Positions 1 through 64,000 of a stretch of DNA of 64,000 nucleotides are shown here, piece by piece. The position numbers were made by a program, and so were the translations under genes. Positions within the stretch are counted from its first letter, which is position 1, and each line of letters opens with the position of its first letter. Source of the stretch: Candidatus Omnitrophota bacterium (GTDB lineage: Bacteria; Omnitrophota; Gorgyraeia; Zapsychrales; Fredricksoniimonadaceae); the NCBI GenBank assembly GCA_903908245.1, contig CAIVRE010000002.1, positions 26,761 through 90,760 of the forward strand. Reading direction: 5' to 3'. The notes under the pieces were generated by a model, which did no database searches, had not been told where the DNA came from, and worked only from the letters and a program-made list of their open reading frames with translations.

Positions 1-6093
<6,093 letters not shown>

Positions 6094-6123
6094 ATCCGTC
6101 CGAAATGTATTTTCATCGGATGC

Positions 6124-6174
6124 TTTTCCGGGAAGCCCCGGAAAAACACGAGCTGAGGCGGAAAAATCCGCCCC
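6124..6174 (-). terminator. rplL-rpoB intergenic attenuator-like hairpins
   Basis: The minus strand has GGCGGA-TTTT-TCCGCC followed by GTGTTTTTCC, then a CCGGG-GCTT-CCCGG hairpin. A partial terminator is classically found at this position between rplL and rpoB. Confidence 0.4.
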
Positions 6175-6232
6175 AGCTTGTTTAAGAAAAAGGCTTTTAC
6201 GGGCAATACTGCAGATGGATCATCCGCCAGTA

Positions 6233-6631
6233 TTACTGTAACTCGACCTTGGCACCAGCCGCTTCGAGCTTCTTCTTCATTTCCTCAGCTTCTTCCTTGG
6301 TCGCATCTTCCTTGATGGCCTTGGGAGCAGCCTCGACAAGATCCTTGGCCTCTTTTAGGCCCAGGTTCGTGATCGCGCGGACTTCCTTGATGACATTGAT
6401 CTTGCTTGCACCCGCATCCTTGAGGACGACCTTGAAGGTGGTCTTTTCCTCAGCCGCCGGAGCAGCGGCTCCGCCGGCCGCAGGGCCAGCCATCATCATC
6501 GGCGCAGCGGCCGTGATGCCGAATTTCGCTTCCAACGCCTTGACGAGGTCGGAAAGCTCCAAAGCCGTAAGAGTCTCAATGCTCTTAATAAGCTCCTCGA
6601 GCTTTGGAGTAAGATTTGCTGTGTCAGACAT
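6233..6631 (-). CDS. rplL: 50S ribosomal protein L7/L12
   Basis: 132 aa, with an Ala/Gly-rich hinge and a C-terminal [12 protein letters not shown]...KVELQ. Confidence 0.95.
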
Positions 6632-7162
6632 TTAATTACCTCCCCTTTTTTCGCTTAACTGTTTCAAGATCAGAATGAGTTCTGTTGTTTTACCGTTCAA
6701 AGCCCTGGCCAGACGCGTCATCGGCGACTGGAGTGTTCCAAGCAACTGAGTTAAAAGCACTTCTTTCGACGGAAGATCTGAAATGCGCTTGATATCTTCC
6801 TTGCGCAACAGGCTCTTGTCGAGCACGCCGCCGCAGAAAACGAAATTCTCGTTCTTCTTGGCGAATGCCACGAGGACCTTGGCAATATCGGCCGGATCAG
6901 CGCTTGTAAAAATGACCGCTGTCTGCCCGCTAAGGTTTTCGGCCAGCGATGCGTAATTCGTCCCTTTAAAAGCGACCTTCACCAAAGAATTGCGGGACGC
7001 GCACATCTTGGCTTTTTTCTGACGGAGCGTCTTTCTGAGGCTGGAAAGGTCGCCCGAAGAAATCTTCTGAAAATTCACGACAACACAGGTACTGCTTTTT
7101 TCCAGGCCGTCCCTGAGTGTCTTCACCATTTTATCCCTGTAAACCTTGCCGACTTTTATCAT
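6632..7162 (-). CDS. rplJ: 50S ribosomal protein L10
   Basis: 176 aa of L10-like sequence. It abuts rplL and overlaps the rplA stop in an ATGA arrangement. Confidence 0.9.
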   Translation of the reverse strand: MIKVGKVYRDKMVKTLRDGLEKSSTCVVVNFQKISSGDLSSLRKTLRQKKAKMCASRNSLVKVAFKGTNYASLAENLSGQTAVIFTSADPADIAKVLVAFAKKNENFVFCGGVLDKSLLRKEDIKRISDLPSKEVLLTQLLGTLQSPMTRLARALNGKTTELILILKQLSEKRGGN

Positions 7163-7845
7163 ATGGCCACCTTCACCCCTGCTCCCATTGTTGAAGAGAG
7201 GTAAACGCTCTTGATGAAAACTCCCTTAACCGACGACGGCTTGGCGTGTGCGATCGTATCGATCACAAGCTGCGCATTGGCCACGATCTGCTCGACCGTG
7301 AACGAACGCTTGGCGATCCCCAGGTGCAGTCCGCCCTGCTTGTCGTTCTTGAATTCAACACGGCCGGCTTTGACTTCGCGCAACGCGCGCTCGACATCAG
7401 GTGTAACTGTCCCGGCCTTGGGTGAAGGCATAAGGCCGCGGGGCCCGAGGACTTTCCCCAGCTTGCTGAGATCTTTCATCATGTCAGGCGTGGCGATAAT
7501 GCAATCAAAATCAAGGAACCCTTCCTTGTCGATCTTCTCGATCAGGTCCATCCCGCCGACATGGTCCGCACCGGCATTCTTGGCCTTGGCGACATTATCT
7601 CCCTGGCAGATCACCGCCACTTTCATGGATTTTCCCGTGCCATGCGGAAGAACAATGGTCCCGCGCACATTCTGGTCAGAATCTTTGGTATCGATGCCCA
7701 GAGCAAAATGAAGCTCGACCGTCTCATTGAACTTCGCCTTAGGCGTCTGTTCCAGGACCTTGACAGCATCCAGAAGTGGATACGCCCTGCCGATCTCTAC
7801 CTTTGTATATGCCGCTTTGACACGCTTGCTTATCTTTGTCGCCAT
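7159..7845 (-). CDS. rplA: 50S ribosomal protein L1
   Basis: 228 aa of L1-like sequence, sitting between rplK and rplJ. Confidence 0.9.
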   Translation of the reverse strand: MATKISKRVKAAYTKVEIGRAYPLLDAVKVLEQTPKAKFNETVELHFALGIDTKDSDQNVRGTIVLPHGTGKSMKVAVICQGDNVAKAKNAGADHVGGMDLIEKIDKEGFLDFDCIIATPDMMKDLSKLGKVLGPRGLMPSPKAGTVTPDVERALREVKAGRVEFKNDKQGGLHLGIAKRSFTVEQIVANAQLVIDTIAHAKPSSVKGVFIKSVYLSSTMGAGVKVAI

Positions 7846-7846
7846 G

Positions 7847-8272
7847 TTAATCCTTTATAGCTATTCCCATGCTTCTGGCAGTACCCTTAACGATACGGGA
7901 CGCCTGTTCCATATCTCCGGTATTCAGATCATCCATCTTCATCTTGGCGATCTCCTCGACCTGCGCCTTGGTGACCGTACCAATAGTCTCCTTACCGGCC
8001 GTCCCTGAAGCCTTGGCAAGTTTCGCCGCCTTCTTGAGAAGGGCGGAACTCGGAGGGGTTTTAATGATGAAATCGAATGATTTATCTTTATAAATATTGA
8101 TGATAACAGGAAGCGGCATCGCTTCCCTGCCCTTGGTCTGCTCGTTGAACGACTTGCAGAACATCATAATGTTCACGCCGTGCTGACCGAGCGCAGGGCC
8201 GACCGGCGGTGCAGGATTCGCCTGGCCTGCAATAACATACAAATTAACTTTTGCGACTATTTCTTTTGCCAT
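7847..8272 (-). CDS. rplK: 50S ribosomal protein L11
   Basis: 141 aa containing the PPVGPALGQHGVN motif. Confidence 0.95.
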   Translation of the reverse strand: MAKEIVAKVNLYVIAGQANPAPPVGPALGQHGVNIMMFCKSFNEQTKGREAMPLPVIINIYKDKSFDFIIKTPPSSALLKKAAKLAKASGTAGKETIGTVTKAQVEEIAKMKMDDLNTGDMEQASRIVKGTARSMGIAIKD

Positions 8273-8294
8273 AATTTTATCCGTTCACACCAAG

Positions 8295-8831
8295 TTATAT
8301 TTTTTCTACCTGCCAGTATTCCAATTCCACCAGGGTCGAGCGGCCGAAAATAGAAACGCTGACCTTCAATTTCCCCCTGTCCGGAAAAGTCTCTACCACG
8401 ATCCCGTTAAAATTCCCGAACGGCCCCTGCGTGATGCGCACCGGCTCATTGGGCTCAAAAACGACCTTGGGTGACGGCTTGGATTCCGTATCCACCGAAC
8501 GTTTGAGAATATTGTTCACTTCGACATCGGACAATTTCTGAGGCTTTCGGCCCGGGCCGATAAAACTGGTGACACCGGGAGTCGTCTTGATGAGATACCA
8601 GCTTTCCTTGTTCATCTCCATCTTGACGATCAGGTAACCGGGGAAAAACTTGCGGGTCGTGATCCGTTTTTTACCGCCGCGAACTTCAGAAACCTGCTCC
8701 GTCGGGACAACGATCTCTCCGATATAATTCTTGAGGGCGGTCTGTTCCATACGGCGTTCCAGGCCGGCCCTTACCCGGTCTTCTGCGCCTGTTTGCGTGT
8801 GAATAACATACCAATCCATAAGATCGATCAC
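8295..8831 (-). CDS. nusG: transcription termination/antitermination factor NusG
   Basis: NGN and KOW domains (KLKVSVSIFGRSTLVELE) in a secE-nusG-rplK context. The true start may be the internal Met at about 8816. Confidence 0.9.
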   Translation of the reverse strand: MIDLMDWYVIHTQTGAEDRVRAGLERRMEQTALKNYIGEIVVPTEQVSEVRGGKKRITTRKFFPGYLIVKMEMNKESWYLIKTTPGVTSFIGPGRKPQKLSDVEVNNILKRSVDTESKPSPKVVFEPNEPVRITQGPFGNFNGIVVETFPDRGKLKVSVSIFGRSTLVELEYWQVEKI

Positions 8832-9028
8832 CTGATAAGTGTATTAAGTCCGCGTGAAAGGATAAGATCGGTAAGCGTAATGAAGCAGCCCAGACAGACG
8901 GCGCTTATGATCACAATGAACGAAGAATTGATCAGGTCTTTCCTGGACGTCCAGTTGACCTTCTTCAACTCCGCGATCACTTCCTCTAAGAATGTCTTAA
9001 CTTTTACTATCATTTTGTTCGCAACCAC
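8828..9028 (-). CDS. secE: preprotein translocase subunit SecE
   Basis: 66 aa with a single C-terminal transmembrane helix, lying just after tRNA-Trp. Confidence 0.8.
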   Translation of the reverse strand: MVANKMIVKVKTFLEEVIAELKKVNWTSRKDLINSSFIVIISAVCLGCFITLTDLILSRGLNTLIR

Positions 9029-9101
9029 AGGCCAGGCTGGATTCGAACCAGCAACCTACGGTTTTGGAGACCGACGCTCTACCAGTTAGAGCTACTGGCC
9101 T
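9028..9101 (-). tRNA. tRNA-Trp (anticodon CCA)
   Basis: The reverse complement folds as AGGCCAG...CTGGCCT with a 7-bp acceptor stem. The anticodon loop is CTCCAAA. It sits in the classic rpmG-tRNA-Trp-secE position. Confidence 0.85.
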
Positions 9102-9105
9102 AAAA

Positions 9106-9258
9106 TTATTTCTTCATTTCCTTATGCGGCGTATGCTTGCGGTCGAACGGGCAGTACTTGCTCAGTTCAATACGCTCAGGTTTCTTCTTTTTGTCCTTGG
9201 TGCCGTTGTAATTGATACGCTGGCATTCAGTGCACTGTAAATGGATGACTTCTCTCAT
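9106..9258 (-). CDS. rpmG: 50S ribosomal protein L33
   Basis: A 50-aa ORF, MREVIHLQCTECQRINYNGTKDKKKKPERIELSKYCPFDRKHTPHKEMKK, matching the L33 zinc-ribbon. It is not in the supplied ORF track and was found by hand-translation. Confidence 0.85.
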   Translation of the reverse strand: MREVIHLQCTECQRINYNGTKDKKKKPERIELSKYCPFDRKHTPHKEMKK

Positions 9259-9273
9259 GGGTCTCCGTACTTA

Positions 9274-9346
9274 AGCCCTCGACCAGGATTGAACTGGTGA
9301 CCTCGTCCTTACCAAGGACGTGCTCTACCAACTGAGCTACAAGGGC
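9274..9346 (-). tRNA. tRNA-Thr (anticodon GGT)
   Basis: The reverse complement is GCCCTTGTAGCTCAGTTGGTAGAGCACGTCCTTGGTAAGGACGAGGTCACCAGTTCAATCCTGGTCGAGGGCT, with a 7-bp acceptor stem. Confidence 0.85.
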
Positions 9347-9362
9347 GTTTAAATGAAGCAAG

Positions 9363-9391
9363 AGTATATACAACGCTCCCGCGATTGTCAA
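9363..9391 (-). promoter_or_regulatory. sigma70-like promoter for the tRNA-Thr / rpmG / secE transcript
   Basis: Minus strand reads TTGACA, a 17-nt spacer, then TATACT, immediately upstream of tRNA-Thr. Confidence 0.5.
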
Positions 9392-9472
9392 GGTCTTTCG
9401 GCAACAAATAAAACAAGGGAAGAGACCGGGGGATAACCCCGACGGGACATGCCTTTGCGTTCCTGAAAGGCC

Positions 9473-10627
9473 CTAAACGATCTTCAGGAAACGGCGCTTG
9501 CCGACCTTGAGGACGCCACGTTCGACAGGCCAGGATTCATCGGCCAGCGGGCTTCCTTCAAAGGAAACGGCATTCTGCTTGATCAGCCGGCGGGCTTCAT
9601 TCTTCGACAGGCAGATCCCAGTCATTACCAGGATGCCGATCAAGTCCATGCCGGGCTCAAGCTTCAGGCTTGCTATGTCGTCCGGGACCTGCTTCTTCGC
9701 GAACACACTGTTAAAGTGTTCACGGCTGTCCCTCGCGGCATCGGGTCCGTGGAACTGGGCGACAATGCTTCCCGCCAGCTCCATCTTCGCCTCCTTCGGA
9801 TGCATCTGCCGGACGACCCCGAGGTCATGGTCCGTCAAAAGCTCGAAGTATTTGATCATCAACTCGTCGGATACCGACATCAGCTTGCCGAACATCTCGC
9901 GCGGCGGCTCGTTGATCCCCACATAATTGCCAAGGGATTTCGACATCTTGTTGACCCCGTCCAACCCCTCGAGGAGCGGCGTCATGATAACCACCTGCGG
10001 CTCGGCGCCATAGGCTTCCTGGATCTGGCGGCCCATCAGAAGATTGAACTTCTGGTCGGAACCGCCAAGCTCGATATCTGCCTCCAACACAACGGAATCA
10101 TACCCCTGCAGAAGCGGATAAATGAACTCCAGCAGGCTGATCTCCCGCCCATCCTCAAAACGCTTCTTGAAATCCGCCCGCGCCAGCATCTGCGCGACCG
10201 TTGAACGGGCCGTAAGCTCCATCAGGTCCTGCGCACTGAACTTGCCGAACCAATGACTGTTGAACACAACTTCGGTCTTCTGCGGGTCAAGGACTTTAAA
10301 AACCTGCTCTTTATATGTCTCCGCATTACGCTCGACGTCCTCACGGGTCATCTTCTTGCGCAACTCATTACGTCCGCTAGGATCTCCGACCTGGGCGGTA
10401 AAATCCCCTATCAGAAAAACAACCTTATGCCCCAGGTCCTGGAACTGCTTCATTTTTCTAAGCAGGACCACATGCCCCAGATGAATATCGGGGGCAGTCG
10501 GATCAAAGCCCGCCTTGACGACCAGAGGGGCACCTTTGGCCCGGCTTTTCTCAAGCTTCTTTTCCAGATGCTTGAGGTCGATCACCTCGACCGTACCACG
10601 CGTAATGATCTTCAGGGCTTCTTGCAT
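9473..10627 (-). CDS. tyrS: tyrosine--tRNA ligase
   Basis: Class I HIGH-type motif (HLGH), a KMSKS motif and a C-terminal S4 domain. Confidence 0.9.
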
Positions 10628-10629
10628 TA

Positions 10630-10680
10630 TAAAAAAAAGGGCAAGCTGTTTTCTGTTATCAGAAAAAGCCCGCCCTTTTC
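10630..10680 (-). terminator. Rho-independent terminator after rpsA
   Basis: Minus strand has an imperfect GC hairpin, GGGCGGGCTTTTTCTG...CAGAAAACAGCTTGCCC, followed by T8. Confidence 0.6.
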
Positions 10681-10689
10681 TCCTTCGTA

Positions 10690-12237
10690 TTAAACCTTGG
10701 TGCTCACGCCGATCTTCATCTGATCAACGTCAACTTTGATAACCTTCACGCGAAGAGAATCACCGGCCTTAAGTTTCGCGGCCTCGTCTTTCTCGATCTC
10801 GGACGAATACACCAGCGCTTCCACCTCGTCATCCAGCTTCACAAAAACACCGAAGTTGGAATTGGTAATAACGATCGCATCAATAACAGTATCCACAGGA
10901 TACTTCTTGGCGATCTCAGCCCAGGGATTCACCGCCAGCTGTTTAAGGCCGAGCGTGATCTTGCGCGCCTTGGGATCAACGGCCAGGACAACTACCTCCA
11001 CTGCCTGCCCCTTGGCCAGGACTTCCTGCGGATGATTGATCTTGCGCGTCCAGGACATGTCGGACACATGGATCATGCCCTCGAGCCCCTGTTCAAGCTC
11101 CACAAAAGCGCCATAATCAGCGAAACCGCGGACCGTACCCTTGACCCGGGCATTGGTCGGAAAATATTGTTCCGCCTTAAGCCACGGATTATCCTCGAGC
11201 TGCTTCATCGAGAGGGAAATGCGCTTGGCATCCTTGTCCACATTGATGATCTGCACATCGACCTGCTGGCCGACGGTAAAGAGCTCCTGGGGATTGACCA
11301 TCTTCTTCTGCCAGGTGATCTCGGACGAATGAAGAAGGCCCTCGATCCCGCGGCTGATCTCGACGAACACGCCGTAAGGCATAATATTGACGACCTTGCC
11401 CTTGACCACGGTACCTGCCGGATACTTGTCGTAAACAGCTTCCCACGGATTCGCAGAGATCTGCTTGAGACCCAGCGAAACCTTGGAATTCTCCTTGTCA
11501 AAATCAAGGATTATGATCTCCAGGCGCTGGCCGAGAGAAACGATCTCCGACGGATGGCTGATACGCGACCAGCTCATATCGGTAATATGCAATAAACCAT
11601 CAACACCGCCCAGATCGATAAAGGCACCGAAATCCGTGATACCCTTGACGAGCCCTGTACGGCGCTGGCCTTTTTCCAGCTTGCTCCACAAATGCTTGCG
11701 GCTCTCTTCGTGCTCCTTCTGAACGATCTCGCGGCGCGAAAGGATAAGATTGCGGCGCTGCTTGTTCATTTTGGCGACAAGGAACCGGTAAGTCCGCGAC
11801 ATGATATCGTCCGGCGGCAACCCCTTGAACGCAGAGAGCGACATCGGCAGGAACGCCTCGACACCCGAAACATCCGCGATGTAACCACCCTTGACGATAC
11901 GGACCACACGGCCTTCGACCACATCGCCTTCATTAATAACATCGGCGATCTTCTGCCAGCCCTTCAGGCGCTCGGCCTTATTGAACGACAGGACCAGCTT
12001 GCCTTCGTCATCCTCGATCGTTTCGATAAGGACGTCGATGTTCTGTCCGATCTCGAGCACGGACGGATCGCGGAACTCCTCCATCGCCACAAAACCCTCG
12101 GATTTGAACCCGATATCGACAACAACCTCGTCCTTGCTTTTAGCGACGATAGTCCCCTGTACGATCTGGCCTTCAATGAAGGTCTTCAGCGTAGCGCCGT
12201 ACAGTTCCTCCATGATAGATTTTTTTGCTTCTGACAT
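10690..12237 (-). CDS. rpsA: 30S ribosomal protein S1
   Basis: 515 aa with multiple S1 repeats. Confidence 0.9.
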
Positions 12238-12310
12238 AATAAAAATACCTCTTTCCCCTGGAATCGGCCTTTGGATTTAGGGTTGCCCCTAGAGGCCAAT
12301 AGAAAGGGTA

Positions 12311-12339
12311 ATTATCTACAAAAATACTCTTATGTCAAT
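12311..12339 (-). promoter_or_regulatory. sigma70-like promoter for rpsA
   Basis: Minus strand reads TTGACA, taagagtatttttgta, GATAAT, about 70 nt upstream of the rpsA start. Confidence 0.55.
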
Positions 12340-12397
12340 TAAAATCTCCCGCCCCCCTACCGGAGAGGGTCTCACCCTCTCCGGTAGGGAGAAGGTT

Positions 12398-13264
12398 TTA
12401 AAACGCGTAATTAGCGCTTAGGACAAAACCATCGCCAAGGCCGATCTTATGCCCGACAACAGCGTTATCCTTATTATCACCGGTATTCACATATGCCGCG
12501 ACCAGCGTCAGTTGCTTGTTCGCAAGCCACGCCACATGAGCATCATAATAATCCGCATTCTTCCAGCCAGCTACCTGCGCCCCCTGCTCGTATTCAAACC
12601 CGATGGCAACATCTTTCAGCGGGAGAACATCAATATTCCCGAACAAGGCCGTATCCCGCTTGGTGCCAAAACCATACACCCCCGTTGAACGGGCATCGGT
12701 CGAACGGATACCGCCAGACAAAAGCACTGGCTTGGGAAGGCCAGTCAGGAACTTTGTCGCCACAACATAATAATCATACCCCTGCTTCTTTACATCCGCC
12801 GGAGTATCGTAAGTTGTTTGTTTATAGATCGTCCCTACCGCCACCGCCGGGATCAGTTTGTTATCACCGGCATTCTCTTTCACCAATAAGGCCTTCAACC
12901 CGATGTTCTGTTTGTTAATGGTCTTCGGTGCCCCGGTCTGGGCAATGATCTCATTACCGTAAGAAACCTCCAGGCGATCGAAGAATGTCGTGGCAACGCT
13001 CTGCGTATTCCAGTCAGCCTTAACGTCATTAAGCCTGATCCGCCACAGCCCGAACTGGGGCTTATTAACAGCATCCTTGAACACTGCCCCTGATCCCGTC
13101 GCCTTTTCTCCGGCGTCAAAAGGCGTCCCTGCGGTATACGCCAAAGGATTAAAAGCAACTCCTCCCACCCCTTCCACGTTATTTAACGGTAAACCGGCAA
13201 AAGCCAAAGAACGGACTGTTACAACCAATACTACTGTTACTGCTATTTGAGTGATGGTCTTCAT
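12398..13264 (-). CDS. outer-membrane beta-barrel (porin-like) protein
   Basis: Signal peptide, alternating amphipathic beta-strand pattern and a C-terminal ...SANYAF with terminal Phe. No family assignment is possible. Confidence 0.55.
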   Translation of the reverse strand: MKTITQIAVTVVLVVTVRSLAFAGLPLNNVEGVGGVAFNPLAYTAGTPFDAGEKATGSGAVFKDAVNKPQFGLWRIRLNDVKADWNTQSVATTFFDRLEVSYGNEIIAQTGAPKTINKQNIGLKALLVKENAGDNKLIPAVAVGTIYKQTTYDTPADVKKQGYDYYVVATKFLTGLPKPVLLSGGIRSTDARSTGVYGFGTKRDTALFGNIDVLPLKDVAIGFEYEQGAQVAGWKNADYYDAHVAWLANKQLTLVAAYVNTGDNKDNAVVGHKIGLGDGFVLSANYAF

Positions 13265-13397
13265 GGATATCTCCTGTTTGATCTTCTTTTGCTCAGGAGT
13301 TCCAGTCGACTGGTGAACCTGAAATTATTTTATTTTTTTCTAAATGACACCAACGCATCACGGGATGTCCGTTAAGCCACACTCTTTTACCGCCTTG

Positions 13398-13583
13398 TCA
13401 AATGCCACCCCCTTCCTCAACTTTCCAGACATCATCAAACCGCTTGCGAGTCGTGACCTCGATCTGGATGATCCTGGAATCATGGATCTTAATAAGGACG
13501 GTCCCGTAATCCAGCCCCGTCACCGCATCGCGAACATCCTTGATGATCGCATCATTAACAATCAAGCCCTGTGCTGCACTCAT
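13398..13583 (-). CDS. YezD-like small protein (DUF2292)
   Basis: A 61-aa ORF containing GTVLIKIHDSRIIQIEV, resembling the YezD motif. It sits immediately upstream of metY. Confidence 0.5.
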   Translation of the reverse strand: MSAAQGLIVNDAIIKDVRDAVTGLDYGTVLIKIHDSRIIQIEVTTRKRFDDVWKVEEGGGI

Positions 13584-13591
13584 ATGGCCTC

Positions 13592-14966
<1,375 letters not shown>

Positions 14967-14969
14967 ATA

Positions 14970-15407
14970 TTAAACTCCGAATGCCGCGTAACCGTTCTTT
15001 CTTTTCGCCCGCATTCGGACCGCCTTTTCGGCCATATCCGACAACTTATAGGATGAAAATACCCGCTCGATCGCAGCTGAAGCTTCTTTCCAGATGTCAC
15101 TTGTGATACATCCCTCTTTATCGCACCCCTGACAATCAACAAGCCCGATCTGTCCTTCAAGAACAGAAACAATGTCCTTGACCGTAATATCATTCGCTGG
15201 CTTTGCTAAGGTGAATCCCCCCTTGACACCGCGCTGAGCGTTGACCAACCCCGCCGCTTTAAGGGATGACGCCAGCTGCCACAGATACTTTTCCGAGATA
15301 TTCTGACTACGGGCAATATCCCCGAGAAGAATAAACCCCTCAGGTTGCCTTATCGCAAGCTCAAGCATAAGTCTTGTGCCGTAACGACTTTTCGTAGAAA
15401 GCTTCAT
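14970..15407 (-). CDS. Rrf2-family transcriptional regulator
   Basis: MKLSTKSRYGTRLMLELA... is a typical Rrf2 helix-turn-helix, and C-terminal Cys residues (CQGCDKEGC) are present. The start was chosen at the internal Met, so coordinates are trimmed from the 175-aa ORF. Confidence 0.75.
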   Translation of the reverse strand: MKLSTKSRYGTRLMLELAIRQPEGFILLGDIARSQNISEKYLWQLASSLKAAGLVNAQRGVKGGFTLAKPANDITVKDIVSVLEGQIGLVDCQGCDKEGCITSDIWKEASAAIERVFSSYKLSDMAEKAVRMRAKRKNGYAAFGV

Positions 15408-15514
15408 TTGAACCCCCAAAGTAATAAGTAAGTCTATCGGAACACTAGAGAATATAGCACACAAAAAAAGAATGTCAAGAAAAAAGATACGAACCAAATA
15501 TGTCTTTGAAGATA

Positions 15515-16120
15515 TCAGGAGGGCTTTAACGCCAGGATCGCCTGCATGATGCGCTGTGCGGCGATAGTTGAGTCAACATCGGAAGAAAAAACAAGAGGCT
15601 GGCCAAAGATAACTTTAACAGACGTACGTTTGGGGAATTTAGCACTTTTAGGTAAAACCTTATCCGTGCCTTCAATATATATAGGCACAACAGGGACGCC
15701 GGACTTGCCTGCCAGGAAACCAACCCCCGCCTGAGGCTTCTCGCCGCCACGGGTCCCCTGCGGAAAAACGAGCACCGGCCAACCGTCTTTAAGGCTCTGC
15801 AATACTTCCGTCAACGCACCGCGATCTGCCGAACCACGCTTAAGCGCAATACCCCCGCCAAAACGGATCAACGCGCCCAGGACAGGATGTTTAAATAACG
15901 AATCCTTGGCCAAAAACCTTATCCGGCGCGGTGAAACAACCGGCAAAAGGACAGGATCGATATTGCTTTCATGATTAGAGGCGTAAATACATCCGCCCGT
16001 CTTCGGGATATTCTCCCGGCCATAAGTGCGGCAGGGATAAAAACAAAAGCTGACAACAGCCGCGAGGCCCGTTGTCAGCCAATAGTAGACATACTTCAGA
16101 ACGTTCAACATATTGGGCAC
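15515..16120 (-). CDS. plsC: 1-acyl-sn-glycerol-3-phosphate acyltransferase family protein
   Basis: Carries the NHESNIDP acyltransferase motif and a FPQGTR-like block. Confidence 0.75.
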   Translation of the reverse strand: MPNMLNVLKYVYYWLTTGLAAVVSFCFYPCRTYGRENIPKTGGCIYASNHESNIDPVLLPVVSPRRIRFLAKDSLFKHPVLGALIRFGGGIALKRGSADRGALTEVLQSLKDGWPVLVFPQGTRGGEKPQAGVGFLAGKSGVPVVPIYIEGTDKVLPKSAKFPKRTSVKVIFGQPLVFSSDVDSTIAAQRIMQAILALKPS

Positions 16121-16147
16121 ATGAGTTATCGTCTATTTACCGGGCGA

Positions 16148-17575
16148 TCATCCCAGGGTCTTGGCCAGCTCCAACGCGAAATCAAGGAGCTGCTTCGTGC
16201 GTTTAGAGCTCTTGGACTCCGCGTACGCGCGCAAGATCGGCTCGGTCCCGGAAGCGCGGACCATGATCCAGCTGTCATCCGCCAGCTCGAGCTTCACACC
16301 ATCGAAATCTTTAACAGCAATGACCTGCTTACCCAAAACCGTTTCGATCTTCTTGACCGGCTCAAGGGTCTTCACCATTCCCTTGAGCTGAATGCTGGTC
16401 TTCTCATAATAATATTTACCGTACTTTTTCTCCATCTCGTCGAGGATCTTGACCATGCTCTTCTTCTCGTACACCATCATCTCGATCAGGAGAAGGCCAG
16501 CCAGAATGCCGTCGCGCTCCGGGATATAATCAGGCATGCCCATCCCGCCCGCTTCCTCGCCGCCCGCGATGATCTCTTCGGTCAGCATCAGGTCGGAAAT
16601 ATATTTAAACCCTACCGGCGTCTCGTAAAGCTTGATGCCATTGGCCTTGCACAGATTATCGATCATCGTGGTACCGCAAATGGTCTTGACGATACCGCCC
16701 TTAACGCCGCGGTTCTTCCAAAGGTGAAGCGCAAGCAAAGCCAGGATCTTCTGAGGAGAAACAAACTTTCCGTTAAGAACGACCGCGATACGATCAGCAT
16801 CTCCGTCGAGCACAAGACCAAGGTCATACTTCCCTTTTTTCGTGACCGCAATAAGCTCGCCCAAATATTGTGCCAGAGGCTCCGGACGGGTCCCGCCAAA
16901 ACCGGGATTCACATCCGCATGCATCAGCTCCAGGCGGATAGCTGTGCCTTTAAGTGCGGCCTCAAGCAACCTGCCGCCGGAACCATACATAACATCCTGG
17001 ATCACACGGAACTTTGCCGTCTTGATCTTTCTTAAACTCACATATCCGCGAATAAATTTCAGATAATCCCTCTTAAAATCCAGGACCTTGATCTTGCCGT
17101 CAGCCACAGCCTTCTTGAATTCAACCGACAAGACCGGCTCCACGCCAATATAGCCTTCCACCGCATCCGTAATATTCTTGCCCGCGCCGCCGCCCTCGGC
17201 CGTCTTGATCTTAAAACCGTTATATTCCGGAGGATTATGGCTTGCTGTAATGACCACACCTGCCACGCACTTATGGTCACGCCCCGCCAGGCTAAGCGCC
17301 GGTGTCGGAAGTGACGCGCTCGACAAAAAGACCTCAATGCCGTTCGCGGCCAGGACTGACGCCACAGTCTCGGAGAAATCCTTCGAAAGGAACCTGTTAT
17401 CATAGCCCACCGCCACACGCAAAGGCTCAGTGCCGATCCTTTTTGCATCCCTCTTGACCCACACCGCCAACGCCTGTGAAAGAGCGGCCACATTTTCAAA
17501 AGTAAATGTATCGGCAATGATCGCGCGCCAGCCGTCAGTACCGAATTTAATGACTTCTTTTGGATCCTTTGGCAT
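16148..17575 (-). CDS. phosphomannomutase/phosphoglucomutase family protein
   Basis: Active-site motif GVVITASHNPPEYNGFK, 475 aa. Confidence 0.85.
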   Translation of the reverse strand: MPKDPKEVIKFGTDGWRAIIADTFTFENVAALSQALAVWVKRDAKRIGTEPLRVAVGYDNRFLSKDFSETVASVLAANGIEVFLSSASLPTPALSLAGRDHKCVAGVVITASHNPPEYNGFKIKTAEGGGAGKNITDAVEGYIGVEPVLSVEFKKAVADGKIKVLDFKRDYLKFIRGYVSLRKIKTAKFRVIQDVMYGSGGRLLEAALKGTAIRLELMHADVNPGFGGTRPEPLAQYLGELIAVTKKGKYDLGLVLDGDADRIAVVLNGKFVSPQKILALLALHLWKNRGVKGGIVKTICGTTMIDNLCKANGIKLYETPVGFKYISDLMLTEEIIAGGEEAGGMGMPDYIPERDGILAGLLLIEMMVYEKKSMVKILDEMEKKYGKYYYEKTSIQLKGMVKTLEPVKKIETVLGKQVIAVKDFDGVKLELADDSWIMVRASGTEPILRAYAESKSSKRTKQLLDFALELAKTLG

Positions 17576-17584
17576 AACAACCTT

Positions 17585-17668
17585 TCTTAAGAATTTCTCT
17601 ACTGAGAAATTGTTAACTCACATCCGCCACGACAGCCCATCAGGCTGACGAGCGGATGTGAGCTTCCA
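17585..17668 (-). repeat. conserved upstream element, copy E1
   Basis: The core CGTCAGCCTGATGGGCTGTCGTGGC lies inside a CTCACATCCGC/GCGGATGTGAG stem. A conserved GAGTTAA...AGAGAAATT flank continues to the ribosome-binding site. Confidence 0.7.
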
Positions 17669-17671
17669 CAA

Positions 17672-18247
17672 TTAAATTTTATACAAATGATTGCGTTTAA
17701 TATAACTTAAAACAGCATCCGGGACAAGGAACTGGATCGATTTCTCCAGCAAAATACGCTTGCGGATCTCGGTCGACGACATTTCGATCCCATTCATGGT
17801 GACCGCATGATACTTGAGCTTCTCCTCCCCGCGCGGATAACCGGGGCGGTTCACGGACACAAAAGAACACATTGTTTTCAGGATATTAACATCTTTCCAG
17901 GTATCCAGCTGTTTGATCGCATCCCCTCCGACAATAAAGAACATCTTGTCCTGGAGGCCGTAAAGGCCGCGGAAATGCCGGACCGTATCCACCGAATAAG
18001 ACTTGCCGCCTTTTTTGATCTCGAAATCCGACACTTCAAACTCGGCGATACCCTTGATCGCCATACGGACCATCTTCATGCGATCTGCCGCCGTGAACAA
18101 CGTTGGGGCTTTCTTGTGCGGCGGTACACACGAAGGGATAAAAACAACCTTGTCCAGGCCCATCTGCTCCATCGCGGCACGCGCCATTAGCAAATGCCCG
18201 AGGTGAACAGGATCAAACGTTCCGCCAAAAAGCCCGATCTTTTTCAT
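17672..18247 (-). CDS. nadD: nicotinate-nucleotide adenylyltransferase
   Basis: MKKIGLFGGTFDPVHLGHL. Confidence 0.9.
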   Translation of the reverse strand: MKKIGLFGGTFDPVHLGHLLMARAAMEQMGLDKVVFIPSCVPPHKKAPTLFTAADRMKMVRMAIKGIAEFEVSDFEIKKGGKSYSVDTVRHFRGLYGLQDKMFFIVGGDAIKQLDTWKDVNILKTMCSFVSVNRPGYPRGEEKLKYHAVTMNGIEMSSTEIRKRILLEKSIQFLVPDAVLSYIKRNHLYKI

Positions 18248-19500
18248 TGGCGGACCTGCCCGTTCCCGTAAACCTGATATTTATACGACGTTAAACCCTC
18301 CAGGCCCATAGGCCCGCGGACATGGATCTTATCCGTCGATATCCCCACCTCGGCCCCCAGGCCGAACTCATAACCATCTGTGAACCTGGTCGAGGCATTC
18401 ACATACACGCACGCGGAATCAACGCCCTTAAGGAACACATCCGCTTCTTTCTTGTCTTTAGTGACGATCGCGTCGGAATGACGGGACCCGCATTTATTAA
18501 TATGATCGACCGCTTGCGCCACCCCGTTAACGACCTTGACCGTAAGGATCAGATCAAGATATTCCTCATACCAATCCTTCGCCGAGGCTTTTTTCATATC
18601 ACCCACAATGCGGCATGCCGCCTCATCCCCGCGCAACTCAACGCCCGCAGCCCGCAGCCTTGCCGCCATTGGCAAAAGGAACCGCTTGGCCACTTTTTCA
18701 TCCACCAGCATCTTTTCCATGGCATTGCACACACCCGGACGCTGAACCTTGGCATTAAAACAAATTTCTTCGGCCATCTTAAGATCAGCTTTCGAACTCA
18801 CATAAACATGGCACACGCCCTTATAATGCTTGACCACAGGGATGCGCGAATTCTCGGCGACAAAACGAATAAGCCCCTCGCCGCCGCGCGGGACAATAAG
18901 ATCAATATGCTGATCGAGCTTAAGCAATTCCGTCACCGCCGCGCGGTCCACAGACCCGATGAACCCAAGCGCCTCAGCCGGAATTTTAGTCGCAACAAGA
19001 GCGCCCTTAAGCGCCTTGTAAATGGCCATATTTGAATGGATCGCTTCTTTACCGCCCTTAAGAATGACCGCGTTGCCCGATTTAAGGCATAACGCCGCAC
19101 AATCCGCCGTAACATTCGGACGGGATTCATAAATGATCCCGACCACCCCGATCGGCACACGCACTTTATCAATACGCAGGCCATTAGGCCTCCTGCGGCT
19201 GTCCATCACCTCGCCGACAGGGTCTCTGAGCTTCACAATATCAAGAATGCCATCCGCCATCGCCTTGACACGCTGCTCATTGAGCGTCAGCCGGTCGATC
19301 AAGGCCGCCGATAACCCGGCCTTAACACCCGCCGCGACATCCAAAGCGTTGGCTCTCATGATCGCTGCACAATTCTTTACCAAAGCAGCCGCCATGGCCT
19401 TAAGCGCCGCATCCTTTTCCTTGGTTGGGACCAACGCAAGCTTCAATGCCGACTGCTTGGCGATCTGCGCCTGTTTTAAAATGATCTTTTGAATATCCAT
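18244..19500 (-). CDS. proA: gamma-glutamyl phosphate reductase
   Basis: 418 aa of the aldehyde-dehydrogenase-like ProA family, directly downstream of proB. Confidence 0.9.
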   Translation of the reverse strand: MDIQKIILKQAQIAKQSALKLALVPTKEKDAALKAMAAALVKNCAAIMRANALDVAAGVKAGLSAALIDRLTLNEQRVKAMADGILDIVKLRDPVGEVMDSRRRPNGLRIDKVRVPIGVVGIIYESRPNVTADCAALCLKSGNAVILKGGKEAIHSNMAIYKALKGALVATKIPAEALGFIGSVDRAAVTELLKLDQHIDLIVPRGGEGLIRFVAENSRIPVVKHYKGVCHVYVSSKADLKMAEEICFNAKVQRPGVCNAMEKMLVDEKVAKRFLLPMAARLRAAGVELRGDEAACRIVGDMKKASAKDWYEEYLDLILTVKVVNGVAQAVDHINKCGSRHSDAIVTKDKKEADVFLKGVDSACVYVNASTRFTDGYEFGLGAEVGISTDKIHVRGPMGLEGLTSYKYQVYGNGQVRQ

Positions 19501-19508
19501 GCACTCAC

Positions 19509-20600
19509 CTATGCCGTAACAACAAGATTATCAATATGAATGAACGGTTTTTTCGCTTTCCTGTCGCTCACTTCATCCAAATGTTCTTTGGCGTAATCCG
19601 CGATCCCGCGCGCCAGCTCAACGCCCGCCTGGTCCTGCACAACAACAGCATCACCCGGAGTGAATTTCCCTCCCCAGGCAACAATGCCCGGCAAAAGAAG
19701 GCTGGCATCGCCTTTCAGGATCGCCTTGGCCGCGCCATCGTCTACCGTCACAAACCCCTTGGGCTTGGCGAAAAAACAGATCCAGTGTTTATGCGCGATC
19801 AAGCGCTCTTCCTTCTCGAAGAAATACGTTCCGAGCGACTCTTTATCCACCACGATCCGCCGGATCACGTCCATCGTCTGGCCATTGGCAATAATACAGG
19901 GCACGGCCGCACGGGAAGCGATCTCAACAGCATTTACCTTGGTGACCATGCCGCCTTTGGAGAAATTATGGTCACGCGCGCCACCCGCCACACTCCTGAT
20001 CTCGTCCGTGATCTCCCGGACCTCGCTGAACTTTTCCGTCAGCTTCCCGCCTTCCTTCTTATATAACCCGTCCACATCAGAAAGCATGATCAGAAGGTCG
20101 GCATGGACCATGGCCGCGACCATGGCCGAAAGCTTGTCGTTATCGCCGAACTTGATCTCCTCGGTTGATATCGAATCATTCTCATTGATAATGGGGACGA
20201 CCCCGCGCGTCAAAAGTTTCTGCAATGTATTGCATGCATTGGAATGCCTGAGCTTGCTGTCAAAATCATCCCAGGTCAGCAGGATCTGCGCGCAAACACG
20301 CCCGCGCTTCTTGAACAGATCGCCGTAAAGGCGCATCAACAACGCCTGCCCTACCGCGGCAGCCGCTTGCAGGGAAGGGGTATCCGACGGACGTACTCGC
20401 TCGCCCATTTCACCCAAGCCCAGCGCAATAGCCCCGGAACTGACAAAAACAACCTCAAAGCCCCTGTCCTGCAGGTCACAGATCTGCGCCACCAGCGACT
20501 TTAAGGATCTCTCGTGCGGCTTCATCATATGCGTCGCCAGAAGGCTGGAGCCAACCTTGATGACCACGCGCTTTATCTTCCTGGGGAATTTCCGTTCCAT
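19509..20600 (-). CDS. proB: glutamate 5-kinase
   Basis: Amino-acid kinase domain plus a C-terminal PUA domain. Confidence 0.9.
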   Translation of the reverse strand: MERKFPRKIKRVVIKVGSSLLATHMMKPHERSLKSLVAQICDLQDRGFEVVFVSSGAIALGLGEMGERVRPSDTPSLQAAAAVGQALLMRLYGDLFKKRGRVCAQILLTWDDFDSKLRHSNACNTLQKLLTRGVVPIINENDSISTEEIKFGDNDKLSAMVAAMVHADLLIMLSDVDGLYKKEGGKLTEKFSEVREITDEIRSVAGGARDHNFSKGGMVTKVNAVEIASRAAVPCIIANGQTMDVIRRIVVDKESLGTYFFEKEERLIAHKHWICFFAKPKGFVTVDDGAAKAILKGDASLLLPGIVAWGGKFTPGDAVVVQDQAGVELARGIADYAKEHLDEVSDRKAKKPFIHIDNLVVTA

Positions 20601-20606
20601 ATCGTC

Positions 20607-21590
20607 CTATTGGGTAAAACGCGCCGACTGCTTAAGGATCACAATGATCTCGTCAACCAGATCTTTCAATCCCTTCTTGTCGAGCGCGGATATAGGAAAT
20701 ACTTTAACACCTTTGAATTGCTTTTTAAAGCGCTTCAAATGCTTCTTTGCTTCGGGGAGGTCCATCTTGTTCGCCACCACAATGCGATGCTTGTGCGCCA
20801 GCTCATCACTATACTGCTCAAGCTCGGAAATGATCTGTTCGTAATCGACCAGCGGGTCCCGATCCTCACTGCCCGACATATCGACCACCTGCACCAGGAT
20901 CTTGGTGCGCTCGGCATGCTTAAGGAACTTGATCCCCAACCCCTTGCCCAAATGCGCGCCCTCGATCAATCCGGGAAGGTCCGCCGCCACAAAACTCGCG
21001 TCATCCGTTTCTACAATGCCCAGGATAGGCTGTTTGGTCGTGAACGGATAATTCGCCACCTTGGAACGGACTTTGGAGATCGCCGAGATGAGCGTAGATT
21101 TCCCCGCATTGGGAAAACCCACCAGCCCCACATCCGCAATCACTTTCAGCTCCAGGCGCAGCGTTTTCTCATCGCCCCGCTCGGGAGGAACAGCTGTCTT
21201 GCGGTGCATATTGCCGATGCCGCCGCGGCCGCCGGGGATAACAACCACCAGCTCTCCGGGCGTGCTAAAATCACGGATAAGCAGCCCCGTCGCATCGTCC
21301 CACAGGACCGTACCGATAGGCACACGCAGGACACAATCCGCGCCACAACGGCCGGTCGCGCCTTTACTGGAACCGCAATTGCCCTTTTTCCCCTGATAAT
21401 GCTGTTTGAAACGGAAGTCCAGGAGGGTCTGAATGTGGGGATCACCAACAAAAATAATACTGCCGCCATCGCCGCCGTTACCGCCATCGGCACGGGGATA
21501 ACGCATCCACAGGTCACGATAATGGCTTTCGCAACCTTTGCCACCATCACCGGCCCTGACTACTATTCGAGCGGAATCAACAAATGCCAT
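20607..21590 (-). CDS. obg: GTPase Obg/CgtA
   Basis: An Obg fold (MAFVDSARIVVRAGDGGKGC) followed by a G domain (GFPNAGKSTLIS). The start was set at the internal Met of the longer ORF. Confidence 0.85.
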   Translation of the reverse strand: MAFVDSARIVVRAGDGGKGCESHYRDLWMRYPRADGGNGGDGGSIIFVGDPHIQTLLDFRFKQHYQGKKGNCGSSKGATGRCGADCVLRVPIGTVLWDDATGLLIRDFSTPGELVVVIPGGRGGIGNMHRKTAVPPERGDEKTLRLELKVIADVGLVGFPNAGKSTLISAISKVRSKVANYPFTTKQPILGIVETDDASFVAADLPGLIEGAHLGKGLGIKFLKHAERTKILVQVVDMSGSEDRDPLVDYEQIISELEQYSDELAHKHRIVVANKMDLPEAKKHLKRFKKQFKGVKVFPISALDKKGLKDLVDEIIVILKQSARFTQ

Positions 21591-21686
21591 AAGAAACGCC
21601 TTGAATTGAAATCCTACGGCCCCGGCTCGCTGTAAGCTCGCTAGGCGGCCTTTTGGACATTTTCGAAAGGATCCTTTCGAAAATAA

Positions 21687-21725
21687 AAGCGGGCAGGATT
21701 TTCCCATCTCCTGCCCGCTCTATAA
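21687..21725 (-). terminator. Rho-independent terminator after rplU
   Basis: Minus strand reads AGCGGGCAGGAGATGGGAAAATCCTGCCCGCT followed by TTTTATTTTCG. A second perfect palindrome, TTTCGAAAGGATCCTTTCGAAA, lies just beyond it. Confidence 0.7.
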
Positions 21726-21735
21726 CAAAGAAATC

Positions 21736-22047
21736 TTACGCGGTGATCTTCGCAACCTTAAGAGCGGTCAATCCCTGACGATGCCCGATGGTCCTGCGAA
21801 CATCCTTGCGCTTGCGGAAGAAGAACGAAATATCCTTCTCGTCGCGTAAATGACGAACGACCTCAAAAGAGACCTTCGCACCCGCCACATAGGGCGTACC
21901 GATCTTGACATCATCGCCATTCGCGACCAAAAGGACCTTGTCCACATCCATTGTCTGGCCGGGCTCGATATCAATACTGGGAGCATCAATAATATCACCT
22001 TCCGCAACCTTGAACTGGAAGGAACCTACGTCGATGACTGCGTACAT
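21736..22047 (-). CDS. rplU: 50S ribosomal protein L21
   Basis: A 103-aa L21 starting MYAVIDVGSFQFKV. Confidence 0.9.
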   Translation of the reverse strand: MYAVIDVGSFQFKVAEGDIIDAPSIDIEPGQTMDVDKVLLVANGDDVKIGTPYVAGAKVSFEVVRHLRDEKDISFFFRKRKDVRRTIGHRQGLTALKVAKITA

Positions 22048-22099
22048 ATGAACAACCTCCTGAAAAATTAAACAACCACTTTATGAAATTAAGTGCCTT

Positions 22100-22127
22100 A
22101 TTATATGTATTTTATTCCTTTAGTCAA
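22100..22127 (-). promoter_or_regulatory. sigma70-like promoter for rplU
   Basis: Minus strand reads TTGACT, a 16-nt spacer, then TATAAT. The -35 hexamer overlaps the last codons of rng. Confidence 0.5.
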
Positions 22128-23502
22128 TTTTTACTTTACCACGGCCCTGGCAATACGGACAAGGCGCGAACTTAATGGACTCCAGCGTCTTCCCCGCACG
22201 CTCACGAGTCATTTCAACAAGCCCGAGGCTCGAGATCTTGTTGACCTCGGTCTTCGACATGTCTTTTGCGAGCTCGGCCTTAAGGACATCGAGCACCTTG
22301 CGTTTGTGCTCCTCGCGCATCATATCAATAAAATCAATAACAATAATACCGCCCAGGTCGCGCAAACGCAATTGGCGGGCTATTTCAGGCGCGGCCTCCA
22401 TATTCACATTGAACGCCGCCTCCTCGGGAGAAGCCTGCGTCTTGTAACGGCCGCTGTTGACATCCACCACCGTCACGCCTTCCGTAGGCTCGATGACCAC
22501 GTAAGCGCCCGTTTTTAAGTAAACCTTCGTATCGTAGATCTCCTCAAGCGCCTGGGATATCTTATGTGCCTCAAAAATATTGGTTTCCCCGCGATGCAAA
22601 TGGATCTTCTTGAGCGCCTTCTGGCCCACCAGCGTCTCCACATACTTGAGCAGCTTCTCGTGTTCTTCCTTCGAATCGATATGAATGGACGCCACATCTT
22701 CACGCAAATGATCACGCACGACTTTCCAGATAATATCCCCCTCCTTGTACACCATGAACGGGGATTTCTTCTCGCGGGCAAGCTTTAACACCTGCTGCCA
22801 TTTGTCGTAAACGAACTTGGCATCATTAAGAAGCTCGGCTTTATCCTGATTCATCGATACCGTGCGGATAATGAACCCGCCTTCCTTGATATCGCACTCC
22901 TTGATGATCTCACGCAGGCGATGACGCTCCTCGGGAGACTCGATCTTCTGGGAAACCCCCACATGATTATCATAGGGCATGTAAACCACAAAACGGCCTG
23001 GAATAGAAACATGCGTGGTAAGCCGCGGGCCCTTGGTCCCGAAAGGGTCCTTCTCAACCTGCACCAGGACCTCCTGTCCAACCTTGAGCGGCGTCCCTGC
23101 TTTTCCGCCGCCACGGTGGCCGCCGCGGCCATGAGGCTTTTCCCCAGGTGCATCCTTCTTGACCAGCTCCGCCGACTTGGCTGCCTCCGCCGACTTCGGC
23201 TTACGGTTGAGCAGGCGGTCGATCAAACTGGGCTGAGCATCATCCTTCTTCTTGTTGACGAAATCCTCTAAGCTGGAATGGTCGGCATCGGTGAGATAAA
23301 GGAAACCGTTCTTCTCCTGGCCGACATTAACAAAAGCTCCATTAATGGACGGCAGAATGGACTCGACCTTGCCCTTGTAAATATTCCCCAGGAAAGATTC
23401 ATAGCGGTCAAGCTCGATATAAAAATCATCAAGTTTCTTGTTATCAATGACCGCCACCCGCCGCTCCCCGTCGGCAACGTGGATCAAAATATCTTTTGGC
23501 AC
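22120..23502 (-). CDS. rng: ribonuclease E/G family protein (RNase G-like)
   Basis: An S1 domain is followed by an RNase E/G catalytic core. The start codon is GTG, with AAGGAG 5 nt upstream. Confidence 0.8.
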   Translation of the reverse strand: MPKDILIHVADGERRVAVIDNKKLDDFYIELDRYESFLGNIYKGKVESILPSINGAFVNVGQEKNGFLYLTDADHSSLEDFVNKKKDDAQPSLIDRLLNRKPKSAEAAKSAELVKKDAPGEKPHGRGGHRGGGKAGTPLKVGQEVLVQVEKDPFGTKGPRLTTHVSIPGRFVVYMPYDNHVGVSQKIESPEERHRLREIIKECDIKEGGFIIRTVSMNQDKAELLNDAKFVYDKWQQVLKLAREKKSPFMVYKEGDIIWKVVRDHLREDVASIHIDSKEEHEKLLKYVETLVGQKALKKIHLHRGETNIFEAHKISQALEEIYDTKVYLKTGAYVVIEPTEGVTVVDVNSGRYKTQASPEEAAFNVNMEAAPEIARQLRLRDLGGIIVIDFIDMMREEHKRKVLDVLKAELAKDMSKTEVNKISSLGLVEMTRERAGKTLESIKFAPCPYCQGRGKVKID

Positions 23503-23505
23503 AAA

Positions 23506-23589
23506 AACTCCTTAAAAAATTTTCTACTAAAAAATTTTAACTCCCGAATGCCACGACAGCCCTACAGGCTGACGGGCAGATGGGAGTTA
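23506..23589 (-). repeat. conserved upstream element, copy E2
   Basis: The core CGTCAGCCTGTAGGGCTGTCGTGGCATTCGGGAGTTAAAATTTTTTAGTAGAAAAT lies between the pilQ stop and the rng ribosome-binding site. A hairpin is followed by a T-run. Confidence 0.7.
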
Positions 23590-23623
23590 CCTCAAACCTA
23601 AAATCTTTCCTGCCCAACAAAAA

Positions 23624-25192
23624 CTATTTCCCGGCTTTGTCCGTCTTGGGCAACTCCGCCGGCTTGGCCGCCTGCAATGACTTGGCCTCCTCTACTGCCG
23701 CAGAAAGCTCGGGCGACATGGCCGGTACTGGCACCTTGGCCGACTTGGCTGAAACAGACTCCATTGTCGGTGTAATAATATGCGGGGTCAGGAATATCAA
23801 CATCTCCGACTTGTTAACGGTTTCCGCTTTATGACGGAAAGGGATCCCCAATATGGGGATCCATCCCAGGAACGGAACATCATTATGGCTTATCGTTTTG
23901 TCCTCGCTGATCAACCCGGCGATCACGAGCGTCTCGCCATCCCTGATCATAACCATGGTCTTGACCGCCTCATTGGTCAACACCGGCATGGTCGTTCCCA
24001 GGACCGTGACTGTCTTGTCCGAAATGCTTGAGACCTGCGGCTCAAGCTCCAGCGTGATCAAGGACGCGTTATTGATATGCGGGGTCACGTTAAAAATGAC
24101 GCCCAGATCAATATAACTCCAGCCTGAAACCACCATTGTATTGGTTTGCGAACTGAACGAATACTGGGGCATGGGATATTGATCGCCCACCTGGATCCTG
24201 GCCGGCTGATTGTCCATCGTCACCAGCTGCGGGTTGGATATGCTCTTGGTATTACCACGCGATTGAAGCGCATCAATGACCAGGCTCAGGTCGGTAATGC
24301 TCAACGTGCCATAGGTGATCACCGGTGCGGTTGCAGCCGGGCCCATTGCAGGCAAATACATGTCCTTGTTAGGGCTCCAAGGAAAAGAATGCGGCCGCGT
24401 GCCAAAAGTCGCTTTCCCCGACACCTGGGTCAGCTTGGACCAGTCGATCCCCATGGTTTCCGACTTGGTCAACCCCGTCTTGATGATCCGTGCTTCGATC
24501 AGGACCTGGGGAGTAACGGTATCGAGTGTCTTAACAACCTCCGTGATCAACTCAAGGTTGCTTTCCACATCGCTGACAATGACCGCATTGGTACGCTTGT
24601 CAAAATTAATGCTCCCCCGGGCTGTTTTCATTTTATCAAGAGAAGCCACCACATCTGCGGCCTTGCTGAAATTCAGCACGAAAGTTTTTGTCGCAATAGG
24701 CTCCTGGTCGGCCAAAGCCTTGGCATCCTCACGGCGTTTCTTGAGGTTCTCCACCGTAGTCACCATGATGATCGTACCCTTCTGCTCGTAACTGTACCCA
24801 TAGGTCGAAAGGATCACATCGAGCGCCTTCTGCCACGGCACATCCTTGAGCTGAATATTCACCATCCCGACCACTTCGGGACCGGCAATAATGTTAATGC
24901 CGCTTTTATACGACAAGACCTTCAGGACATTCTTGATATCCGCCTCACGGAAATCCAGCGATACGTTCCCGGTCTTGGACATCTTGAACTCCATGACCGC
25001 CTCCGATACAGCCACCGGAGCTGTCGCCGCAACCGGGACGGCCGCAACAACAGGGTCAACCGAGCTCACAGATGTCACCGTTTGCGCCGCTTGCCCGGCC
25101 GGGACGGCTTGCGTATCAGCCTTATCCTGGGCATGACCCGCGGGAATACTTAACACCATAATCAAAAACGCGAGGCAAAGGATCCTCACCAT
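23624..25192 (-). CDS. pilQ: type IV pilus secretin PilQ
   Basis: Signal peptide, N-terminal AMIN/N0-like regions and a C-terminal secretin domain. Confidence 0.85.
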   Translation of the reverse strand: MVRILCLAFLIMVLSIPAGHAQDKADTQAVPAGQAAQTVTSVSSVDPVVAAVPVAATAPVAVSEAVMEFKMSKTGNVSLDFREADIKNVLKVLSYKSGINIIAGPEVVGMVNIQLKDVPWQKALDVILSTYGYSYEQKGTIIMVTTVENLKKRREDAKALADQEPIATKTFVLNFSKAADVVASLDKMKTARGSINFDKRTNAVIVSDVESNLELITEVVKTLDTVTPQVLIEARIIKTGLTKSETMGIDWSKLTQVSGKATFGTRPHSFPWSPNKDMYLPAMGPAATAPVITYGTLSITDLSLVIDALQSRGNTKSISNPQLVTMDNQPARIQVGDQYPMPQYSFSSQTNTMVVSGWSYIDLGVIFNVTPHINNASLITLELEPQVSSISDKTVTVLGTTMPVLTNEAVKTMVMIRDGETLVIAGLISEDKTISHNDVPFLGWIPILGIPFRHKAETVNKSEMLIFLTPHIITPTMESVSAKSAKVPVPAMSPELSAAVEEAKSLQAAKPAELPKTDKAGK

Positions 25193-25570
25193 TTACTCCT
25201 CCTTCTTTATACGAAGTTCCGAAACCTGTCCGTCTTTGACCAAAGTCACCTTGTCCGGCTCGATCTTTGCGACCGTGTACATTCCGAACAGCTTCCCCTG
25301 CTCAACCACCGTACCATTAATGATCGCAATGCCGCCCTCACCATCACTCACGATCCCTTCCAGCACCATTTCCGCAACCGCGAAACTGGTCTCGTAGGTC
25401 ACGATCGCACCGCCCGCCGTTACCAGCGGCCAGAACGGATCCCGCTGGGAGTGTTCATCATACACAAACTCCGCCTCTGAAGCCGGCGCCACCGGCTCAG
25501 TGGGATTAGCCGATGCCCGCGCCATCAGAAAAAACAGCACAACAATAAAGGCCAGGACAGAACGGATCAA
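25193..25570 (-). CDS. pilP: type IV pilus assembly protein PilP
   Basis: A 125-aa signal-peptide protein with an RDPF motif, positioned between pilO and pilQ. Confidence 0.7.
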   Translation of the reverse strand: MIRSVLAFIVVLFFLMARASANPTEPVAPASEAEFVYDEHSQRDPFWPLVTAGGAIVTYETSFAVAEMVLEGIVSDGEGGIAIINGTVVEQGKLFGMYTVAKIEPDKVTLVKDGQVSELRIKKEE

Positions 25571-25571
25571 A

Positions 25572-26153
25572 CTATTTCTCCAAAATGAGGATCTTCATGT
25601 TCATTTTAACTTCCTGACGCTGAATATCCTTTGTGTCCGTCGCGATCTCGAACTCATCCAATTGCCAGAACAAACGGTCGCGTTCCAAACGATTCAAGAA
25701 CCGGCCGAACTGATGGAACCCGGAACTGATCCGGACAGAAATATTCATCGAGTAATACTTTCCATCTTCACTCACAACCAAAGGCGCAACACTGATAGGC
25801 TGCGGCGTTAATTGGTCGATCTTGACCCCATACTCATTGGCAATACTGGAAATGCTCCTTAACACCACCGGGACCTCGTCTTTACGATGGACCATCGCTT
25901 CAAAATTCTTGCGGGCCATCCGGGCAAGCTCGAGCTGGGTCTTGAACTGTACCAGCCGCTGTTTATTGGTCGAGAGGTCCGTAATATCTTTATCCAGCTG
26001 AACGATCTTGGCGTCCAGCGACCTCACCAGGCCCAGCTGAACACGCATCACCAGCACAAAATCCACCAAAGCGAACAGGGCGATCATCCCGGCAAGGATC
26101 ATATAAAGATACTTGACCTCAAGCTCCTTGAGCTTCTCCAGCGCAGGGTTCAT
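25572..26153 (-). CDS. pilO: type IV pilus assembly protein PilO
   Basis: N-terminal transmembrane helix then coiled coil, in the pilMNOPQ order. Confidence 0.75.
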   Translation of the reverse strand: MNPALEKLKELEVKYLYMILAGMIALFALVDFVLVMRVQLGLVRSLDAKIVQLDKDITDLSTNKQRLVQFKTQLELARMARKNFEAMVHRKDEVPVVLRSISSIANEYGVKIDQLTPQPISVAPLVVSEDGKYYSMNISVRISSGFHQFGRFLNRLERDRLFWQLDEFEIATDTKDIQRQEVKMNMKILILEK

Positions 26154-26746
26154 GGGGCCTTCCTTTTCGCTTTCAGGGCAAAGTCCGCGATCGAAAGCGC
26201 AGTCCCCTCCCGACGCTCAATGGAATCAACATCAATGCCGGTAAAAGCCCCTTTCAATCCTGGCTGTTCTTTGAGCATAGCCACAAAATTATTCACAATG
26301 ATCATCTCATTCTTGACTTTAGAGACCGCACTGCCGCGAATAGTGAACTGGCCTCGGTCAAAATGGATCTCACGGAGCCATACGCCCTTCGGAACGCTGT
26401 CAGACACTTCGTTCATCAATCTGGCCCAGACAACACCTTGCGCGGAGGTTATGGCCCTCAAGGCATTCATTTTTGTCTGCAATGTTTTTGTTTCATTCGT
26501 AACATCATCCAGGACCTTCTTCTGCGCGCCCATCGAGGCCCAACGGACCTGAAGCATCGTATGCTGGGCGGCCTTGACCAACGCCAGCCCCGCCAACGCA
26601 AGATGAAGAAGGACCAGCACGCCGGCCCCGGCCACCAGGATCCCAAGGATCGCCTCACGCGTCAACGGGCCGAACCCGTCCTGCCAGATATTCCCGCGGT
26701 CTTTCCGCGCTTCCTGAGGGATGAAATTAACCTTGATCATATTCAT
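26150..26746 (-). CDS. pilN: type IV pilus assembly protein PilN
   Basis: Starts MNMIKVNFIPQE, with a single transmembrane helix. It overlaps both neighbours. Confidence 0.75.
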   Translation of the reverse strand: MNMIKVNFIPQEARKDRGNIWQDGFGPLTREAILGILVAGAGVLVLLHLALAGLALVKAAQHTMLQVRWASMGAQKKVLDDVTNETKTLQTKMNALRAITSAQGVVWARLMNEVSDSVPKGVWLREIHFDRGQFTIRGSAVSKVKNEMIIVNNFVAMLKEQPGLKGAFTGIDVDSIERREGTALSIADFALKAKRKAP

Positions 26747-27815
26747 TGAGCGCCAACCCCAGGGCCGTGATAAGCCTGGAACTGTTCGCCTTTAACCCTT
26801 CCCTGGATACATTGGGTGCCACGATCATCCTTTCAAACGGGTCCCAAATACTGACAGGAACATCGACCCCGTCCTTGAACGCCTTCTCGACACCGGGGAT
26901 CTGCGCTCCGTCCCCGGCCAAAAAAACACGCGTTATTGCCAGGTTCTTTTCCGTCACAAAATATTCGAACGACAAGCGTATTTCCGCGATGAGATTCATC
27001 ATCACCGCATCCACGGATTTCTGGGCCGCTTCACTTAACGCCATACCGGGACGTAAAAGAACATGCGCTTCAGCGGGTGGAACACCAAGAAGATTGGACA
27101 CACGTTTGTAAAGTTCCTGCGTGCCGATAAAAATATCCCGGTTGAACCGTGGCAATCCTGCGAAAACGATCATCAAATTCGTACCGGTCTCGCCGATATC
27201 GATCACCGCACAAGCCTTGAACTCCCTGGCCCCCGACCCCGAAGCAAACCCTTCCGGCGGAAATACGGCAAAAGCATTGGCCAGCGCCACCGAAGCAAGC
27301 GTAACCGTTAACGGCTCCATCCCGGCCTCTTTAAGCAATTTCATGCGCCCGTCAACCAGGTCTTTTTTCACCGCTGACACAAGGACAGACATTTTGCGGT
27401 TATTATCCATCGTGTCAAGGATATGACAATCCGTATAAACAGTATCCTTGGGGAACGGGAAATATTTGTCGGATTCGATCGCAAATGCCCGGCGAAGGTC
27501 TGCGGTCGACATCCTGGGCATATCCACATACCGCACCAAGGTCCCCTTGCCGCTCACCGAAGCGACCACCGCGCGTGGCCCGGCCTGTCCAAAAGAAGAC
27601 GCCAGTTTCCCCAACACGGCCAGGGCCGAACGGTCATCATTATCGGACAACAGCTCAAGGCTCCAGCGCGACAATTCGAAAGCCCCGTTCTTCAAGAAAA
27701 GTTCAACAACTTTACACGAAGAAGGGCAAATATCAAGTCCGACAGAACTGCTCTTGGGATTCAACGGGAACAAACGCTTGATGAATTTGAAGTATGTATC
27801 AATAAAAGAGGCCAT
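26727..27815 (-). CDS. pilM: type IV pilus assembly protein PilM (actin-like ATPase)
   Basis: 362 aa with an actin/HSP70-like fold, first gene of pilMNOPQ. Confidence 0.8.
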   Translation of the reverse strand: MASFIDTYFKFIKRLFPLNPKSSSVGLDICPSSCKVVELFLKNGAFELSRWSLELLSDNDDRSALAVLGKLASSFGQAGPRAVVASVSGKGTLVRYVDMPRMSTADLRRAFAIESDKYFPFPKDTVYTDCHILDTMDNNRKMSVLVSAVKKDLVDGRMKLLKEAGMEPLTVTLASVALANAFAVFPPEGFASGSGAREFKACAVIDIGETGTNLMIVFAGLPRFNRDIFIGTQELYKRVSNLLGVPPAEAHVLLRPGMALSEAAQKSVDAVMMNLIAEIRLSFEYFVTEKNLAITRVFLAGDGAQIPGVEKAFKDGVDVPVSIWDPFERMIVAPNVSREGLKANSSRLITALGLALNEYDQG

Positions 27816-27939
27816 AATGTAAGTTTAATATAACAAAAGACATAGCATGTTTAAATATAAATATTTGATTTGTATGTTCTGCCATTATTCAGGAAAACCC
27901 CGGGCCCCTGAAACCCACCGGGACTTTTTGTCAATAGCC

Positions 27940-27976
27940 CTTCACAAAAAGAAGAAGGGGCCATGAAGGCCCCTTC
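27940..27976 (-). terminator. Rho-independent terminator after pilA
   Basis: Minus strand reads GAAGAAGGGGCC-ttcat-GGCCCCTTCTTC followed by TTTTTG. Confidence 0.8.
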
Positions 27977-28004
27977 TTCAAGAAACACACTTCGACCACA
28001 TTCA

Positions 28005-28394
28005 TTAGGGTGTCAAAATACCGCCCGTGCTCATCGTGAAAGTAGTCGTCCCTGATGTGCTGACCGTCACAGGCGTAGCAATGAACGAATACGACCCCGT
28101 AGCGAATGTGCAACTATACACGAACCCTGCATTAGTGGTGCCGCAATAGTTCTTGTTCGTATACGGTGGCGTTGCACCCGTCAAAGAAGCCTCGGATCCA
28201 GGATAAGAACCATTATTCGCCGTTCCGAAGGTCTCGGAAGCGGTCGAAAGTGAACGCAACGTACCCTTGGCCAAAGCATCATTCGCGGAAATCTTTGCCC
28301 TTAACAGGTTCGGGATCGCAATAGCGGCCAAAAGCGCGATAATAGCCACCACGATCATGATCTCAACTAGAGTAAAACCTTTTTTATTAGACAT
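28005..28394 (-). CDS. pilA: type IVa major pilin / prepilin
   Basis: KKGFTLVEIMIVVAIIALLAAIAIPN is a class III signal with Gly-Phe cleavage and Glu5. Confidence 0.9.
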   Translation of the reverse strand: MSNKKGFTLVEIMIVVAIIALLAAIAIPNLLRAKISANDALAKGTLRSLSTASETFGTANNGSYPGSEASLTGATPPYTNKNYCGTTNAGFVYSCTFATGSYSFIATPVTVSTSGTTTFTMSTGGILTP

Positions 28395-28397
28395 ACA

Positions 28398-28483
28398 TCC
28401 TCCTTGAAATTTCTTCTAAAAAACCGTTTAACTCCCGAATGCAACGACAACCATTCAAGCTGCCGGGCTAAAAGGAGTTCCCT
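28398..28483 (-). repeat. conserved upstream element, copy E3 (in the pilA 5' leader)
   Basis: CGGCAGCTTGAATGGTTGTCGTTGCATTCGGGAGTTAAACGGTTTTTTAGAAGAAATTTCAAGGAGG shares the core and flank of E1 and E2. It lies between the putative pilA promoter and the pilA start. Confidence 0.7.
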
Positions 28484-28521
28484 GAATTGTGAGTGATGTC
28501 ATACAGGAGAGCAATAAAAGA

Positions 28522-28537
28522 GGTAATTATAATACCA
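28522..28537 (-). promoter_or_regulatory. putative extended -10 promoter for pilA
   Basis: Minus strand reads TGGTATTATAAT, fitting a TGn plus -10 hexamer, about 130 nt upstream of pilA. Confidence 0.4.
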
Positions 28538-28733
28538 GTTATTCACCCGTTCTCGCCTTGACAACACCCGGTCAAACCAAAATGTCCTTGCCCTCCTTTC
28601 TTTAATTTCCTTTATCTTTCTTGCGGATCCCCCGCAGGCTTATGTATTTTATGTATAGCCTGCAACGCCGCCTCAAGAACACTATCCCTACTAAAGCATA
28701 CCATACCCCGAAGATATTGTCCAAATATCAATA

Positions 28734-29786
28734 CTAACGGACCTGGCCCATCTCCTTTTCAAGAAGCGCTTTCTTTTTATCCATGCTGACCATGGAACGC
28801 TGAAGATTCCTCAACCCCATGGACAAGTCCCTGTTACGCGTAAAAAGTTCCTTGAACCGGGCCTCATCCTTCTTCAATTTGGCATCCTGAGGCAACGCTG
28901 TCTTGGCGGTCCGTATCGCTTTCTCCGCTTCTGCGGCCTCTTTCTCCAGCCCCTTGGCCTTGGCCTCCAACGCCTGAATGTCCTGCTCTAGCTGAGCCAC
29001 CGCCTGTAAGGAGAATTTCGCCGAAACGTCATCCGACTCTTTGACAGCTACAGCCAGCTTCTGGCGAAGCCCGTCGATCTCCTGCGTACGGCGGATCATG
29101 TCACTCTTAAGCGCCGCCTGTTCCTGGGTCAACGCTTCCCCCTGGCCAGGCCCGGCATTAACGAACACAACAAGATCTTTCCACTCTGCACGCAAACGGT
29201 CAAGCTCGATAGTATACGCGTCAAGGGCTTGTTGTGCCGACTGCTGTTCGGCGCGCAAAGCCTCCAGTTCCGCCGTATGATCCTCTCCCGGCACAAGCCC
29301 GGTACGGATATCCGACAACTCTCGCGACAATGCCTCCGACTGGGCAGTCAAAGCCGATGACTCCACATCCTTGATCTGAAGCTGCTCTTCAAGGGTAGCC
29401 CTCTGACTATTGAGCCCTGCAAGGTCCGCCGCCCCCCCCTTGAACTGCTCTTCCAGCGAAGAATGCTCCTCTGCTTTTTTTTGATACGCTGGGTCCAGAA
29501 GCCGGAGCTGCGCGTTGATCTTGTCTCCCTGGGCCTGCTCAAGCTTCAATTCATCATTAAGGGCGCGGATCTTCACCCTGATCTGGTCATTGCCTGAAGC
29601 CAACTTCGCGTTCTCCCCGCTCAGCCGGGTGACACTGTCCTTCAATGTGTTCAATGTGTAATCCAGCTTATCCTGCGCGCTTGAAGCTGCCTCAATGGAT
29701 CCCGGCCTCGAAAGAAGGTCTGCGGGTTGCGCATAAGCCGAAAAAGCAAAAAGAACAAAGAATAAAATAACGGATCGTCCCATCAA
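28734..29786 (-). CDS. secreted coiled-coil protein
   Basis: Signal peptide (MMGRSVILFFVLFAFSAYA), then about 320 aa of heptad-rich sequence high in Q, E, A and L. It lies between pilC and pilA. Confidence 0.6.
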   Translation of the reverse strand: MMGRSVILFFVLFAFSAYAQPADLLSRPGSIEAASSAQDKLDYTLNTLKDSVTRLSGENAKLASGNDQIRVKIRALNDELKLEQAQGDKINAQLRLLDPAYQKKAEEHSSLEEQFKGGAADLAGLNSQRATLEEQLQIKDVESSALTAQSEALSRELSDIRTGLVPGEDHTAELEALRAEQQSAQQALDAYTIELDRLRAEWKDLVVFVNAGPGQGEALTQEQAALKSDMIRRTQEIDGLRQKLAVAVKESDDVSAKFSLQAVAQLEQDIQALEAKAKGLEKEAAEAEKAIRTAKTALPQDAKLKKDEARFKELFTRNRDLSMGLRNLQRSMVSMDKKKALLEKEMGQVR

Positions 29787-29821
29787 GGCCCCCTCAAAAA
29801 AAACATGGAAAGAATAAAACC

Positions 29822-31030
29822 TCAGATCATCTGCGTAATGCTGATGATCGGCATGAACAGTGCTATCACAATAAAACCGATAACGATCCCCAGAAAACCG
29901 ATAATGAACGGCTCGATCAGGCTGGTCAGGGTTTCCACCGACGCGTCCACCTGCTCATCAAAGAAGTCCGCCACTTTGACAAGCATCTTGTCGAGCTGGC
30001 CCGACTGCTCGCCGACCGAAACCATCTTGGTCACCATTGACGGAAAAACCTTGCTCCGGGTGAGCGGCTCCGAAATGCTTTCCCCCTCTCGCACGCTGCT
30101 GATGACCTCTTCAATGACCCGCTCCAGCACGCGGTTCCCGATCGTCTTGCGCACAATATCAAGCCCTTCCAGGATCGGCACACCGCTCTGGATGAGGACC
30201 GATAATGTACGGCAAAAACGGCTTACCGCCACTTTCTTGAGCAGATCGCCGAACACCGGCAGCTTGAGCTTGATCCCGTCTATCTTATACGCGCCTTTTT
30301 CCGTACGCTGATACGCGATGCATGCCGCCACAAGAGCCCCGCCCACAAAAATGATCTGAAGAAAATTATTCTTAAGCCCGCTGCTGACATCCACCAGGAC
30401 CTGGGTCATCGCCGGCAGTTTGCGGTCAAAGGATTCATAAATGGTCGCAAAGGTGGGGACCACCTTGACCAGAAGCACCGTAGTCACGATCATCGCCATC
30501 GACACAATGACCGCCGGATAAACAAGCGCCCCGCCCACCTTGCGCTTGAGGCGCTCGGACTTTTCCATATAGGAAGAAAGCCTTTCCAGGACTGTCGTCA
30601 GGACGCCACCGGTCTCACCGACCCGGATCATATTGATGAACAAGCCGTCAAATACCCTGGGATGCTTGGCGAACGCCGAAGAAAGGCTGCTGCCCAGGCG
30701 GATATCATCACGTACTGTCACCAGGATCTTTCTGAACGACGGATTCGACGTCTGCTCCTGCAAGGCATCCACTGTCTGGAGGATCGGGATCCCCGCATCG
30801 ACCATAGTGGCCATCTGGCGGGCAAAAAGGATGACATCCTCGCTCTTGATCGGCGCAGTCCTCTCGGAAGAGGCCGGCATAAGCGACGAGCCCCTTTCTT
30901 CTTCAAGGCTTATAATGATCAGCTTGCGCTTGCGCAGCTCGTCGACCACCGCCGACTGGTCCGCCGCGGATATCTTCCCGGTGAACGTCCGCGCTTCAAA
31001 ATCTTTTGCTGTGTAACGGTATGTCGCCAT
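29822..31030 (-). CDS. pilC: type IV pilus platform protein PilC (GspF family)
   Basis: Two GspF repeats. The start MATYRYTAKDFEAR forms a TAATG overlap with the upstream ORF. Coordinates are trimmed from the longer ORF. Confidence 0.85.
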   Translation of the reverse strand: MATYRYTAKDFEARTFTGKISAADQSAVVDELRKRKLIIISLEEERGSSLMPASSERTAPIKSEDVILFARQMATMVDAGIPILQTVDALQEQTSNPSFRKILVTVRDDIRLGSSLSSAFAKHPRVFDGLFINMIRVGETGGVLTTVLERLSSYMEKSERLKRKVGGALVYPAVIVSMAMIVTTVLLVKVVPTFATIYESFDRKLPAMTQVLVDVSSGLKNNFLQIIFVGGALVAACIAYQRTEKGAYKIDGIKLKLPVFGDLLKKVAVSRFCRTLSVLIQSGVPILEGLDIVRKTIGNRVLERVIEEVISSVREGESISEPLTRSKVFPSMVTKMVSVGEQSGQLDKMLVKVADFFDEQVDASVETLTSLIEPFIIGFLGIVIGFIVIALFMPIISITQMI

Positions 31031-31515
31031 TATTTCCCCCCTGGCCCCGCATCGGACAACTCCCGAAGGGGATAAAAACGGTCCAATGCGATATCGATCT
31101 CGGTCGGGGTCGTGATGAACGTCGCAATATTGCATCCCGTGACCCGCTCCACTTCCGCGCGAAGGGCATCGTCGAGCGGGCCGGACATCACAATGCTAAG
31201 GACATTCCCGATACGATCGAGGGGGATCAGCCTGTCCCTGCGTGCCATTTCCACCGGAATAAGCTGTGCCACATCACAATCGACCATATGCTTGCTGACA
31301 GAAATATACGGCAGGTTGCACTGCAAAACCAGGGCCGTCACGATATCGATCTCGGTCAGTATCCCGAGGCGGATAAGGACCTCGCCGATAAATATTCCCG
31401 GAGAGGCCTTTTGATGCTTCAGCGCGAGGTCAAGGTCCTGGCGCGTGATAAGCCCTCGCTCGACCAAGACCTCACCGATCAGTTTGCGGTCCAGACAGCA
31501 TTTCGTCATAAACAT
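31030..31515 (-). CDS. stand-alone MshEN/T2SSE_N-domain protein
   Basis: 161 aa. It contains LIGEVLVERGLITRQDLDLALKHQ, which matches the MshEN c-di-GMP-binding motif RLGxxLLxxGLITxxQLxxALxxQ. Confidence 0.65.
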   Translation of the reverse strand: MFMTKCCLDRKLIGEVLVERGLITRQDLDLALKHQKASPGIFIGEVLIRLGILTEIDIVTALVLQCNLPYISVSKHMVDCDVAQLIPVEMARRDRLIPLDRIGNVLSIVMSGPLDDALRAEVERVTGCNIATFITTPTEIDIALDRFYPLRELSDAGPGGK

Positions 31516-31583
31516 CCCCCGGAATCCCGTCCTTTATTCCATTATATCCGTGATCAGATGCGGTAAAAGATAAAAATCCGTTT

Positions 31584-33284
31584 TTACTCATCCGATACGA
31601 TACGCAACACTTCCTCAATGGTCGTCTGCCCCTGCGCCAGGCGCTCGACCGCGTCATCCCAAAGAACGCGAAGGGTCTTCTGTGCGCGGGCATAATCCTT
31701 GATATCGTCCGAAGACTTCCCCTGCAGGAGCATTTCACGCACCGCATCGTCCATGACCAGGATCTCGGTCACCGCGAACCGGCCGCGATACCCCGTATGC
31801 CGGCAATGGTCACAGCCTTTCCCGGCGTAAAACCTGGTCTTGGGATCCAGGGCCCCCTCGAACTTCTTTAACGCTTCCGCCGGAACTTCGATCTCATGCT
31901 TGCAATGCGGGCATATCTTGCGGGCCAGGCGCTGCGCGCAAACCAGGACCAGGCTGGAAGCGACCAGGAACGGCTCCACATCCATGTCGACCAGCCGCGT
32001 CAACGCGCCGGCGGCGTCGTTCGTATGCAAAGTGGAGAAAACAAGCTGCCCGGTCAGGGACGCTTTGATGGCGATATCCGCGGTCTCGTTATCACGGATC
32101 TCGCCCACCATCACGATATCCGGGCTCTGCCGCAAAATGGAACGCAGGGCGGCGGCGAACGTCAGCCCGATATCCGAGCGGACCTCGATCTGCGTCAGCC
32201 CGTCCACCAGGTACTCGACCGGATCCTCGACTGTAATGATATTCTTGTCAAGGCTGTTCAACTGGTTAATGATCGAATAAAGGGTTGTCGACTTCCCGCT
32301 CCCTGTCGGGCCTGTCACCAGGATCATGCCGAACGGCTTGACGATCCCTTCCTGAACAAGCTTGAGCGAATGATCGGACAATCCCAGCTGCCCGAGGCCG
32401 ACCGAAAGGTTCGCCTTGTCCAATAAACGCATCACGACCTTCGGGCCGTAACTGGTCGGAAGGATGGACACGCGGAAATCCACTTCCTTGCCCAGCATCC
32501 TCATCTTGAACCGCCCGTCCTGGGGGATCTGGGTGACCGTGATATCCATCCGCGACATGATCTTGATCCGCACCAGGACCGCGCTCTGGCTCTCGCGCGG
32601 GATCTCAAGCACATCGATCAGGACCCCGTCCACGCGATAACGGACGCGCATATTCCCCTCGGTCGATTCCATGTGCACATCCGACGCCCGCTGGTGCAGC
32701 GCCTCCTTGAGCACCAGGTTCACCATGCGGATCACAGGCGCCTGCTCGCTGCCGTCAATATCGGCGGCATCTTCCGCCTTGACATCGGTAATGATCTCGA
32801 AATCACCCACATCGATATTCTTGCTGATCTCGGATACCGACCCCTGGTCCGCCCCGCCGTAAAAACGGTCGACCGCTTCCTTGATCTGGGACGGTGCCGC
32901 CATCACCACATCGATCTTCTTTCCCGTCAGGTCCCGCAAGTCATCCAGGGCAAAAACATTGAGCGGATCGCCGAGGGCGACCGTCAGGCTGGTCCCGAGC
33001 GTGGCAATAGGAATAAGGTTATACTGCCGCGCCAGGCGCTCCGGGACCTCCTCTTTCAGGCGCGGGTCCAGTTTAAAACGCCGAAGGTCGACTGAAGGGA
33101 TCTTGAGCTCGCGCACCAAAAGCAGGACAAGGTCTTTCTCGGGGATGATCCCTTTCTGCACGACCGCCTCGGCGAAAGGGATATTCGTTGCCCGCTGGAA
33201 TTCCAGCGCGGCATCGACCGCCTGACGGTCAATGCCCGGCAGCTGAAGAAGCGCGTCAATAATGCGTTCACGGACATTCGCCAT
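31584..33284 (-). CDS. pilB: type IV pilus assembly ATPase PilB (GspE family), paralog 1
   Basis: N-terminal T2SSE_N domain, Walker A (GPTGSGKSTTLYS) and tetracysteine motifs CPHC...CDHC. Confidence 0.85.
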   Translation of the reverse strand: MANVRERIIDALLQLPGIDRQAVDAALEFQRATNIPFAEAVVQKGIIPEKDLVLLLVRELKIPSVDLRRFKLDPRLKEEVPERLARQYNLIPIATLGTSLTVALGDPLNVFALDDLRDLTGKKIDVVMAAPSQIKEAVDRFYGGADQGSVSEISKNIDVGDFEIITDVKAEDAADIDGSEQAPVIRMVNLVLKEALHQRASDVHMESTEGNMRVRYRVDGVLIDVLEIPRESQSAVLVRIKIMSRMDITVTQIPQDGRFKMRMLGKEVDFRVSILPTSYGPKVVMRLLDKANLSVGLGQLGLSDHSLKLVQEGIVKPFGMILVTGPTGSGKSTTLYSIINQLNSLDKNIITVEDPVEYLVDGLTQIEVRSDIGLTFAAALRSILRQSPDIVMVGEIRDNETADIAIKASLTGQLVFSTLHTNDAAGALTRLVDMDVEPFLVASSLVLVCAQRLARKICPHCKHEIEVPAEALKKFEGALDPKTRFYAGKGCDHCRHTGYRGRFAVTEILVMDDAVREMLLQGKSSDDIKDYARAQKTLRVLWDDAVERLAQGQTTIEEVLRIVSDE

Positions 33285-33287
33285 AGC

Positions 33288-35012
33288 CTATTTCTCGTCC
33301 TGCGCGGTAACGCGCACGACCTCCTCAAGTGATGTCAGGCCTTTGGCCGCCTTGGCCAATGCATCCTCGCGCATCGTACGCATCCCCTCGGCACGGCCCG
33401 CGGACTTGATCTGGATCTCACCGGCCCTCGCGAGGATAAGTTTCTTTACCCCCAAAGACATCGGCAGGACTTCATGGATGCCTACGCGCCCGGAATAGCC
33501 GGACTTCAGGCACTGCACGCACCCTTTCCCGTGATAAAATGTCAAATCCTTGCCCGGGATGATCTTCCCGATATTCAGCTTGTTATAAAGCGTCTCGGAA
33601 ATGGTCACAGGTTCCTTGCAGCTGGGGCAAATGCGGCGCACCAACCGCTGCGCCACCAGGCAATTGACCGCGGAACAGATCAGAAAAGGCTCGATCCCCA
33701 TATTGACCATACGCACAACAGACCCGGACGCCGTCGTGGTATGCAAAGAACTGACCACCAGGTGCCCCGTGAGCGCGGCCTTGATCCCGATATCCAACGT
33801 TTCGGAATCACGGATCTCGCCGATCATGATCACATCCGGGTCCTGGCGCAGGATCGACCGCAGCGTCGCGGAGAACGTCAGGCCGACCTCATAACGGATA
33901 TTGACCTGGTTAAGGCCCTTCATCTGATACTCAACAGGGTCCTCGACGGTCACGATATTCTTACCCGGAGAATCGATATGCCGAAGGATGGAATAAAGCG
34001 TTGTGGTCTTTCCCGAACCCGTTGGGCCGCAGATCAAGATCAATCCGTGCGGACGGTCACAAGCCTCCTTGAGCCGGGCCAGCGGACCGGCTTCGATACC
34101 GAGCTTTTCGATATCCACCCGGCCCTGGTTCTTGTCCAGGACACGCAAGACCACCTTCTCTCCGTAAACCGTCGGCAGGACGCTCACGCGGAAATCCACT
34201 TCCTTGCCGCCTTCCAGGACAGATTTAAAACGGCCGTCCTGTGGCAAACGATGCTCGGAAATATCCAGGTTCGACACAACCTTGATCCGCGACACGATCG
34301 GAAAATGCAATGCCTTGGACATACGGTCGATCTCCCGCAGGACGCCATCAACGCGATAACGGATCCGCAAGCTCTTTTCCAGCGGCTCAATGAACACATC
34401 ACTGGCTTTGGCGGCAACAGCCTGACGGACGATCGTATTCGCCAGGCGGATAATAGGCGCTTCCTGCGTAATGCTCTCGATCTCTTTCGCGTCGAACTTT
34501 TCACCGCCCTCATGGATCAGTTCCACTTCCTCGGCGTCCTTAATATCGCGCAGGATCTTGTCAAAAGACTCGTCCGGCTTCGGAGCGGTATACTGCTCGA
34601 TCGCGTCCTGGATATCTTTCGGGCGCCCGATAATAGGAGTGATCGTAAGCCCCGTGAGCGCCTTCACATTATCGATCGCGAAAATGTTGAGCGGGTCCGC
34701 CATGGCCAATGACAGATTGTCTCCGATGCGCGACACCGGAAGGATGCGGTATTTTCTCAGGATCTCCACCGGAAGGAGATTAACAACGGCAAGATCGATC
34801 TTAAGACGGGAAATGTTGATCACCGGAAGATGCAGCCCCTCGCTCAAAAGGAACGCGAGCTGCTCCTCATCAATAAGGCCCATCCGCACGAGGATCTTGC
34901 TCAACTCCCCGCCGGTAGTATCCTGCTCCTGGATCGCGCGGCCAAGATCCTCTGAACTCAGGATCCCGTCACGGAGCAAAATAGCCTTGATCCGTTCTTT
35001 GAATGTCGGCAT
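33288..35012 (-). CDS. GspE/PilB-family secretion ATPase, paralog 2
   Basis: N-terminal T2SSE_N domain, Walker A (GPTGSGKTTTLYS) and tetracysteine motifs CPSC...CVQC. Confidence 0.85.
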   Translation of the reverse strand: MPTFKERIKAILLRDGILSSEDLGRAIQEQDTTGGELSKILVRMGLIDEEQLAFLLSEGLHLPVINISRLKIDLAVVNLLPVEILRKYRILPVSRIGDNLSLAMADPLNIFAIDNVKALTGLTITPIIGRPKDIQDAIEQYTAPKPDESFDKILRDIKDAEEVELIHEGGEKFDAKEIESITQEAPIIRLANTIVRQAVAAKASDVFIEPLEKSLRIRYRVDGVLREIDRMSKALHFPIVSRIKVVSNLDISEHRLPQDGRFKSVLEGGKEVDFRVSVLPTVYGEKVVLRVLDKNQGRVDIEKLGIEAGPLARLKEACDRPHGLILICGPTGSGKTTTLYSILRHIDSPGKNIVTVEDPVEYQMKGLNQVNIRYEVGLTFSATLRSILRQDPDVIMIGEIRDSETLDIGIKAALTGHLVVSSLHTTTASGSVVRMVNMGIEPFLICSAVNCLVAQRLVRRICPSCKEPVTISETLYNKLNIGKIIPGKDLTFYHGKGCVQCLKSGYSGRVGIHEVLPMSLGVKKLILARAGEIQIKSAGRAEGMRTMREDALAKAAKGLTSLEEVVRVTAQDEK

Positions 35013-35461
35013 TAATCCCCGCTGTAATATCTTTTAATGGCGTTACGAATATCCGTCGTGGTGCTCACAAACGCCTGCACGGTACACCCGGTCAGAAGCT
35101 CAACATTTTCCACCGCCTTCATATTAAGCGGATTTGACATTGCCAACGTCAGGCTCTTGCCGATCTTGTCGATCGGGATCAGGCAGAACTGCTCGCATAC
35201 ATTCCCCGGGACAGACCTGGCCACGTCGGCATCGATCTCGTAATTGGCCAAAGGCAAATAAGGGAACCCGTACTGGCATGTCAATGCCTGGGCAATATCC
35301 TCTTCCGTGGCAAGTCCCAGCTGGATCAGGGCCTCACCGAAAAGGACTCCGGCATGAGAATGCTGGAACTCAAGGGCTTTTTCCAGATGATCGCGCGCAA
35401 TAAGCCCGCGTTCCACCAGAAGCTCACCCAAATGTTTATTGGAAGACCGTTCGTATCGCAT
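35012..35461 (-). CDS. stand-alone MshEN/T2SSE_N-domain protein
   Basis: 149 aa with HLGELLVERGLIARDHLEKALEFQ. Its stop overlaps the PilB paralog 2 start as TAATG. Confidence 0.65.
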   Translation of the reverse strand: MRYERSSNKHLGELLVERGLIARDHLEKALEFQHSHAGVLFGEALIQLGLATEEDIAQALTCQYGFPYLPLANYEIDADVARSVPGNVCEQFCLIPIDKIGKSLTLAMSNPLNMKAVENVELLTGCTVQAFVSTTTDIRNAIKRYYSGD

Positions 35462-35591
35462 TTAAACCCGGATTTTCCCCGTATGCCTTGATCCCCATTA
35501 AGAAACACGGGGAAAGTTTCTATTAAGACTTCATTACATCATACTTTACTTAATTAAATATTATATGTCAATCCAACCCCTGCTTTTCCCC

Positions 35592-35649
35592 CACCCCGGG
35601 GGGCGAAGAAGGCCGGATGGCTTTCTTCACCCCCGGGGTGAAGGAGGTT
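35592..35649. repeat. GC-rich palindromic element downstream of rodA (CCCCGGGG family, copy 1)
   Basis: Arms CACCCCGGGGGGCGAAGAAGG and CTTTCTTCACCCCCGGGGTG, followed by AAGGAGGTT. The unit is closely related to the element at 46091-46122. Confidence 0.7.
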
Positions 35650-35657
35650 CGGGGTGA

Positions 35658-36761
35658 TTAAGCCGACCGCTTGGAACTCAAGTTCAGGAGTATCCCGATG
35701 AGCACGGCAAAGACCATGAACGATGTGCGCCCATAACTGATAAGGGGCAGTGTAATACCTACCACCGGGCTCAGGCCGATGGTCATGCTGATATTGATCA
35801 CGACCTGCAGGGCCAGGATGCTGACAACACCGATCGCCATCATATGCCCAAAACGATCCTTCACTCGTTCGGCGATCTGCAACCCTGTCCAGATCAGCAT
35901 AAAATAACAGACCAAAAGAAAGACCGCCCCCAGAAAGCCCCACTCCTCGCCGATCACAGAAAAAATGAAATCCGTATGCCGCTCCGGCAGAAAATTCAAC
36001 TGGTTCTGCGTACCCGCCAGCCAACCCTTGCCGAACATCTGCCCGGATCCTACCGCGATCCTCGATTGAATGATCGTATACCCGGCCCCCAGGGGATCAG
36101 CGTTCGGATTCATAAAAACCAGGATGCGGTCCCGCTGATAATCCTTCAGAAAATGCCAGCCAACCGGAACCAGGGCCGTACAAGCGCCCAGAAAGATCCC
36201 GAACGGCCGCATCTCCTCACCCGAAGCGTAAACCATCACAATAAAGATCCCGAGCACCAGAAGGGCCGTGCCCAGATCCGGTTGTTTAAAGATCAGTGCA
36301 AAACTGATGAGTACAAGAATGAAAGGGAACAGCAGGTCCTGACAGGCAGCGCGCATGGCCCCCCGCACACTGAAAGAAAACCTTTCGTTGCTGGAACTGA
36401 AATACCGCGCCAGCATCACGATGACCGCAAGCTTCGAAAGCTCTGAGGGCTGGAAAGAGAAAAACCCCATGTTGAACCAGCGCGTGGCCCCCAACGCCGA
36501 ACGGCCGGAAAAAAGGACCGCCAGCAGGAGCACAACGCTTAAGCCATAGATCACATACGCGCTATCATAAAAGAACCGGTAGCTCACACGGCTTAAGATG
36601 AACATCACGCCCAGGGCCATCAACGACCAGATCAGCTGGTCAAAGAACACCTGGCGGGTCACGCGGACATTCTCGTAGGTCGCACTGTAAAGCGCGATCA
36701 GCCCGACCGCGATAATAAATATGGTAAACACCCATATGGTGCGGGTCTCGGCGTTGCTCAT
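35658..36761 (-). CDS. rodA: FtsW/RodA/SpoVE-family peptidoglycan glycosyltransferase
   Basis: Ten-transmembrane-helix SEDS-family sequence. The start was taken at MSNAETRTIW, forming an ATGA overlap with the upstream small ORF. Confidence 0.8.
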   Translation of the reverse strand: MSNAETRTIWVFTIFIIAVGLIALYSATYENVRVTRQVFFDQLIWSLMALGVMFILSRVSYRFFYDSAYVIYGLSVVLLLAVLFSGRSALGATRWFNMGFFSFQPSELSKLAVIVMLARYFSSSNERFSFSVRGAMRAACQDLLFPFILVLISFALIFKQPDLGTALLVLGIFIVMVYASGEEMRPFGIFLGACTALVPVGWHFLKDYQRDRILVFMNPNADPLGAGYTIIQSRIAVGSGQMFGKGWLAGTQNQLNFLPERHTDFIFSVIGEEWGFLGAVFLLVCYFMLIWTGLQIAERVKDRFGHMMAIGVVSILALQVVINISMTIGLSPVVGITLPLISYGRTSFMVFAVLIGILLNLSSKRSA

Positions 36762-36991
36762 TTCCCGTTCTTCACCCACGGCCACGGGCATTGATATTTA
36801 CAGGCGATCTCGGGATACGGCGTTTTCACGCGCTTGAGGCACGCGGCCTTGCAGCGAAAATTATCCGCGACCGGGACCAGGATGAACATCGCCAGGATAA
36901 CGATCAAAAAGATCTTCCTCTGCCGGTCGGACAACAACGGTTTTTTTGGATCCGGCGCCTGCCTTGTTTTACTGTTATTCTTCTTTCCCAT
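36758..36991 (-). CDS. small membrane peptide with Cys-rich extracytoplasmic tail
   Basis: 77 aa: a K/R-rich N-terminus, one transmembrane helix (IFLIVILAMFILVPVA), then CKAACLKRVKTPYPEIACKYQCPWPW. A Shine-Dalgarno AGGGGGA lies 9 nt upstream. Its stop overlaps the rodA start. Confidence 0.45.
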   Translation of the reverse strand: MGKKNNSKTRQAPDPKKPLLSDRQRKIFLIVILAMFILVPVADNFRCKAACLKRVKTPYPEIACKYQCPWPWVKNGK

Positions 36992-37005
36992 ACTTTTATT
37001 TCCCC

Positions 37006-38514
37006 CTATTTCTTCTCTCCGAAAACGTCCGCGGTAAACACCTCGATCCGGGTCCCGGGCTGCTTCCAACAATCCAGCGCAAGGCCGGCCTTCTGCGCAC
37101 AAAGCTCGGACAAGAACCGCTCTTTGGTCCAACCCGTCTCCGTCGCGACCTGCGGCAGGAAAACACCGCGATTAAAATACCCGCGCGAAACGATAACCCC
37201 GTGCTTCCCCAGCTGGATCTCGTCGACACTCCCGATCACCCTCGGTTGGGACAAAACCGAGATCTCGATATCAATATCCTTGAGCTCCCCGGCGCTGACA
37301 GGCGGGAACCGGGGGTCCTGCGAAGCCGCGGCCACACCCATATCGCGCACCGTCCGGTACAGCGGCCCCTGGCCGATAATATTGCCGATACACCCGCGCA
37401 ACTGCCCGTGCGCATGCAGCGTCACGAACGCACCTTCTTCCGCGTTCAAACGGGGGTCTTTCTCCTCAACCTCTGCCGCCTTGCCATCACGCACAAAAGA
37501 CTCGACTGTCCCACGGGCGATCGCAAGCAAACGCGCCCGCTGAGCCTCGTTCAACACACTGCCCGCAATTCCTGCCTCCGCCACGGCAGATGCCGTATCT
37601 TTATAAAAAATGACCGACGCATACCCTACCACCCGGTCTTTATCCCCGGTAGTGTCCGCCGATGTCGCGTATTTCAAAACTTTTGCTTTCCCGAACCCCT
37701 GTGCCTTCGCATACAACATGGCCGCCGTGACCACATGAAAACCGTCAACCTCCATCGACCCGTCCCGATGGCCCTGCCACAGGGCTTCCACATCCATCGA
37801 CTCGATCGCCTTCAAGCCCCGGCCATCGATCTCATGCGCCTGCGCCTCGGTATGAAAATGAGACTGATCCACGCTCACGTCAACAAGGACATCATCACGC
37901 TTACCGACCGCCAGGGCCAAGGCATCCGCCATTGAACGCAACACATCCGCATCCGGCGGATAGCCCAGGATGACCGGGACGATCCTGGCCCCGGGGAAAG
38001 CGCGCTGGACCATCGGCAGCTGTGTTTCCACCGAATTCTCCGGCTGGCCCGGAGCGCCCTCAAAGACATCCTTACGAAAAGTAAATCGCTTGTCAAAAGA
38101 CAGTATCCTGGCCGCAAGATCCGTATCAACCTCGATCCTCCCGAGCGGCGTTTCAAAAGCCCCTTGCGCCCAGACAGAAGCACCGGAAAATGAAAAATGA
38201 TGGCTCGGGGCAAGAATAATGACCGTCGACACCTTCCGGGCAGATGCGGCCTTGAAGCCGTAGGCCGCCACAGGCGCCGAGAAAACATACCCCGCATGAG
38301 GAGAAATAAGAACGCCGATGCTTTTGCCTGCCGGCTCCTGGGCCAACGCCCCGGACGCTGTGGCAAGAAAACCATCGACCATCCGGGAAAGCTCGGCGGG
38401 TTGCCCCGGATACCAGCTTCCCGCCAATCCGGCAGTCTTGATATTATTATCGGCAAAGGAAGGCCTGCTCATGATGCACAACCCCAAAAAGGCCAGCAAG
38501 AGTTTAACCCGCAT
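37006..38514 (-). CDS. secreted MEMO1-like / AMMECR1 fusion protein
   Basis: Sec signal peptide MRVKLLLAFLGLCIMSRPSFA. Memo motifs: AGSWYP, SPHAGY and APSHH. The C-terminal AMMECR1 domain carries LRGCIG. Confidence 0.75.
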   Translation of the reverse strand: MRVKLLLAFLGLCIMSRPSFADNNIKTAGLAGSWYPGQPAELSRMVDGFLATASGALAQEPAGKSIGVLISPHAGYVFSAPVAAYGFKAASARKVSTVIILAPSHHFSFSGASVWAQGAFETPLGRIEVDTDLAARILSFDKRFTFRKDVFEGAPGQPENSVETQLPMVQRAFPGARIVPVILGYPPDADVLRSMADALALAVGKRDDVLVDVSVDQSHFHTEAQAHEIDGRGLKAIESMDVEALWQGHRDGSMEVDGFHVVTAAMLYAKAQGFGKAKVLKYATSADTTGDKDRVVGYASVIFYKDTASAVAEAGIAGSVLNEAQRARLLAIARGTVESFVRDGKAAEVEEKDPRLNAEEGAFVTLHAHGQLRGCIGNIIGQGPLYRTVRDMGVAAASQDPRFPPVSAGELKDIDIEISVLSQPRVIGSVDEIQLGKHGVIVSRGYFNRGVFLPQVATETGWTKERFLSELCAQKAGLALDCWKQPGTRIEVFTADVFGEKK

Positions 38515-38551
38515 AATACATCACCCTATCAACGCTTCAAGGCCATCAGCC

Positions 38552-38998
38552 TCAGGAACCGGCCCGGGCATAAAGCCCGTCGATCGAGAACAGGGATGTC
38601 CTCTTGATATTGGCCAGGCATAACAATGTCAATACAATGACCGAAAGATCGACCAGGAGGACCCCGCGCAACGGGATATGGATAAGCTCACCAAAACACC
38701 CGCAGCTGTCTAACGGAAGTTGGCGAACGATCGCCTGGCTAACGATCCCGGCCAGGGATACCGACATTAAGAACAACACAACGAACGCCTGCCTGAGCCA
38801 GAGCCCCAGCAGGATGAACACCCCCACCAGTAATTCGACCCACGGGAACACCAGCGCGACCGCCGGCTCAAAACCTGTAGGGATCACCTTATACCCGTCG
38901 ATCACATACAGAAAATTCTCCATCGGGCTCAGGACTTTCTCCCCGCCGGAGATAATAAAGAGAACGCCTAAAATGATCCGGATCATAACAAACATATC
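38552..38998 (-). CDS. MauE/DoxX-family membrane protein
   Basis: Four transmembrane helices with a CGCFG motif. The start was taken at MFVMIRIILGV and overlaps the dsbA stop. Confidence 0.6.
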   Translation of the reverse strand, partial: DMFVMIRIILGVLFIISGGEKVLSPMENFLYVIDGYKVIPTGFEPAVALVFPWVELLVGVFILLGLWLRQAFVVLFLMSVSLAGIVSQAIVRQLPLDSCGCFGELIHIPLRGVLLVDLSVIVLTLLCLANIKRTSLFSIDGLYARAGS

Positions 38999-39626
38999 AC
39001 TTCCCCGCCGGTCCAAGGATCTTTTCAACCTCTTGCGCCATAAATGTCCCCCCGACAACACGCTTGCCGTTGACAAAGAAAGTCGGAGTCGAATTCACAT
39101 CCAGGGTTTTCCCTTCCTCCAGGTCTTTCTTGACCCTGCGCTCCGCATCAACGCTGTTGACGCACGCGGTCAGGCGCACACCATCAAGCCCGAGCGAAAC
39201 CGCCAATTCCGTAAAATACGCATCGACCGAAAACATCTCCGCCCAGCTTTTCTGGCTCTTGAAAAGCGCATCTTCCAACGGCCAGAATTTCCCCTGGTCA
39301 GCAGCGCATTCGGCAAAAATAGATGCCCGTGTTGCATGAGCATGCCGGGGCAGCGGAAAATGCTTGTGTTCCAGACATATCCTGCCTTCATAGCGGATGA
39401 ACAGGTCCTTGAGAAGTCCGTTCGCAGCGGCACAAGCGGGGCATTCAAAATCCGTGTATTCCACGATCTTGACCGGAGCGGATGGCTCCCCCCTGATCCG
39501 GCCCTGCTGATGGATGTCGATCTTCACATGCCCGGGGGCCTTGACAATACAGAACTTGTACACGCTCAAAGCGCCGATCACCAATAACACCAGAAGACCG
39601 GACAACACCTGTCGGGATATGATCAT
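38997..39626 (-). CDS. DsbA-family thiol:disulfide oxidoreductase, membrane-anchored
   Basis: N-terminal transmembrane anchor and a CPAC thioredoxin active site. Confidence 0.8.
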   Translation of the reverse strand: MIISRQVLSGLLVLLVIGALSVYKFCIVKAPGHVKIDIHQQGRIRGEPSAPVKIVEYTDFECPACAAANGLLKDLFIRYEGRICLEHKHFPLPRHAHATRASIFAECAADQGKFWPLEDALFKSQKSWAEMFSVDAYFTELAVSLGLDGVRLTACVNSVDAERRVKKDLEEGKTLDVNSTPTFFVNGKRVVGGTFMAQEVEKILGPAGK

Positions 39627-39663
39627 AAACCAGCTCCGGAAAAAATTACATGAAGATCAACGA

Positions 39664-40020
39664 TCAGATATATTTCCTGATCTTATCAAGAAGCTCCTGA
39701 TGCGGGAAAGGCTTGATAACATACTCCTGCACCCCCTCGGCCATAAAAATATCGACCAGCTCGGGTTTACAGGTAAGGACAATGATCGGTGTTTTTACGA
39801 CCCCTTCGATCTTGCGCATCGCAAAAAGAAAGGCGTATCCGTTAACCTTGGGCATCACCACATCGAGGATGATCAGGTCGGGATGCTCGACCTCGAGCTT
39901 CTGCAAAGCCTCATCGCCGTCATTAGCCACAACAACATCAAACCCGTGTTCCCCGAGATAACTGCCGAGCAAACGGGTCAAAGTCGGATCATCATCCGCG
40001 ATCAAAACCTTCTTGCCCAT
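39664..40020 (-). CDS. single-domain response regulator (CheY-like receiver)
   Basis: Contains DDD, a phospho-acceptor D in LDVVMP, a T in VLT and a K in IKPF. Confidence 0.8.
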   Translation of the reverse strand: MGKKVLIADDDPTLTRLLGSYLGEHGFDVVVANDGDEALQKLEVEHPDLIILDVVMPKVNGYAFLFAMRKIEGVVKTPIIVLTCKPELVDIFMAEGVQEYVIKPFPHQELLDKIRKYI

Positions 40021-40620
40021 TTAATACCTCTTTAAATGCCCCATCGTCAACTCGAGGACCATGCGCTTTTCATCACGGATGAAAACGGCCATCTCGTGCT
40101 TGAATCCTTCCTCGGAATGGAACTCGACCCCGTTCAGCGGAGAATTCACGAACGTGGTGAAATGTCCCATCTCAAGATGGCTATAACCGTGCCCGGAAAG
40201 CTCTTTCACAAAATATCCCGCGATCAGGTTTGTTACGGTCCCGCAGGCGTCCAGGGTCTCTTCCTCATCATCCTCGTCAATACGGCCATAATCCAGCAGC
40301 CACATCAAGCGCGCGATAAAATCTTCCGGGATATAAACGATAAGAGCCCCGATAGCCTTTTCATGGCCCATATGCTCTTTATCAATATAAAAATTCAACA
40401 CCGCGATCAGCGTGCGGCCGTTGAACTTCTCCAGCCCGTCGATACGCATCCGGTGGGCGAACTGGACGATCTCTTTCTCGCAAACATCAGGGTCTTTGGA
40501 AAGATGGATATCGCCCTTCTGGATGAGCATCTTCTTGACAGAAGACACAAGAATGGACGAAAGGGAAAAAAGCTCCTGATTGCTGCCGTCAAAATAAAGC
40601 GTAGGCTTAAAGTTGGACAT
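40021..40620 (-). CDS. CheX/CheC-like protein (putative CheY-P phosphatase)
   Basis: GTVTNLIAGYF resembles the CheX E-x2-N-x-TAG block. It sits between two receiver genes. This is a weak call. Confidence 0.35.
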   Translation of the reverse strand: MSNFKPTLYFDGSNQELFSLSSILVSSVKKMLIQKGDIHLSKDPDVCEKEIVQFAHRMRIDGLEKFNGRTLIAVLNFYIDKEHMGHEKAIGALIVYIPEDFIARLMWLLDYGRIDEDDEEETLDACGTVTNLIAGYFVKELSGHGYSHLEMGHFTTFVNSPLNGVEFHSEEGFKHEMAVFIRDEKRMVLELTMGHLKRY

Positions 40621-40993
40621 ACGGCTTGATGACCGCCAGGACTTCATCAGGTTTATACGGTTTGATCACATATCCGACGAGTTTCGGATTGACCGCATAA
40701 GCCGCTTTCTTGCTCTCTTCCGCGGCTGACGCCGTAACCATCACAATGGGGATCTGGGACGTTGCCGGCACTTTTACCAGACCTTCCATCAATTCGAGCC
40801 CCGACATGTTCGGCATCTGATAATCACAGAACATAAGGCAGATCTCGCCAAGATGCTCGGCAATAACACCCAGAGCGGTCTCACCGTTATCCGCCTGAAG
40901 GATCTCGTTCTTGACGCCCGAATTCAGCAAAGTCTTCGACAAGAGCTTGCGGTCGAGCAAAGAATCATCAACGATCAGGATCTTCATGCCCAC
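40607..40993 (-). CDS. single-domain response regulator (CheY-like receiver)
   Basis: VDDS, CDYQMPNMSG, VTA and VIKPY positions are consistent with a receiver fold. Confidence 0.8.
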   Translation of the reverse strand: MGMKILIVDDSLLDRKLLSKTLLNSGVKNEILQADNGETALGVIAEHLGEICLMFCDYQMPNMSGLELMEGLVKVPATSQIPIVMVTASAAEESKKAAYAVNPKLVGYVIKPYKPDEVLAVIKPYVQL

Positions 40994-40998
40994 AGGAT

Positions 40999-41220
40999 TT
41001 ATTTATCCTTCTTTTCTTCCATCGCATCGCCCGCCAAGGCACCGCCCGCCGCGCCAACCGCGCCGCCGATCAAAGCGCCTTCGCCCATATGCCCGCTCTG
41101 ATAACCGATGATCGCGCCAAGACCGGCGCCCGCCAAACCTCCCACCGTAGCCCCCTTCTGGGTGCCCGTGCAACCGGTCAACAGAAGAGAAACCAGGAGA
41201 ACCAAGCCTAATCTTTTCAT
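40999..41220 (-). CDS. glycine-zipper lipoprotein (OsmB/YMGG-like)
   Basis: Lipobox LLLTGC, then a GxxxG-rich segment LGAIIGYQSGHMGEGALIGGAVGAAGGALAG. Confidence 0.7.
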   Translation of the reverse strand: MKRLGLVLLVSLLLTGCTGTQKGATVGGLAGAGLGAIIGYQSGHMGEGALIGGAVGAAGGALAGDAMEEKKDK

Positions 41221-41306
41221 AACCTCTCACTTTCGTTATATTTTAAGTCTTAACTTGATGTTAATTATAACCATCCAGGTCCTACGAGAAAAGGGTTTTC
41301 TGTAAA

Positions 41307-42581
41307 TTAACGGCGGCTGCGGGTGACCAGAAAATATGTCTGGCCGGCTGAACAGTCGATCTCGCCCAGGTCCTCCGCCCCGTTCACTGTCATATCCTCC
41401 GACAAATGCTCAAAACGCAAATGGTACTTGCCCGGATCAAGGCTCAGGCGCGCGACCCGTATTTCAGCCGGGAGAGCCTGCCAGCTGCGCAGATCCGCCC
41501 GCTCCGAATATATATTATATAAACTGCTCATCAGCCCGAAAAGCCCGGCCGCGGGCGACCCGAACTTCTTCTGGATATTCTCCTGCTGTTTGCGTTCCAC
41601 CAGATACTTGAGCGCCGGCCGGATGACAGCTTTGGCAAGAGCAGCCGCCTTGCGGGACTCCAGGTCTTTCATCGCCAGATCATCAATGCTCACCCCCAGC
41701 TCGGTGACTGCCTGCACTTTTACCCCGCCGGGCCCCTCCGCTGTCAGCAAACCGTTGCGCGTCGCGGAATACCGCCTGACGAACCTCGGGAAAGCCACCT
41801 GCGCTACCAACCCCCGTTCAAGAGGGACAGGGATGATCTGGGATTCCTTTACCGGAGAAAACCCGGCGGACTGCAGCACATAGACCACCGCTTTCGCATC
41901 AGCGCCGCCCCATCCATTGAGCGCCTTCAAACGGTCTTTAAGGACCTGGGGCTCATACATCCCGCCGTAATATTGCGAATACATCTCTTCGGCCTGCCGA
42001 TAAAAGATCCGGGCGTTATCACGGTCATCCGCCCTGGCCGAAGCCTCGTTCACAAACCCCATGAACATCCGGGCGAACCCGTTATCCTCAAAACGCCGGC
42101 GTTTGGCCGCCAGCGCCTGCCGTTCAACCACCTGGTATTTGGAATCCAGGTCACGCGCCTCCACCAGAGCCTCGTTCACATTGCCTGACGACAAATAATT
42201 CAGGGACTGGAACACATTGACCAGGACATATTCATAATCAGCCCCGCGATACGGCAGGGCATAATCATTCCCCATCCAGCTGACCGCTTCCTTGGAGAGT
42301 GACTGTGTATACAACTCCTCGAAACGGCGCTTGGCCTTGTCAAAACTTTGGATACTTTGCGGGTAAAGCCCGGCGTAATGCTCCACCAGGCCGCGGTCGA
42401 GATAATAGAGCAGGTAATTGCCCTGGCCATAGTCGGACGCTTCGGCCTCTATCTTCTCGGCGGCGCCCTTGATGTCCCCGGCCATTACACGGCGGTTGAT
42501 CTCGGGCTGAAGCGCCGGCCCGTTAAAGGCCGCGCAGGAAGAAACGAACAGCAGCAAAGGAAAGAAGAAACAACGGTTCAA
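41307..42581 (-). CDS. lipoprotein, function unknown
   Basis: Lipobox LFVSSC and 424 aa. It overlaps the downstream LpoB-like gene. Confidence 0.5.
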   Translation of the reverse strand: MNRCFFFPLLLFVSSCAAFNGPALQPEINRRVMAGDIKGAAEKIEAEASDYGQGNYLLYYLDRGLVEHYAGLYPQSIQSFDKAKRRFEELYTQSLSKEAVSWMGNDYALPYRGADYEYVLVNVFQSLNYLSSGNVNEALVEARDLDSKYQVVERQALAAKRRRFEDNGFARMFMGFVNEASARADDRDNARIFYRQAEEMYSQYYGGMYEPQVLKDRLKALNGWGGADAKAVVYVLQSAGFSPVKESQIIPVPLERGLVAQVAFPRFVRRYSATRNGLLTAEGPGGVKVQAVTELGVSIDDLAMKDLESRKAAALAKAVIRPALKYLVERKQQENIQKKFGSPAAGLFGLMSSLYNIYSERADLRSWQALPAEIRVARLSLDPGKYHLRFEHLSEDMTVNGAEDLGEIDCSAGQTYFLVTRSRR

Positions 42582-43174
42582 ATGGAATATTGCGGACGCT
42601 TGACCAGCTTCTTGATCTTCTTCTGGCCGATCCAGACTTTTTCATTGGTGGTCATATTGACCAGCTCCAGGTTGACCTGGAACAGGATCGCGTACTCGCC
42701 CTTAATCTCGTCTTTAACGGAATTGATCGACCCCTGAAGCATAAAATCCGCGCCCTTTTCCTGCACCATGGCCGCACGGGTCTCGGGTGCGGCATTCTGC
42801 AGCTGATCGACACGTTCGGCGCGCACTTCCCCGCGCTCCGAAGAAGCCGCCACGAACTTTACTTTACCGGCATTGACCAGCGCCTGCTCGAGGTCCTGGA
42901 CAAAAACCATCGCGTCAATATGCTCGTTGCTACGGTTGCTTACAGTCCCGACAATGACAACCGGATCACGCCCTTTTTCCTTGTTGAAATTGGAAAGCCA
43001 GGCGGTCTCCAGGCAGCCCTTGACCATTTCTTCCGCGGTCATACGCGCATCCGTATCATTCCACCGGCCCGAAAGATCGACCACCTCTTTTGGCTCCTTG
43101 CGGATGACCTCCGTCGCACAACCCGATAAGGCCAATCCCGCCAGGACCAGCGCCACCCAATATGCTTTTCTCAT
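42578..43174 (-). CDS. LpoB-like lipoprotein
   Basis: Lipobox LALSGC. The segment VVIVGTVSNRSNEHIDAMVFVQDLEQALVNAGKVKFV resembles the E. coli LpoB core (LLVDSVNNRTNGSLN...NNGKFTLV). Confidence 0.5.
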   Translation of the reverse strand: MRKAYWVALVLAGLALSGCATEVIRKEPKEVVDLSGRWNDTDARMTAEEMVKGCLETAWLSNFNKEKGRDPVVIVGTVSNRSNEHIDAMVFVQDLEQALVNAGKVKFVAASSERGEVRAERVDQLQNAAPETRAAMVQEKGADFMLQGSINSVKDEIKGEYAILFQVNLELVNMTTNEKVWIGQKKIKKLVKRPQYSI

Positions 43175-43178
43175 AAGA

Positions 43179-43655
43179 TCACTCCGTTACGATGATCCCG
43201 CTCTTGAAATCGGCGGTGATCGTTTCCAGCGCAGCCCTGGCCTCGTCTTCCGTGACATAAGACCCGGCACGCACCCGATACCATACCCCGCGCGCACCAA
43301 GGTCGCTGACCATGATATAAGCCTTATATCCTTTGGCCTTCAGTTTTTCCAGTGCCGATTCGGCGCGGGCCTTGTCTTTGAACGAATAGACCTGGACAGC
43401 AAAAGATTCTTTGGAGGAAAGGACCTGGGGCGCCATAACGACCGACGACGAAGGCTTAACGGCAGCAACCGCTGCCTGGTCGGCTTCGGTATGAGCAGGC
43501 TTGATCCCGGAAGGCTGCGCCTTTTCAGCCAACACATCCTGCACTGACGCCTTGACCGGCGACTTGTCTTTCGAAAAAGACATCACGCCGAACACCGCCG
43601 CCACCACCACCAAAAGAACGATGAGCCAAATTTCACTTCCTTTTCCACCAGCCAT
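43179..43655 (-). CDS. SPOR-domain protein
   Basis: Transmembrane anchor plus a C-terminal SPOR domain (FAVQVYSFKDKARAESALEKLKAKGYKAYI). The start was preferred at MAGGKG, which has GGAGG upstream; the longer ORF begins at 43667. Confidence 0.7.
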   Translation of the reverse strand: MAGGKGSEIWLIVLLVVVAAVFGVMSFSKDKSPVKASVQDVLAEKAQPSGIKPAHTEADQAAVAAVKPSSSVVMAPQVLSSKESFAVQVYSFKDKARAESALEKLKAKGYKAYIMVSDLGARGVWYRVRAGSYVTEDEARAALETITADFKSGIIVTE

Positions 43656-43674
43656 ATAAGCCTCCATAATTAGG

Positions 43675-43736
43675 GGGACACAATACTTAATTCATTAATT
43701 TATTTGATTATATAATGAATTAAGTATTGTGTCCCC
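43675..43736. repeat. AT-rich perfect inverted repeat, family A/B copy 2
   Basis: GGGGACACAATACTTAATTCATTA and TAATGAATTAAGTATTGTGTCCCC are perfect complements. The unit sits between the exonuclease stop and the SPOR gene ribosome-binding site. Confidence 0.8.
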
Positions 43737-43747
43737 ATATTTCTATT

Positions 43748-44566
43748 TCAATGTTTTTCAACAATAGATACAACCGACGGCTCGAATTTCGGGAACTGGC
43801 CTTTAAGCACAGCCTGGACCAGCCCCTTGGCCTCTTCGCTGAAATCCTTGCCCAGCATCCACTCCAGATAACCCGGGTCTTTTCTCGCGATCTCGCGCAG
43901 GCTCTCCTTGCGCGCGTATTTGCCGAACATCATATACAGCTCGCCGTTCCACCAGCGGAATTTCCTCTCGCTGTCATAAAAATCACTGCGCTCCGGATAA
44001 ACGAACTTCGCAAGGACTGAAACGCTGTCACTGCCTTCGCCATAACTCCTAACCTGCGCCTCCAAGACCTCAAGCGTCGCCGCAGTATCCGCCAGGGCGG
44101 AATGCGCGCCCTCCAGCGGCTTGCCGCAATAAAAAGAATACGCGGCGGTCAGGTCCCTTTTATTATTAAGGTGAAAAACTTTCTGCGCGTCATACACGAT
44201 CCGGTCTGTCATCGTAAAAGTCACGCCGGCATCAACAAATTCACGCTCGAGCAAAGGCACGTCGAACTTGTCCACATTAAATCCGCCGATATCCGCATCC
44301 CCGATAAAGGCCTGGACCTCTTTTGCGATCGTCTTGAACACCGGAGCGTCTTGCACCATTTCATCCGTAATACCGGTCAACTCCTGCACGACTTTAGGAA
44401 TAGGCATCAGAGGGTTGACCCGCTTGTGATAGGTCTCTTTCCCCCCCGACGGGAGGACCTTGATCATGGCGATCTCGATAATGCGGTCTTTCTCGATCCA
44501 GATCCCCGTCGTCTCAAGGTCAAGGATGACCAGCGGCTTGACAACATTCATAAGGAACCCTTTCAA
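43748..44566 (-). CDS. DEDDh 3'-5' exonuclease (DnaQ-like) with C-terminal extension
   Basis: LVILDLETTG (Exo I), Exo II/III blocks including HSALADTAATLEV, and about 90 aa of C-terminal extension. Confidence 0.75.
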   Translation of the reverse strand: MKGFLMNVVKPLVILDLETTGIWIEKDRIIEIAMIKVLPSGGKETYHKRVNPLMPIPKVVQELTGITDEMVQDAPVFKTIAKEVQAFIGDADIGGFNVDKFDVPLLEREFVDAGVTFTMTDRIVYDAQKVFHLNNKRDLTAAYSFYCGKPLEGAHSALADTAATLEVLEAQVRSYGEGSDSVSVLAKFVYPERSDFYDSERKFRWWNGELYMMFGKYARKESLREIARKDPGYLEWMLGKDFSEEAKGLVQAVLKGQFPKFEPSVVSIVEKH

Positions 44567-45220
44567 TTAATCCAGCTGGGATTCGAGTTCCCGGAAAAGT
44601 TCATCGGTCTTCTTCATGACATCCGCCTTGACCATCTTGAGCGTTTCCGCGTCTTTCTTGAAAGAACGGATCGCGTTGAGGAACCGGCGCAAAGAAGCGA
44701 TATTGCGCAACTCACGCTCTTCAGCCGGGTCAACCTGCTTGCGCTCCTTGATCATCGAGGTCAGGTCCTTGCGCACCAGAGCCGCGTTGCACCCCTTGTC
44801 GAAGACCTGCTTGCGCAATTCCGACAGGTCCTGCTTGGTAAGCTCCTTGCGGTTCCTGGCCAAACGAAGGACATTGATCGCGTCGAGCTCCGGCAGGGCG
44901 GAAGGCTCGTGCGCCTCCATATATTCGCTCTTGAGGTACGCAGGCTCCTGCTGTTCAACGAACTGATAGGTCTTGACCAGTTTGAGCGCCATCGGCTTCT
45001 TGATGCCCAGTTCGCGCTCGGCGTACTGCTCGAACTTCTCATAGCCCCAGTATTCATAAAGCTTGTCCTGCCAGATCGAATGCAAGACCTGCGCCAAAGC
45101 GACCCAGGACGCCTTGAAATCCTTTGTCCCCCCGGCGGCACGGACACGAAGTTCCTTGCTCGTGGGATTATCCATCTTCTTGAGTTTACTGATCCGTTCT
45201 TCCTGGTCGATAACAGACAT
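44567..45220 (-). CDS. hypothetical protein
   Basis: 217 aa, charged and helical, with no recognisable motif. It abuts the exonuclease gene. Confidence 0.4.
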   Translation of the reverse strand: MSVIDQEERISKLKKMDNPTSKELRVRAAGGTKDFKASWVALAQVLHSIWQDKLYEYWGYEKFEQYAERELGIKKPMALKLVKTYQFVEQQEPAYLKSEYMEAHEPSALPELDAINVLRLARNRKELTKQDLSELRKQVFDKGCNAALVRKDLTSMIKERKQVDPAEERELRNIASLRRFLNAIRSFKKDAETLKMVKADVMKKTDELFRELESQLD

Positions 45221-45221
45221 A

Positions 45222-46082
45222 TTACATTTTCTCCATCTTTATCTTCTTGAATTCCGCCAGTACTTTGGCCCTGGTGATCCCTCCGGGAATATCTGCGCCG
45301 ACATTCGCCGTTCCCGCCGCCGCCGCCGATCGCAAGGCATCCTGGAACGACGCTCCGCGCATATGCCCGGCCAGGAACCCCGCCAAAGACGCGTCCCCGC
45401 AGCCAACCGTCACCCCTGCGCAACGCGGTCCACGCGCCAGGAACATATTCTGCCCGTCAAAACCCGCCAGACCGTCTTCATCGAGTGATAACAGGACTCT
45501 TGTCATACCATATCCCGCCAGCATTTGCAAAGCCTTCCTGACAGCACGGGTTGACCTGATCTTGAAACCGAAAAAGTCTTGCGCCTCTTCACGATTAGGC
45601 TTAACACACCACGGCCCGGCCTTAACACCTTTTGCCAAAGGGATCCCGCTCGAATCAAGCACCGTCAGTATTCCCTTACAGCGCGCCGCCCTGATCAGGC
45701 GGGCATAAATATCGTCCGGAGCGCCCGGAGGGATACTGCCGCACAGCGCCAGCACACGGGCGCCGTCCAAATGCCGCACGATAAAACCTTCAACCTTTTT
45801 CCAGTCCCCGGCCGATAAATACGGCCCCGGCTCGATAAAACGGGTACAGCTCCCGGCAAGATCAACAACGGTCGTGTTCACCCGGACCTTAACCGCCGGG
45901 ACCGTATCCTTCAGCGTCAACGAAAGCGCCTTCACGCCCAGGGCTGTCAACGCCCTTGCCAGGTTCACGCCTTTGCCGCCATCAGCCGAACGCACCCCGC
46001 GGGCACGCATCTCTGCCCCAGGGATCAATTGATCCACAAGGATCGTCCGGTCAATGGAAGGATTTAAGGTAATGATCAACAT
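45222..46082 (-). CDS. PfkB-family carbohydrate kinase
   Basis: Ribokinase-like fold with GGKGVN near the N-terminus and a C-terminal GAGD-like motif (GCGDASLAG). Confidence 0.75.
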   Translation of the reverse strand: MLIITLNPSIDRTILVDQLIPGAEMRARGVRSADGGKGVNLARALTALGVKALSLTLKDTVPAVKVRVNTTVVDLAGSCTRFIEPGPYLSAGDWKKVEGFIVRHLDGARVLALCGSIPPGAPDDIYARLIRAARCKGILTVLDSSGIPLAKGVKAGPWCVKPNREEAQDFFGFKIRSTRAVRKALQMLAGYGMTRVLLSLDEDGLAGFDGQNMFLARGPRCAGVTVGCGDASLAGFLAGHMRGASFQDALRSAAAAGTANVGADIPGGITRAKVLAEFKKIKMEKM

Positions 46083-46090
46083 AAATGATA

Positions 46091-46122
46091 AACCTCCTTC
46101 ATCCCGGGGATGAAGGAGGTTT
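46091..46122. repeat. GC-rich palindromic element containing the kinase Shine-Dalgarno (CCCCGGGG family, copy 2)
   Basis: AACCTCCTTCATCCCGGGGATGAAGGAGGTT. On the minus strand GAAGGAGG sits 10 nt upstream of the kinase ATG and is paired within the stem. Confidence 0.7.
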
Positions 46123-46146
46123 AATTACAACTGCAAAATAAACAAA

Positions 46147-46632
46147 TTACTCGGTAATGTACTGCTTCATCTCCGACCAGGTCTTCTGTCCGATAACCCC
46201 GTCTGCCTTAAGATTATGCTTCCTCTGGAACTCCACGACCGCGGCCTTGGTCTTCGGGCCGATCCTTCCGTCGATCTTGCCCTCATAAAGCCCGGCGCCT
46301 TTAAGCGCTTTCTGGACTTCGGCAGGCGCAACCGCCACACGAATAAGCCCTTCCACATCATTCGATGAGGCCGACGAAGAAGACTTGACCGATGAAGACG
46401 ATGGTGCAGAGGCCTCAACCACTGCCGGCTGCTGTTTATCGTCCAGCTTGCCGGTGATCTCCTTGACCTCGTATTTCAGGTCCACGATCTCTTTTTCCTG
46501 CTCTTCCATGCGCTGTTCGAGGTCGACCACCTGGTTCTGGACCTGATTAATAGGCGCAACCTTGGCCTGGGTCGTAGCACATCCGGCCAGAGCCACAACA
46601 CCGATCAAAACAAATAATAAACGAACGTTCAC
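46147..46632 (-). CDS. lipoprotein with C-terminal peptidoglycan-binding domain
   Basis: Lipobox LAGC, a coiled segment, then a PG_binding_1-like C-terminus (GKIDGRIGPKTKAAVVEFQRKHNLKADGVIGQKTW). Confidence 0.7.
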   Translation of the reverse strand: MNVRLLFVLIGVVALAGCATTQAKVAPINQVQNQVVDLEQRMEEQEKEIVDLKYEVKEITGKLDDKQQPAVVEASAPSSSSVKSSSSASSNDVEGLIRVAVAPAEVQKALKGAGLYEGKIDGRIGPKTKAAVVEFQRKHNLKADGVIGQKTWSEMKQYITE

Positions 46633-46674
46633 TGTAACCTCCTTTTAAAATTTTCTCCGAAAATCCCTGAAACC

Positions 46675-47352
46675 CTATTTCACCTGAAAAAGTTTTTTGA
46701 CCACCGGCATATCGTGCCGGGGCAACAAACTCGCAAAATCCCTGGTAGCCGCCTCGAACTCGTCTTCAACTGCCATGGTATATTCAAACCCCGGCCTGAC
46801 CAGCGGAACCCCGCCGAACTTCGCGCGTTCCTTTATGCCATCGATCTTAAGCGTGCCCAAATAATATGTCCGCTCAACAGATACCGGCATCTCCAGCGCA
46901 AGCGGCTCCTCGGCAATAGTGGAACCGACAGGAATAGCGATCGCTGTTACCGCGTATTTCCCCGGCGGAAGCTGAAGGAAGAAATATCCCGGCTCCATGA
47001 CCTCCCCCTTGCCCCAAGGCAGTAAATTCTGGTTGCTCTTGCTGCCCACATAAAAATAATAGACCCGGGAGGGGTCGGCCTGGTCAACAATGGTGAGCCG
47101 CGCGTAAGCGACCTTCAAAAGCCCGCAAAAATCCGTTTTACCGAATACAAGCCCCTTCGCCGGCATCTTCTTTCCTGCCGGCAGATGATGTGCCGCGGCC
47201 GCTGGTTGCGGCGCAATTGGTATATTGCCTGAATTAGAGCCCTCACGCTGACTGTGCCCGCTTTTTGAAAGAACAGCACACCCCGACAGACTACAAAAAA
47301 ATAACAGTAAAACCAGACACTTCCACATTTCAGGACACGATAGGATGACCAC
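46675..47352 (-). CDS. lipoprotein, function unknown
   Basis: Lipobox LSGC, 225 aa. Confidence 0.5.
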   Translation of the reverse strand: MVILSCPEMWKCLVLLLFFCSLSGCAVLSKSGHSQREGSNSGNIPIAPQPAAAAHHLPAGKKMPAKGLVFGKTDFCGLLKVAYARLTIVDQADPSRVYYFYVGSKSNQNLLPWGKGEVMEPGYFFLQLPPGKYAVTAIAIPVGSTIAEEPLALEMPVSVERTYYLGTLKIDGIKERAKFGGVPLVRPGFEYTMAVEDEFEAATRDFASLLPRHDMPVVKKLFQVK

Positions 47353-47424
47353 TGATTAAATTCGGGGTTTAGTTTAGCAAAAAGAAATTTTATTGGATAG
47401 GGATTATTTTACTTTTAATGAATA

Positions 47425-47460
47425 CCGACAAAAAAACAACGGGCGAGGTCTCCTTAACCC
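47425..47460 (-). terminator. Rho-independent terminator
   Basis: Minus strand reads CGGGCGGGGTTAAGGAGACCTCGCCCG followed by TTGTTTTTTTG. Confidence 0.6.
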
Positions 47461-47501
47461 CGCCCGCAGATTAAACTCTCTCTCAAAAACCGGCAGCAAC
47501 C

Positions 47502-47853
47502 CTAGGCAAGCGCTGCCGGACCAGAGGAGAGAACATGGGTCTTCCAGAACATCCTGACCGCCAATGTATGCAAATAATCGACCTGATGGATGAACCGCCC
47601 CTGCTTGAAATACACCGTCCCTTTGATACGCATAAAGAACGTTTCACTCTGGGCCTGGGTATCCACGCCCTTGAGCACACGGACCTGGGGCGCGGCAACC
47701 GTTTCAGGCACCGCTTCGGCGCGGCGCGTCAAATACACGAAACTCTTGCGGATAGCCGTATCGCAATCATTATCAGGCACAAATTCCCTTACCGAGACCA
47801 CCCGGCCACGGCTGCCTTTAAGCTCCTTCTTGGAATACACGACATTCTTCATT
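47502..47853 (-). CDS. hypothetical protein
   Basis: Starts at MKNVVYSKKEL, with GGAGGGGA 8 nt upstream. The longer 180-aa ORF overlaps plsY, and the opposite-strand ORF looks like low-complexity noise. Confidence 0.4.
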
Positions 47854-47949
47854 TTCCACGTCCCCTCCATACAAAAAGTATGGCATCTAAAAATGCGCAA
47901 AACAAGGGCTGGGAAGAAGCGCGGGAAAAGGCTTTCTCCCGACGGCAGA

Positions 47950-48597
47950 CTACGTTGGACGGCTGGTTCTTTTATGGAATGGGAGAGGGACCCTGGATTC
48001 CTGGCCATTGAGCAGGCGATGGATATTGGGCCGATGACGCACAACCACCAGAATGCAGAAAAAAATACCTAAAAGGGTCACCAAAAAAGGCACGGCAAAA
48101 ACGATCATGAATACCGGGAGTAAAATAGCTGCCACAATAGAAGATACGGAAATATACGCCGTCGCGAAAAAACACACGACCCAGCTGAGCAGGCATAAGC
48201 CGACCGGCCAACGGACAGCCGGAAGAGCCGCGGTCAGGCCGATCAGGACCCCCGCACTGGTCGCCACCCCCTTGCCGCCCTTAAACCCCAGGAAACAGGT
48301 CCAGTTATGGCCGCAAACCACCCCGATCGCGGCCAGGATACGCCCTTCCACTCCCGGAGTAAGCCATCCTGCCAGGAAAACAACCGGCAAAAGCCCCTTG
48401 ACCATATCGATCACCAGCACCGCGGTCCCGGGTAATTTCCCAAGGACCCGGAACGCGTTCGTTGCACCCATATTCCCCGAGCCATGCTGACGAATATCGA
48501 TACCCTTCATGACCTTGCCGAAAATAAACGCGGTCGGGATCGAACCTGTCAGATAACTTAATCCGGCGACCAACACAAAATTAAGGATGTTCATCAT
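47950..48597 (-). CDS. plsY: glycerol-3-phosphate acyltransferase PlsY
   Basis: SGNMGATNAFRVLG motif in a multi-transmembrane protein of 215 aa. Confidence 0.85.
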   Translation of the reverse strand: MMNILNFVLVAGLSYLTGSIPTAFIFGKVMKGIDIRQHGSGNMGATNAFRVLGKLPGTAVLVIDMVKGLLPVVFLAGWLTPGVEGRILAAIGVVCGHNWTCFLGFKGGKGVATSAGVLIGLTAALPAVRWPVGLCLLSWVVCFFATAYISVSSIVAAILLPVFMIVFAVPFLVTLLGIFFCILVVVRHRPNIHRLLNGQESRVPLPFHKRTSRPT

Positions 48598-49144
48598 TGA
48601 GCACCTTGATCCCTTCCTTCATATAAATAAGCCCGGAAACTACCGCCACAACAACGGCCAGCCACCAGATCACATGCGCCATATCCAGTTGAACAAAGAC
48701 CGTGACCACGCACACCGACTGCAGGAACGCTGTCGCCTTGCCCAGGATGTTCGGTTTTATCTCCATCGGGCAACGCTTAAGCTCGATCAAAAGGCCGCCC
48801 AGAATAAGGATCACATCGCGCGCCACGAACGTTACCACCAGCCACAACGGGAACCGTACCGCCCAGGCGAACCGCTCACCCTGCACATACAGGATGATGA
48901 GCGCGCTGATCAGGAAAAATTTGTCGGCCAGCGGGTCGAGGATCGACCCGGCTTTTGTTTTCTGATAGAACCGCCGGGCGATATAACCATCGATCACATC
49001 CGTGATCTCGGCCGTTAAATAAATGCCCAGGGACCACCAGAGCAGATACGCGCGCTCCGGCGAATACGACAACAACACCGCGATAAAGACCGGGATAAGA
49101 AGGATCCGCCCGATCGTGATCTTGTTCGCCAGGGTCAATCCCAT
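48581..49144 (-). CDS. pgsA: CDP-diacylglycerol--glycerol-3-phosphate 3-phosphatidyltransferase
   Basis: CDP-alcohol phosphatidyltransferase motif DGYIARR...GSILDPLADK. Confidence 0.85.
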   Translation of the reverse strand: MGLTLANKITIGRILLIPVFIAVLLSYSPERAYLLWWSLGIYLTAEITDVIDGYIARRFYQKTKAGSILDPLADKFFLISALIILYVQGERFAWAVRFPLWLVVTFVARDVILILGGLLIELKRCPMEIKPNILGKATAFLQSVCVVTVFVQLDMAHVIWWLAVVVAVVSGLIYMKEGIKVLNDEHP

Positions 49145-49147
49145 AGG

Positions 49148-49411
49148 TCACTCCGGAAGGACTTCAAGCTTCTCCCCCGTCTCGGGGTCGAACTCAAGAT
49201 CGCTGCTGTAATGTTTTCCCGTCGTTGGAGAATATTTTATGACCGGGGCACGGCCTGTGCCGACCACCATCCCGCCAACCACTTTTCGGGCCGCATCCAG
49301 CTGCTGGCCGACCGTCTCCGCCGGCTTGACCGGCGCTGCGGCTCCCGGCCCTGATGTCGCGCATCCGGCAAGGGACAATAACAGAAAGAATGAACAGATT
49401 ATTTTATCCAT
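49148..49411 (-). CDS. small lipoprotein, function unknown
   Basis: Lipobox LAGC, 87 aa. Confidence 0.45.
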   Translation of the reverse strand: MDKIICSFFLLLSLAGCATSGPGAAAPVKPAETVGQQLDAARKVVGGMVVGTGRAPVIKYSPTTGKHYSSDLEFDPETGEKLEVLPE

Positions 49412-50001
49412 CGTATCCTGTTAAGCGGCCAGAAAATGCATTCCGCCTTGCCGACCACCAGTGCCTCGGGGACAAAACCCCAGAAACGGCTGTCATGGCT
49501 GGCCGCGCTGTTATCCCCCATCACAAAATAATTTCCGGGCGGCACGGTGGTGACCCGGCCTTCCGCGCCATACATGCCCATATTGTAATAATGGATATTC
49601 GCGATCGACCCCTCTGTGACCGCTTTCCCGTTAATGAGGACTTTCCCGTCAACGATCTGCACCGTCTCACCGCCCACCGCAATAAGGCGCTTGATAAAAT
49701 CCTTATCACGGGTAACCGGGTACTTAAAAACAATAACATCCCCGCGCTTGGGCTTGACGAACCCGGGAAGACGATATTTCGTGAAGGGAACAAGCGGCCC
49801 GTACTCGACCTTGGGAACGAACAAACGATCCCCTTCAATGAGCGTCATGCGCATTGACCCTGATGGTATCTTGAACGGCTCCACCAGGAACGCCCGGATG
49901 ACCATCGCCAGGACAAAAGCGACAATGATCGACTCCGCCCACTCCCACACAACCGCTTTCCAGCCCTGCTTCTTCTGCTCGTCAACTTGTGCCATAACCA
50001 T
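49399..50001 (-). CDS. lepB: signal peptidase I
   Basis: IPSGSMRMTL catalytic Ser box and GDNSAASHDSRFWGFVP. Confidence 0.9.
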   Translation of the reverse strand: MVMAQVDEQKKQGWKAVVWEWAESIIVAFVLAMVIRAFLVEPFKIPSGSMRMTLIEGDRLFVPKVEYGPLVPFTKYRLPGFVKPKRGDVIVFKYPVTRDKDFIKRLIAVGGETVQIVDGKVLINGKAVTEGSIANIHYYNMGMYGAEGRVTTVPPGNYFVMGDNSAASHDSRFWGFVPEALVVGKAECIFWPLNRIRWIK

Positions 50002-50002
50002 C

Positions 50003-51793
50003 CTAGATTTTAAGGGCGGCCAGAAATGCTTCCTGAGGCACTTCCACCCGGCCGACCGACCTCATTTTCTTTTTACCTTCTTTTTGCTTCTCCCACAACT
50101 TGCGCTTACGGCTGATATCCCCGCCGTAACACTTGGCGGTCACATTCTTGCCCATGGATTTGATCCGGGACGAGGCGATGATACGCCCGTCGCAGGATGC
50201 CTGGATGCGGATATCAAATAATTGCGCAGGGATAAGCTCCTTTAACTTGTCGCAAAGCGCCGCGCCCTTATCGTAAGCATGGTCCTTGTGGACCAGGCAA
50301 GAAAAGGCATCGCATTCCTCATCATTGATCAAAATATCGAGCTTGGCGATCGGGGCTGCCCGGTACCCGCAAAATTCATAATCGATCGAGCCATAGCCTC
50401 GGGTGGCGGATTTCACCATGTCATTAAAATCGACAATGACTTCCGAAAGGGGGATCTCGTAGATCACCCGCATGCGGTCTGAAATATATTCACTCTTCAC
50501 AAAAATGCCGCGCTTGCGCTTGGCCAATTCCATGACCGAATCCATCGACGCGACAGGCGTGAGCACCGAAACCTTAAGGTACGGCTCTTCCACGCTCTTG
50601 ACCGCACTCATGTTCGGCAATTGCGACGGGTTCTCGATGTCCGTCATGACCCCGTCCCTGGTCTCATAACGATATCCGACATTCGGCGTTGTCAGCACCA
50701 GGCTCAGATTATACTCGCGCTCCAGGCGCTCCTGAACGACTTCCATATGCAAAAGGCCCAGGAACCCGCAGCGAAACCCGTGGCCGAACGATTGTGATGT
50801 CTCTGGCTCATAGGTGAAACTCGGATCGCTCAAACGCAGTTTATCGATGGCCTCGCGCAGATCCATATACTGGTCCGCAGTCACGGGGTAGACCCCGCAG
50901 AAAACCAGCGGCTTTAACACGCGGTACCCTTCCAGCGGAGCCGCGCAGGGATTGGCAACGTCAGTCACCGTATCACCCACCCGCACTTCCTTCGGATCGC
51001 GGATATTGCAGGTAATATAACCGACCTCCCCCGAACCAAGCTCCTTGGCCTTAACATCAAAAGGCGAATAAACACCAATGCCGTCCACCGTATATTCCTT
51101 CTGCATGTTCATCATACGGACCTTGGAGCCGACCGTGACCTTGCCATCGATCACCCGGATGAAAACAATAATACCTTTATAGACATCATATTTCATGTCG
51201 AACATGAGCGCCTTGAGCGGCTGCTTTTCATCACCATACGGTGACGGAATGAAGTCGACGATCTTTTCCAGCAAAAGATCGATATTCAACCCTTCCTTCG
51301 CCGACACTTTCTGGATATCCGATTCCTTGAATTTCAAGGTCTCGCTGAACTTGCGCACGGACGCCTCAAGGTCGATCGACGCGATATCGATCTTGTTGAT
51401 GACCGGCAGGATCTCAAGGTTATTATTGATGGCCAAATAATAGTTGGCGACGGTCTGCGACTCAACGCCCTGGGTCGCGTCCACAATAAGAAGGGCCCCT
51501 TCGCAGGCCTTGAGCGACTTCTCGACTTCATACGTGAAATCAACATGGCCGGGAGTATCGATCAGATTAAGAAGATAATCCTTCCCGTCCTTCGCCCTGT
51601 AAGTCAGGCGGACAGCGGAAGCCTTGATGGTGATGCCGCGTTCACGCTCCAGGTCCATATCATCGAGAAGCTGGTTCTTGAAACTGCGCTCATCGATCGC
51701 GCCGCAGGCGAGCATCAGCCGGTCGGCCAGCGTTGACTTGCCGTGGTCAATATGCGCGATGATCGAAAAATTGCGGATGAGTTTCTGGTCCAT
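50003..51793 (-). CDS. lepA: elongation factor 4 (LepA)
   Basis: 596 aa; IRNFSIIAHIDHGKSTLADRL. Confidence 0.95.
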   Translation of the reverse strand: MDQKLIRNFSIIAHIDHGKSTLADRLMLACGAIDERSFKNQLLDDMDLERERGITIKASAVRLTYRAKDGKDYLLNLIDTPGHVDFTYEVEKSLKACEGALLIVDATQGVESQTVANYYLAINNNLEILPVINKIDIASIDLEASVRKFSETLKFKESDIQKVSAKEGLNIDLLLEKIVDFIPSPYGDEKQPLKALMFDMKYDVYKGIIVFIRVIDGKVTVGSKVRMMNMQKEYTVDGIGVYSPFDVKAKELGSGEVGYITCNIRDPKEVRVGDTVTDVANPCAAPLEGYRVLKPLVFCGVYPVTADQYMDLREAIDKLRLSDPSFTYEPETSQSFGHGFRCGFLGLLHMEVVQERLEREYNLSLVLTTPNVGYRYETRDGVMTDIENPSQLPNMSAVKSVEEPYLKVSVLTPVASMDSVMELAKRKRGIFVKSEYISDRMRVIYEIPLSEVIVDFNDMVKSATRGYGSIDYEFCGYRAAPIAKLDILINDEECDAFSCLVHKDHAYDKGAALCDKLKELIPAQLFDIRIQASCDGRIIASSRIKSMGKNVTAKCYGGDISRKRKLWEKQKEGKKKMRSVGRVEVPQEAFLAALKI

Positions 51794-51798
51794 TTTTA

Positions 51799-52461
51799 TT
51801 ATTTCTGATGAATGCGGAGGAACATAAAGTCGACCGCTTCATCGATCGACATATTGGTGGAATCAACGCGGATGGCATCGTCGGCCTGTTTCAGCGGGCC
51901 GACTTTGCGGGAAGTGTCCTGATGGTCGCGCTCGGCCAGGTCTTTGGCCAGCGCCTCTTCATCAACATCCTGCCCCTTGGCACGCATCTCGTCAATACGG
52001 CGCCGGCAGCGCACCTTGAAATCCGCGTCGAGAAAGAACTTGTATTCCGCTTTCGGGAAAACCACGGTGCCGAGGTCGCGGCCATCGCCCACCATCGACT
52101 GGCGCAACCCCATCTTCTGCTGCCATTCTACCATCACATGGCGTACCCCGGGCGTGCGCGCGATATAGAACGTATTGTTGGTCACATCCACAGAACGGAT
52201 GGCTTCCGACACATCCTCGCCGTCGAGCAGGACCTTGAGCGGTTTGCCGGGTTCGTTCAACAGGTCGATGTGCGTATTCTTCGCCAGGCTCACCAGCGCA
52301 TCCGCATCCTCCAGCCTGACCTGACAGCGCATCGCCTTGACCGTAAGCGCACGGTACATCGCGCCCGTATCCATAAAAGCGAACCCGAGTCTTTTCGCCA
52401 GCAGCTTCGCTATCGTGCTCTTGCCCGCGCCCGCAGGCCCGTCGATCGTAATAACCATCAT
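51799..52461 (-). CDS. cmk: cytidylate kinase
   Basis: ITIDGPAGAGKST P-loop, 220 aa. Confidence 0.9.
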   Translation of the reverse strand: MMVITIDGPAGAGKSTIAKLLAKRLGFAFMDTGAMYRALTVKAMRCQVRLEDADALVSLAKNTHIDLLNEPGKPLKVLLDGEDVSEAIRSVDVTNNTFYIARTPGVRHVMVEWQQKMGLRQSMVGDGRDLGTVVFPKAEYKFFLDADFKVRCRRRIDEMRAKGQDVDEEALAKDLAERDHQDTSRKVGPLKQADDAIRVDSTNMSIDEAVDFMFLRIHQK

Positions 52462-53327
52462 TATCCTTGCTTTTTATCCAGGCTTTCCCGGCGGCCCTTG
52501 GCCTGGGTAAGATATTCCGCGAGCGCCGCCTCGTCATGCTCAAGGATGTGTTTACGCAGGTCTGCCAGCGATTTCGCCATTTCATCGATGCTCTTGAGCA
52601 CATTGCGGTAATTCGACAAACAGATATCCCCCCACATCTTCGACGATGAAGCCGCCACGCGGGTCGTATCCTTCAGGCCGGTCGAACCATAGGGCAGGAA
52701 TTCATCGGGGATCGCACGCATCATCGCGAACGCCGCCAGATGAGGAAGATGGCTGACGAACGCCATCACTTCATCATGCTTCGCAGGTTCCATGACCCGG
52801 ACCTCCGCCCCCAGTTTGGTCCAGAGATGCTTTACCTTGTCTTTCGCAAGCTTGTTGGTCCTGGATGTCGGCGTCATGATGACCGCAGCCCCCTTGAAAA
52901 GATCCGCCGACGCATTCGCCACCCCGCTCTTCTCGGAGCCCGTCATCGGATGCGACCCAACGAAAAGAACATGGGTGGGAAAATACTTCTCCGCCGCATC
53001 AACCACAAAATCCTTGGTGCTGCCCACATCCGTCACGATACAATCACGGCGCAAATGCCGGGCGATATCCTTGATATTCTCAAGGATCACCTTGACCGGC
53101 GCGGCCAGGATCACCAGGTCCGCTCCCGCGATCGCCTTGTGAAGGTCCGTCTCGGCCACATCAATGGCGCCCATGGAAAGGGCCGTGCGCAATGACGCCT
53201 CATGGCCGGACATGCCGACCACTTTCTCGGCCAACCCGTTCTTCTTGAGCGCCAACCCGATGGAACCGCCGATAAGGCCCGTCCCGAGGATCACCGCTTT
53301 ACGGAACAAATGTCTTGAAAATACCAT
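52461..53327 (-). CDS. tyrA: prephenate dehydrogenase
   Basis: Rossmann motif ILGTGLIGGSIGLAL. The start was trimmed to MVFSRHL, which overlaps the upstream stop. Confidence 0.8.
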   Translation of the reverse strand: MVFSRHLFRKAVILGTGLIGGSIGLALKKNGLAEKVVGMSGHEASLRTALSMGAIDVAETDLHKAIAGADLVILAAPVKVILENIKDIARHLRRDCIVTDVGSTKDFVVDAAEKYFPTHVLFVGSHPMTGSEKSGVANASADLFKGAAVIMTPTSRTNKLAKDKVKHLWTKLGAEVRVMEPAKHDEVMAFVSHLPHLAAFAMMRAIPDEFLPYGSTGLKDTTRVAASSSKMWGDICLSNYRNVLKSIDEMAKSLADLRKHILEHDEAALAEYLTQAKGRRESLDKKQG

Positions 53328-54343
53328 TAGATCTCCCTTCCGACGGCACGAGCCACCGCGGTAAGCTCTTCCATTAAATTTGCGAACTGCGGGCAGGTCA
53401 AACACTGCACGCCGTCCGACCACGCCTCTTCCGGGGACTCGTGCACTTCGATCAGCACGCCATCCGCTCCGGCCGCCACACCGGCCCTGGCAATACTTCC
53501 CACCAGCGATGATTTTCCCGTCCCGTGGCTGGGATCAATGATGATCGGCAAATGCGACTTCTGCTTGACCACCGGGATCGCGTTGATATCAAGCGTATTA
53601 CGGGTCTCGGTCTCGAATGTCCGGATCCCGCGCTCGCAGAGGACCACATCATAATTGCCCTGCGCCAGGATATACTCCGCCGACATCAACCATTCCTTGA
53701 TGGTCGAGCTGATCCCCCGCTTGAGCAGCACGGGCTTGCGCGCCTTGCCCACTTCCTTGAGGAGGGAAAAGTTCTGCATGTTGCGCGCACCGATCTGGAA
53801 CATGTCCGCATACCCGGCCACCAGCTCCACATCCCGCGGGTCCATGACCTCGGTCACGGTCGCGATGCCCGCTTCCTTACCGACCGCCTTCAGGATCTTT
53901 AAACCCTCTTCCCCCATGCCCTGAAAATCGTAAGGTGACGTCCGCGGCTTGAACGCCCCGCCGCGCAGCATATTCGCGCCCGCCGCCTTGACCTTTTTGG
54001 CAATGGACAAAAGCATATCATACCCTTCGATCGCACAAGGCCCCGCCATCACGACCAGCCGCTTTCCGCCGGCCACGGCAGTACCGCCGAGCTTGACCTC
54101 CGAGGCCATTCCCTTGAATTCACGCGACACGAGCTTGTACGGCGCCAATACAGGCATGACCCGCTCAACGCCCGGGAACACTTCCAGCGGGACGACCTGC
54201 AGTTTATCCTCGGGGCCGATGAGCCCGATCACCGTCCGCTCCGCACCACGCGACACATTCGCCCGCAGGCCCATCGCTTCGGTCTTCTCCAGAATATGAC
54301 GGATATTCTCTTCCGTCGCGTTCGACTGCAGGACAATGATCAT
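53327..54343 (-). CDS. 3-deoxy-7-phosphoheptulonate (DAHP) synthase with N-terminal regulatory domain
   Basis: KDO8P/DAHP-synthase TIM-barrel core (VMAGPCAIE...) preceded by an ACT/ferredoxin-like region of about 90 aa. Confidence 0.8.
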   Translation of the reverse strand: MIIVLQSNATEENIRHILEKTEAMGLRANVSRGAERTVIGLIGPEDKLQVVPLEVFPGVERVMPVLAPYKLVSREFKGMASEVKLGGTAVAGGKRLVVMAGPCAIEGYDMLLSIAKKVKAAGANMLRGGAFKPRTSPYDFQGMGEEGLKILKAVGKEAGIATVTEVMDPRDVELVAGYADMFQIGARNMQNFSLLKEVGKARKPVLLKRGISSTIKEWLMSAEYILAQGNYDVVLCERGIRTFETETRNTLDINAIPVVKQKSHLPIIIDPSHGTGKSSLVGSIARAGVAAGADGVLIEVHESPEEAWSDGVQCLTCPQFANLMEELTAVARAVGREI

Positions 54344-55431
54344 AAAACCTCTTTCAACGCCTTTAAGAAACGGTTATTCTCTGCCGGTGTCCCGATAGAA
54401 ACACGGATATAATTCTGCAGGCCCCACACGCTCATGTCGCGCACGATCACGCCCTGCTTCATCAACCCGAGCACCACATCGCGGCTGTCCCTGGGGACAC
54501 GCACCTGAATGAAATTCGTACAACCCTTGCTGAATTCAACGCCCATCTTCCTGAACGCGGCACAAAGACGTTCGCGCTCGGAAGTCTGCTCCTTGATGAT
54601 CCGCTTGTAATACGGCCCGTCATTCAGCGCTGCCAGCGCCGCAGCCTGGGCAATAGATGTAACATTGAACGGCTCGCGCGCGCGGTCCAGTAATCCGGCA
54701 AGCCCGGCCTCCGCCATGCCATAGCCGATCCGTAAACCCGCCAACCCGTAGATCTTCGAGAACGTACGCGCCACGATCACGTTCTTGTGCGTCTTTAAAA
54801 GCGCCAAAGTATCGGGATAATCTTTCGCATTGATATACTCAAAATATGCCTCGTCAAAAAATACCAGCACATCCGCAGGGAACCCGGAGAGGAACTGTGC
54901 GATCTCGGTCCTTGTCGGATACAATCCTGACGGATTATCCGGGCTTCCAATAAAGACGATCTTGGTCCTGGACGTGACCGCGGCTTTCATCTGGACAAGG
55001 TCATAACGTAGACCGTTGAGCGGCACTTCCACCACCACTGCGCCGGCCGCTATGGAGGAAATGGAATAAACCAGGAACGAAGGCTTGGCGATCACGACTT
55101 CATCGCCCGGTTCAACGAACGCGCGGATCGCCATCACAATGACCTCATCCGAACCGCAGCCGAACACGAATTGCTCGGGGGAAAGTTTCAGGCGGCGCGC
55201 CAATTCACGGCGAAGCTCGAAACAGCTGCCATCCGGATAGCGGTTCACCGACTTTGCCGCGGCGTTGATCGCTTTCAACACTTTGGGCGACGGCGGATAC
55301 GGATTCTCATTGGACGCGAGTTTAATAACGCTCTTAAGCCCGAATTCCCGCTTGACCTCTTCAATAGGCTTCCCCGGGATATACGGTTTAATTTTTAAAA
55401 TATTCTTGTTAGCTCTGTTTAACATAACCAT
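54340..55431 (-). CDS. hisC: histidinol-phosphate / aromatic aminotransferase (HisC family)
   Basis: Class II aminotransferase with a PLP lysine region (FSKIYGLAGLRIGY). The start was taken at MVMLNRANKN. Confidence 0.8.
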   Translation of the reverse strand: MVMLNRANKNILKIKPYIPGKPIEEVKREFGLKSVIKLASNENPYPPSPKVLKAINAAAKSVNRYPDGSCFELRRELARRLKLSPEQFVFGCGSDEVIVMAIRAFVEPGDEVVIAKPSFLVYSISSIAAGAVVVEVPLNGLRYDLVQMKAAVTSRTKIVFIGSPDNPSGLYPTRTEIAQFLSGFPADVLVFFDEAYFEYINAKDYPDTLALLKTHKNVIVARTFSKIYGLAGLRIGYGMAEAGLAGLLDRAREPFNVTSIAQAAALAALNDGPYYKRIIKEQTSERERLCAAFRKMGVEFSKGCTNFIQVRVPRDSRDVVLGLMKQGVIVRDMSVWGLQNYIRVSIGTPAENNRFLKALKEVL

Positions 55432-55477
55432 CGCCTTTTTCTTGTTCTCACTAAATCCGGCCTCGCCCGGGCTCACA

Positions 55478-56539
55478 CTAAGCAGGATAAGATCCCAGCA
55501 CTTTCAGGAATTTACACATCCCCTCAAGCTTCCCGAGCGCCTTCTGCACCCGGGCATCATCCTTATGCCCCTCGAGATCCACAAAAAAATAATAATCCCA
55601 CGCCTTCTTCTTGATCGGGCGCGATTCAATGCGCGTCAGGTTAATTCCATTCTTCGCGAACGGCTCGAGCATCTTGTAAAGCACCCCGGCCTTGTCCTTG
55701 ATGGAAAAGACGATCGATGTACGGTCTCTTCCCGTCGGCAATGCCGACTGGCGGCCGATAATATAGAACCGTGTGGCATTATGCGCCACATCCTGGATAT
55801 TCGCCCGCAACACTTTCAGCCCATAGATACGGCCGCACTCCAGCGACGCCAGCGCGGCCGCATTCTTTTCGGCCGCCGCGGCCTTCGCCGCATCGGTCGT
55901 CGCCGCAACACTGATCTGCTTCACCCGCTCGGGCGGCATGTTGGCCAAAAGCCAGTTGCGGCACTGCGCCAGCACCTGGGGATTCGAATAGATCTTTCTT
56001 ATATCACCGGCCGGCCCGTTCGCCAGGAGATTATGCGAAACCCTGATCATCACCTGCGCGCAAACCTGAAGGTCAGATTCCGTCAAACGGTCCGCTGTAG
56101 GCGTGACCGAGCCTTCCACGGAATTCTCGATCGGCACAATACCATAATCACACTCGCCGTTCTCAACCGACAGGAACACGTCCGCAATACTGGCGCGCCC
56201 GCAATAATTCGCCTGGGAACCGAATTTATGGACCGCCGCGGCATAAGAATTGGACCCCTCCGCGCCAAGATAAGCAATGGACAGCGGCTTCTCGAGCGCG
56301 ATCGACGCCGACATGACCTCCCGGTACACCGCCTCGAAAGCCGCATAAGGCATCGGCCCTTTATTGAGCGACTTGATACGGTCAAGCACTTGCCGTTCAC
56401 GGTCAGGCGCATAGATCCCTTTATTACCCTTGATCTTTGCCTTGCCGACCGCAAGCGACACGGCCGCCCGGTCATTGAGCAACCGGACAATACGGGTGTC
56501 AATACTGTCGATCTTATTGCGCAGGTGCGTCAGGTCCAT
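55478..56539 (-). CDS. pheA: bifunctional chorismate mutase / prephenate dehydratase
   Basis: CM_2 domain, a PDT domain and a C-terminal ACT domain. Confidence 0.85.
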   Translation of the reverse strand: MDLTHLRNKIDSIDTRIVRLLNDRAAVSLAVGKAKIKGNKGIYAPDRERQVLDRIKSLNKGPMPYAAFEAVYREVMSASIALEKPLSIAYLGAEGSNSYAAAVHKFGSQANYCGRASIADVFLSVENGECDYGIVPIENSVEGSVTPTADRLTESDLQVCAQVMIRVSHNLLANGPAGDIRKIYSNPQVLAQCRNWLLANMPPERVKQISVAATTDAAKAAAAEKNAAALASLECGRIYGLKVLRANIQDVAHNATRFYIIGRQSALPTGRDRTSIVFSIKDKAGVLYKMLEPFAKNGINLTRIESRPIKKKAWDYYFFVDLEGHKDDARVQKALGKLEGMCKFLKVLGSYPA

Positions 56540-57263
56540 GTCCGCCCTCCCCGTTCTCTCCCATCAGCCTGGATTGGCCGCTGGATTCCCCCATCTGATC
56601 CGGCTCGATGAACTCCGGCATGAATTGTGTTTCCTTGAATGGTGCCTCAAGCGCCCCCTCGGCAACCGGTTCGACCGCAGCAGCCAAAGCCTCCGTGACC
56701 TGCGTGGAAGGCACTTCATTCTCCCTGGCCATAAGCGCAGGGAATTCTTCCAGCTTCGGCAAGTCTTCGAGCGAACGCAAACCGAAATATTCCAGGAATT
56801 GCGTGGTCGTACCGTACACATACGGCCGGCCGGGGACTTCCTTGCGGCCCGCGATCTTGATCAAACCCTTGTTAAGCAAATGCATCACCACGCCATCCGA
56901 ATTCACCCCGCGGATCACCTCCACATCCGTGCGCGAAACCGGCTGTTTATAGGCGATGATCGCCAGCGACTCCAGCGCCGGGCGGGAAAGCTTCTCTTTA
57001 TGGCGCGTCTTGTAAAATTCACGGATATACCCGGCATAGACCTGGCTGGATAACATCTGATACCCGTTCGCGATCTCGGCGATAACAATGCCCTTGCCCG
57101 CGCCGGAATAATCCGCCATCAGGGCTTTGACAGCTTCTTTGAGGTCCGCGCCCTGCGACCCGGGGATCGCATCCTTCAGCTGGTCGATGGTCACAGGCTT
57201 TTCACTCACGAACAGAAGCGCTTCTGCCGCGCCCTTGAGATGATCTAACTGGATCCCGTCCAT
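56514..57263 (-). CDS. scpB: segregation and condensation protein B
   Basis: ScpB winged-helix repeats (EALLFVSEKPVT..., RPALESLAIIAYKQPVSR). Confidence 0.8.
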   Translation of the reverse strand: MDGIQLDHLKGAAEALLFVSEKPVTIDQLKDAIPGSQGADLKEAVKALMADYSGAGKGIVIAEIANGYQMLSSQVYAGYIREFYKTRHKEKLSRPALESLAIIAYKQPVSRTDVEVIRGVNSDGVVMHLLNKGLIKIAGRKEVPGRPYVYGTTTQFLEYFGLRSLEDLPKLEEFPALMARENEVPSTQVTEALAAAVEPVAEGALEAPFKETQFMPEFIEPDQMGESSGQSRLMGENGEGGHGPDAPAQ

Positions 57264-57889
57264 TATTGCGCCGCCTTTTGTGAATAAATGGTGTTCAACA
57301 ATTCTTCGGTGGAAGCGATCGCGCCGTTACGTTCCAGCGCCTTTGCGATCATCGCCTCGGCCTCGGCCTTTTTATACTGCAACTGCATCAGCACCTCGAC
57401 CGCCTCATCCTTAAAAGCCGATGCCGTTGATATATCTCTTTTGACCCCGGTATCCGGGATGAGCCCGAACCGGCTCACCTTGCCCTGCAGCTTCGCAATG
57501 ATATCCCGCGCTTTCTGCTGGCCGATCCCGGGTAATGTTTTCAAATACGCGATATCGCCCCTGTCAATAGCGGCCGCGATCTCGCTGATGGAACGGTCCA
57601 GTGCTTTCACTGCGGCCCGTGGGCCTATCCCCGACACCGAAATGAACTGCAAAAAGAAATCTTTTTCAAGGTCATTGAGGAACCCGACCAGAATGGGTGT
57701 CGCGCTTGAAGGGGTCATCTGATAATAATGGTGCGTGACCAGCGTAATGGTGCCGTCCGCGGCCTTGTGCGCGTTCAGCCGCTGGGCCACCGATGCGGGG
57801 ATGATCACCTCATAAAAAATCCCGCCGGCATCCAGGACAACGGCGAGATCTTTAAGCTCAGCGACTTTACCTTTAACTCGGGCGATCAT
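57263..57889 (-). CDS. ruvA: Holliday junction branch migration protein RuvA
   Basis: MIARVKGKV...; helix-hairpin-helix motifs (ISVSGIGPRAA, LKTLPGIGQQKARDI). Confidence 0.9.
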   Translation of the reverse strand: MIARVKGKVAELKDLAVVLDAGGIFYEVIIPASVAQRLNAHKAADGTITLVTHHYYQMTPSSATPILVGFLNDLEKDFFLQFISVSGIGPRAAVKALDRSISEIAAAIDRGDIAYLKTLPGIGQQKARDIIAKLQGKVSRFGLIPDTGVKRDISTASAFKDEAVEVLMQLQYKKAEAEAMIAKALERNGAIASTEELLNTIYSQKAAQ

Positions 57890-58368
57890 TTCAACACTCG
57901 GCTCATTGACGCATGCCCCATCGCGAGCGCCAGCGCGTCGGACGCGTCCAGCGTAAGGCGTGCGGGATCAATATTAAGAAAACCTGCCACCACGCGCTGC
58001 GTCTGAAGCTTGGTGGCATTCCCGTTGCCCACCACCGCCTTGCGAACGCGTTTGACGCTCAATTCCACCAGTTCGATATTCTGTTCGGCACATACCAGGC
58101 AGATCACGCCGCGGGTATGCCCCATCACGGACGCTGTTACCGGATGCGCGTGATGCGAATATATTTTCTCAAGCACCAGGACATCGGGCTTGCAAGACTT
58201 GACAATATCCGTCAAATACCGGTGTATCTTAAAGAGCTTCTGCGCCAGGATGTCTTTGGGGTTCGGCGTAATGGTCCCCACATCCACCGCCTTCGGCCGG
58301 CCGCCTTGCACATCAACCACGCCATATCCCGTGGCTTTCAGCCCCGGATCAACGCCCATCACTCTCAT
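57886..58368 (-). CDS. ruvC: crossover junction endodeoxyribonuclease RuvC
   Basis: MRVMGVDPGLKATGYGVV. Confidence 0.9.
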   Translation of the reverse strand: MRVMGVDPGLKATGYGVVDVQGGRPKAVDVGTITPNPKDILAQKLFKIHRYLTDIVKSCKPDVLVLEKIYSHHAHPVTASVMGHTRGVICLVCAEQNIELVELSVKRVRKAVVGNGNATKLQTQRVVAGFLNIDPARLTLDASDALALAMGHASMSRVLK

Positions 58369-58370
58369 TA

Positions 58371-59120
58371 TTACTCGCCCAGCGCGGCCATCTCTTCATC
58401 AGAGATGTCGAAATTGGCGTAAACATTCTGCACATCTTCGTTTTCTTCCAGGACCTCGACCAACGCGAGGATATTCTTGGCCTCCGGGCCCTTGACTTCT
58501 TTTAACATCGTCGGGATCATGGTGACCTCGGCCGACTTCATTGCCACACCCTTCTTCTCAAGCGCGCTGCGCACTCCTTCAAACGCAATAGGCTCTGTCG
58601 TGACCTCATAAACATCGCCTTCGATCTTCATATCCTCAGCGCCAGCCTCCAATACCAGGTCCATCAAAGCACCCTCTTCGATCGTTTTGGTCTCGATCAC
58701 AATAAGCCCTTTTTTATTAAAAAGGAACGCCACGGAACCGGGAGTCGCCAGCGCGCCATTCTTGCGGGTCAGCGCAGTACGGACCTCGGCTGTTGTCCGG
58801 TTCTTGTTGTCGGTCAAACCTTCAATGAAAAGGGCTACTCCGCCGGGAGCGTAGGCATCAAAAGTAAAGGATTCATAAATAACCCCTTCACCGCCGCCGA
58901 CACCCTTCTTGATAGCGTTCTCGACATTGGAACCAGGCATGCCGATGCCGCGCGCGCGGGTCATCGCCATACGCAAACGCGGATTCGTATCCGGGTCTCC
59001 GCCGCCTTCTTTCGCGGCCGTCGTGATCTCGCGCGCCACCTTGGTGAACATGGCTCCGCGCTTCGAGTCCGTGATCGCTTTCTTATGTTTGATCTTTGCC
59101 CATTTTGAGTGACCTGACAT
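58371..59120 (-). CDS. YebC/PmpR-family transcriptional regulator
   Basis: MSGHSKWAKIKHKKAITDSKRG. Confidence 0.9.
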   Translation of the reverse strand: MSGHSKWAKIKHKKAITDSKRGAMFTKVAREITTAAKEGGGDPDTNPRLRMAMTRARGIGMPGSNVENAIKKGVGGGEGVIYESFTFDAYAPGGVALFIEGLTDNKNRTTAEVRTALTRKNGALATPGSVAFLFNKKGLIVIETKTIEEGALMDLVLEAGAEDMKIEGDVYEVTTEPIAFEGVRSALEKKGVAMKSAEVTMIPTMLKEVKGPEAKNILALVEVLEENEDVQNVYANFDISDEEMAALGE

Positions 59121-59162
59121 TGCACTGCCTCCGTTATGCTTTTAATAAAAACTTTAAACAAA

Positions 59163-59530
59163 AAAGAATCAAACCATTTAAGCCGAGTTCTGTTCTTCCC
59201 GTTAAAGGAAGGACGGCCATCTGACTTACTCCCCCGGTTGCCCGTGGGACTCTTGCGGCCTACCCGAAGACACGAAGCGGGTCACCTCGCTCCTTTTTGC
59301 CAAAGGACGTCTTCTATTTGGCCTTGCTCCATGCAGAGATTGCCGCGTTTCACTTCCTCCGCCCGAAAGCGGATTCTTCGTCGCTGTGGCTCTGATCCCG
59401 AAGGAAGCTCCTACAATTTCTCATAGAAAAGCTTCCGTAGGTCCCGGATTAGCGGGATGCATCACCCTCTGGAGCTCGGACTTTCCTCCCCGATGAAAAA
59501 TACATCAGGGCGGCCGTCATGGCTTGATCC
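59163..59530 (-). ncRNA. rnpB: RNase P RNA, bacterial type A
   Basis: Minus strand has a P4 element GGAGGAAAGTCCGAGCTCC. It also has GGAGCAAGGCCAAATAGAAGACG and ACAGAACTCGGCTTA. The P1 strands are GGATCAAGCCAT at the 5' end and ATGGTTTGATTC at the 3' end. Confidence 0.85.
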
Positions 59531-59929
59531 TTTATCTTTTTTAAGAGCGGATGTTGCCAGGCGGTCGGCTTGCGCGTTCTCCTCCCGCGGCACCACTTTA
59601 CATTCCACTTTCCTGAAATTCTTGAGCAACGCCATCGCCTCTTCATAAAGAGGCTTCATGTTCGGGTGCTTGACCTTGTAATCGCCCTTCAGCTGAAAAT
59701 ACAACAACTGGCTGTCGGTGCGCAGCTGGACATGCTCGGCGCCCAGCGTTTTTGCCTCCTGAAGCCCGCGGATGAACGCGCGGTATTCGGCGATATTATT
59801 GGTGGCCTGCCCGATCGCTTCGGAAACTTCACGGACCACCACGCCATTTTCCGTAATATGGACCCCGATCCCCGCCGGGCCGGGATTACCGCTGCAAGCT
59901 CCGTCCGAAAAGATCGTGAAAACCCTCAT
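59462..59929 (-). CDS. rnhA: ribonuclease HI
   Basis: Starts MRVFTIFSDGACSGNPGPAGIGV. The ORF tail runs about 70 nt into the predicted 5' end of rnpB. Confidence 0.8.
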   Translation of the reverse strand: MRVFTIFSDGACSGNPGPAGIGVHITENGVVVREVSEAIGQATNNIAEYRAFIRGLQEAKTLGAEHVQLRTDSQLLYFQLKGDYKVKHPNMKPLYEEAMALLKNFRKVECKVVPREENAQADRLATSALKKDKGSSHDGRPDVFFIGEESPSSRG

Positions 59930-59930
59930 T

Positions 59931-60656
59931 TTACAGGTCTTCCTGAAGGTATTGCAGGCGCGCGCAGATCTCGCAGCGCACCAGCACATCGTACATCTTG
60001 ATCTTGTTGATCACCTGGGCAGGAAGATGCATGAAACACCCGCCGCAGGCATTATTAACGATCGGGACGATCGCAACCCCGTCACGATTCTCGACGATCC
60101 GCTCGTAAAGCGCCAGCGGTTCCTTTTCAACCGTGACCATGACCTCGCGGCGGCGCGATTCCAGCCCGCTGGAATCCTCGGTCAACTTCTGGACCGCGGC
60201 ATCGACCTTCTCCTTTTCGGCAAGATACTTTTTCTCCTCGCCGTCAACAACGATCTTTTCCGCATCGATCTGCTTTAAGACCTTCTCGGATTCCTCCATC
60301 AATTTCAGGACATCTTCCTCGATCGCCGCCTTGTCGACCTTCATGTTCTCGATCTCAAAAAGGCGGGCCTGGTACTCCCTGTTGCTCTTAAGCTGCATCA
60401 ACGATCCGTCCGCCTTGATGATATCCTGTTCTTTGGATTTAAGGTCGAGCTCCTTGGCCTTGCGCGCGAGTTCAAGTTCTTTCGCGCGGGCTTCAAACTT
60501 GTGCAGCAGCTCTTTCTTGTTATCAAAGTGCAGCTTGATCTGGGCAAGCTCTTCCGGCTTCTGACGGATCTCACGGCGGAAAGCGAACAACTCCTCATCA
60601 ATCTTCTGGATCGCAACAAGCTTGCGGATAACTTCCTTTACATTCTGAGCGACCAC
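59931..60656 (-). CDS. zinc-ribbon / coiled-coil protein (COG1579 / DUF164 family)
   Basis: Long coiled coil, then CGGCFMHLPAQ...CEIC, which forms a C4 zinc ribbon. Confidence 0.7.
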   Translation of the reverse strand: MVAQNVKEVIRKLVAIQKIDEELFAFRREIRQKPEELAQIKLHFDNKKELLHKFEARAKELELARKAKELDLKSKEQDIIKADGSLMQLKSNREYQARLFEIENMKVDKAAIEEDVLKLMEESEKVLKQIDAEKIVVDGEEKKYLAEKEKVDAAVQKLTEDSSGLESRRREVMVTVEKEPLALYERIVENRDGVAIVPIVNNACGGCFMHLPAQVINKIKMYDVLVRCEICARLQYLQEDL

Positions 60657-60708
60657 GATCTGCCTTTCGGGTGAACAATTAATGCTTTGTTATTCTAAAG
60701 AAAAAAGA

Positions 60709-60786
60709 TGGTGGACACAGAAGGACTTGAACCTTCGACCTCTGCCATGTGAGGGCAACGCTCTAACCAAACTGAGCTATGTGTCC
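60709..60786 (-). tRNA. tRNA-Val (anticodon CAC), CCA encoded
   Basis: Reverse complement GGACACATAGCTCAGTTTGGTTAGAGCGTTGCCCTCACATGGCAGAGGTCGAAGGTTCAAGTCCTTCTGTGTCCACCA. Confidence 0.8.
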
Positions 60787-60813
60787 ACGAAATTGAAGAA
60801 ATCTTTTCAAAAC

Positions 60814-60887
60814 TGGGCCCACCAGGACTCGAACCTGGGACCAAGAGATTATGAGTCTCCTGCTCTAACCGACTGAGCTATAGGCCC
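60814..60887 (-). tRNA. tRNA with CAU anticodon (elongator Met or lysidine-modified Ile2)
   Basis: Reverse complement GGGCCTATAGCTCAGTCGGTTAGAGCAGGAGACTCATAATCTCTTGGTCCCAGGTTCGAGTCCTGGTGGGCCCA. It closely resembles E. coli ileX. It is not an initiator tRNA, as there is no three-G:C anticodon stem. Confidence 0.75.
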
Positions 60888-61036
60888 GAAGTTTTTTGCC
60901 CAAAAAATGTCCTAAAAGCATATCACAGCGGCTTTATATTTTCAACGAACAATATTCCAGGCAGCCTGACACGACATTCTTGGTGAATGCCGTGTCAGTG
61001 CCCGAAGATCAGGCAATTTCTTTCTTGGACGGGAAT

Positions 61037-63841
61037 TTAAAAAACAAGGCTCTGGATCGGCACAATGCTCCGGATAATGGGTGTAAGGCCGGTGAAATCC
61101 CCTTTCCGGAACTGCGCGATCATTGCCGGGTCGAATTGCATCAGGACCGCATTGCCGGTCTCGGCCAGGTCCATTTTCCCGGCATTCAGGTCAATACCAC
61201 CCACCGCATTCTCGGCAGGAGCGGCAAGAACGACCTGTTTGTTCATAAGCAAACCGGTAAAAGGCACTTTGTCCGCAAAAACCAACGAAGGGATCCGGTC
61301 ACCAACGACTTTCTGATACGCGGCCTTCTCTCCATCAGTCATCAGGGCGCTGGTCGCATAGACGTGCACCTGTCCAAGATCTTCCGGCGAAAACGTATCC
61401 GCCATCCATCCAACCAGGTCAGGACCGTTAACCCCGGGTCCACCCATATCTGTATCAGTAATAACCGCGGCAAGGCGGGCGCGGGCATCTGCCGTTCCAA
61501 GGAAGTCCTGTGCTTCCTTCATGTTGCTGACTATCACTATCTTGACTTGGAAGTCGGAATAGTTCGCTTCAATGACCAACTCCAGCATATCCCGTACTTG
61601 TTCATCACCATCAACAACAAGGACCGTTCTACGTGCGACCTTTTCTGCAGGATCGTAAGAATTGATCCTTCCCGCGACACCCGTGTTCTTAGCCCGGGCG
61701 AAAGAAGCCCCTTTTAACGCGGCCAATTTCTCGGCAACGAATGCCCCCAGCCACGGAAGGTCTTTCAGGCGCTGATCATTACTATAAAAGTCCCCATGCC
61801 CGGTCACCCGGCCATCCTGAAAAGTCAGGCTGACATATCCTTTATAATACTGCTGCTCCTCATTGGCCGCCTGTTCGGCCGGCCGGACAATAATATCATA
61901 AATAATATTACCGTCTTTCAACGAATCAACAGTACCGGAACTGATCCTGAAAATAACATCAAAAGCCTCGGCAGAACTGAACACCCGGGTATCGATCCGG
62001 CCGCCTTCCTGGACAAGGGCCGAACGGCGTATGGCCTGCTGCTCGGCTTCCGGATAAGACAATTTCTTGCTCCACCCGAACCGGGCGACCAGCTCTCCGC
62101 CGCGCAAAGTCTGTTCCCATTCACCCACAACTTTCTCGGACGGATCCGCCACAACTTCAATGCGCTCGGGATGCTCCTTGGCAGTCAGCTCGAAACGGTA
62201 TGTCTTCGCCGGCATGTTCTTGTCGCTAATGAAAATAACTTCCGGCTGCGGCTTGTGATAAACAACTTTATATTTCTTCCCCTGACGGACAAAGGCCTGC
62301 GCGTTGGCAATAGCCTCATCCAGGCGCTCCGTTGAAAAGGCCGCCAGCCAGAACGCATTCCCCCACCCCCCCAAAGACTTGTCAGGATCATTCTCAATGA
62401 TCGCGTCAGACGGTAAACTCTCTTTGGCGAAAGCATACCTGGCCTTGACCTCCGGATCATTAAGGAGCGCCGCACGCCCGGAAACAACCTGCCGTTCCAC
62501 ATCCCGCGCGATCGCAAAAACATCAACCGCCTTCGCGGCCGCATCAGGGCCGTCCGCTTCACGCCGCTCCGCCAGGCCGGGTAATGTCCCCTTTTCGGCC
62601 ATTCGCGCCAACCGCTCGTCCCTGCGGGCTGTTTCCATACGGCGGCGATCCCCGGCATTGGCCAATGCCTCAGGGTCCACATTCGGCCGCCGGATGGCGC
62701 GCCGTGAAGCGTCCATTGGAGCAACCTCCACCTCAACATTAACAAGGTCCCCGGCCTTCGCGGCCGCATCGCCCGGCGCCTGCGCAAAAGAAACATCCGA
62801 CGGCTTCACCACACCGCCGGAAAAATACTTGCGCGGAACAACATCCCCCGATGCCTGGTCCACCTCTTCCTTGATGTAATTGAACGCCCCCTTCTTGAAG
62901 GCTTCCACATACCTCAGGTATATCTGCTGCGGATCGATCTTCCCGCCGCGCTCGATCCCGGCCATTTTGTTCTTGTCCGCGTAAACCTGGGACAACAGCG
63001 CCGCTTTTAAATTCTTCTTGTACCATGTTGCCAGGATCATGCTGTGGAAGATCTGCCGCAAGACCGCAAAATTCTTTCCGGCATTGACCTCTTTCTCGAG
63101 CTCCGGAAGCACGATCTCACGAATGATCTGCTTGGAGATCTCGGACACATCCTTCTCCGGCTTGTCTCCGGCGCCAGGGCGTCCCGCTTCGGCTTTCTGC
63201 ATGGCAAGATAATCCGACTCAAGCATGACCTTCAAATGACTGTTCGCAACATAGGCCGTATTCCCCCGGACATAGACCGCCGCACTATCGGCGGTTACCC
63301 AAACCTTGTTAAAAACATCCATTGGGACATCGGTCACTCCGTACTCTTTACGGGCGCGCTCGTAAACACGGGCCCAGAAAGTCCTGCCAAGCTCTTTTTC
63401 AGGATAAATAAGTGAAGACGTGATCTGTTTAAGAAGATAATCCTGGGCGAGCATATCCCGGCCCATCGCGGTTTGCCCCAATTCCTCAGAGACGATCCTG
63501 TCGGATTCATAAGGCGAAAGGTTCACCCACTGGTCCTTGTCCGGGATGGTCATGGATGCCAGAAAATACTTGACGAGCTCCTGGGATTCCTGCGCCAGCC
63601 GCGGATCCTCCCCGTTGGCCGAAAGGCCGGTATTACCGGTATCAACAATGAAATTGAACAGGAACGGATCTTCGGGATGGACCGTAATGCCCTTGAGAAT
63701 GACCGGAACGAACGCCGCGCTTTGGCTGACCAGCGTCCCCGGTTCAGGAAGGATCATGCCCTGGGCATAGGACAACTCGGGCCCGAAAGACAACAAAAGG
63801 ACCAACAACAAAGAAAGGCAGCGACGCAGAGGATTTAACAT
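61037..63841 (-). CDS. large secreted protein with C-terminal receiver (REC)-like domain
   Basis: Signal peptide MLNPLRRCLSLLLVLLLSFGPELSYA, then about 780 aa with no recognisable motif. The C-terminal region has receiver-like positions VLVVDGDEQ, AVITDTDMGG, HVYATS and FADKVPF. Confidence 0.6.
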   Translation of the reverse strand: MLNPLRRCLSLLLVLLLSFGPELSYAQGMILPEPGTLVSQSAAFVPVILKGITVHPEDPFLFNFIVDTGNTGLSANGEDPRLAQESQELVKYFLASMTIPDKDQWVNLSPYESDRIVSEELGQTAMGRDMLAQDYLLKQITSSLIYPEKELGRTFWARVYERARKEYGVTDVPMDVFNKVWVTADSAAVYVRGNTAYVANSHLKVMLESDYLAMQKAEAGRPGAGDKPEKDVSEISKQIIREIVLPELEKEVNAGKNFAVLRQIFHSMILATWYKKNLKAALLSQVYADKNKMAGIERGGKIDPQQIYLRYVEAFKKGAFNYIKEEVDQASGDVVPRKYFSGGVVKPSDVSFAQAPGDAAAKAGDLVNVEVEVAPMDASRRAIRRPNVDPEALANAGDRRRMETARRDERLARMAEKGTLPGLAERREADGPDAAAKAVDVFAIARDVERQVVSGRAALLNDPEVKARYAFAKESLPSDAIIENDPDKSLGGWGNAFWLAAFSTERLDEAIANAQAFVRQGKKYKVVYHKPQPEVIFISDKNMPAKTYRFELTAKEHPERIEVVADPSEKVVGEWEQTLRGGELVARFGWSKKLSYPEAEQQAIRRSALVQEGGRIDTRVFSSAEAFDVIFRISSGTVDSLKDGNIIYDIIVRPAEQAANEEQQYYKGYVSLTFQDGRVTGHGDFYSNDQRLKDLPWLGAFVAEKLAALKGASFARAKNTGVAGRINSYDPAEKVARRTVLVVDGDEQVRDMLELVIEANYSDFQVKIVIVSNMKEAQDFLGTADARARLAAVITDTDMGGPGVNGPDLVGWMADTFSPEDLGQVHVYATSALMTDGEKAAYQKVVGDRIPSLVFADKVPFTGLLMNKQVVLAAPAENAVGGIDLNAGKMDLAETGNAVLMQFDPAMIAQFRKGDFTGLTPIIRSIVPIQSLVF

Positions 63842-64000
63842 TATATTTCCTTATGTGTTTGGTTTTTTAAATACTGCCACTAATAACTATTACATAATGG
63901 AAAATATAACATATGAATCGGCATTCTGCCATGTGGGAGGAAAAATCGGCTTCAAACATCAGCCATTCATTAACGGATGACCTGGAACACCTTATGGATG

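Follow-up and report, generated by a model that had tools for sequence, protein, structure and literature searches.

A dispersed, probably mobile ~82-nt stem-loop element flush with Shine–Dalgarno sequences in an Omnitrophota clade

Three copies ahead of pgm, rng and pilA

The window, the whole 64-kb stretch of Candidatus Omnitrophota DNA analysed here, contains three copies, each ~82 nt long and on the minus strand, of an element that lies directly ahead of pgm, rng and pilA (hereafter E1, E2 and E3, Table 1), where chance would provide none. A degenerate core pattern, CGKCAGCYTGNNKGGYTGTCGTKGC, has three exact matches, at 17626–17650, 23550–23574 and 28441–28465, all on the minus strand, and matched in 0 of 100 dinucleotide shuffles. 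The covariance model R1, built from four copies of the element and run over the 64 kb, scores the three copies at 81–99 bits and its next best match at 16.7 bits. The flank common to the copies is made of AGTTAA, an A/U hairpin and then the Shine–Dalgarno (SD) sequence. A sequence-only reading of this DNA had proposed three homologous, structured copies reaching the ribosome-binding site, and that description stands; the invariant core that it reported does not, since E3 differs from E1 and E2 at 5–6 of the 25 core positions, mostly through G–U wobbles.

The three downstream genes are functionally unrelated, as had been noted, and share no pathway; Pfam confirms their identities, and the genes on the 5′ side of E1 and E2 encode, also according to Pfam, a NadD-like protein (nadD) and a secretin (pilQ). 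Both copies had been said to begin near the upstream stop codon, which holds for E1, directly after the nadD stop (17672–17674), and not for E2, ~25 nt after the pilQ stop. The start codons are a GTG at 23502 for rng and an ATG at 28394 for pilA. E3 lies, as proposed, within the pilA leader, downstream of a −10 element, TATTATAAT, that is conserved in relatives, and from the inferred transcription start it would occupy roughly +30 to +115 of the transcript. Placement just upstream of SD sequences is a general theme in this genome: another palindromic repeat family, unrelated to the element, is found there too, at 14904–14972 and 43667–43742.

Table 1 Element copies, their hairpins and neighbouring features in the window
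Feature	Position	Strand	Description
Copy E1	17589–17671	−	R1 98.7 bits; occupies the entire spacer from the nadD stop to the pgm SD
E1 hairpin 1	17615–17664	−	Near-perfect stem of ~22 bp (folding); conserved apical core 17626–17650
E1 hairpin 2	17593–17610	−	AUUUCUC-AGUA-GAGAAAU (folding); 3–4 nt ahead of the SD AAGAAAGG (17581–17588)
Copy E2	23514–23595	−	R1 99.3 bits; pilQ–rng spacer; abuts the rng SD AAGGAG (23508–23513)
E2 hairpin 1	23538–23589	−	Outer stem AACUCCC/GGGAGUU, internal loop, conserved apical core 23550–23574 (folding)
E2 hairpin 2	23517–23537	−	A/U stem including the U-run (folding)
Copy E3	28406–28486	−	R1 81.6 bits; within the pilA 5′ leader; abuts the pilA SD AAGGAGG (28399–28405)
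E3 hairpin 1	28430–28479	−	Apical core 28441–28465 is the variant CGGCAGCUUGAAUGGUUGUCGUUGC; 7 G–U pairs in the sense fold
E3 hairpin 2	28408–28425	−	Folding
pgm	16148–17575	−	Pfam PGM/PMM domains I–IV; 3′ of E1
rng	22120–23502	−	Pfam RNase E/G family; 3′ of E2
pilA	28005–28394	−	Pfam N-methyl pilin (N-terminal methylation motif); 3′ of E3; followed by a canonical terminator, 27951–27979
pilA −10 element TATTATAAT	28526–28534	−	Also kept in L045, L046 and L047
rplU promoter and leader	22048–22127	−	TTGACT-16-TATAAT at 22100–22127; empty counterpart of the filled Cal1bin1 site (L046, 11450–11535)

The sister genome Cal1bin1 holds two further copies, one upstream of metY (L004, 7868–7954) and one in the rplU 5′UTR (L046, 11450–11535), the latter between a strong TTGACT-16-TATAAT promoter and rplU. 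A decayed remnant occupies the same rplU site in L047 (7285–7350), which brings the total to five full copies and one remnant. The full copies come from ~100 kb of two carrier genomes, with four of the five in one syntenic 12-kb block that was sampled preferentially. The distribution is narrow: when 185,579 species genomes and JGI metagenomes were scanned by exact pattern, one extra match was true and the others arose by chance.

Anatomy and fold of the element

The element opens on its 5′ side with the purine motif RAGG, continues with a long, imperfect hairpin (hairpin 1) and AGUUAA, and closes with a small A/U hairpin (hairpin 2), so that three helices form two stem-loops. The apical 25 nt of hairpin 1 are conserved in sequence (GCC-CG-U-CAGCC / GGCUG-U-CG-U-GGC); in the basal stem only the pairing is conserved. 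What had been called a loop-like core is this apical stem, which carries a U–U mismatch and a bulged U, and the bases that vary are the two in the central loop. A U-run begins 4–7 nt past the hairpin 1 stem and makes up the 5′ arm of hairpin 2.

Compensatory changes and G–U pairs on the sense strand support the predicted fold. In the alignment of the copies, paired cells amount to 94.6% for the consensus fold versus 39–56% with the partners slid, and double changes occur at five pairs, including a C–G to G–C exchange in the apical stem of the L046 copy. Folding favours the sense over the antisense strand in four of the five copies (for E3, −20.9 versus −11.1 kcal/mol), and the whole-leader folds reach −47.5 kcal/mol for E1 (z = −6.2) and −42.3 kcal/mol for E2 (z = −4.1).

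All five copies are in sense orientation to the downstream gene and stop 0–3 nt short of the SD that belongs to it; they lie in intercistronic spacers (nadD–pgm, pilQ–rng and DUF3034–metY) or in 5′UTRs behind a promoter (pilA and rplU). This SD-flush, sense-oriented placement is the sole unusual feature of the element; since nearly all window genes share the minus strand, a preference for the direction of the gene cannot be told apart there from one for the direction of replication.

Filled and empty sites, and the readings they favour

Five syntenic genomes (72–88% protein identity over six genes) have all three window sites without the element, and the counterparts of the pilA, rng and pgm sites lack it in L045, L046, L047, L048, L052 and L053 wherever these are covered. 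At pgm, its place is taken by other hairpins in L046, L047 and L048 and left empty in L045, L052 and L053; at rng, an unrelated hairpin takes it in L047, and L045, L046, L048 and L053 have an empty site. The rng start is called further upstream in L045 and L046 than the GTG aligned with the window start. Aligned with L045 and L046, the pilA site shows a clean insertion of ~70–75 nt between CACAA and AGGAGG. Throughout, the alignments give clean gaps, with the SD and its spacer conserved between filled and empty sites; the rng SD and spacer, AAGGAGTTTTTGTG, are identical at E2 and at the empty L053 site, and the SD and start, which are unchanged where relatives have no element at pilA (L046) and at rng (L053), belong to the host gene. 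At metY, L055/L056 (90.5% nucleotide identity in metY) and L057/L058 share identical flanks (…TACGCTTTCTAA before and AGGAGCGTAATATG after), and the spacer from stop codon to SD is taken up by the element in L004 and by a different, covarying GC hairpin in these relatives. The window genome and Cal1bin1 are sisters in a neighbour-joining tree of six proteins (88% identity), yet they have no occupied site in common. E2 is 82–85% identical to the Cal1bin1 copies and only 77–79% identical to E1 and E3; copy-to-copy identities do not follow the genome tree.

The element is probably a lineage-specific, non-coding, self-folding repeat of ~82 nt that spreads by copy-and-paste within one genus-level Omnitrophota clade, and the evidence thus favours what the sequence-only reading had kept as a fallback, a small REP- or MITE-like repeat. 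We infer that, as this clade radiated, copies entered new sites by transposition in trans or by microhomology-mediated insertion at the SD. They would be tolerated because the self-folding element keeps the run-up to the SD A/U-rich and unpaired. In the mRNA they would play the part of a generic, REP-like boundary hairpin, as opposed to a gene-specific sensor, and either shield the upstream cistron at its 3′ end or serve as a double-strand processing site. Strict SD-flush placement in sense is not expected of a purely selfish, randomly inserting repeat and counts against this reading, as do the small number of full copies and the results on element ends and transposases given below.

Several traits of the MITE type are present, namely presence/absence polymorphism at orthologous sites, the lack of coding capacity and the multiple copies. 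No terminal inverted repeats occur at the element ends, TTGAGGTAAC (5′) and GAAAATTTTTT (3′), which are not complementary; the inverted repeat AACTCCC…GGGAGTT is internal, with ~25 nt more of the element on its 3′ side. An imperfect SD-like direct repeat brackets each copy (TTCAGGG / TTCAAGGAGG at E3, TTTGAGGT / TTTAAGGAGT at E2), but its invariant GG, at a fixed distance from the stem, may be the element's own part, and no unambiguous target-site duplication was found at the copies. Neither the 28 window ORFs scanned nor the called genes of the related loci include a transposase, RAYT or recombinase, with the exception of L055, which has a phage-type integrase that is unrelated and distant from every copy. 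The picture that had been set against a regulatory role, a MITE scattered at random with inverted termini and duplicated targets, is only half borne out: the copies are insertion-polymorphic, but their placement is non-random, and neither inverted termini nor clean target-site duplications could be shown.

The strongest rival, to which we give a limited chance, is a regulon-building cis element, in which a protein acting in trans on RNA or DNA would bind the conserved apical hairpin, and acquisition of the cassette would give pilA, rng and pgm (in Cal1bin1, rplU and metY) a shared post-transcriptional control. It accounts well for an apical stem, U–U mismatch and bulged U that are invariant or compensated in all five copies above a drifting basal stem, and for a position relative to the SD that is fixed in all five, and it has a precedent in the REP2 repeats (PMC3184786). 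The copies of the two species are 82–86% identical, although orthologous, presumably neutral spacers barely align, which also fits purifying selection on a sequence-specific function. Against it, nothing functional links the downstream genes, which form a wholly different set in the sister genome, the two central loop bases are free to vary, the element is swapped for an unrelated hairpin at metY, no candidate binding protein was identified, and filled and empty sites do not differ consistently in predicted SD accessibility. The conserved cis-regulatory leader suggested earlier finds no support, as relatives lack the element ahead of pilA, rng and pgm where these sites are covered and the genes share no pathway.

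We give a smaller chance to a mobile, non-autonomous cassette whose choice of target would be of an undescribed kind: it would insert in sense at the 5′ edge of an SD, leave an SD-like copy on its 5′ side and use the apical hairpin as a handle for a transposase or an RNA-binding regulator, rewiring the 5′UTRs of core genes, those for pilin, RNase G, PGM, L21 and MetY, into lineage-specific regulons. That the element belonged to the leaders ancestrally, with precise losses in relatives instead of gains in the window lineage, is very improbable. The rplU site, full in L046 and decayed in L047 from a different sub-clade, speaks for it and implies that some copies are old and that decay occurs, but at least six independent precise deletions would be needed at the three sites across L045–L048 and the outgroups L052 and L053, in which the nadD–pgm spacer is only ~20 nt; Cal1bin1 lacks all three window copies, yet holds two others, and the copy identities are at odds with the species tree.

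A conditional stop of transcription in the leader by hairpin 1 and the U-run, as attenuator, terminator or riboswitch, is hardly credible: hairpin 1 is stable and GC-rich, a U6 run follows in E2 and E3, and E3 and the L046 copy sit in 5′UTRs, but the U-run is set off from the stem, is paired in hairpin 2 and is interrupted in E1 and L004, no alternative anti-terminator pairing is conserved, the genes are unrelated, orthologous leaders of relatives lack the element, and the L046 copy of Cal1bin1 lies between the strong promoter and its gene, the essential ribosomal-protein gene rplU. An intrinsic terminator has its U-tract within 0–2 nt of a GC-rich stem, and a terminator consensus scan of 15000–30000 called 15 terminator-like sites, recovering the canonical pilA terminator and no element copy, contrary to the proposals that E3 acts as an attenuator and E1 and E2 as terminators. 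Rfam 15 gave no match in the 64 kb at the gathering score and, at E ≤ 5–10, only miRNA/snoRNA noise of 14–20 bits against cut-offs of 45–150. A sigma-54 promoter, with GG and GC exactly 12 nt apart (TGGCAC-N5-TTGC), was rejected as well, in agreement with the sequence-only reading: in GGGCTGTCGTGGC the GC is 1–2 bases too close, TGGC-N7-AGTT has no −12 GC, and E3 carries TTGC for TGGC.

Omnitrophota are uncultured, with almost no experimentally characterised non-coding elements. In this clade, short spacers between stop codon and SD hold hairpin cassettes, of at least two multicopy families, that change between close relatives, and such turnover bears on operon annotation, gene-start calling and the reading of 'conserved upstream motifs' in metagenome-assembled genomes. 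A motif repeated before unrelated genes of one genome is possibly a young dispersed repeat and not necessarily a regulon signal. If the SD-flush placement does reflect targeting, it would represent a way of choosing insertion sites that is new for small bacterial repeats.

Comparison with known repeat families

Bacterial MITEs such as Correia/NEMIS, ERIC and RUP are likewise small and non-coding, form a long RNA stem-loop and vary in presence at orthologous sites, and they can sit in 5′UTRs, where the element is also found, and change transcripts. Unlike in MITEs, the inverted repeat is internal, with the A/U hairpin outside it on the 3′ side, the only direct repeat is the imperfect SD-like one and there is no known parent insertion sequence. 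PATEs derived from IS200/IS605 have imperfect hairpins with extrahelical or mismatched bases, one at each end of the family's members, lack terminal inverted repeats and target-site duplications, and insert in a strand- and orientation-specific manner beside a short target motif. As a tentative lead, the element is similar in its hairpins, in lacking terminal inverted repeats and clean duplications and in its oriented placement, but has one large conserved hairpin, and neither hallmark of PATEs, a Y1 transposase or a conserved cleavage tetranucleotide, was demonstrated for it in the loci read.

With SMAG and the RAYT-mobilised REP/BIME sequences of proteobacteria, the element shares a GC-rich, extragenic palindrome that is imperfect, with bulged and mismatched bases, and is placed in intercistronic spacers; these are known as mRNA-stabilising or boundary hairpins and not as terminators, and are insertion-polymorphic between relatives, as here. 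REP/BIME sequences differ in carrying a GTAG tetranucleotide 5′ at the hairpin foot, absent 5′ of hairpin 1 on both strands here (GTAG occurs only in the hairpin 2 loop of E1, E2 and L046), in measuring 20–40 nt, as opposed to ~82 nt with a second A/U hairpin, and in lying after stop codons or between convergent genes instead of flush with a downstream SD. REP systems also have tens to hundreds of copies, whereas copy number is low so far and neither the window nor the other loci read gave a RAYT gene.

Neisseria REP2/CREN repeats are defined by the lack of terminal inverted repeats, two internal stem-loops and a location immediately upstream of ORFs (PMC3184786, Delihas 2011 review). REP2 is longer, with its own promoter, ribosome-binding site and ATG, and has no sequence similarity to the element, in whose copies a scan found no promoter-like sites and whose adjoining SD and start are the host gene's. 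Like REP2/CREN and the IR sequences of Borrelia plasmids (PMC3184786), the element is dispersed, has two predicted internal RNA stem-loops between ends without inverted repeats, and lies right upstream of unrelated ORFs, pilus genes included, adjoining the ribosome-binding site; the REP2/CREN repeats precede contact-induced genes, for which common control has been proposed (PMC3184786).

A repeated hairpin element and its copies

The ~82-nt element occurs three times in the window, before pgm (E1), rng (E2) and pilA (E3), gene names that the sequence-only reading had assigned and that Pfam confirmed. Minus-strand reading and alignment show one layout in all three copies. In order, it comprises a short purine motif, which reads TTGTGGAA, TTTGAGGT or TTCAGGGA; a long imperfect stem-loop with a 25-nt conserved apical core (hairpin 1); AGTTAA; a small A/U stem-loop (hairpin 2); and the Shine–Dalgarno (SD) sequence of the downstream gene (pgm, rng or pilA) with its start codon. 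This shared architecture, together with three matches of the degenerate core in the window against none in 100 shuffles, bears out the three-copy module described in the sequence-only reading.

In RNA folding, E1 (z = −6.2) and E2 (z = −4.1) form strong hairpins, and E3 forms a weaker one with many wobble pairs. The core, previously taken to be loop-like, is instead an apical stem containing a U–U mismatch and a bulged U, and only its two central loop bases vary. In an alignment of five copies, including two from the sister genome Cal1bin1, 94.6% of the cells are paired, against 39–56% when the partners are slid, and two-sided changes at five pairs are distributed across all three helices. An internal loop becomes a continuous 12–13-bp helix in both E1 and the Cal1bin1 metY copy, through differing substitutions. 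A U-run lies 4–7 nt past hairpin 1, where it makes up the 5′ arm of hairpin 2. The sense strand outfolds the antisense strand in four of the five copies, with the largest contrast in E3 (−20.9 versus −11.1 kcal/mol, seven G–U pairs), which points to a transcript, or sense single-stranded DNA, as the probable folded species.

A search of the kind that the sequence-only reading had proposed was run on the window and related loci, with a covariance model for which four copies were used. With filters off the model recovers the three window copies only, finds none in the 10 kb past the window's end, and detects a fifth full copy (79.7 bits) between rng and rplU in Cal1bin1. This copy had been missed by the exact-pattern scan because of a compensatory C–G to G–C change within its apical stem. 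That scan of 185,579 species genomes gave 22 matches, 21 of them chance occurrences in high-GC or coding DNA; the sole match with element flanks precedes an O-acetylhomoserine sulfhydrylase gene on PEAR01000001.1 (Omnitrophota bacterium Cal1bin1). Metagenome contigs yielded 22 matches, all chance, and viral contigs none. As the database pattern scans require exact matches, the copy numbers are lower bounds. Searches for more copies in L047–L049, L052–L060 and the 10-kb extension L050 returned only a remnant in L047. Homologues of RNase G assign the window to Candidatus Omnitrophota. A protein identical to a window protein is present on ENA ERZ18626762 BUCK21-1 scaffold_41 (157 kb), and proteins identical to those of the window occur in several samples.

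Orthologous sites and probable insertion history

The syntenic block pilB…pilA-pilMNOPQ-rng-rplU-obg-proB-proA-nadD-pgm is found in six relative loci (L045, L046, L047, L048, L052 and L053), and the sites upstream of pilA, rng and pgm are without the element in all six, where covered. Filled and empty sites are separated by clean alignment gaps of ~60–75 nt with host sequence kept on either side. At pilA, for instance, the window shares AGGAGGATGTATG with L046, and at rng it shares AAGGAGTTTTTGTG with L053. A neighbour-joining tree of six proteins places the window and Cal1bin1 as sisters (88% identity), next to a clade made up of L045, L047 and L048; the outgroups are L052 and L053, in which the nadD–pgm spacer is just ~20 nt. 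The element occupies pilA, rng and pgm in the window and rplU and metY in Cal1bin1, so that no occupied site is common to both sisters.

At rplU, L047 retains a decayed remnant with a core ~80% identical to that of the L046 copy and the remainder eroded. The metY flanks are identical in L055/L056 (90.5% nucleotide identity in the gene) and L057/L058, where a different, itself covarying GC hairpin replaces the element; the L059 site is a plain 42-nt spacer. Identity among copies (E2–L046 85%, L004–L046 86%, E1–E2 77%, E1–E3 66%) is out of step with genome relationships. Given the empty orthologous sites and copy identities that do not follow the genomes, gains in single lineages would account for the distribution far more simply than many precise losses.

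Other hairpins are found in comparable positions. A second palindromic repeat, GGGGACAC[TTT/AAT]ACTTAATTCAT…ATGAATTAAGT[AAA/ATT]GTGTCCC, shows compensatory changes between its two copies, which lie just upstream of the SD and start of a metY-like and a SPOR-domain open reading frame (ORF). In the relatives, differing hairpins occupy the nadD–pgm and pilA-leader spacers that bear the element in the window, as well as rplU–obg; a tail, ATCGCAGAATT, is common to some of them (upstream of pgm in L046 and of obg in L048). Because the second repeat precedes SDs and singleton hairpins fill the same spacers in relatives, fast-turnover hairpin cassettes in stop-to-SD spacers are a general trait of the clade.

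Placement at Shine–Dalgarno sites and local signals

All five copies are in sense orientation to the downstream gene, with the 3′ end 0–3 nt before the SD; on the 5′ side, 0 to ~33 nt separate them from the stop codon that precedes or from the inferred start of transcription. Given the empty-site lengths (rng spacer ~48 nt, pilA leader 45 nt, rplU leader 22 nt), a rough estimate of the probability that three independent insertions would all fall within 3 nt of an SD is ~10^-3. An SD-like motif on the 5′ side of every copy could be a decayed target duplication or part of the element; neither a clean target-site duplication nor clean terminal-inverted-repeat boundaries emerged. At pilA and metY an upstream anti-SD-like stretch already pairs with the SD, and the element lies within that pairing, where a self-folding insert would be harmless. 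Sequestration of the SD by the element was rejected, as the probability that the SD region is unpaired (predicted at 0.11–0.59 for filled and 0.20–0.68 for empty sites) shows no consistent effect. With nearly all genes of the region on the minus strand and a uniform GC skew, orientation to the genes is inseparable from orientation to replication.

Features of the window and related loci (window positions unless a locus is named)
Feature	Position	Strand	Remarks
Element E1	17589–17671	−	before pgm
Element E2	23514–23595	−	before rng
Element E3	28406–28486	−	before pilA
Element, Cal1bin1	L004 7868–7954		metY
Element, Cal1bin1	L046 11450–11535		rplU
Block upstream of pilA −10	28541–28572; L045 ~3555–3590; L046 ~5120–5150; L047 ~668–700	− (window)	strongly conserved, four genomes
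Anti-SD-like CUCUCC(U/C), native pilA leader	28490–28515 with 28399–28405	−	conserved; same in L045, L046, L047
rplU promoter, near-consensus sigma-70, TTGACT-16-TATAAT (11/12)	22100–22127	−	overlaps rng stop codon; conserved in L045–L048
SD-containing perfect hairpin, AAACCTCCTTCATCC-CCGG-GATGAAGGAGGTTT	46089–46123	−	upstream of ORF 45222–46082
DUF3034 end/metY SD pairing	L004 7855–7975; L055 7940–8030; L057 2200–2290	− (L004)	complementarity
rng start calls in relatives	L045 10001–10022; L046 10001		7–10 codons upstream of conserved GTG
RNase P RNA (class A, 150 bits) and four tRNA genes	59163–59529, 60712–60887, 9028–9346	−	ordinary
Phage-type integrase and HTH gene	L055 1385–2913		near Rrf2/DUF3034/metY region; close relative of Cal1bin1
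Second palindromic repeat, unrelated to element	14904–14972 and 43667–43742	−	~70 nt, near-perfect; ORFs 13592–14884 (metY-like), 43179–43667 (SPOR)
Other hairpins of relatives	L046 15546–15606; L047 11717–11811; L048 10640–10704; L048 6520–6678; L047 740–853		mostly single-copy

In the native pilA leader the anti-SD-like stretch precedes the SD by ~30 nt; in the minimum-free-energy fold of the window it pairs with AGGAGG, and the inserted element is enclosed between the two. Further upstream, the conserved block ACCGGGTGnTGTCnAGGGCGAGnnCAGGTGA carries CGGGTG and CAGGTG ~22 nt apart, with no sigma-70 −35 hexamer at the right spacing, and could serve the pilin gene as an activator site or as an alternative promoter element. 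In the L004, L055 and L057 genomes, the last codons of DUF3034 (TTACGCTTTCTAA) are complementary to the metY SD region (AGGAGCGTAA), a pairing that surrounds whichever hairpin cassette is present and may be a translational-coupling structure. In the hairpin upstream of ORF 45222–46082, the SD itself (AAGGAGG) is paired with CCTCCTT, 9 nt ahead of the ATG, which suggests control of translation by SD sequestration. The called rng products are 467 and 470 amino acids long in relatives versus 460 in the window; judging from the SD and from the conserved N-terminus VPKDILIH, the relatives' starts are probably over-extended. The L055 integrase suggests an integrated element nearby and has no evident link to the repeat.

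Classification and likeness to known systems

The most apt description of the element is a new family of small intergenic repeats that are dispersed and structured, the direction in which the REP/MITE-like alternative of the sequence-only reading had pointed. It is possible, though rather unlikely, that the conserved apical hairpin serves a regulon. The attenuator or riboswitch-like terminator also put forward there is very improbable: a terminator consensus scan calls no copy, yet calls a canonical hairpin-plus-U-tract after pilA (27951–27979), and comparison with Rfam gave no match. In the whole window, the Rfam 15 matches are limited to RNase P RNA and four tRNAs, and no copy gives a credible one at gathering or permissive thresholds (E ≤ 5–10). 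A sigma-54 −24/−12 reading of the core, which the sequence-only reading had likewise been unable to fit, has spacing off by 1–2 nt and a GG not kept in E3. A leader peptide or small ORF is rejected by stop codons across the E2 element and by the lack of a start codon after the 5′ GAGG in E1 or E2.

No transposase, RAYT or reverse transcriptase was found near the copies among the 28 window ORFs (Pfam) or in the Pfam lists of related loci, and the ~100 kb of carrier genomes available likewise showed no transposase. The element differs from MITEs in showing no terminal inverted repeats, from REPs in being without a GTAG foot, and from REP2 in being without its own promoter, RBS or ATG; nor does it match the definition of a terminator or of any Rfam family. 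Its closest functional likeness is to REP-type boundary hairpins, and its closest positional likeness is to the Neisseria REP2/CREN and Borrelia IR upstream repeats (PMC3184786).

Follow-up and report, generated by a model that had tools for sequence, protein, structure and literature searches.

In MshE-type pilus assembly ATPases the c-di-GMP receptor domain, known as MshEN or GSPII, is the N-terminus of the ATPase itself, and the G11I substitution in MshE leads to a loss of c-di-GMP binding (PMC5013675). Thermus thermophilus PilF carries three GSPII domains, of which GSPII-A does not bind, GSPII-B binds c-di-GMP at 6 nM and GSPII-C binds at about 0.3 µM (PMC11731258, PMC12002112). Binding by PilF is lost with Q190E together with Q218E; position 1 of the GSPII-B repeats is K and L, and the PilF authors have proposed hydrophobic replacement as a predictor of high affinity (PMC11731258). 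However, GSPII-A remains non-binding even when its consensus is fully restored, with the N-cap and inter-subdomain contacts being responsible (PMC12002112), and a perfect consensus motif is therefore no guarantee of binding.

We analysed a 64,000-nucleotide window of a Candidatus Omnitrophota genome (contig CAIVRE010000002.1), which contains the operon for the cytoplasmic motor of a type IVa pilus, with pilMNOPQ directly downstream. On the minus strand the gene order is sMshEN-2, PilB-2, PilB-1, sMshEN-1, PilC, a secreted coiled-coil protein and the pilin, followed by the pilMNOP-secretin block. The first gene, sMshEN-2 (35012..35461; 149 aa), encodes a stand-alone MshEN/GSPII protein (Pfam PF05157, 67 bits), and is followed by genes for two type IVa extension-type ATPases, PilB-2 (33288..35012; 574 aa; T2SSE 443 bits, MshEN 77 bits) and PilB-1 (31584..33284; 566 aa; T2SSE 439 bits, MshEN 80 bits). 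These precede a second stand-alone MshEN protein, sMshEN-1 (31030..31509; PF05157, 60 bits), and the PilC platform protein (29822..31030; 402 aa; two T2SSF repeats, 227 bits). All four MshEN-bearing proteins thus score 60–80 bits against a PF05157 cutoff of 23 bits, with T2SSE detected in the two long ones only. The coiled-coil protein (28734..29786; 350 aa) has an N-terminal signal-like segment and, as its only domain match, a sub-threshold hit to crescentin-rod; it is kept only in close relatives, at the same position in about 16 loci and with 26–58% identity (tblastn). The major pilin (28005..28394; 129 aa) has an N-terminal methylation motif (Pfam N_methyl, 37 bits). Downstream are pilM (26727-27815; PilM_2), pilN (26150-26746), pilO (25572-26153), a PilP-like ORF (25193-25570) and the secretin gene (23624-25192), all five on the minus strand and pilN, pilO and the secretin each with the Pfam match of that name; this block (23624..27815) supplies the same machine with its alignment and outer-membrane components.

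The borders of the operon can be placed with some probability from sequence patterns. A minus-strand sigma-70-like promoter candidate (TTGACA-17 nt-TAAAGT; 35543..35571), found by consensus scan as a pattern match only with 10/12 matches, sits in the 196-nt gap between the RodA/FtsW gene (35658-36791) and sMshEN-2 and is the probable operon start, while its probable end is a hairpin resembling an intrinsic terminator (27951..27979; 12 bp, 8 GC) that lies past the pilin gene on the same strand and leads into a T run. Both TAATG stop/start overlaps that had been claimed are found in the sequence, between sMshEN-2 and PilB-2 (...GGGGATTAATGCCG) and between sMshEN-1 and PilC (...GGGGGGAAATAATGGCG), with a G-rich Shine-Dalgarno-like run 3–9 nt 5' of each downstream ATG. 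Translation of sMshEN-2 is probably coupled to that of PilB-2, and translation of sMshEN-1 to that of PilC. Among 79 related loci the sMshEN-2/PilB-2 junction is -1 nt in 36, and it is ≤8 nt in most of these loci; a 1-nt overlap alone is common in operons. The gene order, sizes and domains given in the original prediction were confirmed, with the exception of two starts. That of PilC was set to 31030 from the TAATG junction, with the mechanical ORF extending to 31135, and for sMshEN-1 the protein stands but its proposed size of 161 aa (ORF to 31515) is less likely, as the ATG at 31509 (159 aa; MTKCC...) is the most likely start given its proper Shine-Dalgarno spacing and the form recorded in databases (P0121). 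As had also been noted, no PilT is present in the window, where the ATPase domain, searched with phmmer against the ORFs of all six frames, hit the two PilBs only, and its absence from 64 kb carries little information on the whole genome.

Using AF2, both small proteins are modelled as complete two-subdomain MshEN/GSPII domains, comprising a four-helix bundle at the N-terminus and an alpha/beta subdomain at the C-terminus, at confident pLDDT values of 84.8 for sMshEN-2 and 86.1 for sMshEN-1, which has the same topology. In the sMshEN-2 model helix alpha1 is extended to residue 6 with low confidence. Foldseek matched this model to MshE with bound c-di-GMP (5htl; TM 0.79/0.85, rmsd 2.0 Å), and also to PilF GSPII-B with c-di-GMP (8pdk), to GSPII-A and to the Xanthomonas (Xac) PilB N-domain. 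Likewise, sMshEN-2 aligns over its full length to the N-domains of PilB, PilF and MshE, with PilF the top sequence match in four aligned stretches. We identified 3635 homologues of sMshEN-2, the best 120 of which are all 147–163 aa with PF05157 as their sole domain, and relatives occur in at least 565 GTDB species genomes; those that are named belong to the Omnitrophota without exception. In most species the length of the small MshEN protein is constant at 148–153 aa, while sMshEN-1 defines an Omnitrophota family of 141–168 aa.

A survey of relatives showed that this architecture is shared: the order RodA-sMshEN2-PilB2-PilB1-(sMshEN1)-PilC was present in 80/80 Omnitrophota genomes inspected, and relatives at 45–49% identity retain the sMshEN-PilB-PilB-PilC order. 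The sMshEN-1 gene is an optional component, being present in 39/62 loci and missing in 23/62. Both small proteins are under strong purifying selection, with dN/dS of 0.03–0.10 for sMshEN-2, which is as low as for the ATPases, and 0.08–0.30 for sMshEN-1, and sMshEN-2 is the best-conserved protein of the operon, ranking first of the four core proteins in 48/58 loci. These data bear on whether the small ORFs could be pseudogenised N-terminal remnants of decayed ATPase genes, or could be artefacts of assembly or of a frameshift in what is really one longer (MshEN)2-PilB gene. There could have been a fused ancestor, as cis-fused (MshEN)2- and (MshEN)4-PilB proteins exist elsewhere (P0188, P0190, P0176), and sMshEN-2 does join PilB-2 with a 1-nt overlap; however, the same split and lengths recur across 80 independent genomes, the predicted domains are whole, and the gene that follows sMshEN-1 encodes PilC and not an ATPase, which makes this origin extremely improbable. 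The reading as pseudogenes or decayed fragments was rejected on the grounds of purifying selection, constant length and phylum-wide conservation.

The two ATPases share 40% identity and each has Geobacter PilB as its best PDB match (PilB-2, 5zfr, 549 bits; PilB-1, 505 bits). PilB-2 keeps Walker A and B, the Asp box, the TGH His box and Cys4 across 70 orthologues, while the His box of PilB-1 reads TGQ, in 64/64 orthologues. Each PilB also retains its own degenerate MshEN-fold N1 domain. The original prediction had sensing split off the motor, and in the sense of domain fission this does not hold, because with N1 still in place on both PilBs the small proteins are additional paralogous copies, closest to each other, and the arrangement reflects duplication with labour divided among the copies rather than the literal splitting of a domain.

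We compared the ligand-contact motif over the two 24-residue repeats in 39–80 genomes; in the window sMshEN-2 these are H10-Q33 and L40-Q63. In both repeats Gly3 is kept in 99–100% and Gln24 in 94–100% of sMshEN-2 sequences, each is invariant in sMshEN-1 (100%), and about 100% of both families have hydrophobic residues at p2, p17 and p21; the small proteins thus keep the residues that experiments have found decisive for c-di-GMP binding. In the N1 domains of the PilBs the hydrophobic positions are retained while Gly3 and Gln24 are lost: for repeats I and II, Gly3 occurs in 0% and 5% of PilB-2 orthologues and in 0% and 13% of those of PilB-1, while repeat II Gln24 is at 0% in both, with Glu in its place in PilB-1. 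In the window proteins Gly3 is replaced by K and S (PilB-2, repeats I and II) or I and A (PilB-1), and repeat II Gln24 by G and E, respectively. Thus the poorer fit of the ATPase N-termini that had been noted for this locus is true, and is much stronger phylum-wide. As judged from the alignment, both PilBs carry substitutions equivalent to the binding-null MshE G11I and PilF Q190E/Q218E. Since these N1 domains lack Gly3 and Gln24, the fold is independent of the two residues, and their strict retention in the small proteins points to selection for the ligand.

The MshEN signature that had been assigned to the small proteins is therefore upheld for Gly3, Gln24 and the hydrophobic triads of both repeats but not for the canonical Arg of RLG, which is absent from all four: position 1 is H and L in sMshEN-2 and L and F in sMshEN-1, making this an Arg-free variant. 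Across the families it is H or Q in sMshEN-2 repeat I and F or Y in sMshEN-1 repeat II, residues outside the published R/K/L or R/K/P/N sets. Other positions also deviate from the consensus, with p10 mostly K and p12 mostly A in repeat II across the sMshEN-2 family, an inter-repeat spacer of six residues in the window proteins versus five in MshE, and Asn at the equivalent of PilF D266 (Gly in the window sMshEN-1). Such deviations would fit small proteins that sense no nucleotide and are ligand-independent structural subunits, providing additional N1/GSPII "landing pads" in the manner of Thermus PilF GSPII-A, a non-binding domain of the same fold for which partner recruitment has been proposed. 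They might then tether or order the two PilBs on the PilM ring or PilC, or compete with PilB N1 to switch the engaged ATPase. GspE N1E domains bind GspL, a PilM homologue, and 2bh1 and 4pht are weak fold matches to sMshEN-2; a contact between PilB N1 and PilM has been inferred in a review (PMC11656802). Arg-free binding has experimental precedent, however, with PilF GSPII-B making the observed position 1 residues compatible with binding, and a purely structural role leaves the 94–100% retention of two residues unneeded for the fold unaccounted for. We regard such a role as possible but doubtful.

Signalling genes near the small genes point in both directions. The window encodes neither a c-di-GMP enzyme nor a PilZ protein, and the commonest adjoining GGDEF protein, TM-HAMP-GAF-GGDEF encoded -1 to 70 nt upstream of sMshEN-2 in 25/80 loci, is degenerate at its active site (GDHEF or AEHEF), has no RxxD I-site and may, by its sequence, be unable to make c-di-GMP; both observations would suit subunits that need no ligand. 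Against this, intact GGEEF, HD-GYP and PilZ genes recur in slots adjoining the small genes. One locus (L060) has a REC-GGEEF plus a GGDEF-AAA-HEAT protein between PilB-1 and sMshEN-1, that slot is occupied in two others (L082 and L083) by an intact HD-GYP (HHERYDGKGYP), and in another (L081) two PilZ genes flank the sMshEN gene; MshEN-PilZ fusion proteins were also found. It is also conceivable, if unlikely, that the small proteins bind another ligand, such as a different cyclic dinucleotide, or hold the nucleotide as a permanent structural cofactor, and so are constitutive parts of a two-ATPase motor and not signal receivers. PilF GSPII-B, with its Kd of 6 nM, is thought to be ligand-saturated in most conditions and its authors raise a structural-cofactor role, weak cGAMP binding by MshEN has been described (PMC5013675), and the universal presence of sMshEN-2 in the phylum and its extreme conservation are what would be expected of a core subunit. 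However, the backbone contacts of Gly3 tell guanine from adenine, and the variable adjoining signalling genes (REC-GGDEF, HD-GYP, PilZ, REC) suggest regulated nucleotide levels.

We favour, at a probability of roughly 0.55, a reading in which c-di-GMP is sensed in trans by the small MshEN proteins as accessory subunits and not by the motor, the N1 domains of whose ATPases are degenerate. In this arrangement sMshEN-2 is the predicted c-di-GMP receptor subunit and sMshEN-1 a predicted accessory second receptor; we infer c-di-GMP binding, the docking partner and the sign of regulation. Each small protein would bind one c-di-GMP in its N-terminal bundle, with contacts from the main-chain amides of Gly3 and of the residue after it, from the side chains of Gln24 and from two hydrophobic triads, in an arginine-free mode as in PilF GSPII-B, and both PilB N1 domains would have lost nucleotide binding. 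The loaded small proteins would then dock on the motor, most likely with their N1E-like C-subdomain reaching the PilM ring, the PilB N1 domains or PilC, and so license or position both ATPases for pilus assembly.

The C-terminal subdomain of the small proteins is a module of the N1E type, by which secretion ATPases are anchored to the cytoplasmic GspL/PilM ring, as in GspE N1E-GspL (EpsE-EpsL) docking, although neither there nor for the proposed contact of the PilB N1D with PilM has a stand-alone N1E/MshEN partner been described, and here it is an interaction that we infer. The logic is also that of the PilZ-FimX-PilB complex of Xanthomonas and Pseudomonas (PMC8389850; PDB 7lkm-7lko), whose adaptors, a PilZ protein and a degenerate EAL domain, are unrelated in fold and, unlike the small proteins, are not paralogous to the N-domain of the ATPase. 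With MshE-type ATPases the small proteins share the fold (TM 0.79–0.85 to 5htl), the tandem pair of 24-residue repeats (Gly3, Gln24, Leu triads) and a setting in pilus assembly; they differ in that position 1 is not Arg and that the intact copies are separate polypeptides of 149–159 aa while the ATPase copies are degenerate. Like Thermus PilF, this motor has several MshEN/GSPII domains, with predicted binding and non-binding copies and Arg-free repeats (K/L at position 1 of GSPII-B, H/L and L/F here), but where PilF fuses all its domains in one chain on its only ATPase, the domains of this motor are distributed among four genes and two ATPase paralogues. In effect the multi-GSPII arrangement of PilF would be distributed over separate polypeptides, with the ATPases carrying non-binding "landing pads" in cis and the binding domains acting in trans.

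The pilus genes form a compact row on the minus strand at 27.9-35.6 kb of the window. First in the row is sMshEN-2 (35012-35461, 149 aa), a stand-alone MshEN protein, followed by the tandem ATPase genes PilB-like-2 (PilB-2; 33288-35012, 574 aa) and PilB-like-1 (PilB-1; 31584-33284, 566 aa), and by a second stand-alone MshEN protein, sMshEN-1, whose open reading frame spans 31030-31515 and whose start we placed at 31509 from Shine-Dalgarno spacing and the form given in the database (P0121, 159 aa). Next come pilC, which starts at 31030 and encodes a T2SSF protein with two repeats, a 350-aa coiled-coil protein with a signal-like N-terminus (28734-29786), and a 129-aa pilin with an N-methylation motif, with pilM, pilN, pilO, a PilP-like ORF and the secretin lying directly after the pilin. 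Both of the TAATG junctions that had been claimed for the two small genes were found in the sequence, each with a G-rich Shine-Dalgarno-like run within the 3' end of the upstream gene. Judged from pattern matches only, the operon may be bracketed by a promoter-like TTGACA-17-TAAAGT ahead of sMshEN-2 and a 12-bp hairpin, accompanied by a T-run, after the pilin.

Upstream of sMshEN-2 lies rodA, which adjoins and is preceded by a gene for a single 502-aa protein (37006-38514, minus strand) that fuses a Memo-like and an AMMECR1 domain. A small group of signalling genes, ~4 kb upstream of the pilus operon and on its strand (39664-40993), encodes two receiver proteins and one that is weakly CheX-like. 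Five long ORFs (376-934 aa) in the window had no Pfam match at E <= 0.001, these being 61037-63841 and 41307-42581 on the minus strand, and 55265-56611, 44102-45250 and 558-1688 on the plus strand; the latter three may be spurious, given that nearly every gene identified lies on the minus strand.

The best homologues of sMshEN-2 are 147-163 aa in length, match PF05157 only, are 65-100% identical and, wherever the source names them, belong to Candidatus Omnitrophota. In a scan using one genome per GTDB species we found a relative in at least 565 genomes, and inspected the loci of the best 80, which are Omnitrophota MAGs with some records labelled Planctomycetales or Elusimicrobia. The order RodA, sMshEN-2, PilB-2, PilB-1, (sMshEN-1), PilC is kept in 80/80 loci, and the separation of a small MshEN gene from PilB, on which the original prediction turned, recurs in all 80. 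At the sMshEN-2/PilB-2 junction the genes overlap by 1 nt in 36/79 loci, and the distance is <=8 nt in most. Where both PilB-1 and PilC are present, sMshEN-1 was found in 39/62 loci, and in the remaining 23 the gap between PilB-1 and PilC is 12-239 nt, which is too short to hold it. More distant relatives, with 45-49% identity to sMshEN-2, retain sMshEN-PilB-PilB-PilC, and in a third homologue search the named relatives of distant stand-alone MshEN representatives were again Omnitrophota. Since the order is kept in the 80 loci and in distant Omnitrophota relatives, the module is a hallmark of the phylum and not peculiar to the window.

Some loci differ in other respects. The position of the coiled-coil protein is occupied by a related protein only in closer relatives (26-58% identity, ~16 loci), with other sequence elsewhere. 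At one locus (L033:5828-10920) sMshEN-2 is separated from PilB-2 by ~5 kb of extra genes, which may be a mobile insertion disrupting the module there, and the N-terminus of PilB-2 is apparently in two pieces. A transposase (L034), a PIN protein (L018) and a glycosyltransferase-TPR protein (L010) upstream of sMshEN-2 were set aside as unrelated insertions.

PF05157 matches the C-terminal α/β subdomain of both small proteins, with 67.2 bits for sMshEN-2 and 59.9 bits for sMshEN-1 (cutoff 23.1), and residues 8-147 of sMshEN-2 align to the N-terminal domains of Geobacter and Myxococcus PilB, Thermus PilF and V. cholerae MshE. Likewise, AlphaFold2 models of sMshEN-2 (pLDDT 84.8) and sMshEN-1 (pLDDT 86.1) both display four helices followed by an α/β subdomain, which is the two-subdomain MshEN fold of a four-helix bundle and a three-stranded sheet with flanking helices. 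Using Foldseek with the sMshEN-2 model we obtained a superposition on MshE with bound c-di-GMP (5htl) with TM scores of 0.79/0.85 and an rmsd of 2.0 Å over 137 residues, matches to 9g1w, 8pdk and 2d28 at a probability of 1.00, and superpositions on both GSPII-A and GSPII-B of Thermus PilF. Against eight orthologues, dN/dS was 0.03-0.10 for sMshEN-2, 0.08-0.30 for sMshEN-1 and 0.04-0.20 for the ATPases, values that are rough as dS is saturated; selection on the small proteins is clearly purifying. Furthermore, sMshEN-2 is the best conserved of sMshEN-2, PilB-2, PilB-1 and PilC in 48/58 loci. Conservation, dN/dS and fold together rule out that the small proteins are pseudogenes or fragments of ATPase genes. 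The two match each other with E = 7.5e-35 and sMshEN-2 matches the PilB proteins with E ~1e-21, so by sequence similarity they appear to be extra paralogues, nearest to each other. The original prediction that c-di-GMP sensing was split off the motor into adaptor proteins fits in part only, since a degenerate N1 domain persists in each PilB.

In the binding subclass of MshEN, Gln24 of the 24-residue repeat contacts the ribose and phosphate of c-di-GMP. In MshE, the backbone of Gly3 and the next residue and the Gln24 side chain make the only polar contacts with the ligand, the rest being hydrophobic stacking, with the Gly3 backbone amide reading guanine O6/N7, and G11I abolishes binding (PMC5013675). 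In Thermus PilF, the repeats of the GSPII-B domain have K and L instead of Arg at position 1, the domain binds c-di-GMP at 6 nM, and Q190E plus Q218E abolishes this binding; the authors of that study widened the consensus to (R/K/L)LG and suggested hydrophobic replacement of Arg as a predictor of high affinity (PMC11731258). The strict and 'relaxed' published regexes were unusable as a test, because they missed one repeat each of proven binders such as PilF GSPII-B and Myxococcus PilB, and the Wang-relaxed motif matches neither small protein. In their place we tallied the residues at the key positions in alignments of each family across the 80 loci.

Both small proteins contain two tandem repeats, separated by 6 residues in the window proteins, while the spacer is 5 residues in many sMshEN-2 orthologues, 5-7 in PilB homologues and 5 in MshE. 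For repeats I and II of sMshEN-2, respectively, Gly3 is present in 79/80 (99%) and 80/80 (100%) sequences and Gln24 in 75/80 (94%) and 80/80 (100%), and in sMshEN-1 both residues are present in 39/39 (100%) in each repeat. In PilB-2, Gly3 is found in 0/79 (K or Q) and 4/79 (5%; S) and Gln24 in 97% and 0% (G or S), and in PilB-1 the corresponding values are 0/71 (I or L) and 9/71 (13%; D or E) for Gly3, and 79% and 0% (E) for Gln24. By alignment, the changes in the ATPases are of the types known from experiment to abolish binding, with the hydrophobic core positions kept. Because these domains have largely lost Gly3, and have lost Gln24 of repeat II, yet keep the core, the fold evidently tolerates loss of these residues, and the near-absolute retention of the two in the small proteins is best explained by selection for the ligand.

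The remaining positions are mixed. In all four repeats of the small proteins, 96-100% of sequences have a hydrophobic residue at positions 2, 17 and 21, with Ile instead of Leu at position 17 of repeat II, and in repeat I a K/R one residue upstream of position 1 is invariant or near-invariant. Position 1 itself falls outside the published sets in 2/4 small-protein repeats: in sMshEN-2 it is H or Q in repeat I (outside R/K/L) and L in 80/80 in repeat II, and in sMshEN-1 it is L in 34/39 in repeat I and F or Y, hydrophobic but not listed, in repeat II. The ATPases have R and E (PilB-2) or K or R and S or G (PilB-1) here in repeats I and II, respectively. Several repeat-II positions of sMshEN-2 also differ from the consensus, and the equivalent of PilF D266 is Asn. 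The main rival explanation is that the small proteins are scaffolds that work independently of a ligand, in the manner of GSPII-A, a domain which in Thermus still did not bind after its consensus was restored, owing to N-cap and subdomain contacts (PMC12002112). Given this precedent and the deviations at position 1, the spacer, repeat II and D266, c-di-GMP binding by the small proteins is probable and no firmer than that, with the conserved Gly3 and Gln24 speaking for a ligand over a scaffold. An extension of helix α1 in the sMshEN-2 model was considered as a GSPII-A-like block and set aside, as pLDDT is ~42 for residues 1-10.

PilB-1 and PilB-2 are 40% identical and both match Geobacter and Myxococcus T4aP PilB best, over the full length (505-549 bits). 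Both families (64-70 orthologues) have intact Walker A and B motifs, an intact Asp box with its catalytic Glu and an intact tetracysteine motif, and both have the N1, N2 and C-terminal domains and the motifs of a T4aP extension ATPase, with the exception of the PilB-1 His box. This reads TGH in 70/70 PilB-2 orthologues and TGQ in 64/64 PilB-1 orthologues, the first His being replaced by Gln in PilB-1 of the window (residues ~409-424, SLTGQLVFSTLHTNDA). Such a fixed catalytic-site difference would fit non-equivalent roles of the paralogues. Taking PilT-type proteins as T2SSE ATPases of ~350-400 aa that lack both the N1 domain and the tetracysteine motif, we found none in the window, as originally noted, where phmmer with the ATPase domain recovered only the two PilBs, and none within +/-10 kb of the module in 80/80 related loci.

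Pfam scans of ~50 ORFs and phmmer with GGDEF domains detected no GGDEF, EAL, HD-GYP or PilZ gene in the window. In relatives, c-di-GMP genes recur in two slots adjoining the small genes. The first is directly upstream of sMshEN-2, where 25/80 loci carry a TM-HAMP-GAF-GGDEF gene (~475 aa) on the same strand at a distance of -1 to 70 nt (for example L025:8498-9970; found in L017, L021, L023-L025, L029, L031, L032, L039, L042, L043, L047, L050, L053, L057, L058, L060, L061, L065, L068-L070, L076, L077 and L079). The encoded protein has a degenerate active site (GDHEF or AEHEF) and no RxxD I-site. Scanning 1.34 Mb of related loci for the string GG[DE]EF had picked out one gene only, and homology searching exposed these 25 neighbours. 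The second slot lies after PilB-1. At L060:13907-18951, between PilB-1 and sMshEN-1, it holds a REC-GGEEF protein with intact A-site and I-site together with a 1383-aa AGDEF-AAA_16-HEAT protein, and at two more distant loci (L082:11821-12861 and L083:8530-9570) the PilB-1/PilC slot held by sMshEN-1 in the window is filled by a receiver-like and HD-GYP protein with an intact signature (HD...HHERYDGKGYP). Elsewhere among the relatives, two PilZ genes flank an sMshEN gene (L081:3361-4780) and a receiver protein gene precedes one (L084, L085). Global relatives include MshEN-PilZ fusions (P0209, P0217, P0224), with two c-di-GMP receptor folds per chain, and PilB proteins with (MshEN)2 or (MshEN)4 in cis. 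Odder fusions involve relatives of the sMshEN-2 domain in P0176, P0178 and P0212: a PilB bearing four MshEN domains and a C-terminal double zinc ribbon, a family-2 glycosyltransferase with six MshEN domains, and a DnaA-type ATPase with one.

Among c-di-GMP receptor modules, MshEN is the second most widespread and, to our knowledge, has so far been studied only as the N-terminus of an enzyme under its regulation. Stand-alone forms are common in sequence space (18,961 representatives at E < 1e-3, many of 140-210 aa), and varied MshEN fusions were already noted in 2016. Our literature search (Omnitrophota with pili, PilB, PilT or c-di-GMP; stand-alone MshEN) did not find the present arrangement described, nor this Omnitrophota module, the tandem PilB pair or a stand-alone MshEN that serves the pilus motor as a cofactor. 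Pili are thought to be central for the Omnitrophota, a phylum of uncultured and often ultra-small bacteria that may depend on hosts, and the module points to a putative regulatory layer for pili in them. Its interest is mainly that of a natural experiment on how MshEN acts upon secretion ATPases, being a phylum-wide case in which the receptor copies are free-standing and the ATPase copies carry substitutions equivalent to laboratory binding-null mutations. It offers a clean system for two questions posed in a review of PilB cofactors (PMC11656802), how ligand-bound MshEN acts on the motor and what the N1 domain contacts, and the small proteins are a candidate class of PilB cofactor absent from the list in that review.

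The best-supported reading is that the small proteins would act in trans, as the c-di-GMP receptor subunits of a pilus motor that has two ATPases. They may dock to PilM, the PilB N1 domains or PilC, as suggested by the known N1E-GspL contact, by the PilB N1-PilM contact, itself inferred (PMC11656802), and by their translational coupling to PilB-2 and PilC. An extended version, which we regard as rather unlikely, is a phylum-specific four-part motor in which one or two Arg-free, high-affinity trans receptors choose which of two non-equivalent PilBs, one with the invariant TGQ, engages PilM/PilC, and in which a small MshEN protein gates the second PilB, which would fill the opposing role (retraction or a switch) that falls to PilT elsewhere. 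Among known systems, the trans-receptor arrangement is like Thermus PilF in combining non-binding and probable binding domains, which here are spread over separate polypeptides, and in its logic the small MshEN proteins resemble the PilZ-FimX adaptors of Xanthomonas.

Follow-up and report, generated by a model that had tools for sequence, protein, structure and literature searches.

A proposed role in envelope redox chemistry and maturation for a gene string with an exported Memo-AMMECR1 fusion in an Omnitrophota bacterium

On the minus strand of a 64-kb window (the whole stretch of DNA that was analysed, 64,000 nucleotides), an uncultured Omnitrophota bacterium carries a string of five genes that encode, in order, a DsbA-like protein, a MauE membrane protein, a fusion of a Memo and an AMMECR1 domain, a 77-aa membrane protein and RodA (Table 1). 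In our reading the genes of this string serve redox reactions and maturation in the cell envelope, and we give this reading as a whole an even chance (about 0.5). DsbA would introduce disulfides and MauE would re-oxidise DsbA, the electrons passing on to a quinone. One local client would be the twin-CX3C tail of the small protein, in which disulfides C47-C68 and C51-C64 would clamp a helix-loop-helix; the AMMECR1 domain probably provides a second in its C472-C482 pair. Once exported, the enzyme would act not on RNA but on a substrate accessible beyond the cytoplasm, for instance a lipid, a glycan or a protein of the envelope. The small protein would be translationally coupled to RodA and would most likely be its membrane partner, or else a tether between the enzyme and RodA.

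Table 1. Genes and protein domains of the five-gene string in the window
Feature	Position	Strand	Evidence
DsbA-like, 209 aa	38997..39626	-	Pfam Thioredoxin_4 (PF13462) 7e-30, DSBA (PF01323) 2e-11
MauE/DoxX-family membrane protein, 147 aa from MFVMIRI	38552..38995	-	PF07291 2e-20
Memo+AMMECR1 fusion, 502 aa	37006-38514	-	PF01875 + PF01871, TIGR04336 + TIGR04335
Fusion signal peptide, Sec-type	38452..38514	-	n-h-c architecture conserved in homologs
Memo (AmrB) domain, residues about 27-305	37600..38436	-	PF01875, TIGR04336, profile alignment to MEMO1
AMMECR1 (AmrA) domain, residues about 323-502	37009..37548	-	PF01871, TIGR04335, Foldseek
77-aa bitopic membrane protein	36758..36991	-	conservation, pS far above pN
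RodA (SEDS peptidoglycan polymerase)	35658..36761	-	TIGR02210 397 bits (cut-off 337), PF01098 2e-100

The DsbA-MauE pair and the gene order

The DsbA-like protein has a CPAC active site, the cis-Pro motif TPTF and an N-terminal transmembrane anchor. A single nucleotide separates its stop from the start of MauE (junction TGAtATG), which has a CGCFG motif (in the sequence DSCGCFGE) and a Glu-Lys pair in its first transmembrane helix. Experiments now support DsbA-MauE as a route of oxidation that resembles DsbB (Gonzalez et al., bioRxiv 2026, 10.64898/2026.03.05.709764); in that work MauE, described as a generalist, is able to replace DsbB in E. coli via a CXC motif followed by F-G, a replacement demonstrated with proteins of Caldithrix and Desulfatibacillum only. 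Two features of this pathway are found here, a PF07291 MauE with CXC then F-G and an adjacent anchored CXXC partner of the thioredoxin fold that faces the periplasm, and DsbA is upstream of MauE in 25 Omnitrophota-type loci. The domains, the two motifs and the preprint bear out the disulfide-forming pair proposed in the initial annotation; they strongly support a DsbB-independent one, in which MauE is the predicted DsbB-like re-oxidase of DsbA.

The five open reading frames lie at the positions that the initial annotation had assigned to them, all on the minus strand, and the distances between them, from DsbA to RodA, are 1 nt, 37 nt and 14 nt, followed by a 4-nt overlap. The trio of DsbA, MauE and fusion is found repeatedly in Omnitrophota, whereas only the clade with at least 56% identity to the window fusion has the small gene and RodA in addition. 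In 20 distinct loci a fusion with Asp at position 257 (D257-type) occurs with MauE, the small gene and RodA, and with DsbA wherever upstream sequence exists; the radical SAM partner AmrS is absent from all 20. The operon proposed earlier stands as far as gene content and order are concerned. The tie to rodA is weakened, being confined to one subclade.

How much of this order is inherited has to be weighed. The genes could be five functionally unrelated envelope genes kept adjacent in one Omnitrophota lineage, DsbA-MauE serving general oxidative folding and the small gene encoding a RodA-associated or independent membrane protein. We consider this rather unlikely. In its favour, every close relative shows the same nine-gene order (response regulator, CheX-like, DsbA, MauE, fusion, small gene, RodA, MshEN, PilB) across some 20 kb, which also counts against our own reading, the linkage being perhaps partly ancestry. 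Moreover, locus L050 (49% identity) keeps the order DsbA-MauE, fusion, RodA-MshEN-PilB despite the insertion of unrelated genes, so inherited gene order may explain part of the linkage to RodA. The generalist character of MauE points the same way, as do the Smithellaceae copies, which are of the same D257 subtype and have none of the partner genes, and 'Candidatus Aceula meridiana', in which an exported fusion occurs without DsbA-MauE. The last case also raises the point, against our reading, that the pair is perhaps only a housekeeping oxidation system lying here by chance. Shared ancestry does not, however, readily account for locus L038, which retains the exact five-gene block between flanks that both differ, for the trio that persists at 47-52% identity amid varying flanks and changed downstream genes, or for the very short or overlapping gaps. 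Nor does it account for the exact match between the change of Cys to Asp at position 257, with His at 260, and the presence of the small gene. In three loci of the 47-52% subclade a DCC1-like thiol-disulfide oxidoreductase follows the trio (HTTM-fused in at least two), which extends the thiol/quinone theme.

The exported fusion, its metal site and AmrS

Pfam and NCBIfam profiles confirm the fusion of a Memo and an AMMECR1 domain: PF01875 covers residues 29-301 (2e-53) and PF01871 residues 331-498 (1e-53), and the scores for TIGR04336 (224 bits) and TIGR04335 (175 bits) compare with cut-offs of 26 and 99, respectively. For the Memo domain the AlphaFold2 pLDDT is 94. In Foldseek comparisons this domain reaches a TM of 0.8 to MEMO1, and the AMMECR1 domain matches PH0010 and MM0484 (1e-19), with a TM of 0.75 to archaeal AMMECR1-like proteins. 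To our knowledge the chemistry of human MEMO1 and AMMECR1, relatives of the fusion, is still not known. The LRGCIG (C375) and DPRF (D400, R402, F403) motifs of the AMMECR1 domain are invariant, which strongly supports intact catalytic motifs; the general forms RGChG and DxR(aromatic) were defined by Balaji & Aravind (2007), who had already noted AMMECR1 fusions with a dioxygenase-like protein. The domain also contains the C472/C482 pair. Position 482 is Cys in most exported clade members, Ala in some of them and Ser in the cytoplasmic Smithellaceae copies, and both cysteines are found also in cytoplasmic archaeal proteins; the contrast of Cys in exported with Ser in cytoplasmic copies favours our reading, the Ala variants and the archaeal occurrence speak against it.

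The fusion begins with the signal peptide MRVKLLLAFLGLCIMSRPSFA, followed by D, with S and A at positions -3 and -1; no twin-arginine motif was found in it. As judged by sequence rules and conservation, this is no start-codon artefact, because by a hydrophobicity heuristic a signal peptide is present in 79 of the 117 homologs that could be evaluated out of the top 120, and because in locus L036, where the protein had been called short, an upstream extension gives a full one. Among the homologs the signal peptide is truly absent only from the Smithellaceae copies. The predicted export is thereby upheld and a miscalled start ruled out. Secretion is not, however, peculiar to this locus: signal or lipoprotein peptides are the usual state in the distant fused relatives sampled (51/65 evaluable proteins). 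Sequence evidence strongly supports the placing of the fusion, as a protein exported by Sec, in a large group of Memo-AMMECR1 fusions most of which are exported, and the habitual secretion of such fusions indicates a target in the cell envelope, where the substrate probably lies.

In the Memo domain H73, H105, D216, H219 and E255 are invariant. By contrast, D257 and H260 (MEVDGFH) are specific to the clade, and profile alignment places D257 at the metal-binding Cys244 of MEMO1, so the window fusion lacks the Cys that the other fusions sampled have at this position. Asp257 and His260 occur in the window and in every homolog that is at least 56% identical; Cys is found at position 257 in 61/61 distant fusions and in a subclade of 49-53% identity. 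The distribution of Asp257/His260 coincides exactly with the small-gene clade, although the Smithellaceae D257-type copies have no small gene. The replacement of Cys244 by Asp and the added His in this clade is, as read from these alignments, a new finding. The metal site would have swapped a thiol ligand for Asp and a new His, a change that fits a site working beside a strong thiol oxidase.

A motif scan and the AmrS profile agree with the earlier statement that the window has no radical SAM gene: the CxxxCxxC motif is in no real ORF of the 64 kb, and TIGR04337 has no match in the window or in about 30 related Omnitrophota and Smithellaceae loci. The earlier argument that periplasmic location excludes such a partner is weakened by 31 loci of distant fused relatives that adjoin AmrS (TIGR04337, 380-400 bits), most of which encode fusions with a signal peptide. 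Exported fusions are thus encoded directly beside AmrS, and a periplasmic location does not separate the fusion from it.

The two kinds of neighbourhood are almost mutually exclusive. The 31 AmrS-linked loci have no DsbA neighbour and MauE is nearby in only one lineage of them (L067/L084); conversely, in at least 25 loci linked to DsbA-MauE no AmrS lies within 6-10 kb. Periplasmic DsbA-MauE might thus have taken over the AmrS maturation of the fusion or of its substrate, much as sulfatases have two alternative formylglycine routes. The resemblance of AmrS to protein-activating radical SAM enzymes (PflA and NrdG matches) would suit such an exchange, and so would the metal-site Cys, which all fusions with AmrS possess but which the window's clade has exchanged. 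We nevertheless hold it to be highly improbable, since the 47-52% subclade retains Cys257 yet has no adjacent AmrS, neither DsbA-MauE nor AmrS is found in about 14 distant loci whose flanks are ample, AmrS could lie elsewhere in the genomes of the Omnitrophota clade, and there is no known AmrS chemistry.

The small membrane protein and RodA

The 77-aa gene starts with an ATG preceded by GGGGGA. Its product combines a basic N-terminus, the conserved motif LSDRQ(R/K)K and a single transmembrane helix with a tail on the periplasmic side that contains twin CX3C motifs, RCKAACLKRVKTPYPEIACKYQCPWPW. No Pfam or NCBIfam profile matches it, and its 61 close homologs are, without exception, named hypothetical or misnamed. 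Twenty columns are invariant, including Cys, Tyr and Pro residues; among them are both motifs, C47-x3-C51 and C64-x3-C68, and Y59, Y66, W70 and W72 do not vary among the close homologs. In the tail pS is 0.5-0.86 and pN 0-0.2, mostly 0.1 or less, i.e. the gene is under strong purifying selection. In about 20 distinct genomes it lies between fusion and RodA, and this together with the selection establishes that the small reading frame is a real gene, as had been proposed. That it encodes a conserved bitopic membrane protein is strongly supported by the alignments. AlphaFold2 predicts a helix at 22-54, a loop and a helix at 60-65, with a pLDDT of 64-77 in the tail.

The invariant aromatic residues suggest another role for the tail, namely as the substrate of the exported enzyme in a RiPP-like peptide or cofactor maturation, e.g. 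by oxidation or cross-linking of Tyr/Trp, with DsbA-MauE setting the disulfides; MauD/MauE with the Cys-rich subunit MauA, which has a Trp-derived cofactor, would be the parallel and the precedent. The small gene is, in the loci that have it, always directly 3' of the fusion and occurs only with its D257/H260 subtype. Memo belongs to the aromatic-ring dioxygenase superfamily, and the vestigial active site of MEMO1 binds a phosphotyrosine peptide. This role appears improbable, however, because the tail is nearly invariant instead of variable and because leader peptide, protease and exporter are all absent. Distant homologs keep the pattern C-x3-C...PYPE(I/V)AC-x3-CP but have lost the Trp, with neither fusion nor RodA nearby; no small gene was found within 10 kb of the Smithellaceae D257-type fusions, and a peptide of this kind is missing beside dozens of exported fusions elsewhere. 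The RiPP-like system suggested in the initial annotation thus has no positive support.

For RodA, the proposed partner of the small protein, the overlap noted earlier is confirmed, as are the two CxxxC motifs of the tail: the TGA stop of the small gene overlaps the ATG of rodA as ATGA (36758-36761), and the same 4-nt overlap is seen in four other loci (L003, L004, L019 and L026). An alternative start for rodA is the upstream ATG at 36791 (longest ORF). RodA is usually encoded with PBP2/MreBCD. At this locus the customary pairing of mrdA with rodA is missing, as there is no transpeptidase gene of PBP2 size within 10 kb.

Comparison with known systems

The locus shares with AmmeMemoRadiSam (TIGR04335 AmrA, TIGR04336 AmrB, TIGR04337 AmrS) the A and B components, here fused in the order B-A, with scores far above the family cut-offs and invariant RGChG and DxR(aromatic) motifs. 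It differs in that AmrS is in neither the 64-kb window nor any related DsbA-MauE-linked locus, in the Sec signal peptide, in the Asp and added His at the MEMO1-C244 site and in the neighbours, which are DsbA-MauE, a new small protein and RodA. Human MEMO1 and AMMECR1 and the archaeal PH0010, MM0484 and ST0229 have the same folds, the two His ligands, the Asp/His pair and the conserved LRGCIG cysteine, but these proteins are cytoplasmic and separate, whereas the Omnitrophota domains are fused and exported and have Asp in place of the Cys244 ligand.

The anaerobic sulfatase-maturating enzyme (anSME) offers a likeness in working only: in this case a radical SAM enzyme of the cytoplasm is linked genetically with an enzyme that Sec exports, a precedent that may explain the arrangement of AmrS and exported fusions in the relatives. 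AmrS, however, is PflA-like and not an anSME, and is absent at the Omnitrophota locus. The DsbA-MauE pathway and the MauD/MauE proteins of methylamine-utilisation clusters resemble the present pair in the MauE CGC followed by F-G in a predicted periplasmic loop, in the Glu/Lys of the first helix and in the neighbouring thioredoxin-fold CXXC protein. Unlike those clusters, the Omnitrophota locus has no methylamine dehydrogenase genes, and its pair is conserved beside an exported Memo-AMMECR1 fusion, a link absent from the preprint.

The tail of the small protein, which could also bind a metal instead of forming disulfides, recalls the twin-CX3C hairpins of the small Tim proteins and the CHCH-type fold. 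The likeness is again one of working only, i.e. two CX3C motifs on consecutive helices (predicted ones in the tail) with a short loop, in a compartment (for the small Tim proteins the mitochondrial intermembrane space) that is oxidising and served by its own disulfide relay. The tail is not homologous to these proteins in sequence, and it is a domain of ~27 residues carried on a transmembrane helix.

Organisation and conservation of the locus

The locus is real and conserved, and its parts come from known families, with the exception of the small protein encoded between the Memo-AMMECR1 fusion and rodA. The initial annotation had described it accurately: the ORFs, domains and motifs were all recovered, as was the ATGA junction at which the TGA stop of the small gene overlaps an ATG of rodA. 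One nucleotide separates the DsbA stop from the MauE start, and 37 nt lie between MauE and the fusion, which matched the NCBIfam models of AmmeMemoRadiSam protein B (224 bits) and protein A (175 bits). An Rfam search for RNA elements delimiting the operon gave no matches, and no clear terminators or promoters delimiting it were found, the count of terminator-like elements being that expected from shuffling. GC skew is negative in all 2-kb bins of the window (1-64000), almost every plausible gene lies on the minus strand, and long ORFs of the plus strand are in many cases antisense artefacts of a coding strand with 53% GC.

Features of the locus and its surroundings (window coordinates)
Feature	Coordinates	Strand	Details
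Envelope-gene run: Gly-zipper lipoprotein, 424-aa lipoprotein of no known family, LpoB, SPOR-domain protein, PG_binding_1 protein	41307-46632		upstream
Two single-domain response regulators flanking a weak CheX-like protein	39664-40993	same as DsbA	directly upstream, 37 nt from DsbA
DsbA-like protein, 209 aa	38997-39626	minus	N-terminal membrane anchor, CPAC motif; Pfam Thioredoxin_4 7e-30, DSBA 2e-11
MauE/DoxX protein, 147 aa	38552-38995	minus	contains DSCGCFGE; PF07291 2e-20
Memo-AMMECR1 fusion, 502 aa	37006-38514	minus	Memo domain residues 29-301, AMMECR1 domain 331-498
Small gene, 77-aa ORF	36758-36991	minus	start 14 nt past fusion stop, GGGGGA ribosome-binding site
RodA		minus	3' of small gene, an ATG overlapping its stop; TIGR02210, 397 bits
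Stand-alone MshEN protein and two PilB/T2SSE-type ATPases with MshEN domains	31584-35461		downstream of RodA

The genes past RodA form a type IV pilus block, in which several c-di-GMP-binding modules are predicted; on the matching contig, the annotation continues with another MshEN protein, a T2SSF platform protein, a pilin and PilM. Upstream there is a run of envelope genes, so the finding sits within a larger cell-wall neighbourhood. The order of the response regulator/CheX-like trio is kept in most relatives.

On 12 public contigs there is a protein with 100% identity to the fusion, whose nearest named relatives belong to Candidatus Omnitrophota MAGs. Conservation was surveyed by extracting the ORFs from 28 genome loci and searching them with the window proteins. 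All Omnitrophota-type loci at 59-77% identity have the same series, i.e. response regulator, CheX-like protein, response regulator, DsbA, MauE, fusion, small ORF, RodA, MshEN and PilB, and this order recurs at the homolog P0070 (55%) and at locus L039. At 47-52% identity (loci L035, L036, L037, L045 and L122) DsbA-MauE-fusion alone is kept, with other genes where the small gene and RodA would lie. Three of these loci have in their stead a DCC1-like thiol-disulfide oxidoreductase together with a membrane protein of 150-200 aa; an HTTM domain is joined to the oxidoreductase in at least two of them. A comparison found no resemblance of the small protein to the 150-200-aa genes or to the HTTM/DCC1 genes that stand at its position in the sister subclade. 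A fusion predicted to be exported occurs without any of these neighbours in 'Candidatus Aceula meridiana' (49%).

The tie to rodA suggested in the initial annotation therefore stands in part. It is favoured by the loci at 59-77% identity and by L038, where exactly DsbA-MauE-fusion-77aa-RodA is retained between two different flanks, but RodA is replaced at 47-52%. Moreover, L050 (49%) has DsbA-MauE, a 1063-aa gene, the fusion and three genes before RodA-MshEN-PilB; since the order is kept around inserted genes, part of the proximity to RodA may be old synteny. That the five genes stand together through inherited synteny and nothing else is nevertheless, with L038 on the other side, rather unlikely in our estimate.

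Some details of individual contigs may be recorded here. In the sister subclade, the conserved 150-200-aa membrane protein and the DCC1-like gene that follow the fusion lie at L035:8501-10389, L045:4397-6181 and L050:7403-9598; the HTTM (vitamin-K-carboxylase-like) domain was detected on the DCC1-like gene in L035 and L045, and in L050 only the DCC1 domain. L007 (DYOU01000025.1) is titled 'Candidatus Elulimicrobium sp.' (Patescibacteria group), but it shares 20 kb of synteny with the Omnitrophota loci at 70% identity; the contig may be mislabelled or mis-binned. In L002 (8198-8724 and 10144-10504), one assembly of the same population, MauE is split into two ORFs and the small gene is broken by undetermined bases into two ORFs, which is likely assembly error rather than biology.

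The small twin-CX3C protein

The small gene had no matches in Pfam or NCBIfam, and its 61 close homologs are all labelled 'hypothetical' or obviously misnamed. In the alignment of these homologs S21, R23 and Q24, on the predicted cytoplasmic side, are invariant, and so is the tail, R46-C-K-x2-C...T-P-Y-P-E-x-A-C-x-Y-x-C-P-W-x-W. Compared with 13 orthologs, the synonymous sites of the tail are near saturation (pS 0.53-0.86), and non-synonymous change is 0-0.11 in 12 comparisons and 0.20 in one. This disparity indicates that the small gene is strongly constrained and in all probability translated; the 77-aa ORF proposed in the initial annotation is a real gene. In the AlphaFold2 prediction a long helix (residues 22-54) leaves the membrane and takes in the first CX3C; past a loop, a short second helix bears the other CX3C. 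This would be the layout of a disulfide-clamped hairpin.

A search of 1.84 billion representative proteins with the small-protein profile matched only 11 clusters. In some of them an N-terminal zinc ribbon replaces the basic tail; the C-x3-C...PYPE(I/V)AC-x3-CP pattern is kept and the Trp residues are absent. Two of the zinc-ribbon variants occur in contexts without the fusion and without RodA, therefore the twin-CX3C domain is not strictly tied to this operon; the distant variants point to the tail as a mobile domain. On the profile search, the tail appears to be a rare, undescribed extracytoplasmic module. N-terminal zinc ribbons were seen in the distant members P0186, P0187 and P0191 and at L041:5027-5794, and one distant member has extra C-terminal transmembrane helices and adjoins CorA and giant genes.

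The initial annotation had also considered the small protein as a membrane-tethered substrate. That it is the substrate of the fusion enzyme, next to which it is encoded, we regard as improbable; two of the variants just described occur in contexts without a fusion.

Export, AmrS and the Memo metal site

The AlphaFold2 model of the fusion is confident (pLDDT 94), and Foldseek retrieved archaeal AMMECR1-like structures and MEMO1, then LigB-class extradiol dioxygenases. The RGChG and DxR-aromatic motifs of AMMECR1 are invariant. Balaji and Aravind (2007) proposed these motifs as the active site of AMMECR1, and had already noted its fusions with a dioxygenase-like gene and its radical SAM linkage. 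The RNA-base modification that they proposed is the principal prediction in print for the bacterial system. A 2026 survey found AMMECR1 to be the strongest Pfam marker of anaerobes, which calls for caution about assuming O2-dependent dioxygenase chemistry. Our literature search on AMMECR1 and the periplasm and on AmmeMemoRadiSam function found nothing relevant; Burroughs et al. 2019 (JBC), the chief comparative study of Memo families, may mention exported forms.

Among the top 120 homologs a hydrophobicity rule found a clear n-h-c signal peptide with a small-x-small site in 79 of 117 evaluable proteins. The one 'short' Omnitrophota call that was checked, in L036, regains a full signal peptide on upstream extension. 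Both observations argue that the predicted signal peptide of the window fusion is genuine rather than a start-codon miscall. A family-alignment scan of metagenome contigs added 80 fused relatives at 30-49% identity, and a signal peptide, in many cases with a lipobox, was found in 51 of the 65 with an assessable N-terminus. Neighbour clustering of these distant fusions gave one dominant family, the PflA-like radical SAM partner AmrS (TIGR04337, 381 and 400 bits). By its profile AmrS adjoins the fusion in 31 distant loci and in the Elusimicrobia genome locus L031, and nearly all evaluable AmrS-linked fusions carry a signal peptide. Among the fused relatives sampled, export is thus the norm, as far as signal peptides predict it, and it occurs together with a radical SAM partner that is cytoplasmic. 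The earlier argument, by which a periplasmic location rules out such a partner, is contradicted by these loci. Fusions with a signal peptide or lipobox directly beside AmrS include, among L047-L123, those at L058:4751-7377, L071:4612-7392 and L108:3513-6314. Another neighbour, in 19 metagenome loci and mostly just downstream on the same strand, is a membrane-bound spermidine-synthase-like protein; it is large (PF01564) and resembles 'fused MFS/spermidine synthase' proteins (e.g. L093:2023-4677).

The 64-kb window itself has no radical SAM partner, as had been stated: it holds no real CxxxCxxC ORF and no match to the AmrS profile. Nor did this profile match any DsbA-MauE-linked or Smithellaceae locus. 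One could suppose that DsbA-MauE functionally replaces AmrS; the lack of a neighbouring AmrS at the DsbA-MauE-linked loci would suit such a replacement, but we hold the idea to be very improbable.

The Smithellaceae fusions (64-67% identity) have no partner genes at all, and Cys482 is changed to Ser. Their hydrophobic core is lost, as shown by an in-frame stop and an AGGAGG site directly before MxxxSFAD; a start miscall was rejected on account of the upstream in-frame stops and this ribosome-binding site. These copies look like horizontal transfers from the Omnitrophota lineage, presumably re-adapted to the cytoplasm. Loci L011-L016, L018 and L033 are of the D257/H260 subtype and keep the 'SFAD' remnant in variable contexts (e.g. 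beside a type I restriction system). An association with class A PBPs was rejected, since a PBP1A gene is divergent to the Smithellaceae copy in one genome only (L033).

The window clade was aligned with the AmrS-linked and other distant fusions. The column aligned with the metal-binding Cys244 of MEMO1 is Cys in 61/61 distant fusions and in the 49-53% Omnitrophota subclade, and Asp, always with His three residues on (MEVDGFH), in all proteins at least 56% identical to the window fusion. The Asp/His set consists exactly of the putatively exported fusions that precede the small gene and RodA, together with the transfers in Smithellaceae; its innermost group is marked by another change, of His to Asn (ENSVE). 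A swap of Cys for Asp/His would be expected for a metal site working beside a thiol oxidase.

Interpretation of the locus and comparison with known systems

A March 2026 preprint reports that an E. coli dsbB mutant regains motility and PhoA activity when given MauE from two phyla; its CXC motif is essential and typically followed by F-G, Lys and Glu are conserved in the first helices, and the authors consider MauE a generalist rather than a methylamine-specific factor (bioRxiv 10.64898/2026.03.05.709764). The preprint makes no mention of Omnitrophota, Memo or AMMECR1. The window MauE fits these sequence features, which makes the disulfide-forming pair suggested in the initial annotation well founded as a prediction.

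Our main reading, to which we assign a probability of about 0.5, is that the locus encodes an envelope redox and maturation string. DsbA-MauE would make disulfides, with the twin-CX3C tail as a local client and C472-C482 of the AMMECR1 domain as a probable second one; the exported fusion would act on an extracytoplasmic substrate, and the small protein would serve RodA or link the enzyme to it. A more inclusive reading, which we consider improbable, takes fused B-A proteins as extracytoplasmic envelope-modifying enzymes, of which this clade would have rebuilt the metal site and would use DsbA-MauE in place of AmrS; a twin-CX3C protein acquired for this purpose would dock the enzyme to RodA and so couple modification of a lipid-linked or peptidoglycan substrate to cell-wall elongation.

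Conservation of MEMO1 and AMMECR1 extends from archaea to humans, and both are disease-linked; we know of no established reaction for either. RNA, SAM and nucleotides are absent outside the cytoplasm. Most of the sampled fusions carry export signals, often beside AmrS, which speaks for an extracytoplasmic site of action of this large branch at least and narrows the search for substrates to envelope lipids, glycans or proteins.

The novelty lies in the gene arrangement, the remodelled Memo metal site and the generally predicted export of such fusions; the locus also adds a previously undescribed small protein family beside RodA, and it gives the MauE pathway, only recently reported, its first genomic context with candidate clients. 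The exported fusions beside AmrS suggest a testable model, by analogy with sulfatase maturation, in which AmrS would act before export or on the precursor. Compared with these AmrS-linked systems, the Omnitrophota locus would be a natural variant, with no neighbouring AmrS, a predicted thiol-free metal site and an adjoining putative disulfide relay.

Follow-up and report, generated by a model that had tools for sequence, protein, structure and literature searches.

A divergent receiver domain behind a signal peptide in an Omnitrophota protein family with constant ends and variable cargo

Members of the Omnitrophota have been reported to be host-dependent or predatory, and giant secreted or membrane proteins have been described in the phylum that carry the same enzyme and receiver Pfams as the proteins analyzed here and for which post-translational cleavage has been proposed (PMC10066038; bioRxiv 10.1101/2023.11.21.568195; bioRxiv 10.64898/2026.06.07.730766). 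These 'multi-enzyme' or Archaeovorin-type giants join signal peptides to phosphoglucomutase, hexokinase, receiver, GGDEF and methyltransferase Pfams, and their proteolytic processing is suspected (bioRxiv 10.1101/2023.11.21.568195; bioRxiv 10.64898/2026.06.07.730766).

We analyzed a gene for a 934-aa protein in a 64,000-nt stretch of Omnitrophota DNA (the window), which an earlier note had read as a signal peptide, a long center with no recognizable motif and a C-terminal receiver-like domain. We found that the gene is a member of an undescribed and very large protein family almost confined to Omnitrophota. Its signal peptide, an N-module of about 320 residues and a C-motif of about 55 residues are constant, while the cargo between them differs completely among paralogs. 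The oddity of a receiver behind a signal peptide is real and extends to the whole family; the constant head and tail with variable cargo had escaped the earlier note. The features of the gene and protein are collected in Table 1.

Table 1. Features of the 934-aa protein and its gene (positions in the window)
Feature	Residues (aa)	Coordinates	Strand	Basis
Complete gene, 934 codons plus stop (61037-61039)	1-934	61037..63841	minus	ORF list; ATG start
Shine-Dalgarno-like AAGGA, 6 nt 5' of ATG		63848..63852	minus	read from sequence
Weak sigma-70-like promoter match, ATGGCA-18-TATATT, TG-extended		63903..63932	minus	consensus scan, 129-nt AT-rich intergenic region
Signal peptide: n-region R6 R7, h-region C8-F19, c-region GPELSYA, predicted SPase I cut between A26 and Q27	1-26	63764..63841	minus	hydropathy, family pattern
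Family N-module (LPxPGT ... FDFIVDTGNSG ... WVNLSPYE ... HLKVMLExDY ... PRKYFSGG)	27-343	62813..63763	minus	119/119 best matches
Spacer, Ala/Arg/Glu-rich, mostly low-confidence helix, flanked by two 'DAAAKA'	344-439	62525..62812	minus	sequence, model
'DAAAKA', first copy	358-363	62753..62770	minus	degenerate D-x-A-M
'DAAAKA', second copy	433-438	62528..62545	minus	degenerate D-x-A-M
Orphan cargo segment, predicted helices then beta-meander, low confidence	440-568	62138..62524	minus	model
'GWSK' cargo domain (GWSKKLS...LPWLGAFVAEKLAALKGASF)	569-719	61685..62137	minus	10 representative matches
Divergent receiver (REC)	736-870	61232..61636	minus	profile, hhalign, AlphaFold2, Foldseek
Family C-motif (AV-GGIDLN...FDPAMIAQFRKGDFTGLTPIIRSIVPIQSLVF), after degenerate boundary E877-N-A-V	879-934	61040..61207	minus	111/119 best matches

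Constant ends and interchangeable cargo

The reading frame itself was borne out: a ribosome-binding sequence precedes its ATG, and the identical 934-aa product is encoded on at least five independent public contigs, one of them a 157-kb ENA scaffold. A consensus scan upstream of the gene returned 5 promoter matches compared to 2.8 ± 1.7 in shuffled sequence, which is not significant alone. The 64-kb window holds no other paralog, and the 10 kb on each side of the gene contain no kinase gene.

At E ≤ 1e-3, the protein matched 3,728 protein clusters, almost all from Omnitrophota. All of the best 119 of these 3,728 align to aa 1-350, and 111 of the 119 to aa 880-934 as well; in between, they carry unrelated Pfam domains. 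The N-module is 45-61% identical in all 119 (E down to 1e-182) and contains two invariant stretches, W105-V-N-L-S-P and Y339-F-S-G-G. The C-motif follows the pattern GGIDLN...FDPAM...GDFxG..PVI..I.PI and always lies within about 37 residues of the stop codon. Species-representative genomes contain at least 582 family loci, nearly all labeled Omnitrophota and several per genome, and 16 of 79 loci hold tandem arrays of family genes. Of the 68 N-module ORFs that stop within their locus, 47 have the C-motif at their end; at 6 more, a separate downstream ORF in the same locus carries the C-motif alone, which may reflect a frameshift split. A profile search with the C-motif gave only 17 short ORF fragments, which carry no information on whether the motif also occurs by itself. 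Family proteins range from 0.5 to 2.5 kaa and have no transmembrane (TM) helices.

Neither the N-module nor the C-motif matched a known fold or family. The N-module has no match in Pfam, NCBIfam, PDB or BFVD, and AlphaFold2 models its aa 40-290 with pLDDT of 70-96. We considered an aspartic protease from the D-T-G in FDFIVDTGNSG, and rejected it except as a lead (best Foldseek E-value in PDB is 0.55; the predicted fold is largely helical). The C-motif has no Pfam or NCBIfam match. It is modeled with pLDDT of 84-89 in the full-length protein and 45-65 when the N-module is omitted; docking onto the N-module is a candidate reading of this comparison, in which alignment depth also differed.

The cargo of the 934-aa protein consists of the orphan segment, one GWSK domain and the divergent receiver, which precedes the C-motif. 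The center of about 780 residues, in which the earlier note recognized no motif, does hold conserved parts: it begins with the N-module, which is shared at 50-61% identity with thousands of proteins, and aa 569-719 form a rare, repeatable domain that we name 'GWSK'. The orphan segment has no homolog among 1.84 billion representative proteins except P0001, a frameshifted public copy of the same gene. Searching the same 1.84 billion representatives with aa 440-735 gave 10 matches, all through the GWSK domain, and those tested carry the family N-module or C-motif (P0002 with 3 copies, P0007 with at least 4, P0139, P0141, P0142 and P0075). With a word index of 5.8 billion proteins, aa 440-880 found no match.

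Other paralogs carry phosphoglucomutase (PGM), glutamate dehydrogenase (GDH), hexokinase, adenylate kinase, GGDEF and canonical receiver domains. Many of these cargos show catalytic motifs that look intact (PGM TASHNP/DGDADR/GEES, adenylate kinase GSPGAGKGT, GDH KGGIR and GGEEF), and the canonical receivers keep DD...D...S...KP. Among the nearest N-module relatives, P0005/L001, P0003 and P0004 have a receiver directly before the C-motif and P0002 has GWSK domains. The receivers of P0005/L001 and P0003 are fully canonical within the same architecture as the 934-aa protein.

Module boundaries across the family are marked by D-x-A-M, which is 19-fold enriched there. The motif is selected at the peptide level, and its Asp and Ala codons vary. 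Fossil or internal start codons do not explain it: Shine-Dalgarno-like words precede 13.6% of these Met codons compared to 19.7% of other internal ones. In the 934-aa protein, the sites where the motif is expected hold degenerate forms (D358-AAA, D433-AAA and E877-NAV) in place of the canonical one; its canonical D905-P-A-M is confined to the C-motif. The boundary motif is also absent from 9 of 109 complete members.

We checked conservation of the gene neighborhood, as the earlier note had proposed, in 79 related loci and found no conserved neighbor, no recurring immunity-like small genes and no linked secretion-system gene. The largest neighbor cluster in these loci resembles an antisense ORF artifact, and the next reflects generic two-component similarity.

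The receiver fold and its pocket

We found that aa 736-870 are a genuine, though divergent, receiver domain. Pfam Response_reg (PF00072) scores 15.1 bits on the whole protein and 18.1 bits on the excised region, below the cut-off of 30.2, and its alignment covers only profile positions 1-67 of 111. A profile built without the query, from paralog receivers, CheY and Spo0F, scores 35.8 bits, compared to at most 12.2 bits in 2000 shuffles of the region, and hhalign of the region against receivers returns a probability of 96.8%. The AlphaFold2 model of aa 716-934 shows the order b1-a1-b2-a2-b3-a3-b4-a4-b5-a5 of a (beta-alpha)5 fold (pLDDT of 77-92); its alignment consists of paralog receivers, so that the model is not fully independent. 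Foldseek matched it to 44 PDB entries at E < 1e-3, nearly all of them receivers (TM-scores of 0.75-0.80), with 6swl (E = 3e-6) and 3ilh (TM-score of 0.80) at the top.

The pocket is only partly canonical. D796 (in AAVITDTDM) aligns with CheY D57 and with an Asp that all paralog receivers share, and S831, next to T830, aligns with CheY T87 and the paralogs' Ser/Thr. D744 aligns with CheY D12, while G745 occupies the position of D13, the second residue of the Mg2+-binding acidic pair, in both the MAFFT and hhalign alignments. In the sequence V-D744-G745-D746-E747, D746 might be a candidate stand-in for the missing acidic residue. In K858-V859-P860, compared to CheY K109-P110 with its cis-Pro, Pro falls on Pro, V859 fills the Lys column and K858 sits one residue upstream; the hhalign alignment ends before this region. 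Of the five signature positions, two, those held by G745 and V859, depart from the canonical pattern.

Measured against the earlier note, all four quoted strings are present (VLVVDGDE at aa 740, ITDTDM at aa 794, YATSA at aa 828 and FADKVPF at aa 855), and the phospho-acceptor Asp after beta3 and the Thr/Ser after beta4 are confirmed by alignment with the paralog receivers. The claimed acidic pair after beta1 is in fact Asp-Gly, and the Lys after beta5 exists in displaced form. A check of pocket intactness, which the note had called for, upholds the Asp and Ser, shows Gly at the D13 position and aligns the Lys one residue off. The C-terminal receiver has fold and profile support beyond chance, but it spans aa 736-870 rather than the last 120 or so residues, of which the final 56 form the family-wide C-motif. 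Of the profile searches, PF00072 stays under its threshold, while the related-receiver profile recognizes the domain.

Export signals and cysteine content

The N-terminus (MLNPLRRCLSLLLVLLLSFGPELSYA↓QG) has a pair of Arg, an uncharged core of 13 residues and an S-x-A↓Q site, and its core is the sole hydrophobic segment of the protein. The strongly hydrophobic h-region (LLLVLLL) ends at F19 and is followed by G20, P21 and then S24-Y-A26↓Q27. A rule-based check found every feature of a signal peptide: a positive n-region, an h-region of 7-15 residues, a polar c-region and small residues at -3 and -1. The layout is common to 115 of 120 relatives, where AxA, SxA or VxA before Q dominates the predicted cut; the median core is 16 residues. 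Gln occupies the +1 position in about 70% of family members, which resembles the 'Q-rule' of Sec/SPase I substrates (PMC5837995). The textbook signal peptide of the earlier note thus agrees with the Sec/SPase I rules and with family conservation.

Several other routes were considered and rejected. A Tat signal would read S/T-R-R-x-F-L-K, whereas the query has L-R-R-C-L-S and too hydrophobic a core; relatives do not conserve the twin Arg, and KK, KR and a single K are common among them. A lipoprotein (SPase II) signal does not fit, as the sole Cys (C8) follows RR and opens the core, with no lipobox ([LVI][ASTVI][GAS]C) at the h-region end, and most relatives lack this Cys. LPXTG/sortase, PEP-CTERM/exosortase and GlyGly-CTERM sorting are opposed by the C-terminus, which has no TM-like segment (maximum 19-residue hydropathy is 1.32, at aa 916) and no basic tail. 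The C-motif shows no Pfam or NCBIfam match that would make it a type IX secretion (T9SS) C-terminal domain (CTD). An RTX type I substrate would carry a GGxGxDxUx array rather than a single GGIDLN, and an N-terminal signal peptide is present. A start at the internal M29, which would omit the signal peptide, was also discarded: no ribosome-binding site precedes M29, relatives do not share this Met, and the signal peptide is kept family-wide. The suggestion that such a start dissolves the paradox of an exported receiver is not sustained, because the annotated ATG has a ribosome-binding site, and the receiver behind a signal peptide is a real paradox.

Cysteine content points the same way. None of the 908 residues of the mature protein is Cys. 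Across the family, Cys averages 0.05%, and 71 of 119 members lack it entirely; enzyme cargos in the family have 0-1 Cys per more than 1000 residues. By comparison, Cys makes up 0.95% of 25 other ORFs in the window and 1.2% of 190 neighboring ORFs in related loci. The depletion is roughly 25-fold, while every other amino acid stays at 0.6-1.25 times its comparison level. Non-family ORFs from these loci whose N-termini resemble signal peptides contain 0.36% Cys compared to 1.27%. Exclusion of Cys from exported proteins is an established pattern (PMC2823432), and the near-total absence here, cargo included, is a strong signature of extracytoplasmic life.

The earlier note had offered two ways out of the paradox. 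The proposal of an uncleaved N-in anchor with cytoplasmic topology throughout is not supported: R6 and R7 before the core and acidic residues after it mean that an N-in segment puts the rest of the chain outside, cleaved or not; the core is too short for an anchor; and Cys is excluded. The proposal of a degenerate pseudo-receiver in the envelope fits the two non-canonical pocket positions of this protein. However, its closest relatives have canonical receivers, so degeneracy is not the general answer to an exported receiver.

Competing explanations and relation to known systems

We propose, at a probability of about 0.55, that the protein is a Sec-exported modular carrier of an almost Omnitrophota-restricted family whose receiver acts without classical phosphotransfer. 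From the sequence rules and composition, the precursor would be translocated by Sec and cleaved after A26, and the mature Cys-free protein would reside in the periplasm or on the cell surface. The N-module and C-motif may, as a guess, provide the common family function, whether by retaining, assembling or targeting the proteins in the envelope. There, the receiver would serve as a module for interaction or switching that does not depend on phosphorylation, since neither a kinase nor ATP is expected outside, Gly takes the place of the Mg-binding Asp at D13 and the Lys is out of position. Against the carrier reading, many of the paralog cargos appear catalytically intact and depend on cytoplasmic substrates, which is hard to square with a simple periplasm.

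That same intactness, kept behind a signal peptide in Cys-free proteins, argues for delivered or prey-facing exo-enzymes, which we judge unlikely. Here, the family would travel beyond the periplasm, to be displayed on the surface of ultra-small host-dependent cells or transferred onto or into prey, where its sugar-phosphate and nucleotide enzymes, GGDEF domains and receivers would meet partner-cell metabolites; the receiver could sense phosphodonors, and D-x-A-M boundaries would be processing or docking sites. The canonical receivers of the closest relatives, the enrichment and peptide-level selection of D-x-A-M, the reported predation or host dependence and the giants with matching Pfams are all consistent with it. 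Yet no secretion-system gene is linked to family genes, and the 934-aa protein itself has only degenerate boundaries (DAAA, DAAA and ENAV) and a degenerate receiver pocket. Improbable, by comparison, is the first proposal of the earlier note, a cytoplasm-facing protein whose hydrophobic N-terminus is non-functional for export or a mere tether and whose receiver has ordinary two-component partners. The cargo types normally require ATP, NAD(P), UTP or a kinase, the phospho-acceptor D796 and S831 are retained, and a 2026 preprint interprets some of the long Omnitrophota proteins as anchored in the membrane with domains in the cytoplasm. But the charges around the core place the downstream chain outside, the core spans 13 residues and is followed by a conserved A-x-A↓Q site, no second hydrophobic segment could return the chain inside, and a Cys depletion that includes enzyme cargos is not expected in the cytoplasm. 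Still more doubtful is a structural envelope protein in which only the N-module and C-motif matter, with the orphan segment, GWSK domain and receiver as functionless, drifting remnants from a paralog. The cargo region has essentially no homologs, the receiver falls under the Pfam threshold with its D13 and K-P arrangement lost, and the boundary motifs are degenerate; however, the 2.8-kb frame is intact and identical on at least five contigs, the receiver models as a confident (beta-alpha)5 fold with D796 and S831 kept, and the cargo is Cys-free like the rest of the family, suggesting continued selection.

If export is correct, one phylum routinely puts ATP-, NAD- and phosphoryl-dependent domains, receivers included, outside its cell membrane, and the assumption that receivers belong in the cytoplasm is contradicted. 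This bears on feeding and signaling in ultra-small host-dependent Omnitrophota, discussed so far only for experimentally intractable giants. The family proteins are small and have neither TM helices nor cysteines, which makes expression, localization and assay feasible and the question testable. A bolder extension, which we hold only tentatively, is a phylum-wide carrier system that would export, and perhaps display or deliver, competent 'cytoplasmic' enzymes and signaling domains with D-x-A-M as a processing or docking signal. Metabolism and signaling would then be outsourced to the surface or to a partner cell, with the 934-aa protein as a receiver-bearing member. The N-module, C-motif and D-x-A-M boundary also offer three uncharacterized conserved elements for annotating thousands of 'hypothetical proteins'.

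The receiver resembles CheY-like receivers (PF00072), aspartate-less and pseudo-receivers included, in its (beta-alpha)5 fold, its Asp after beta3 and its Ser after beta4; the XynC, Cytophaga and GacS receivers are closest to it in structure. It differs in its score below the gathering threshold, in the Gly at D13 and in K-V-P rather than K-P, and also in its setting behind a signal peptide in a Cys-free protein that lacks an output domain and has no kinase gene in its vicinity. The Omnitrophota giants, compared by their published descriptions, are 10,000-147,000 aa long with many TM helices, whereas the present family is far shorter and has none. Neither giant-protein paper mentions the N-module/C-motif bracket, and its motifs appear nowhere in the literature searched.

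T9SS is not known from Omnitrophota. Its cargo shares the logic of a Sec signal, a variable middle, a short conserved C-terminal element common to numerous proteins of one phylum that are not otherwise related, and Gln at +1 (the Q-rule, PMC5837995). The CTD of T9SS cargo is an 80- to 100-aa beta-sandwich, which the shorter C-motif matches neither in sequence nor through Pfam or NCBIfam, and T9SS cargo has no constant N-module, unlike the 320-aa one found here. Polymorphic toxin and effector families provide another likeness: genomes encode many paralogs, with tandem arrays among them, and a constant part for targeting is joined to a functional part that is hypervariable. In contrast to them, the Omnitrophota family has no recurring immunity-like small genes, carries housekeeping-type and signaling cargo in place of nucleases, deaminases and pore-formers, and conserves both ends of its proteins.

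The modular family and its conserved ends

A search of 5.8 billion proteins, in which up to 8,000 candidates were scored, recovered at least 3,728 clusters at E ≤ 1e-3, and among the matches listed every cluster with a source name is from Omnitrophota. The best 119 matches all align to query aa 1-350 (45-61% identity) and 111 of them also to aa 880-934, while almost nothing aligns between the two ends. Family members share one order: signal peptide, N-module (query aa 27-343; LPxPGTMV ... FDFIVDTGNSG ... WVNLSPYE ... HLKVMLExDY ... PRKYFSGG), variable cargo region and C-motif (aa 879-934; GGIDLN ... FDPAM..F..GDFxG..PVI..I.PI). The ~780-aa centre, in which the earlier note recognised no motif, thus contains the family's N-module. 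The query belongs to a very large, almost Omnitrophota-restricted modular family; the paradox of a receiver behind a signal peptide is real, but it is not a lone oddity.

Species-representative genomes hold at least 582 family loci, several per genome, nearly all in MAGs labelled Omnitrophota and a few in MAGs labelled Planctomycetales, Elusimicrobia or Elulimicrobium. The best genomic match (L001, DYOU01000031.1; 61% identity, P0005-like, canonical receiver) comes from a MAG that bears the name Candidatus Elulimicrobium (Patescibacteria group), and loci such as L010, L017 and L025 from MAGs labelled 'uncultured Planctomycetales'. Mislabelled or misbinned MAGs would explain this; otherwise the family extends past Omnitrophota. 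Tandem copies (two or three, with N-modules 43-92% identical) occur in 16 of 79 loci, and no gene recurs beside family members. The C-motif ends 47 of the 68 N-module ORFs whose end falls inside the locus; for six further N-module ORFs, an ORF downstream at that locus consists of the C-motif alone, which suggests frameshift splits. Seventeen short public ORFs (P0121-P0137, 49-100 aa) hold little beyond the C-motif. They probably derive from family genes broken by frameshifts, though they may instead be stand-alone minigenes.

Neither Pfam nor NCBIfam has a model for the N-module or C-motif, and no Pfam family is recurrent across 40 members. AlphaFold2, run with 40 family sequences, models aa 40-290 as a mixed fold with two beta-hairpins and long helices (pLDDT 70-96) and the C-motif as strand-strand-helix-strand (pLDDT 84-89). 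When the C-motif was modelled without the N-module, its pLDDT was 45-65, with an alignment depth that also differed; the drop would fit docking of the C-motif onto the N-module. The FDFIVDTGNSG segment (aa 62-72), with its nearly invariant D-T-G in a hydrophobic context, resembles an aspartic-protease signature, and S109, H202 and D210 of the same module are invariant; a protease fold for the N-module found no structural support.

The variable regions of 110 complete members contain a boundary tetrapeptide, D-x-A-M, 225 times where 11.6 copies are expected. This 19-fold excess is well above that of any other pattern of the type; D-x-A-[MQ] occurs 292 times compared to 31 ± 6 in shuffles. In 82 of 109 members the relaxed form [DEN]-x-A-[MQ] follows the N-module by no more than 70 residues, and in 63 of 109 it precedes GGID by no more than 25; FDPAM is also part of the C-motif core. 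At the expected boundary positions the query has only degenerate copies. We rejected a role as translation start site: neither the Asp nor the Ala codon is constant, and SD-like words show no enrichment 5′ of the Met codon, indicating that the tetrapeptide is selected as a peptide. Its possible roles include a processing site and a docking epitope.

Features of the query and its surroundings, with window positions
Feature	Query residues	Window position	Strand
Query ORF, ATG start	934 aa	61037-63841	-
N-module	27-343	62813-63763	
Cysteine-free stretch		61040-63763	
Ala/Arg/Glu-rich spacer after N-module	344-439		
DAAAKA, degenerate (DAAA)	358-361	62759-62770	
DAAAKA, degenerate (DAAA)	433-436	62534-62545	
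ENAV, degenerate	877-880	61202-61213	
DPAM, canonical, inside C-motif	905-908	61118-61129	
Alternative frame inside query gene, continued by P0001 after frameshift		62185-62796	-
Weak promoter-like match upstream of query gene		63932-63903	
tRNA-Val(CAC) and tRNA-Met(CAT), directly downstream of query gene		60709-60887	-

The query gene and its locus

The query ATG is preceded at 6 nt by AAGGA, within a 129-nt AT-rich intergenic region that also holds a weak promoter-like match. At least five public contigs, among them a 157-kb ENA scaffold, encode an identical 934-aa product. A shorter database entry of 551 aa (P0001) represents this gene with its frame shifted after about residue 467, so that at least one public assembly carries an indel here. 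Since the window's intact frame ends in a conserved motif, the long ORF is the genuine form.

On the ENA scaffold the gene is flanked on one side by rpoD and a small secreted hypothetical protein, and on the other by tRNA-Met, tRNA-Val, a zinc-ribbon protein, RNase H, yebC and ruvCA. In the window, the genes beyond both tRNAs encode a zinc-ribbon (PF02591) protein, RNase H, YebC, RuvC, RuvA, ScpB, PheA and HisC, a housekeeping neighbourhood and not an island. Immediately upstream of the query gene is a 164-aa hypothetical protein (locus L080, 9378-9872; its last codons at ~63970-64000 of the window), which neighbours the query gene on another contig (L081) as well; it has its own signal peptide (…GMAVLA↓QQ, again with Gln at +1), two cysteines and no Pfam domain on record. 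Across window positions 1-64000 the minus strand holds most of the long ORFs listed and every 2-kb bin has negative GC skew, consistent with a single replichore in which genes are strongly co-oriented, a pattern reported for complete Omnitrophota genomes.

Cargo and the receiver domain

Among the best matches, the cargo includes phosphoglucomutase (PGM), Glu/Leu dehydrogenase (GDH), hexokinase, adenylate kinase, UDP-glucose pyrophosphorylase, transaldolase, aldose epimerase and methyltransferases, together with GGDEF, sigma-54 AAA+, DnaJ, TPR and receivers. Catalytic signatures survive in several of these cargos (PGM TASHNP, DGDADR and GEES; adenylate kinase GSPGAGKGT; GDH KGGIR; GGEEF; receivers with canonical DD...D...S...KP). 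In the query, aa 440-568 have no homolog among 1.84 billion representative proteins. The GWSK domain (aa 569-719), a rare one, was found in only ten representatives, with an N-module or C-motif in every match tested, and is repeated 3-5 times in the family proteins P0002 and P0007; in the query it is followed by the receiver and then the C-motif. A receiver with a fully canonical pocket stands directly before the C-motif in P0005 (locus L001), P0003 and P0004, which are the nearest N-module relatives along with the GWSK-bearing P0002. Because these relatives share cargo types and receiver placement, the receiver and C-motif arrangement is inherited, not accidental.

The earlier note's receiver call holds for the domain itself, at aa 736-870, but not for its position as the protein's C-terminus. 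Database models fell below threshold: Pfam reached 15-18 bits where the cut-off is 30.2, NCBIfam FixJ matched at 6.8e-5 over aa 738-815 and the best PDB sequence matches had E ~0.5. A custom HMM built from family-paralog receivers, CheY and Spo0F, with the query left out, nevertheless scored aa 733-819 at 35.8 bits (maximum of 2000 region shuffles, 12.2 bits), and hhalign gave 96.8% probability through beta4. AlphaFold2, using paralog receiver pieces as alignment, modelled five canonical beta-alpha units within aa 716-934 (pLDDT 77-92). Foldseek returned 44 PDB matches below 1e-3 with this model, almost all receivers, the best being XynC (6swl, E 3e-6) and 3ilh (TM 0.80). This true receiver has a pocket only partly intact: D744, D796 and S831 match CheY D12, D57 and T87, but CheY D13 is replaced by G745 (followed by D746 and E747), and, with Pro aligned to Pro, V859 falls in the Lys column of CheY K109-P110, with K858 one residue upstream (K858-V859-P860). 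With two of five positions non-canonical on this alignment, the domain counts as divergent, and its mode of action probably does not involve classical phosphotransfer.

Probable export and location of the polypeptide

The signal peptide proposed in the earlier note agrees with sequence comparison. In the query N-terminus, two Arg are followed by an uncharged core of 13 residues (C8-F19, then G20), Pro-Glu and a predicted S-Y-A↓Q cut; the same layout appears in 115 of 120 relatives, with a hydrophobic core of median 16 residues (range 7-19) and A/S/V-x-A↓Q as the dominant predicted cut. No other 19-residue window of the query exceeds a Kyte-Doolittle mean of 1.32, and a lipobox is absent. A Tat signal is unlikely, as the twin Arg is not conserved in the family and the core is very hydrophobic.

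Two readings would have kept the receiver in the cytoplasm. An internal start could remove the signal peptide, but M29 is neither conserved nor preceded by a ribosome-binding site, so the signal peptide stays in place. The other reading takes the segment as an uncleaved N-in anchor that keeps the whole topology cytoplasmic; this is internally inconsistent: by the positive-inside rule, R6 and R7 remain cytoplasmic and everything after the core is translocated, whether cleaved or not.

Amino acid composition points the same way. The mature query has no Cys in 908 residues; across 119 family members Cys averages 0.05%, is absent from 71, and numbers 0-1 in enzyme-bearing members of more than 1000 aa, for example inside PGM, GDH and hexokinase cargos. 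In comparison, 25 other long window ORFs average 0.95% and 190 non-family ORFs in related loci 1.2%, while every other amino acid lies within 0.6-1.25-fold. Non-family ORFs of these loci with signal-peptide-like N-termini (a heuristic call, n = 10) have 0.36% Cys compared to 1.27%. Cysteine exclusion is an established pattern of exported proteins (PMC2823432). The reading best supported by the Cys exclusion and the signal peptide is that the whole polypeptide, with its cargo, would reside outside the cytoplasm.

The most likely mechanism would be export by Sec and cleavage at A26↓Q27, after which the N-module and C-motif would mediate retention or assembly. The most interesting alternative is that the cargos act as prey- or surface-directed 'outsourced' enzymes. 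For the family as a whole, 'cytoplasmic' chemistry behind an export signal persists as a paradox.

These signal-peptide-bearing, cysteine-free, modular proteins are undescribed in the literature searched, where the N-module and C-motif motifs are absent. Two papers on Omnitrophota giant proteins, which do not mention the N-module and C-motif bracket, report similar Pfams behind signal peptides. Gln at +1, present in ~70% of the cuts predicted for the family, is reminiscent of the Bacteroidetes Sec/SPase I Q-rule (PMC5837995).
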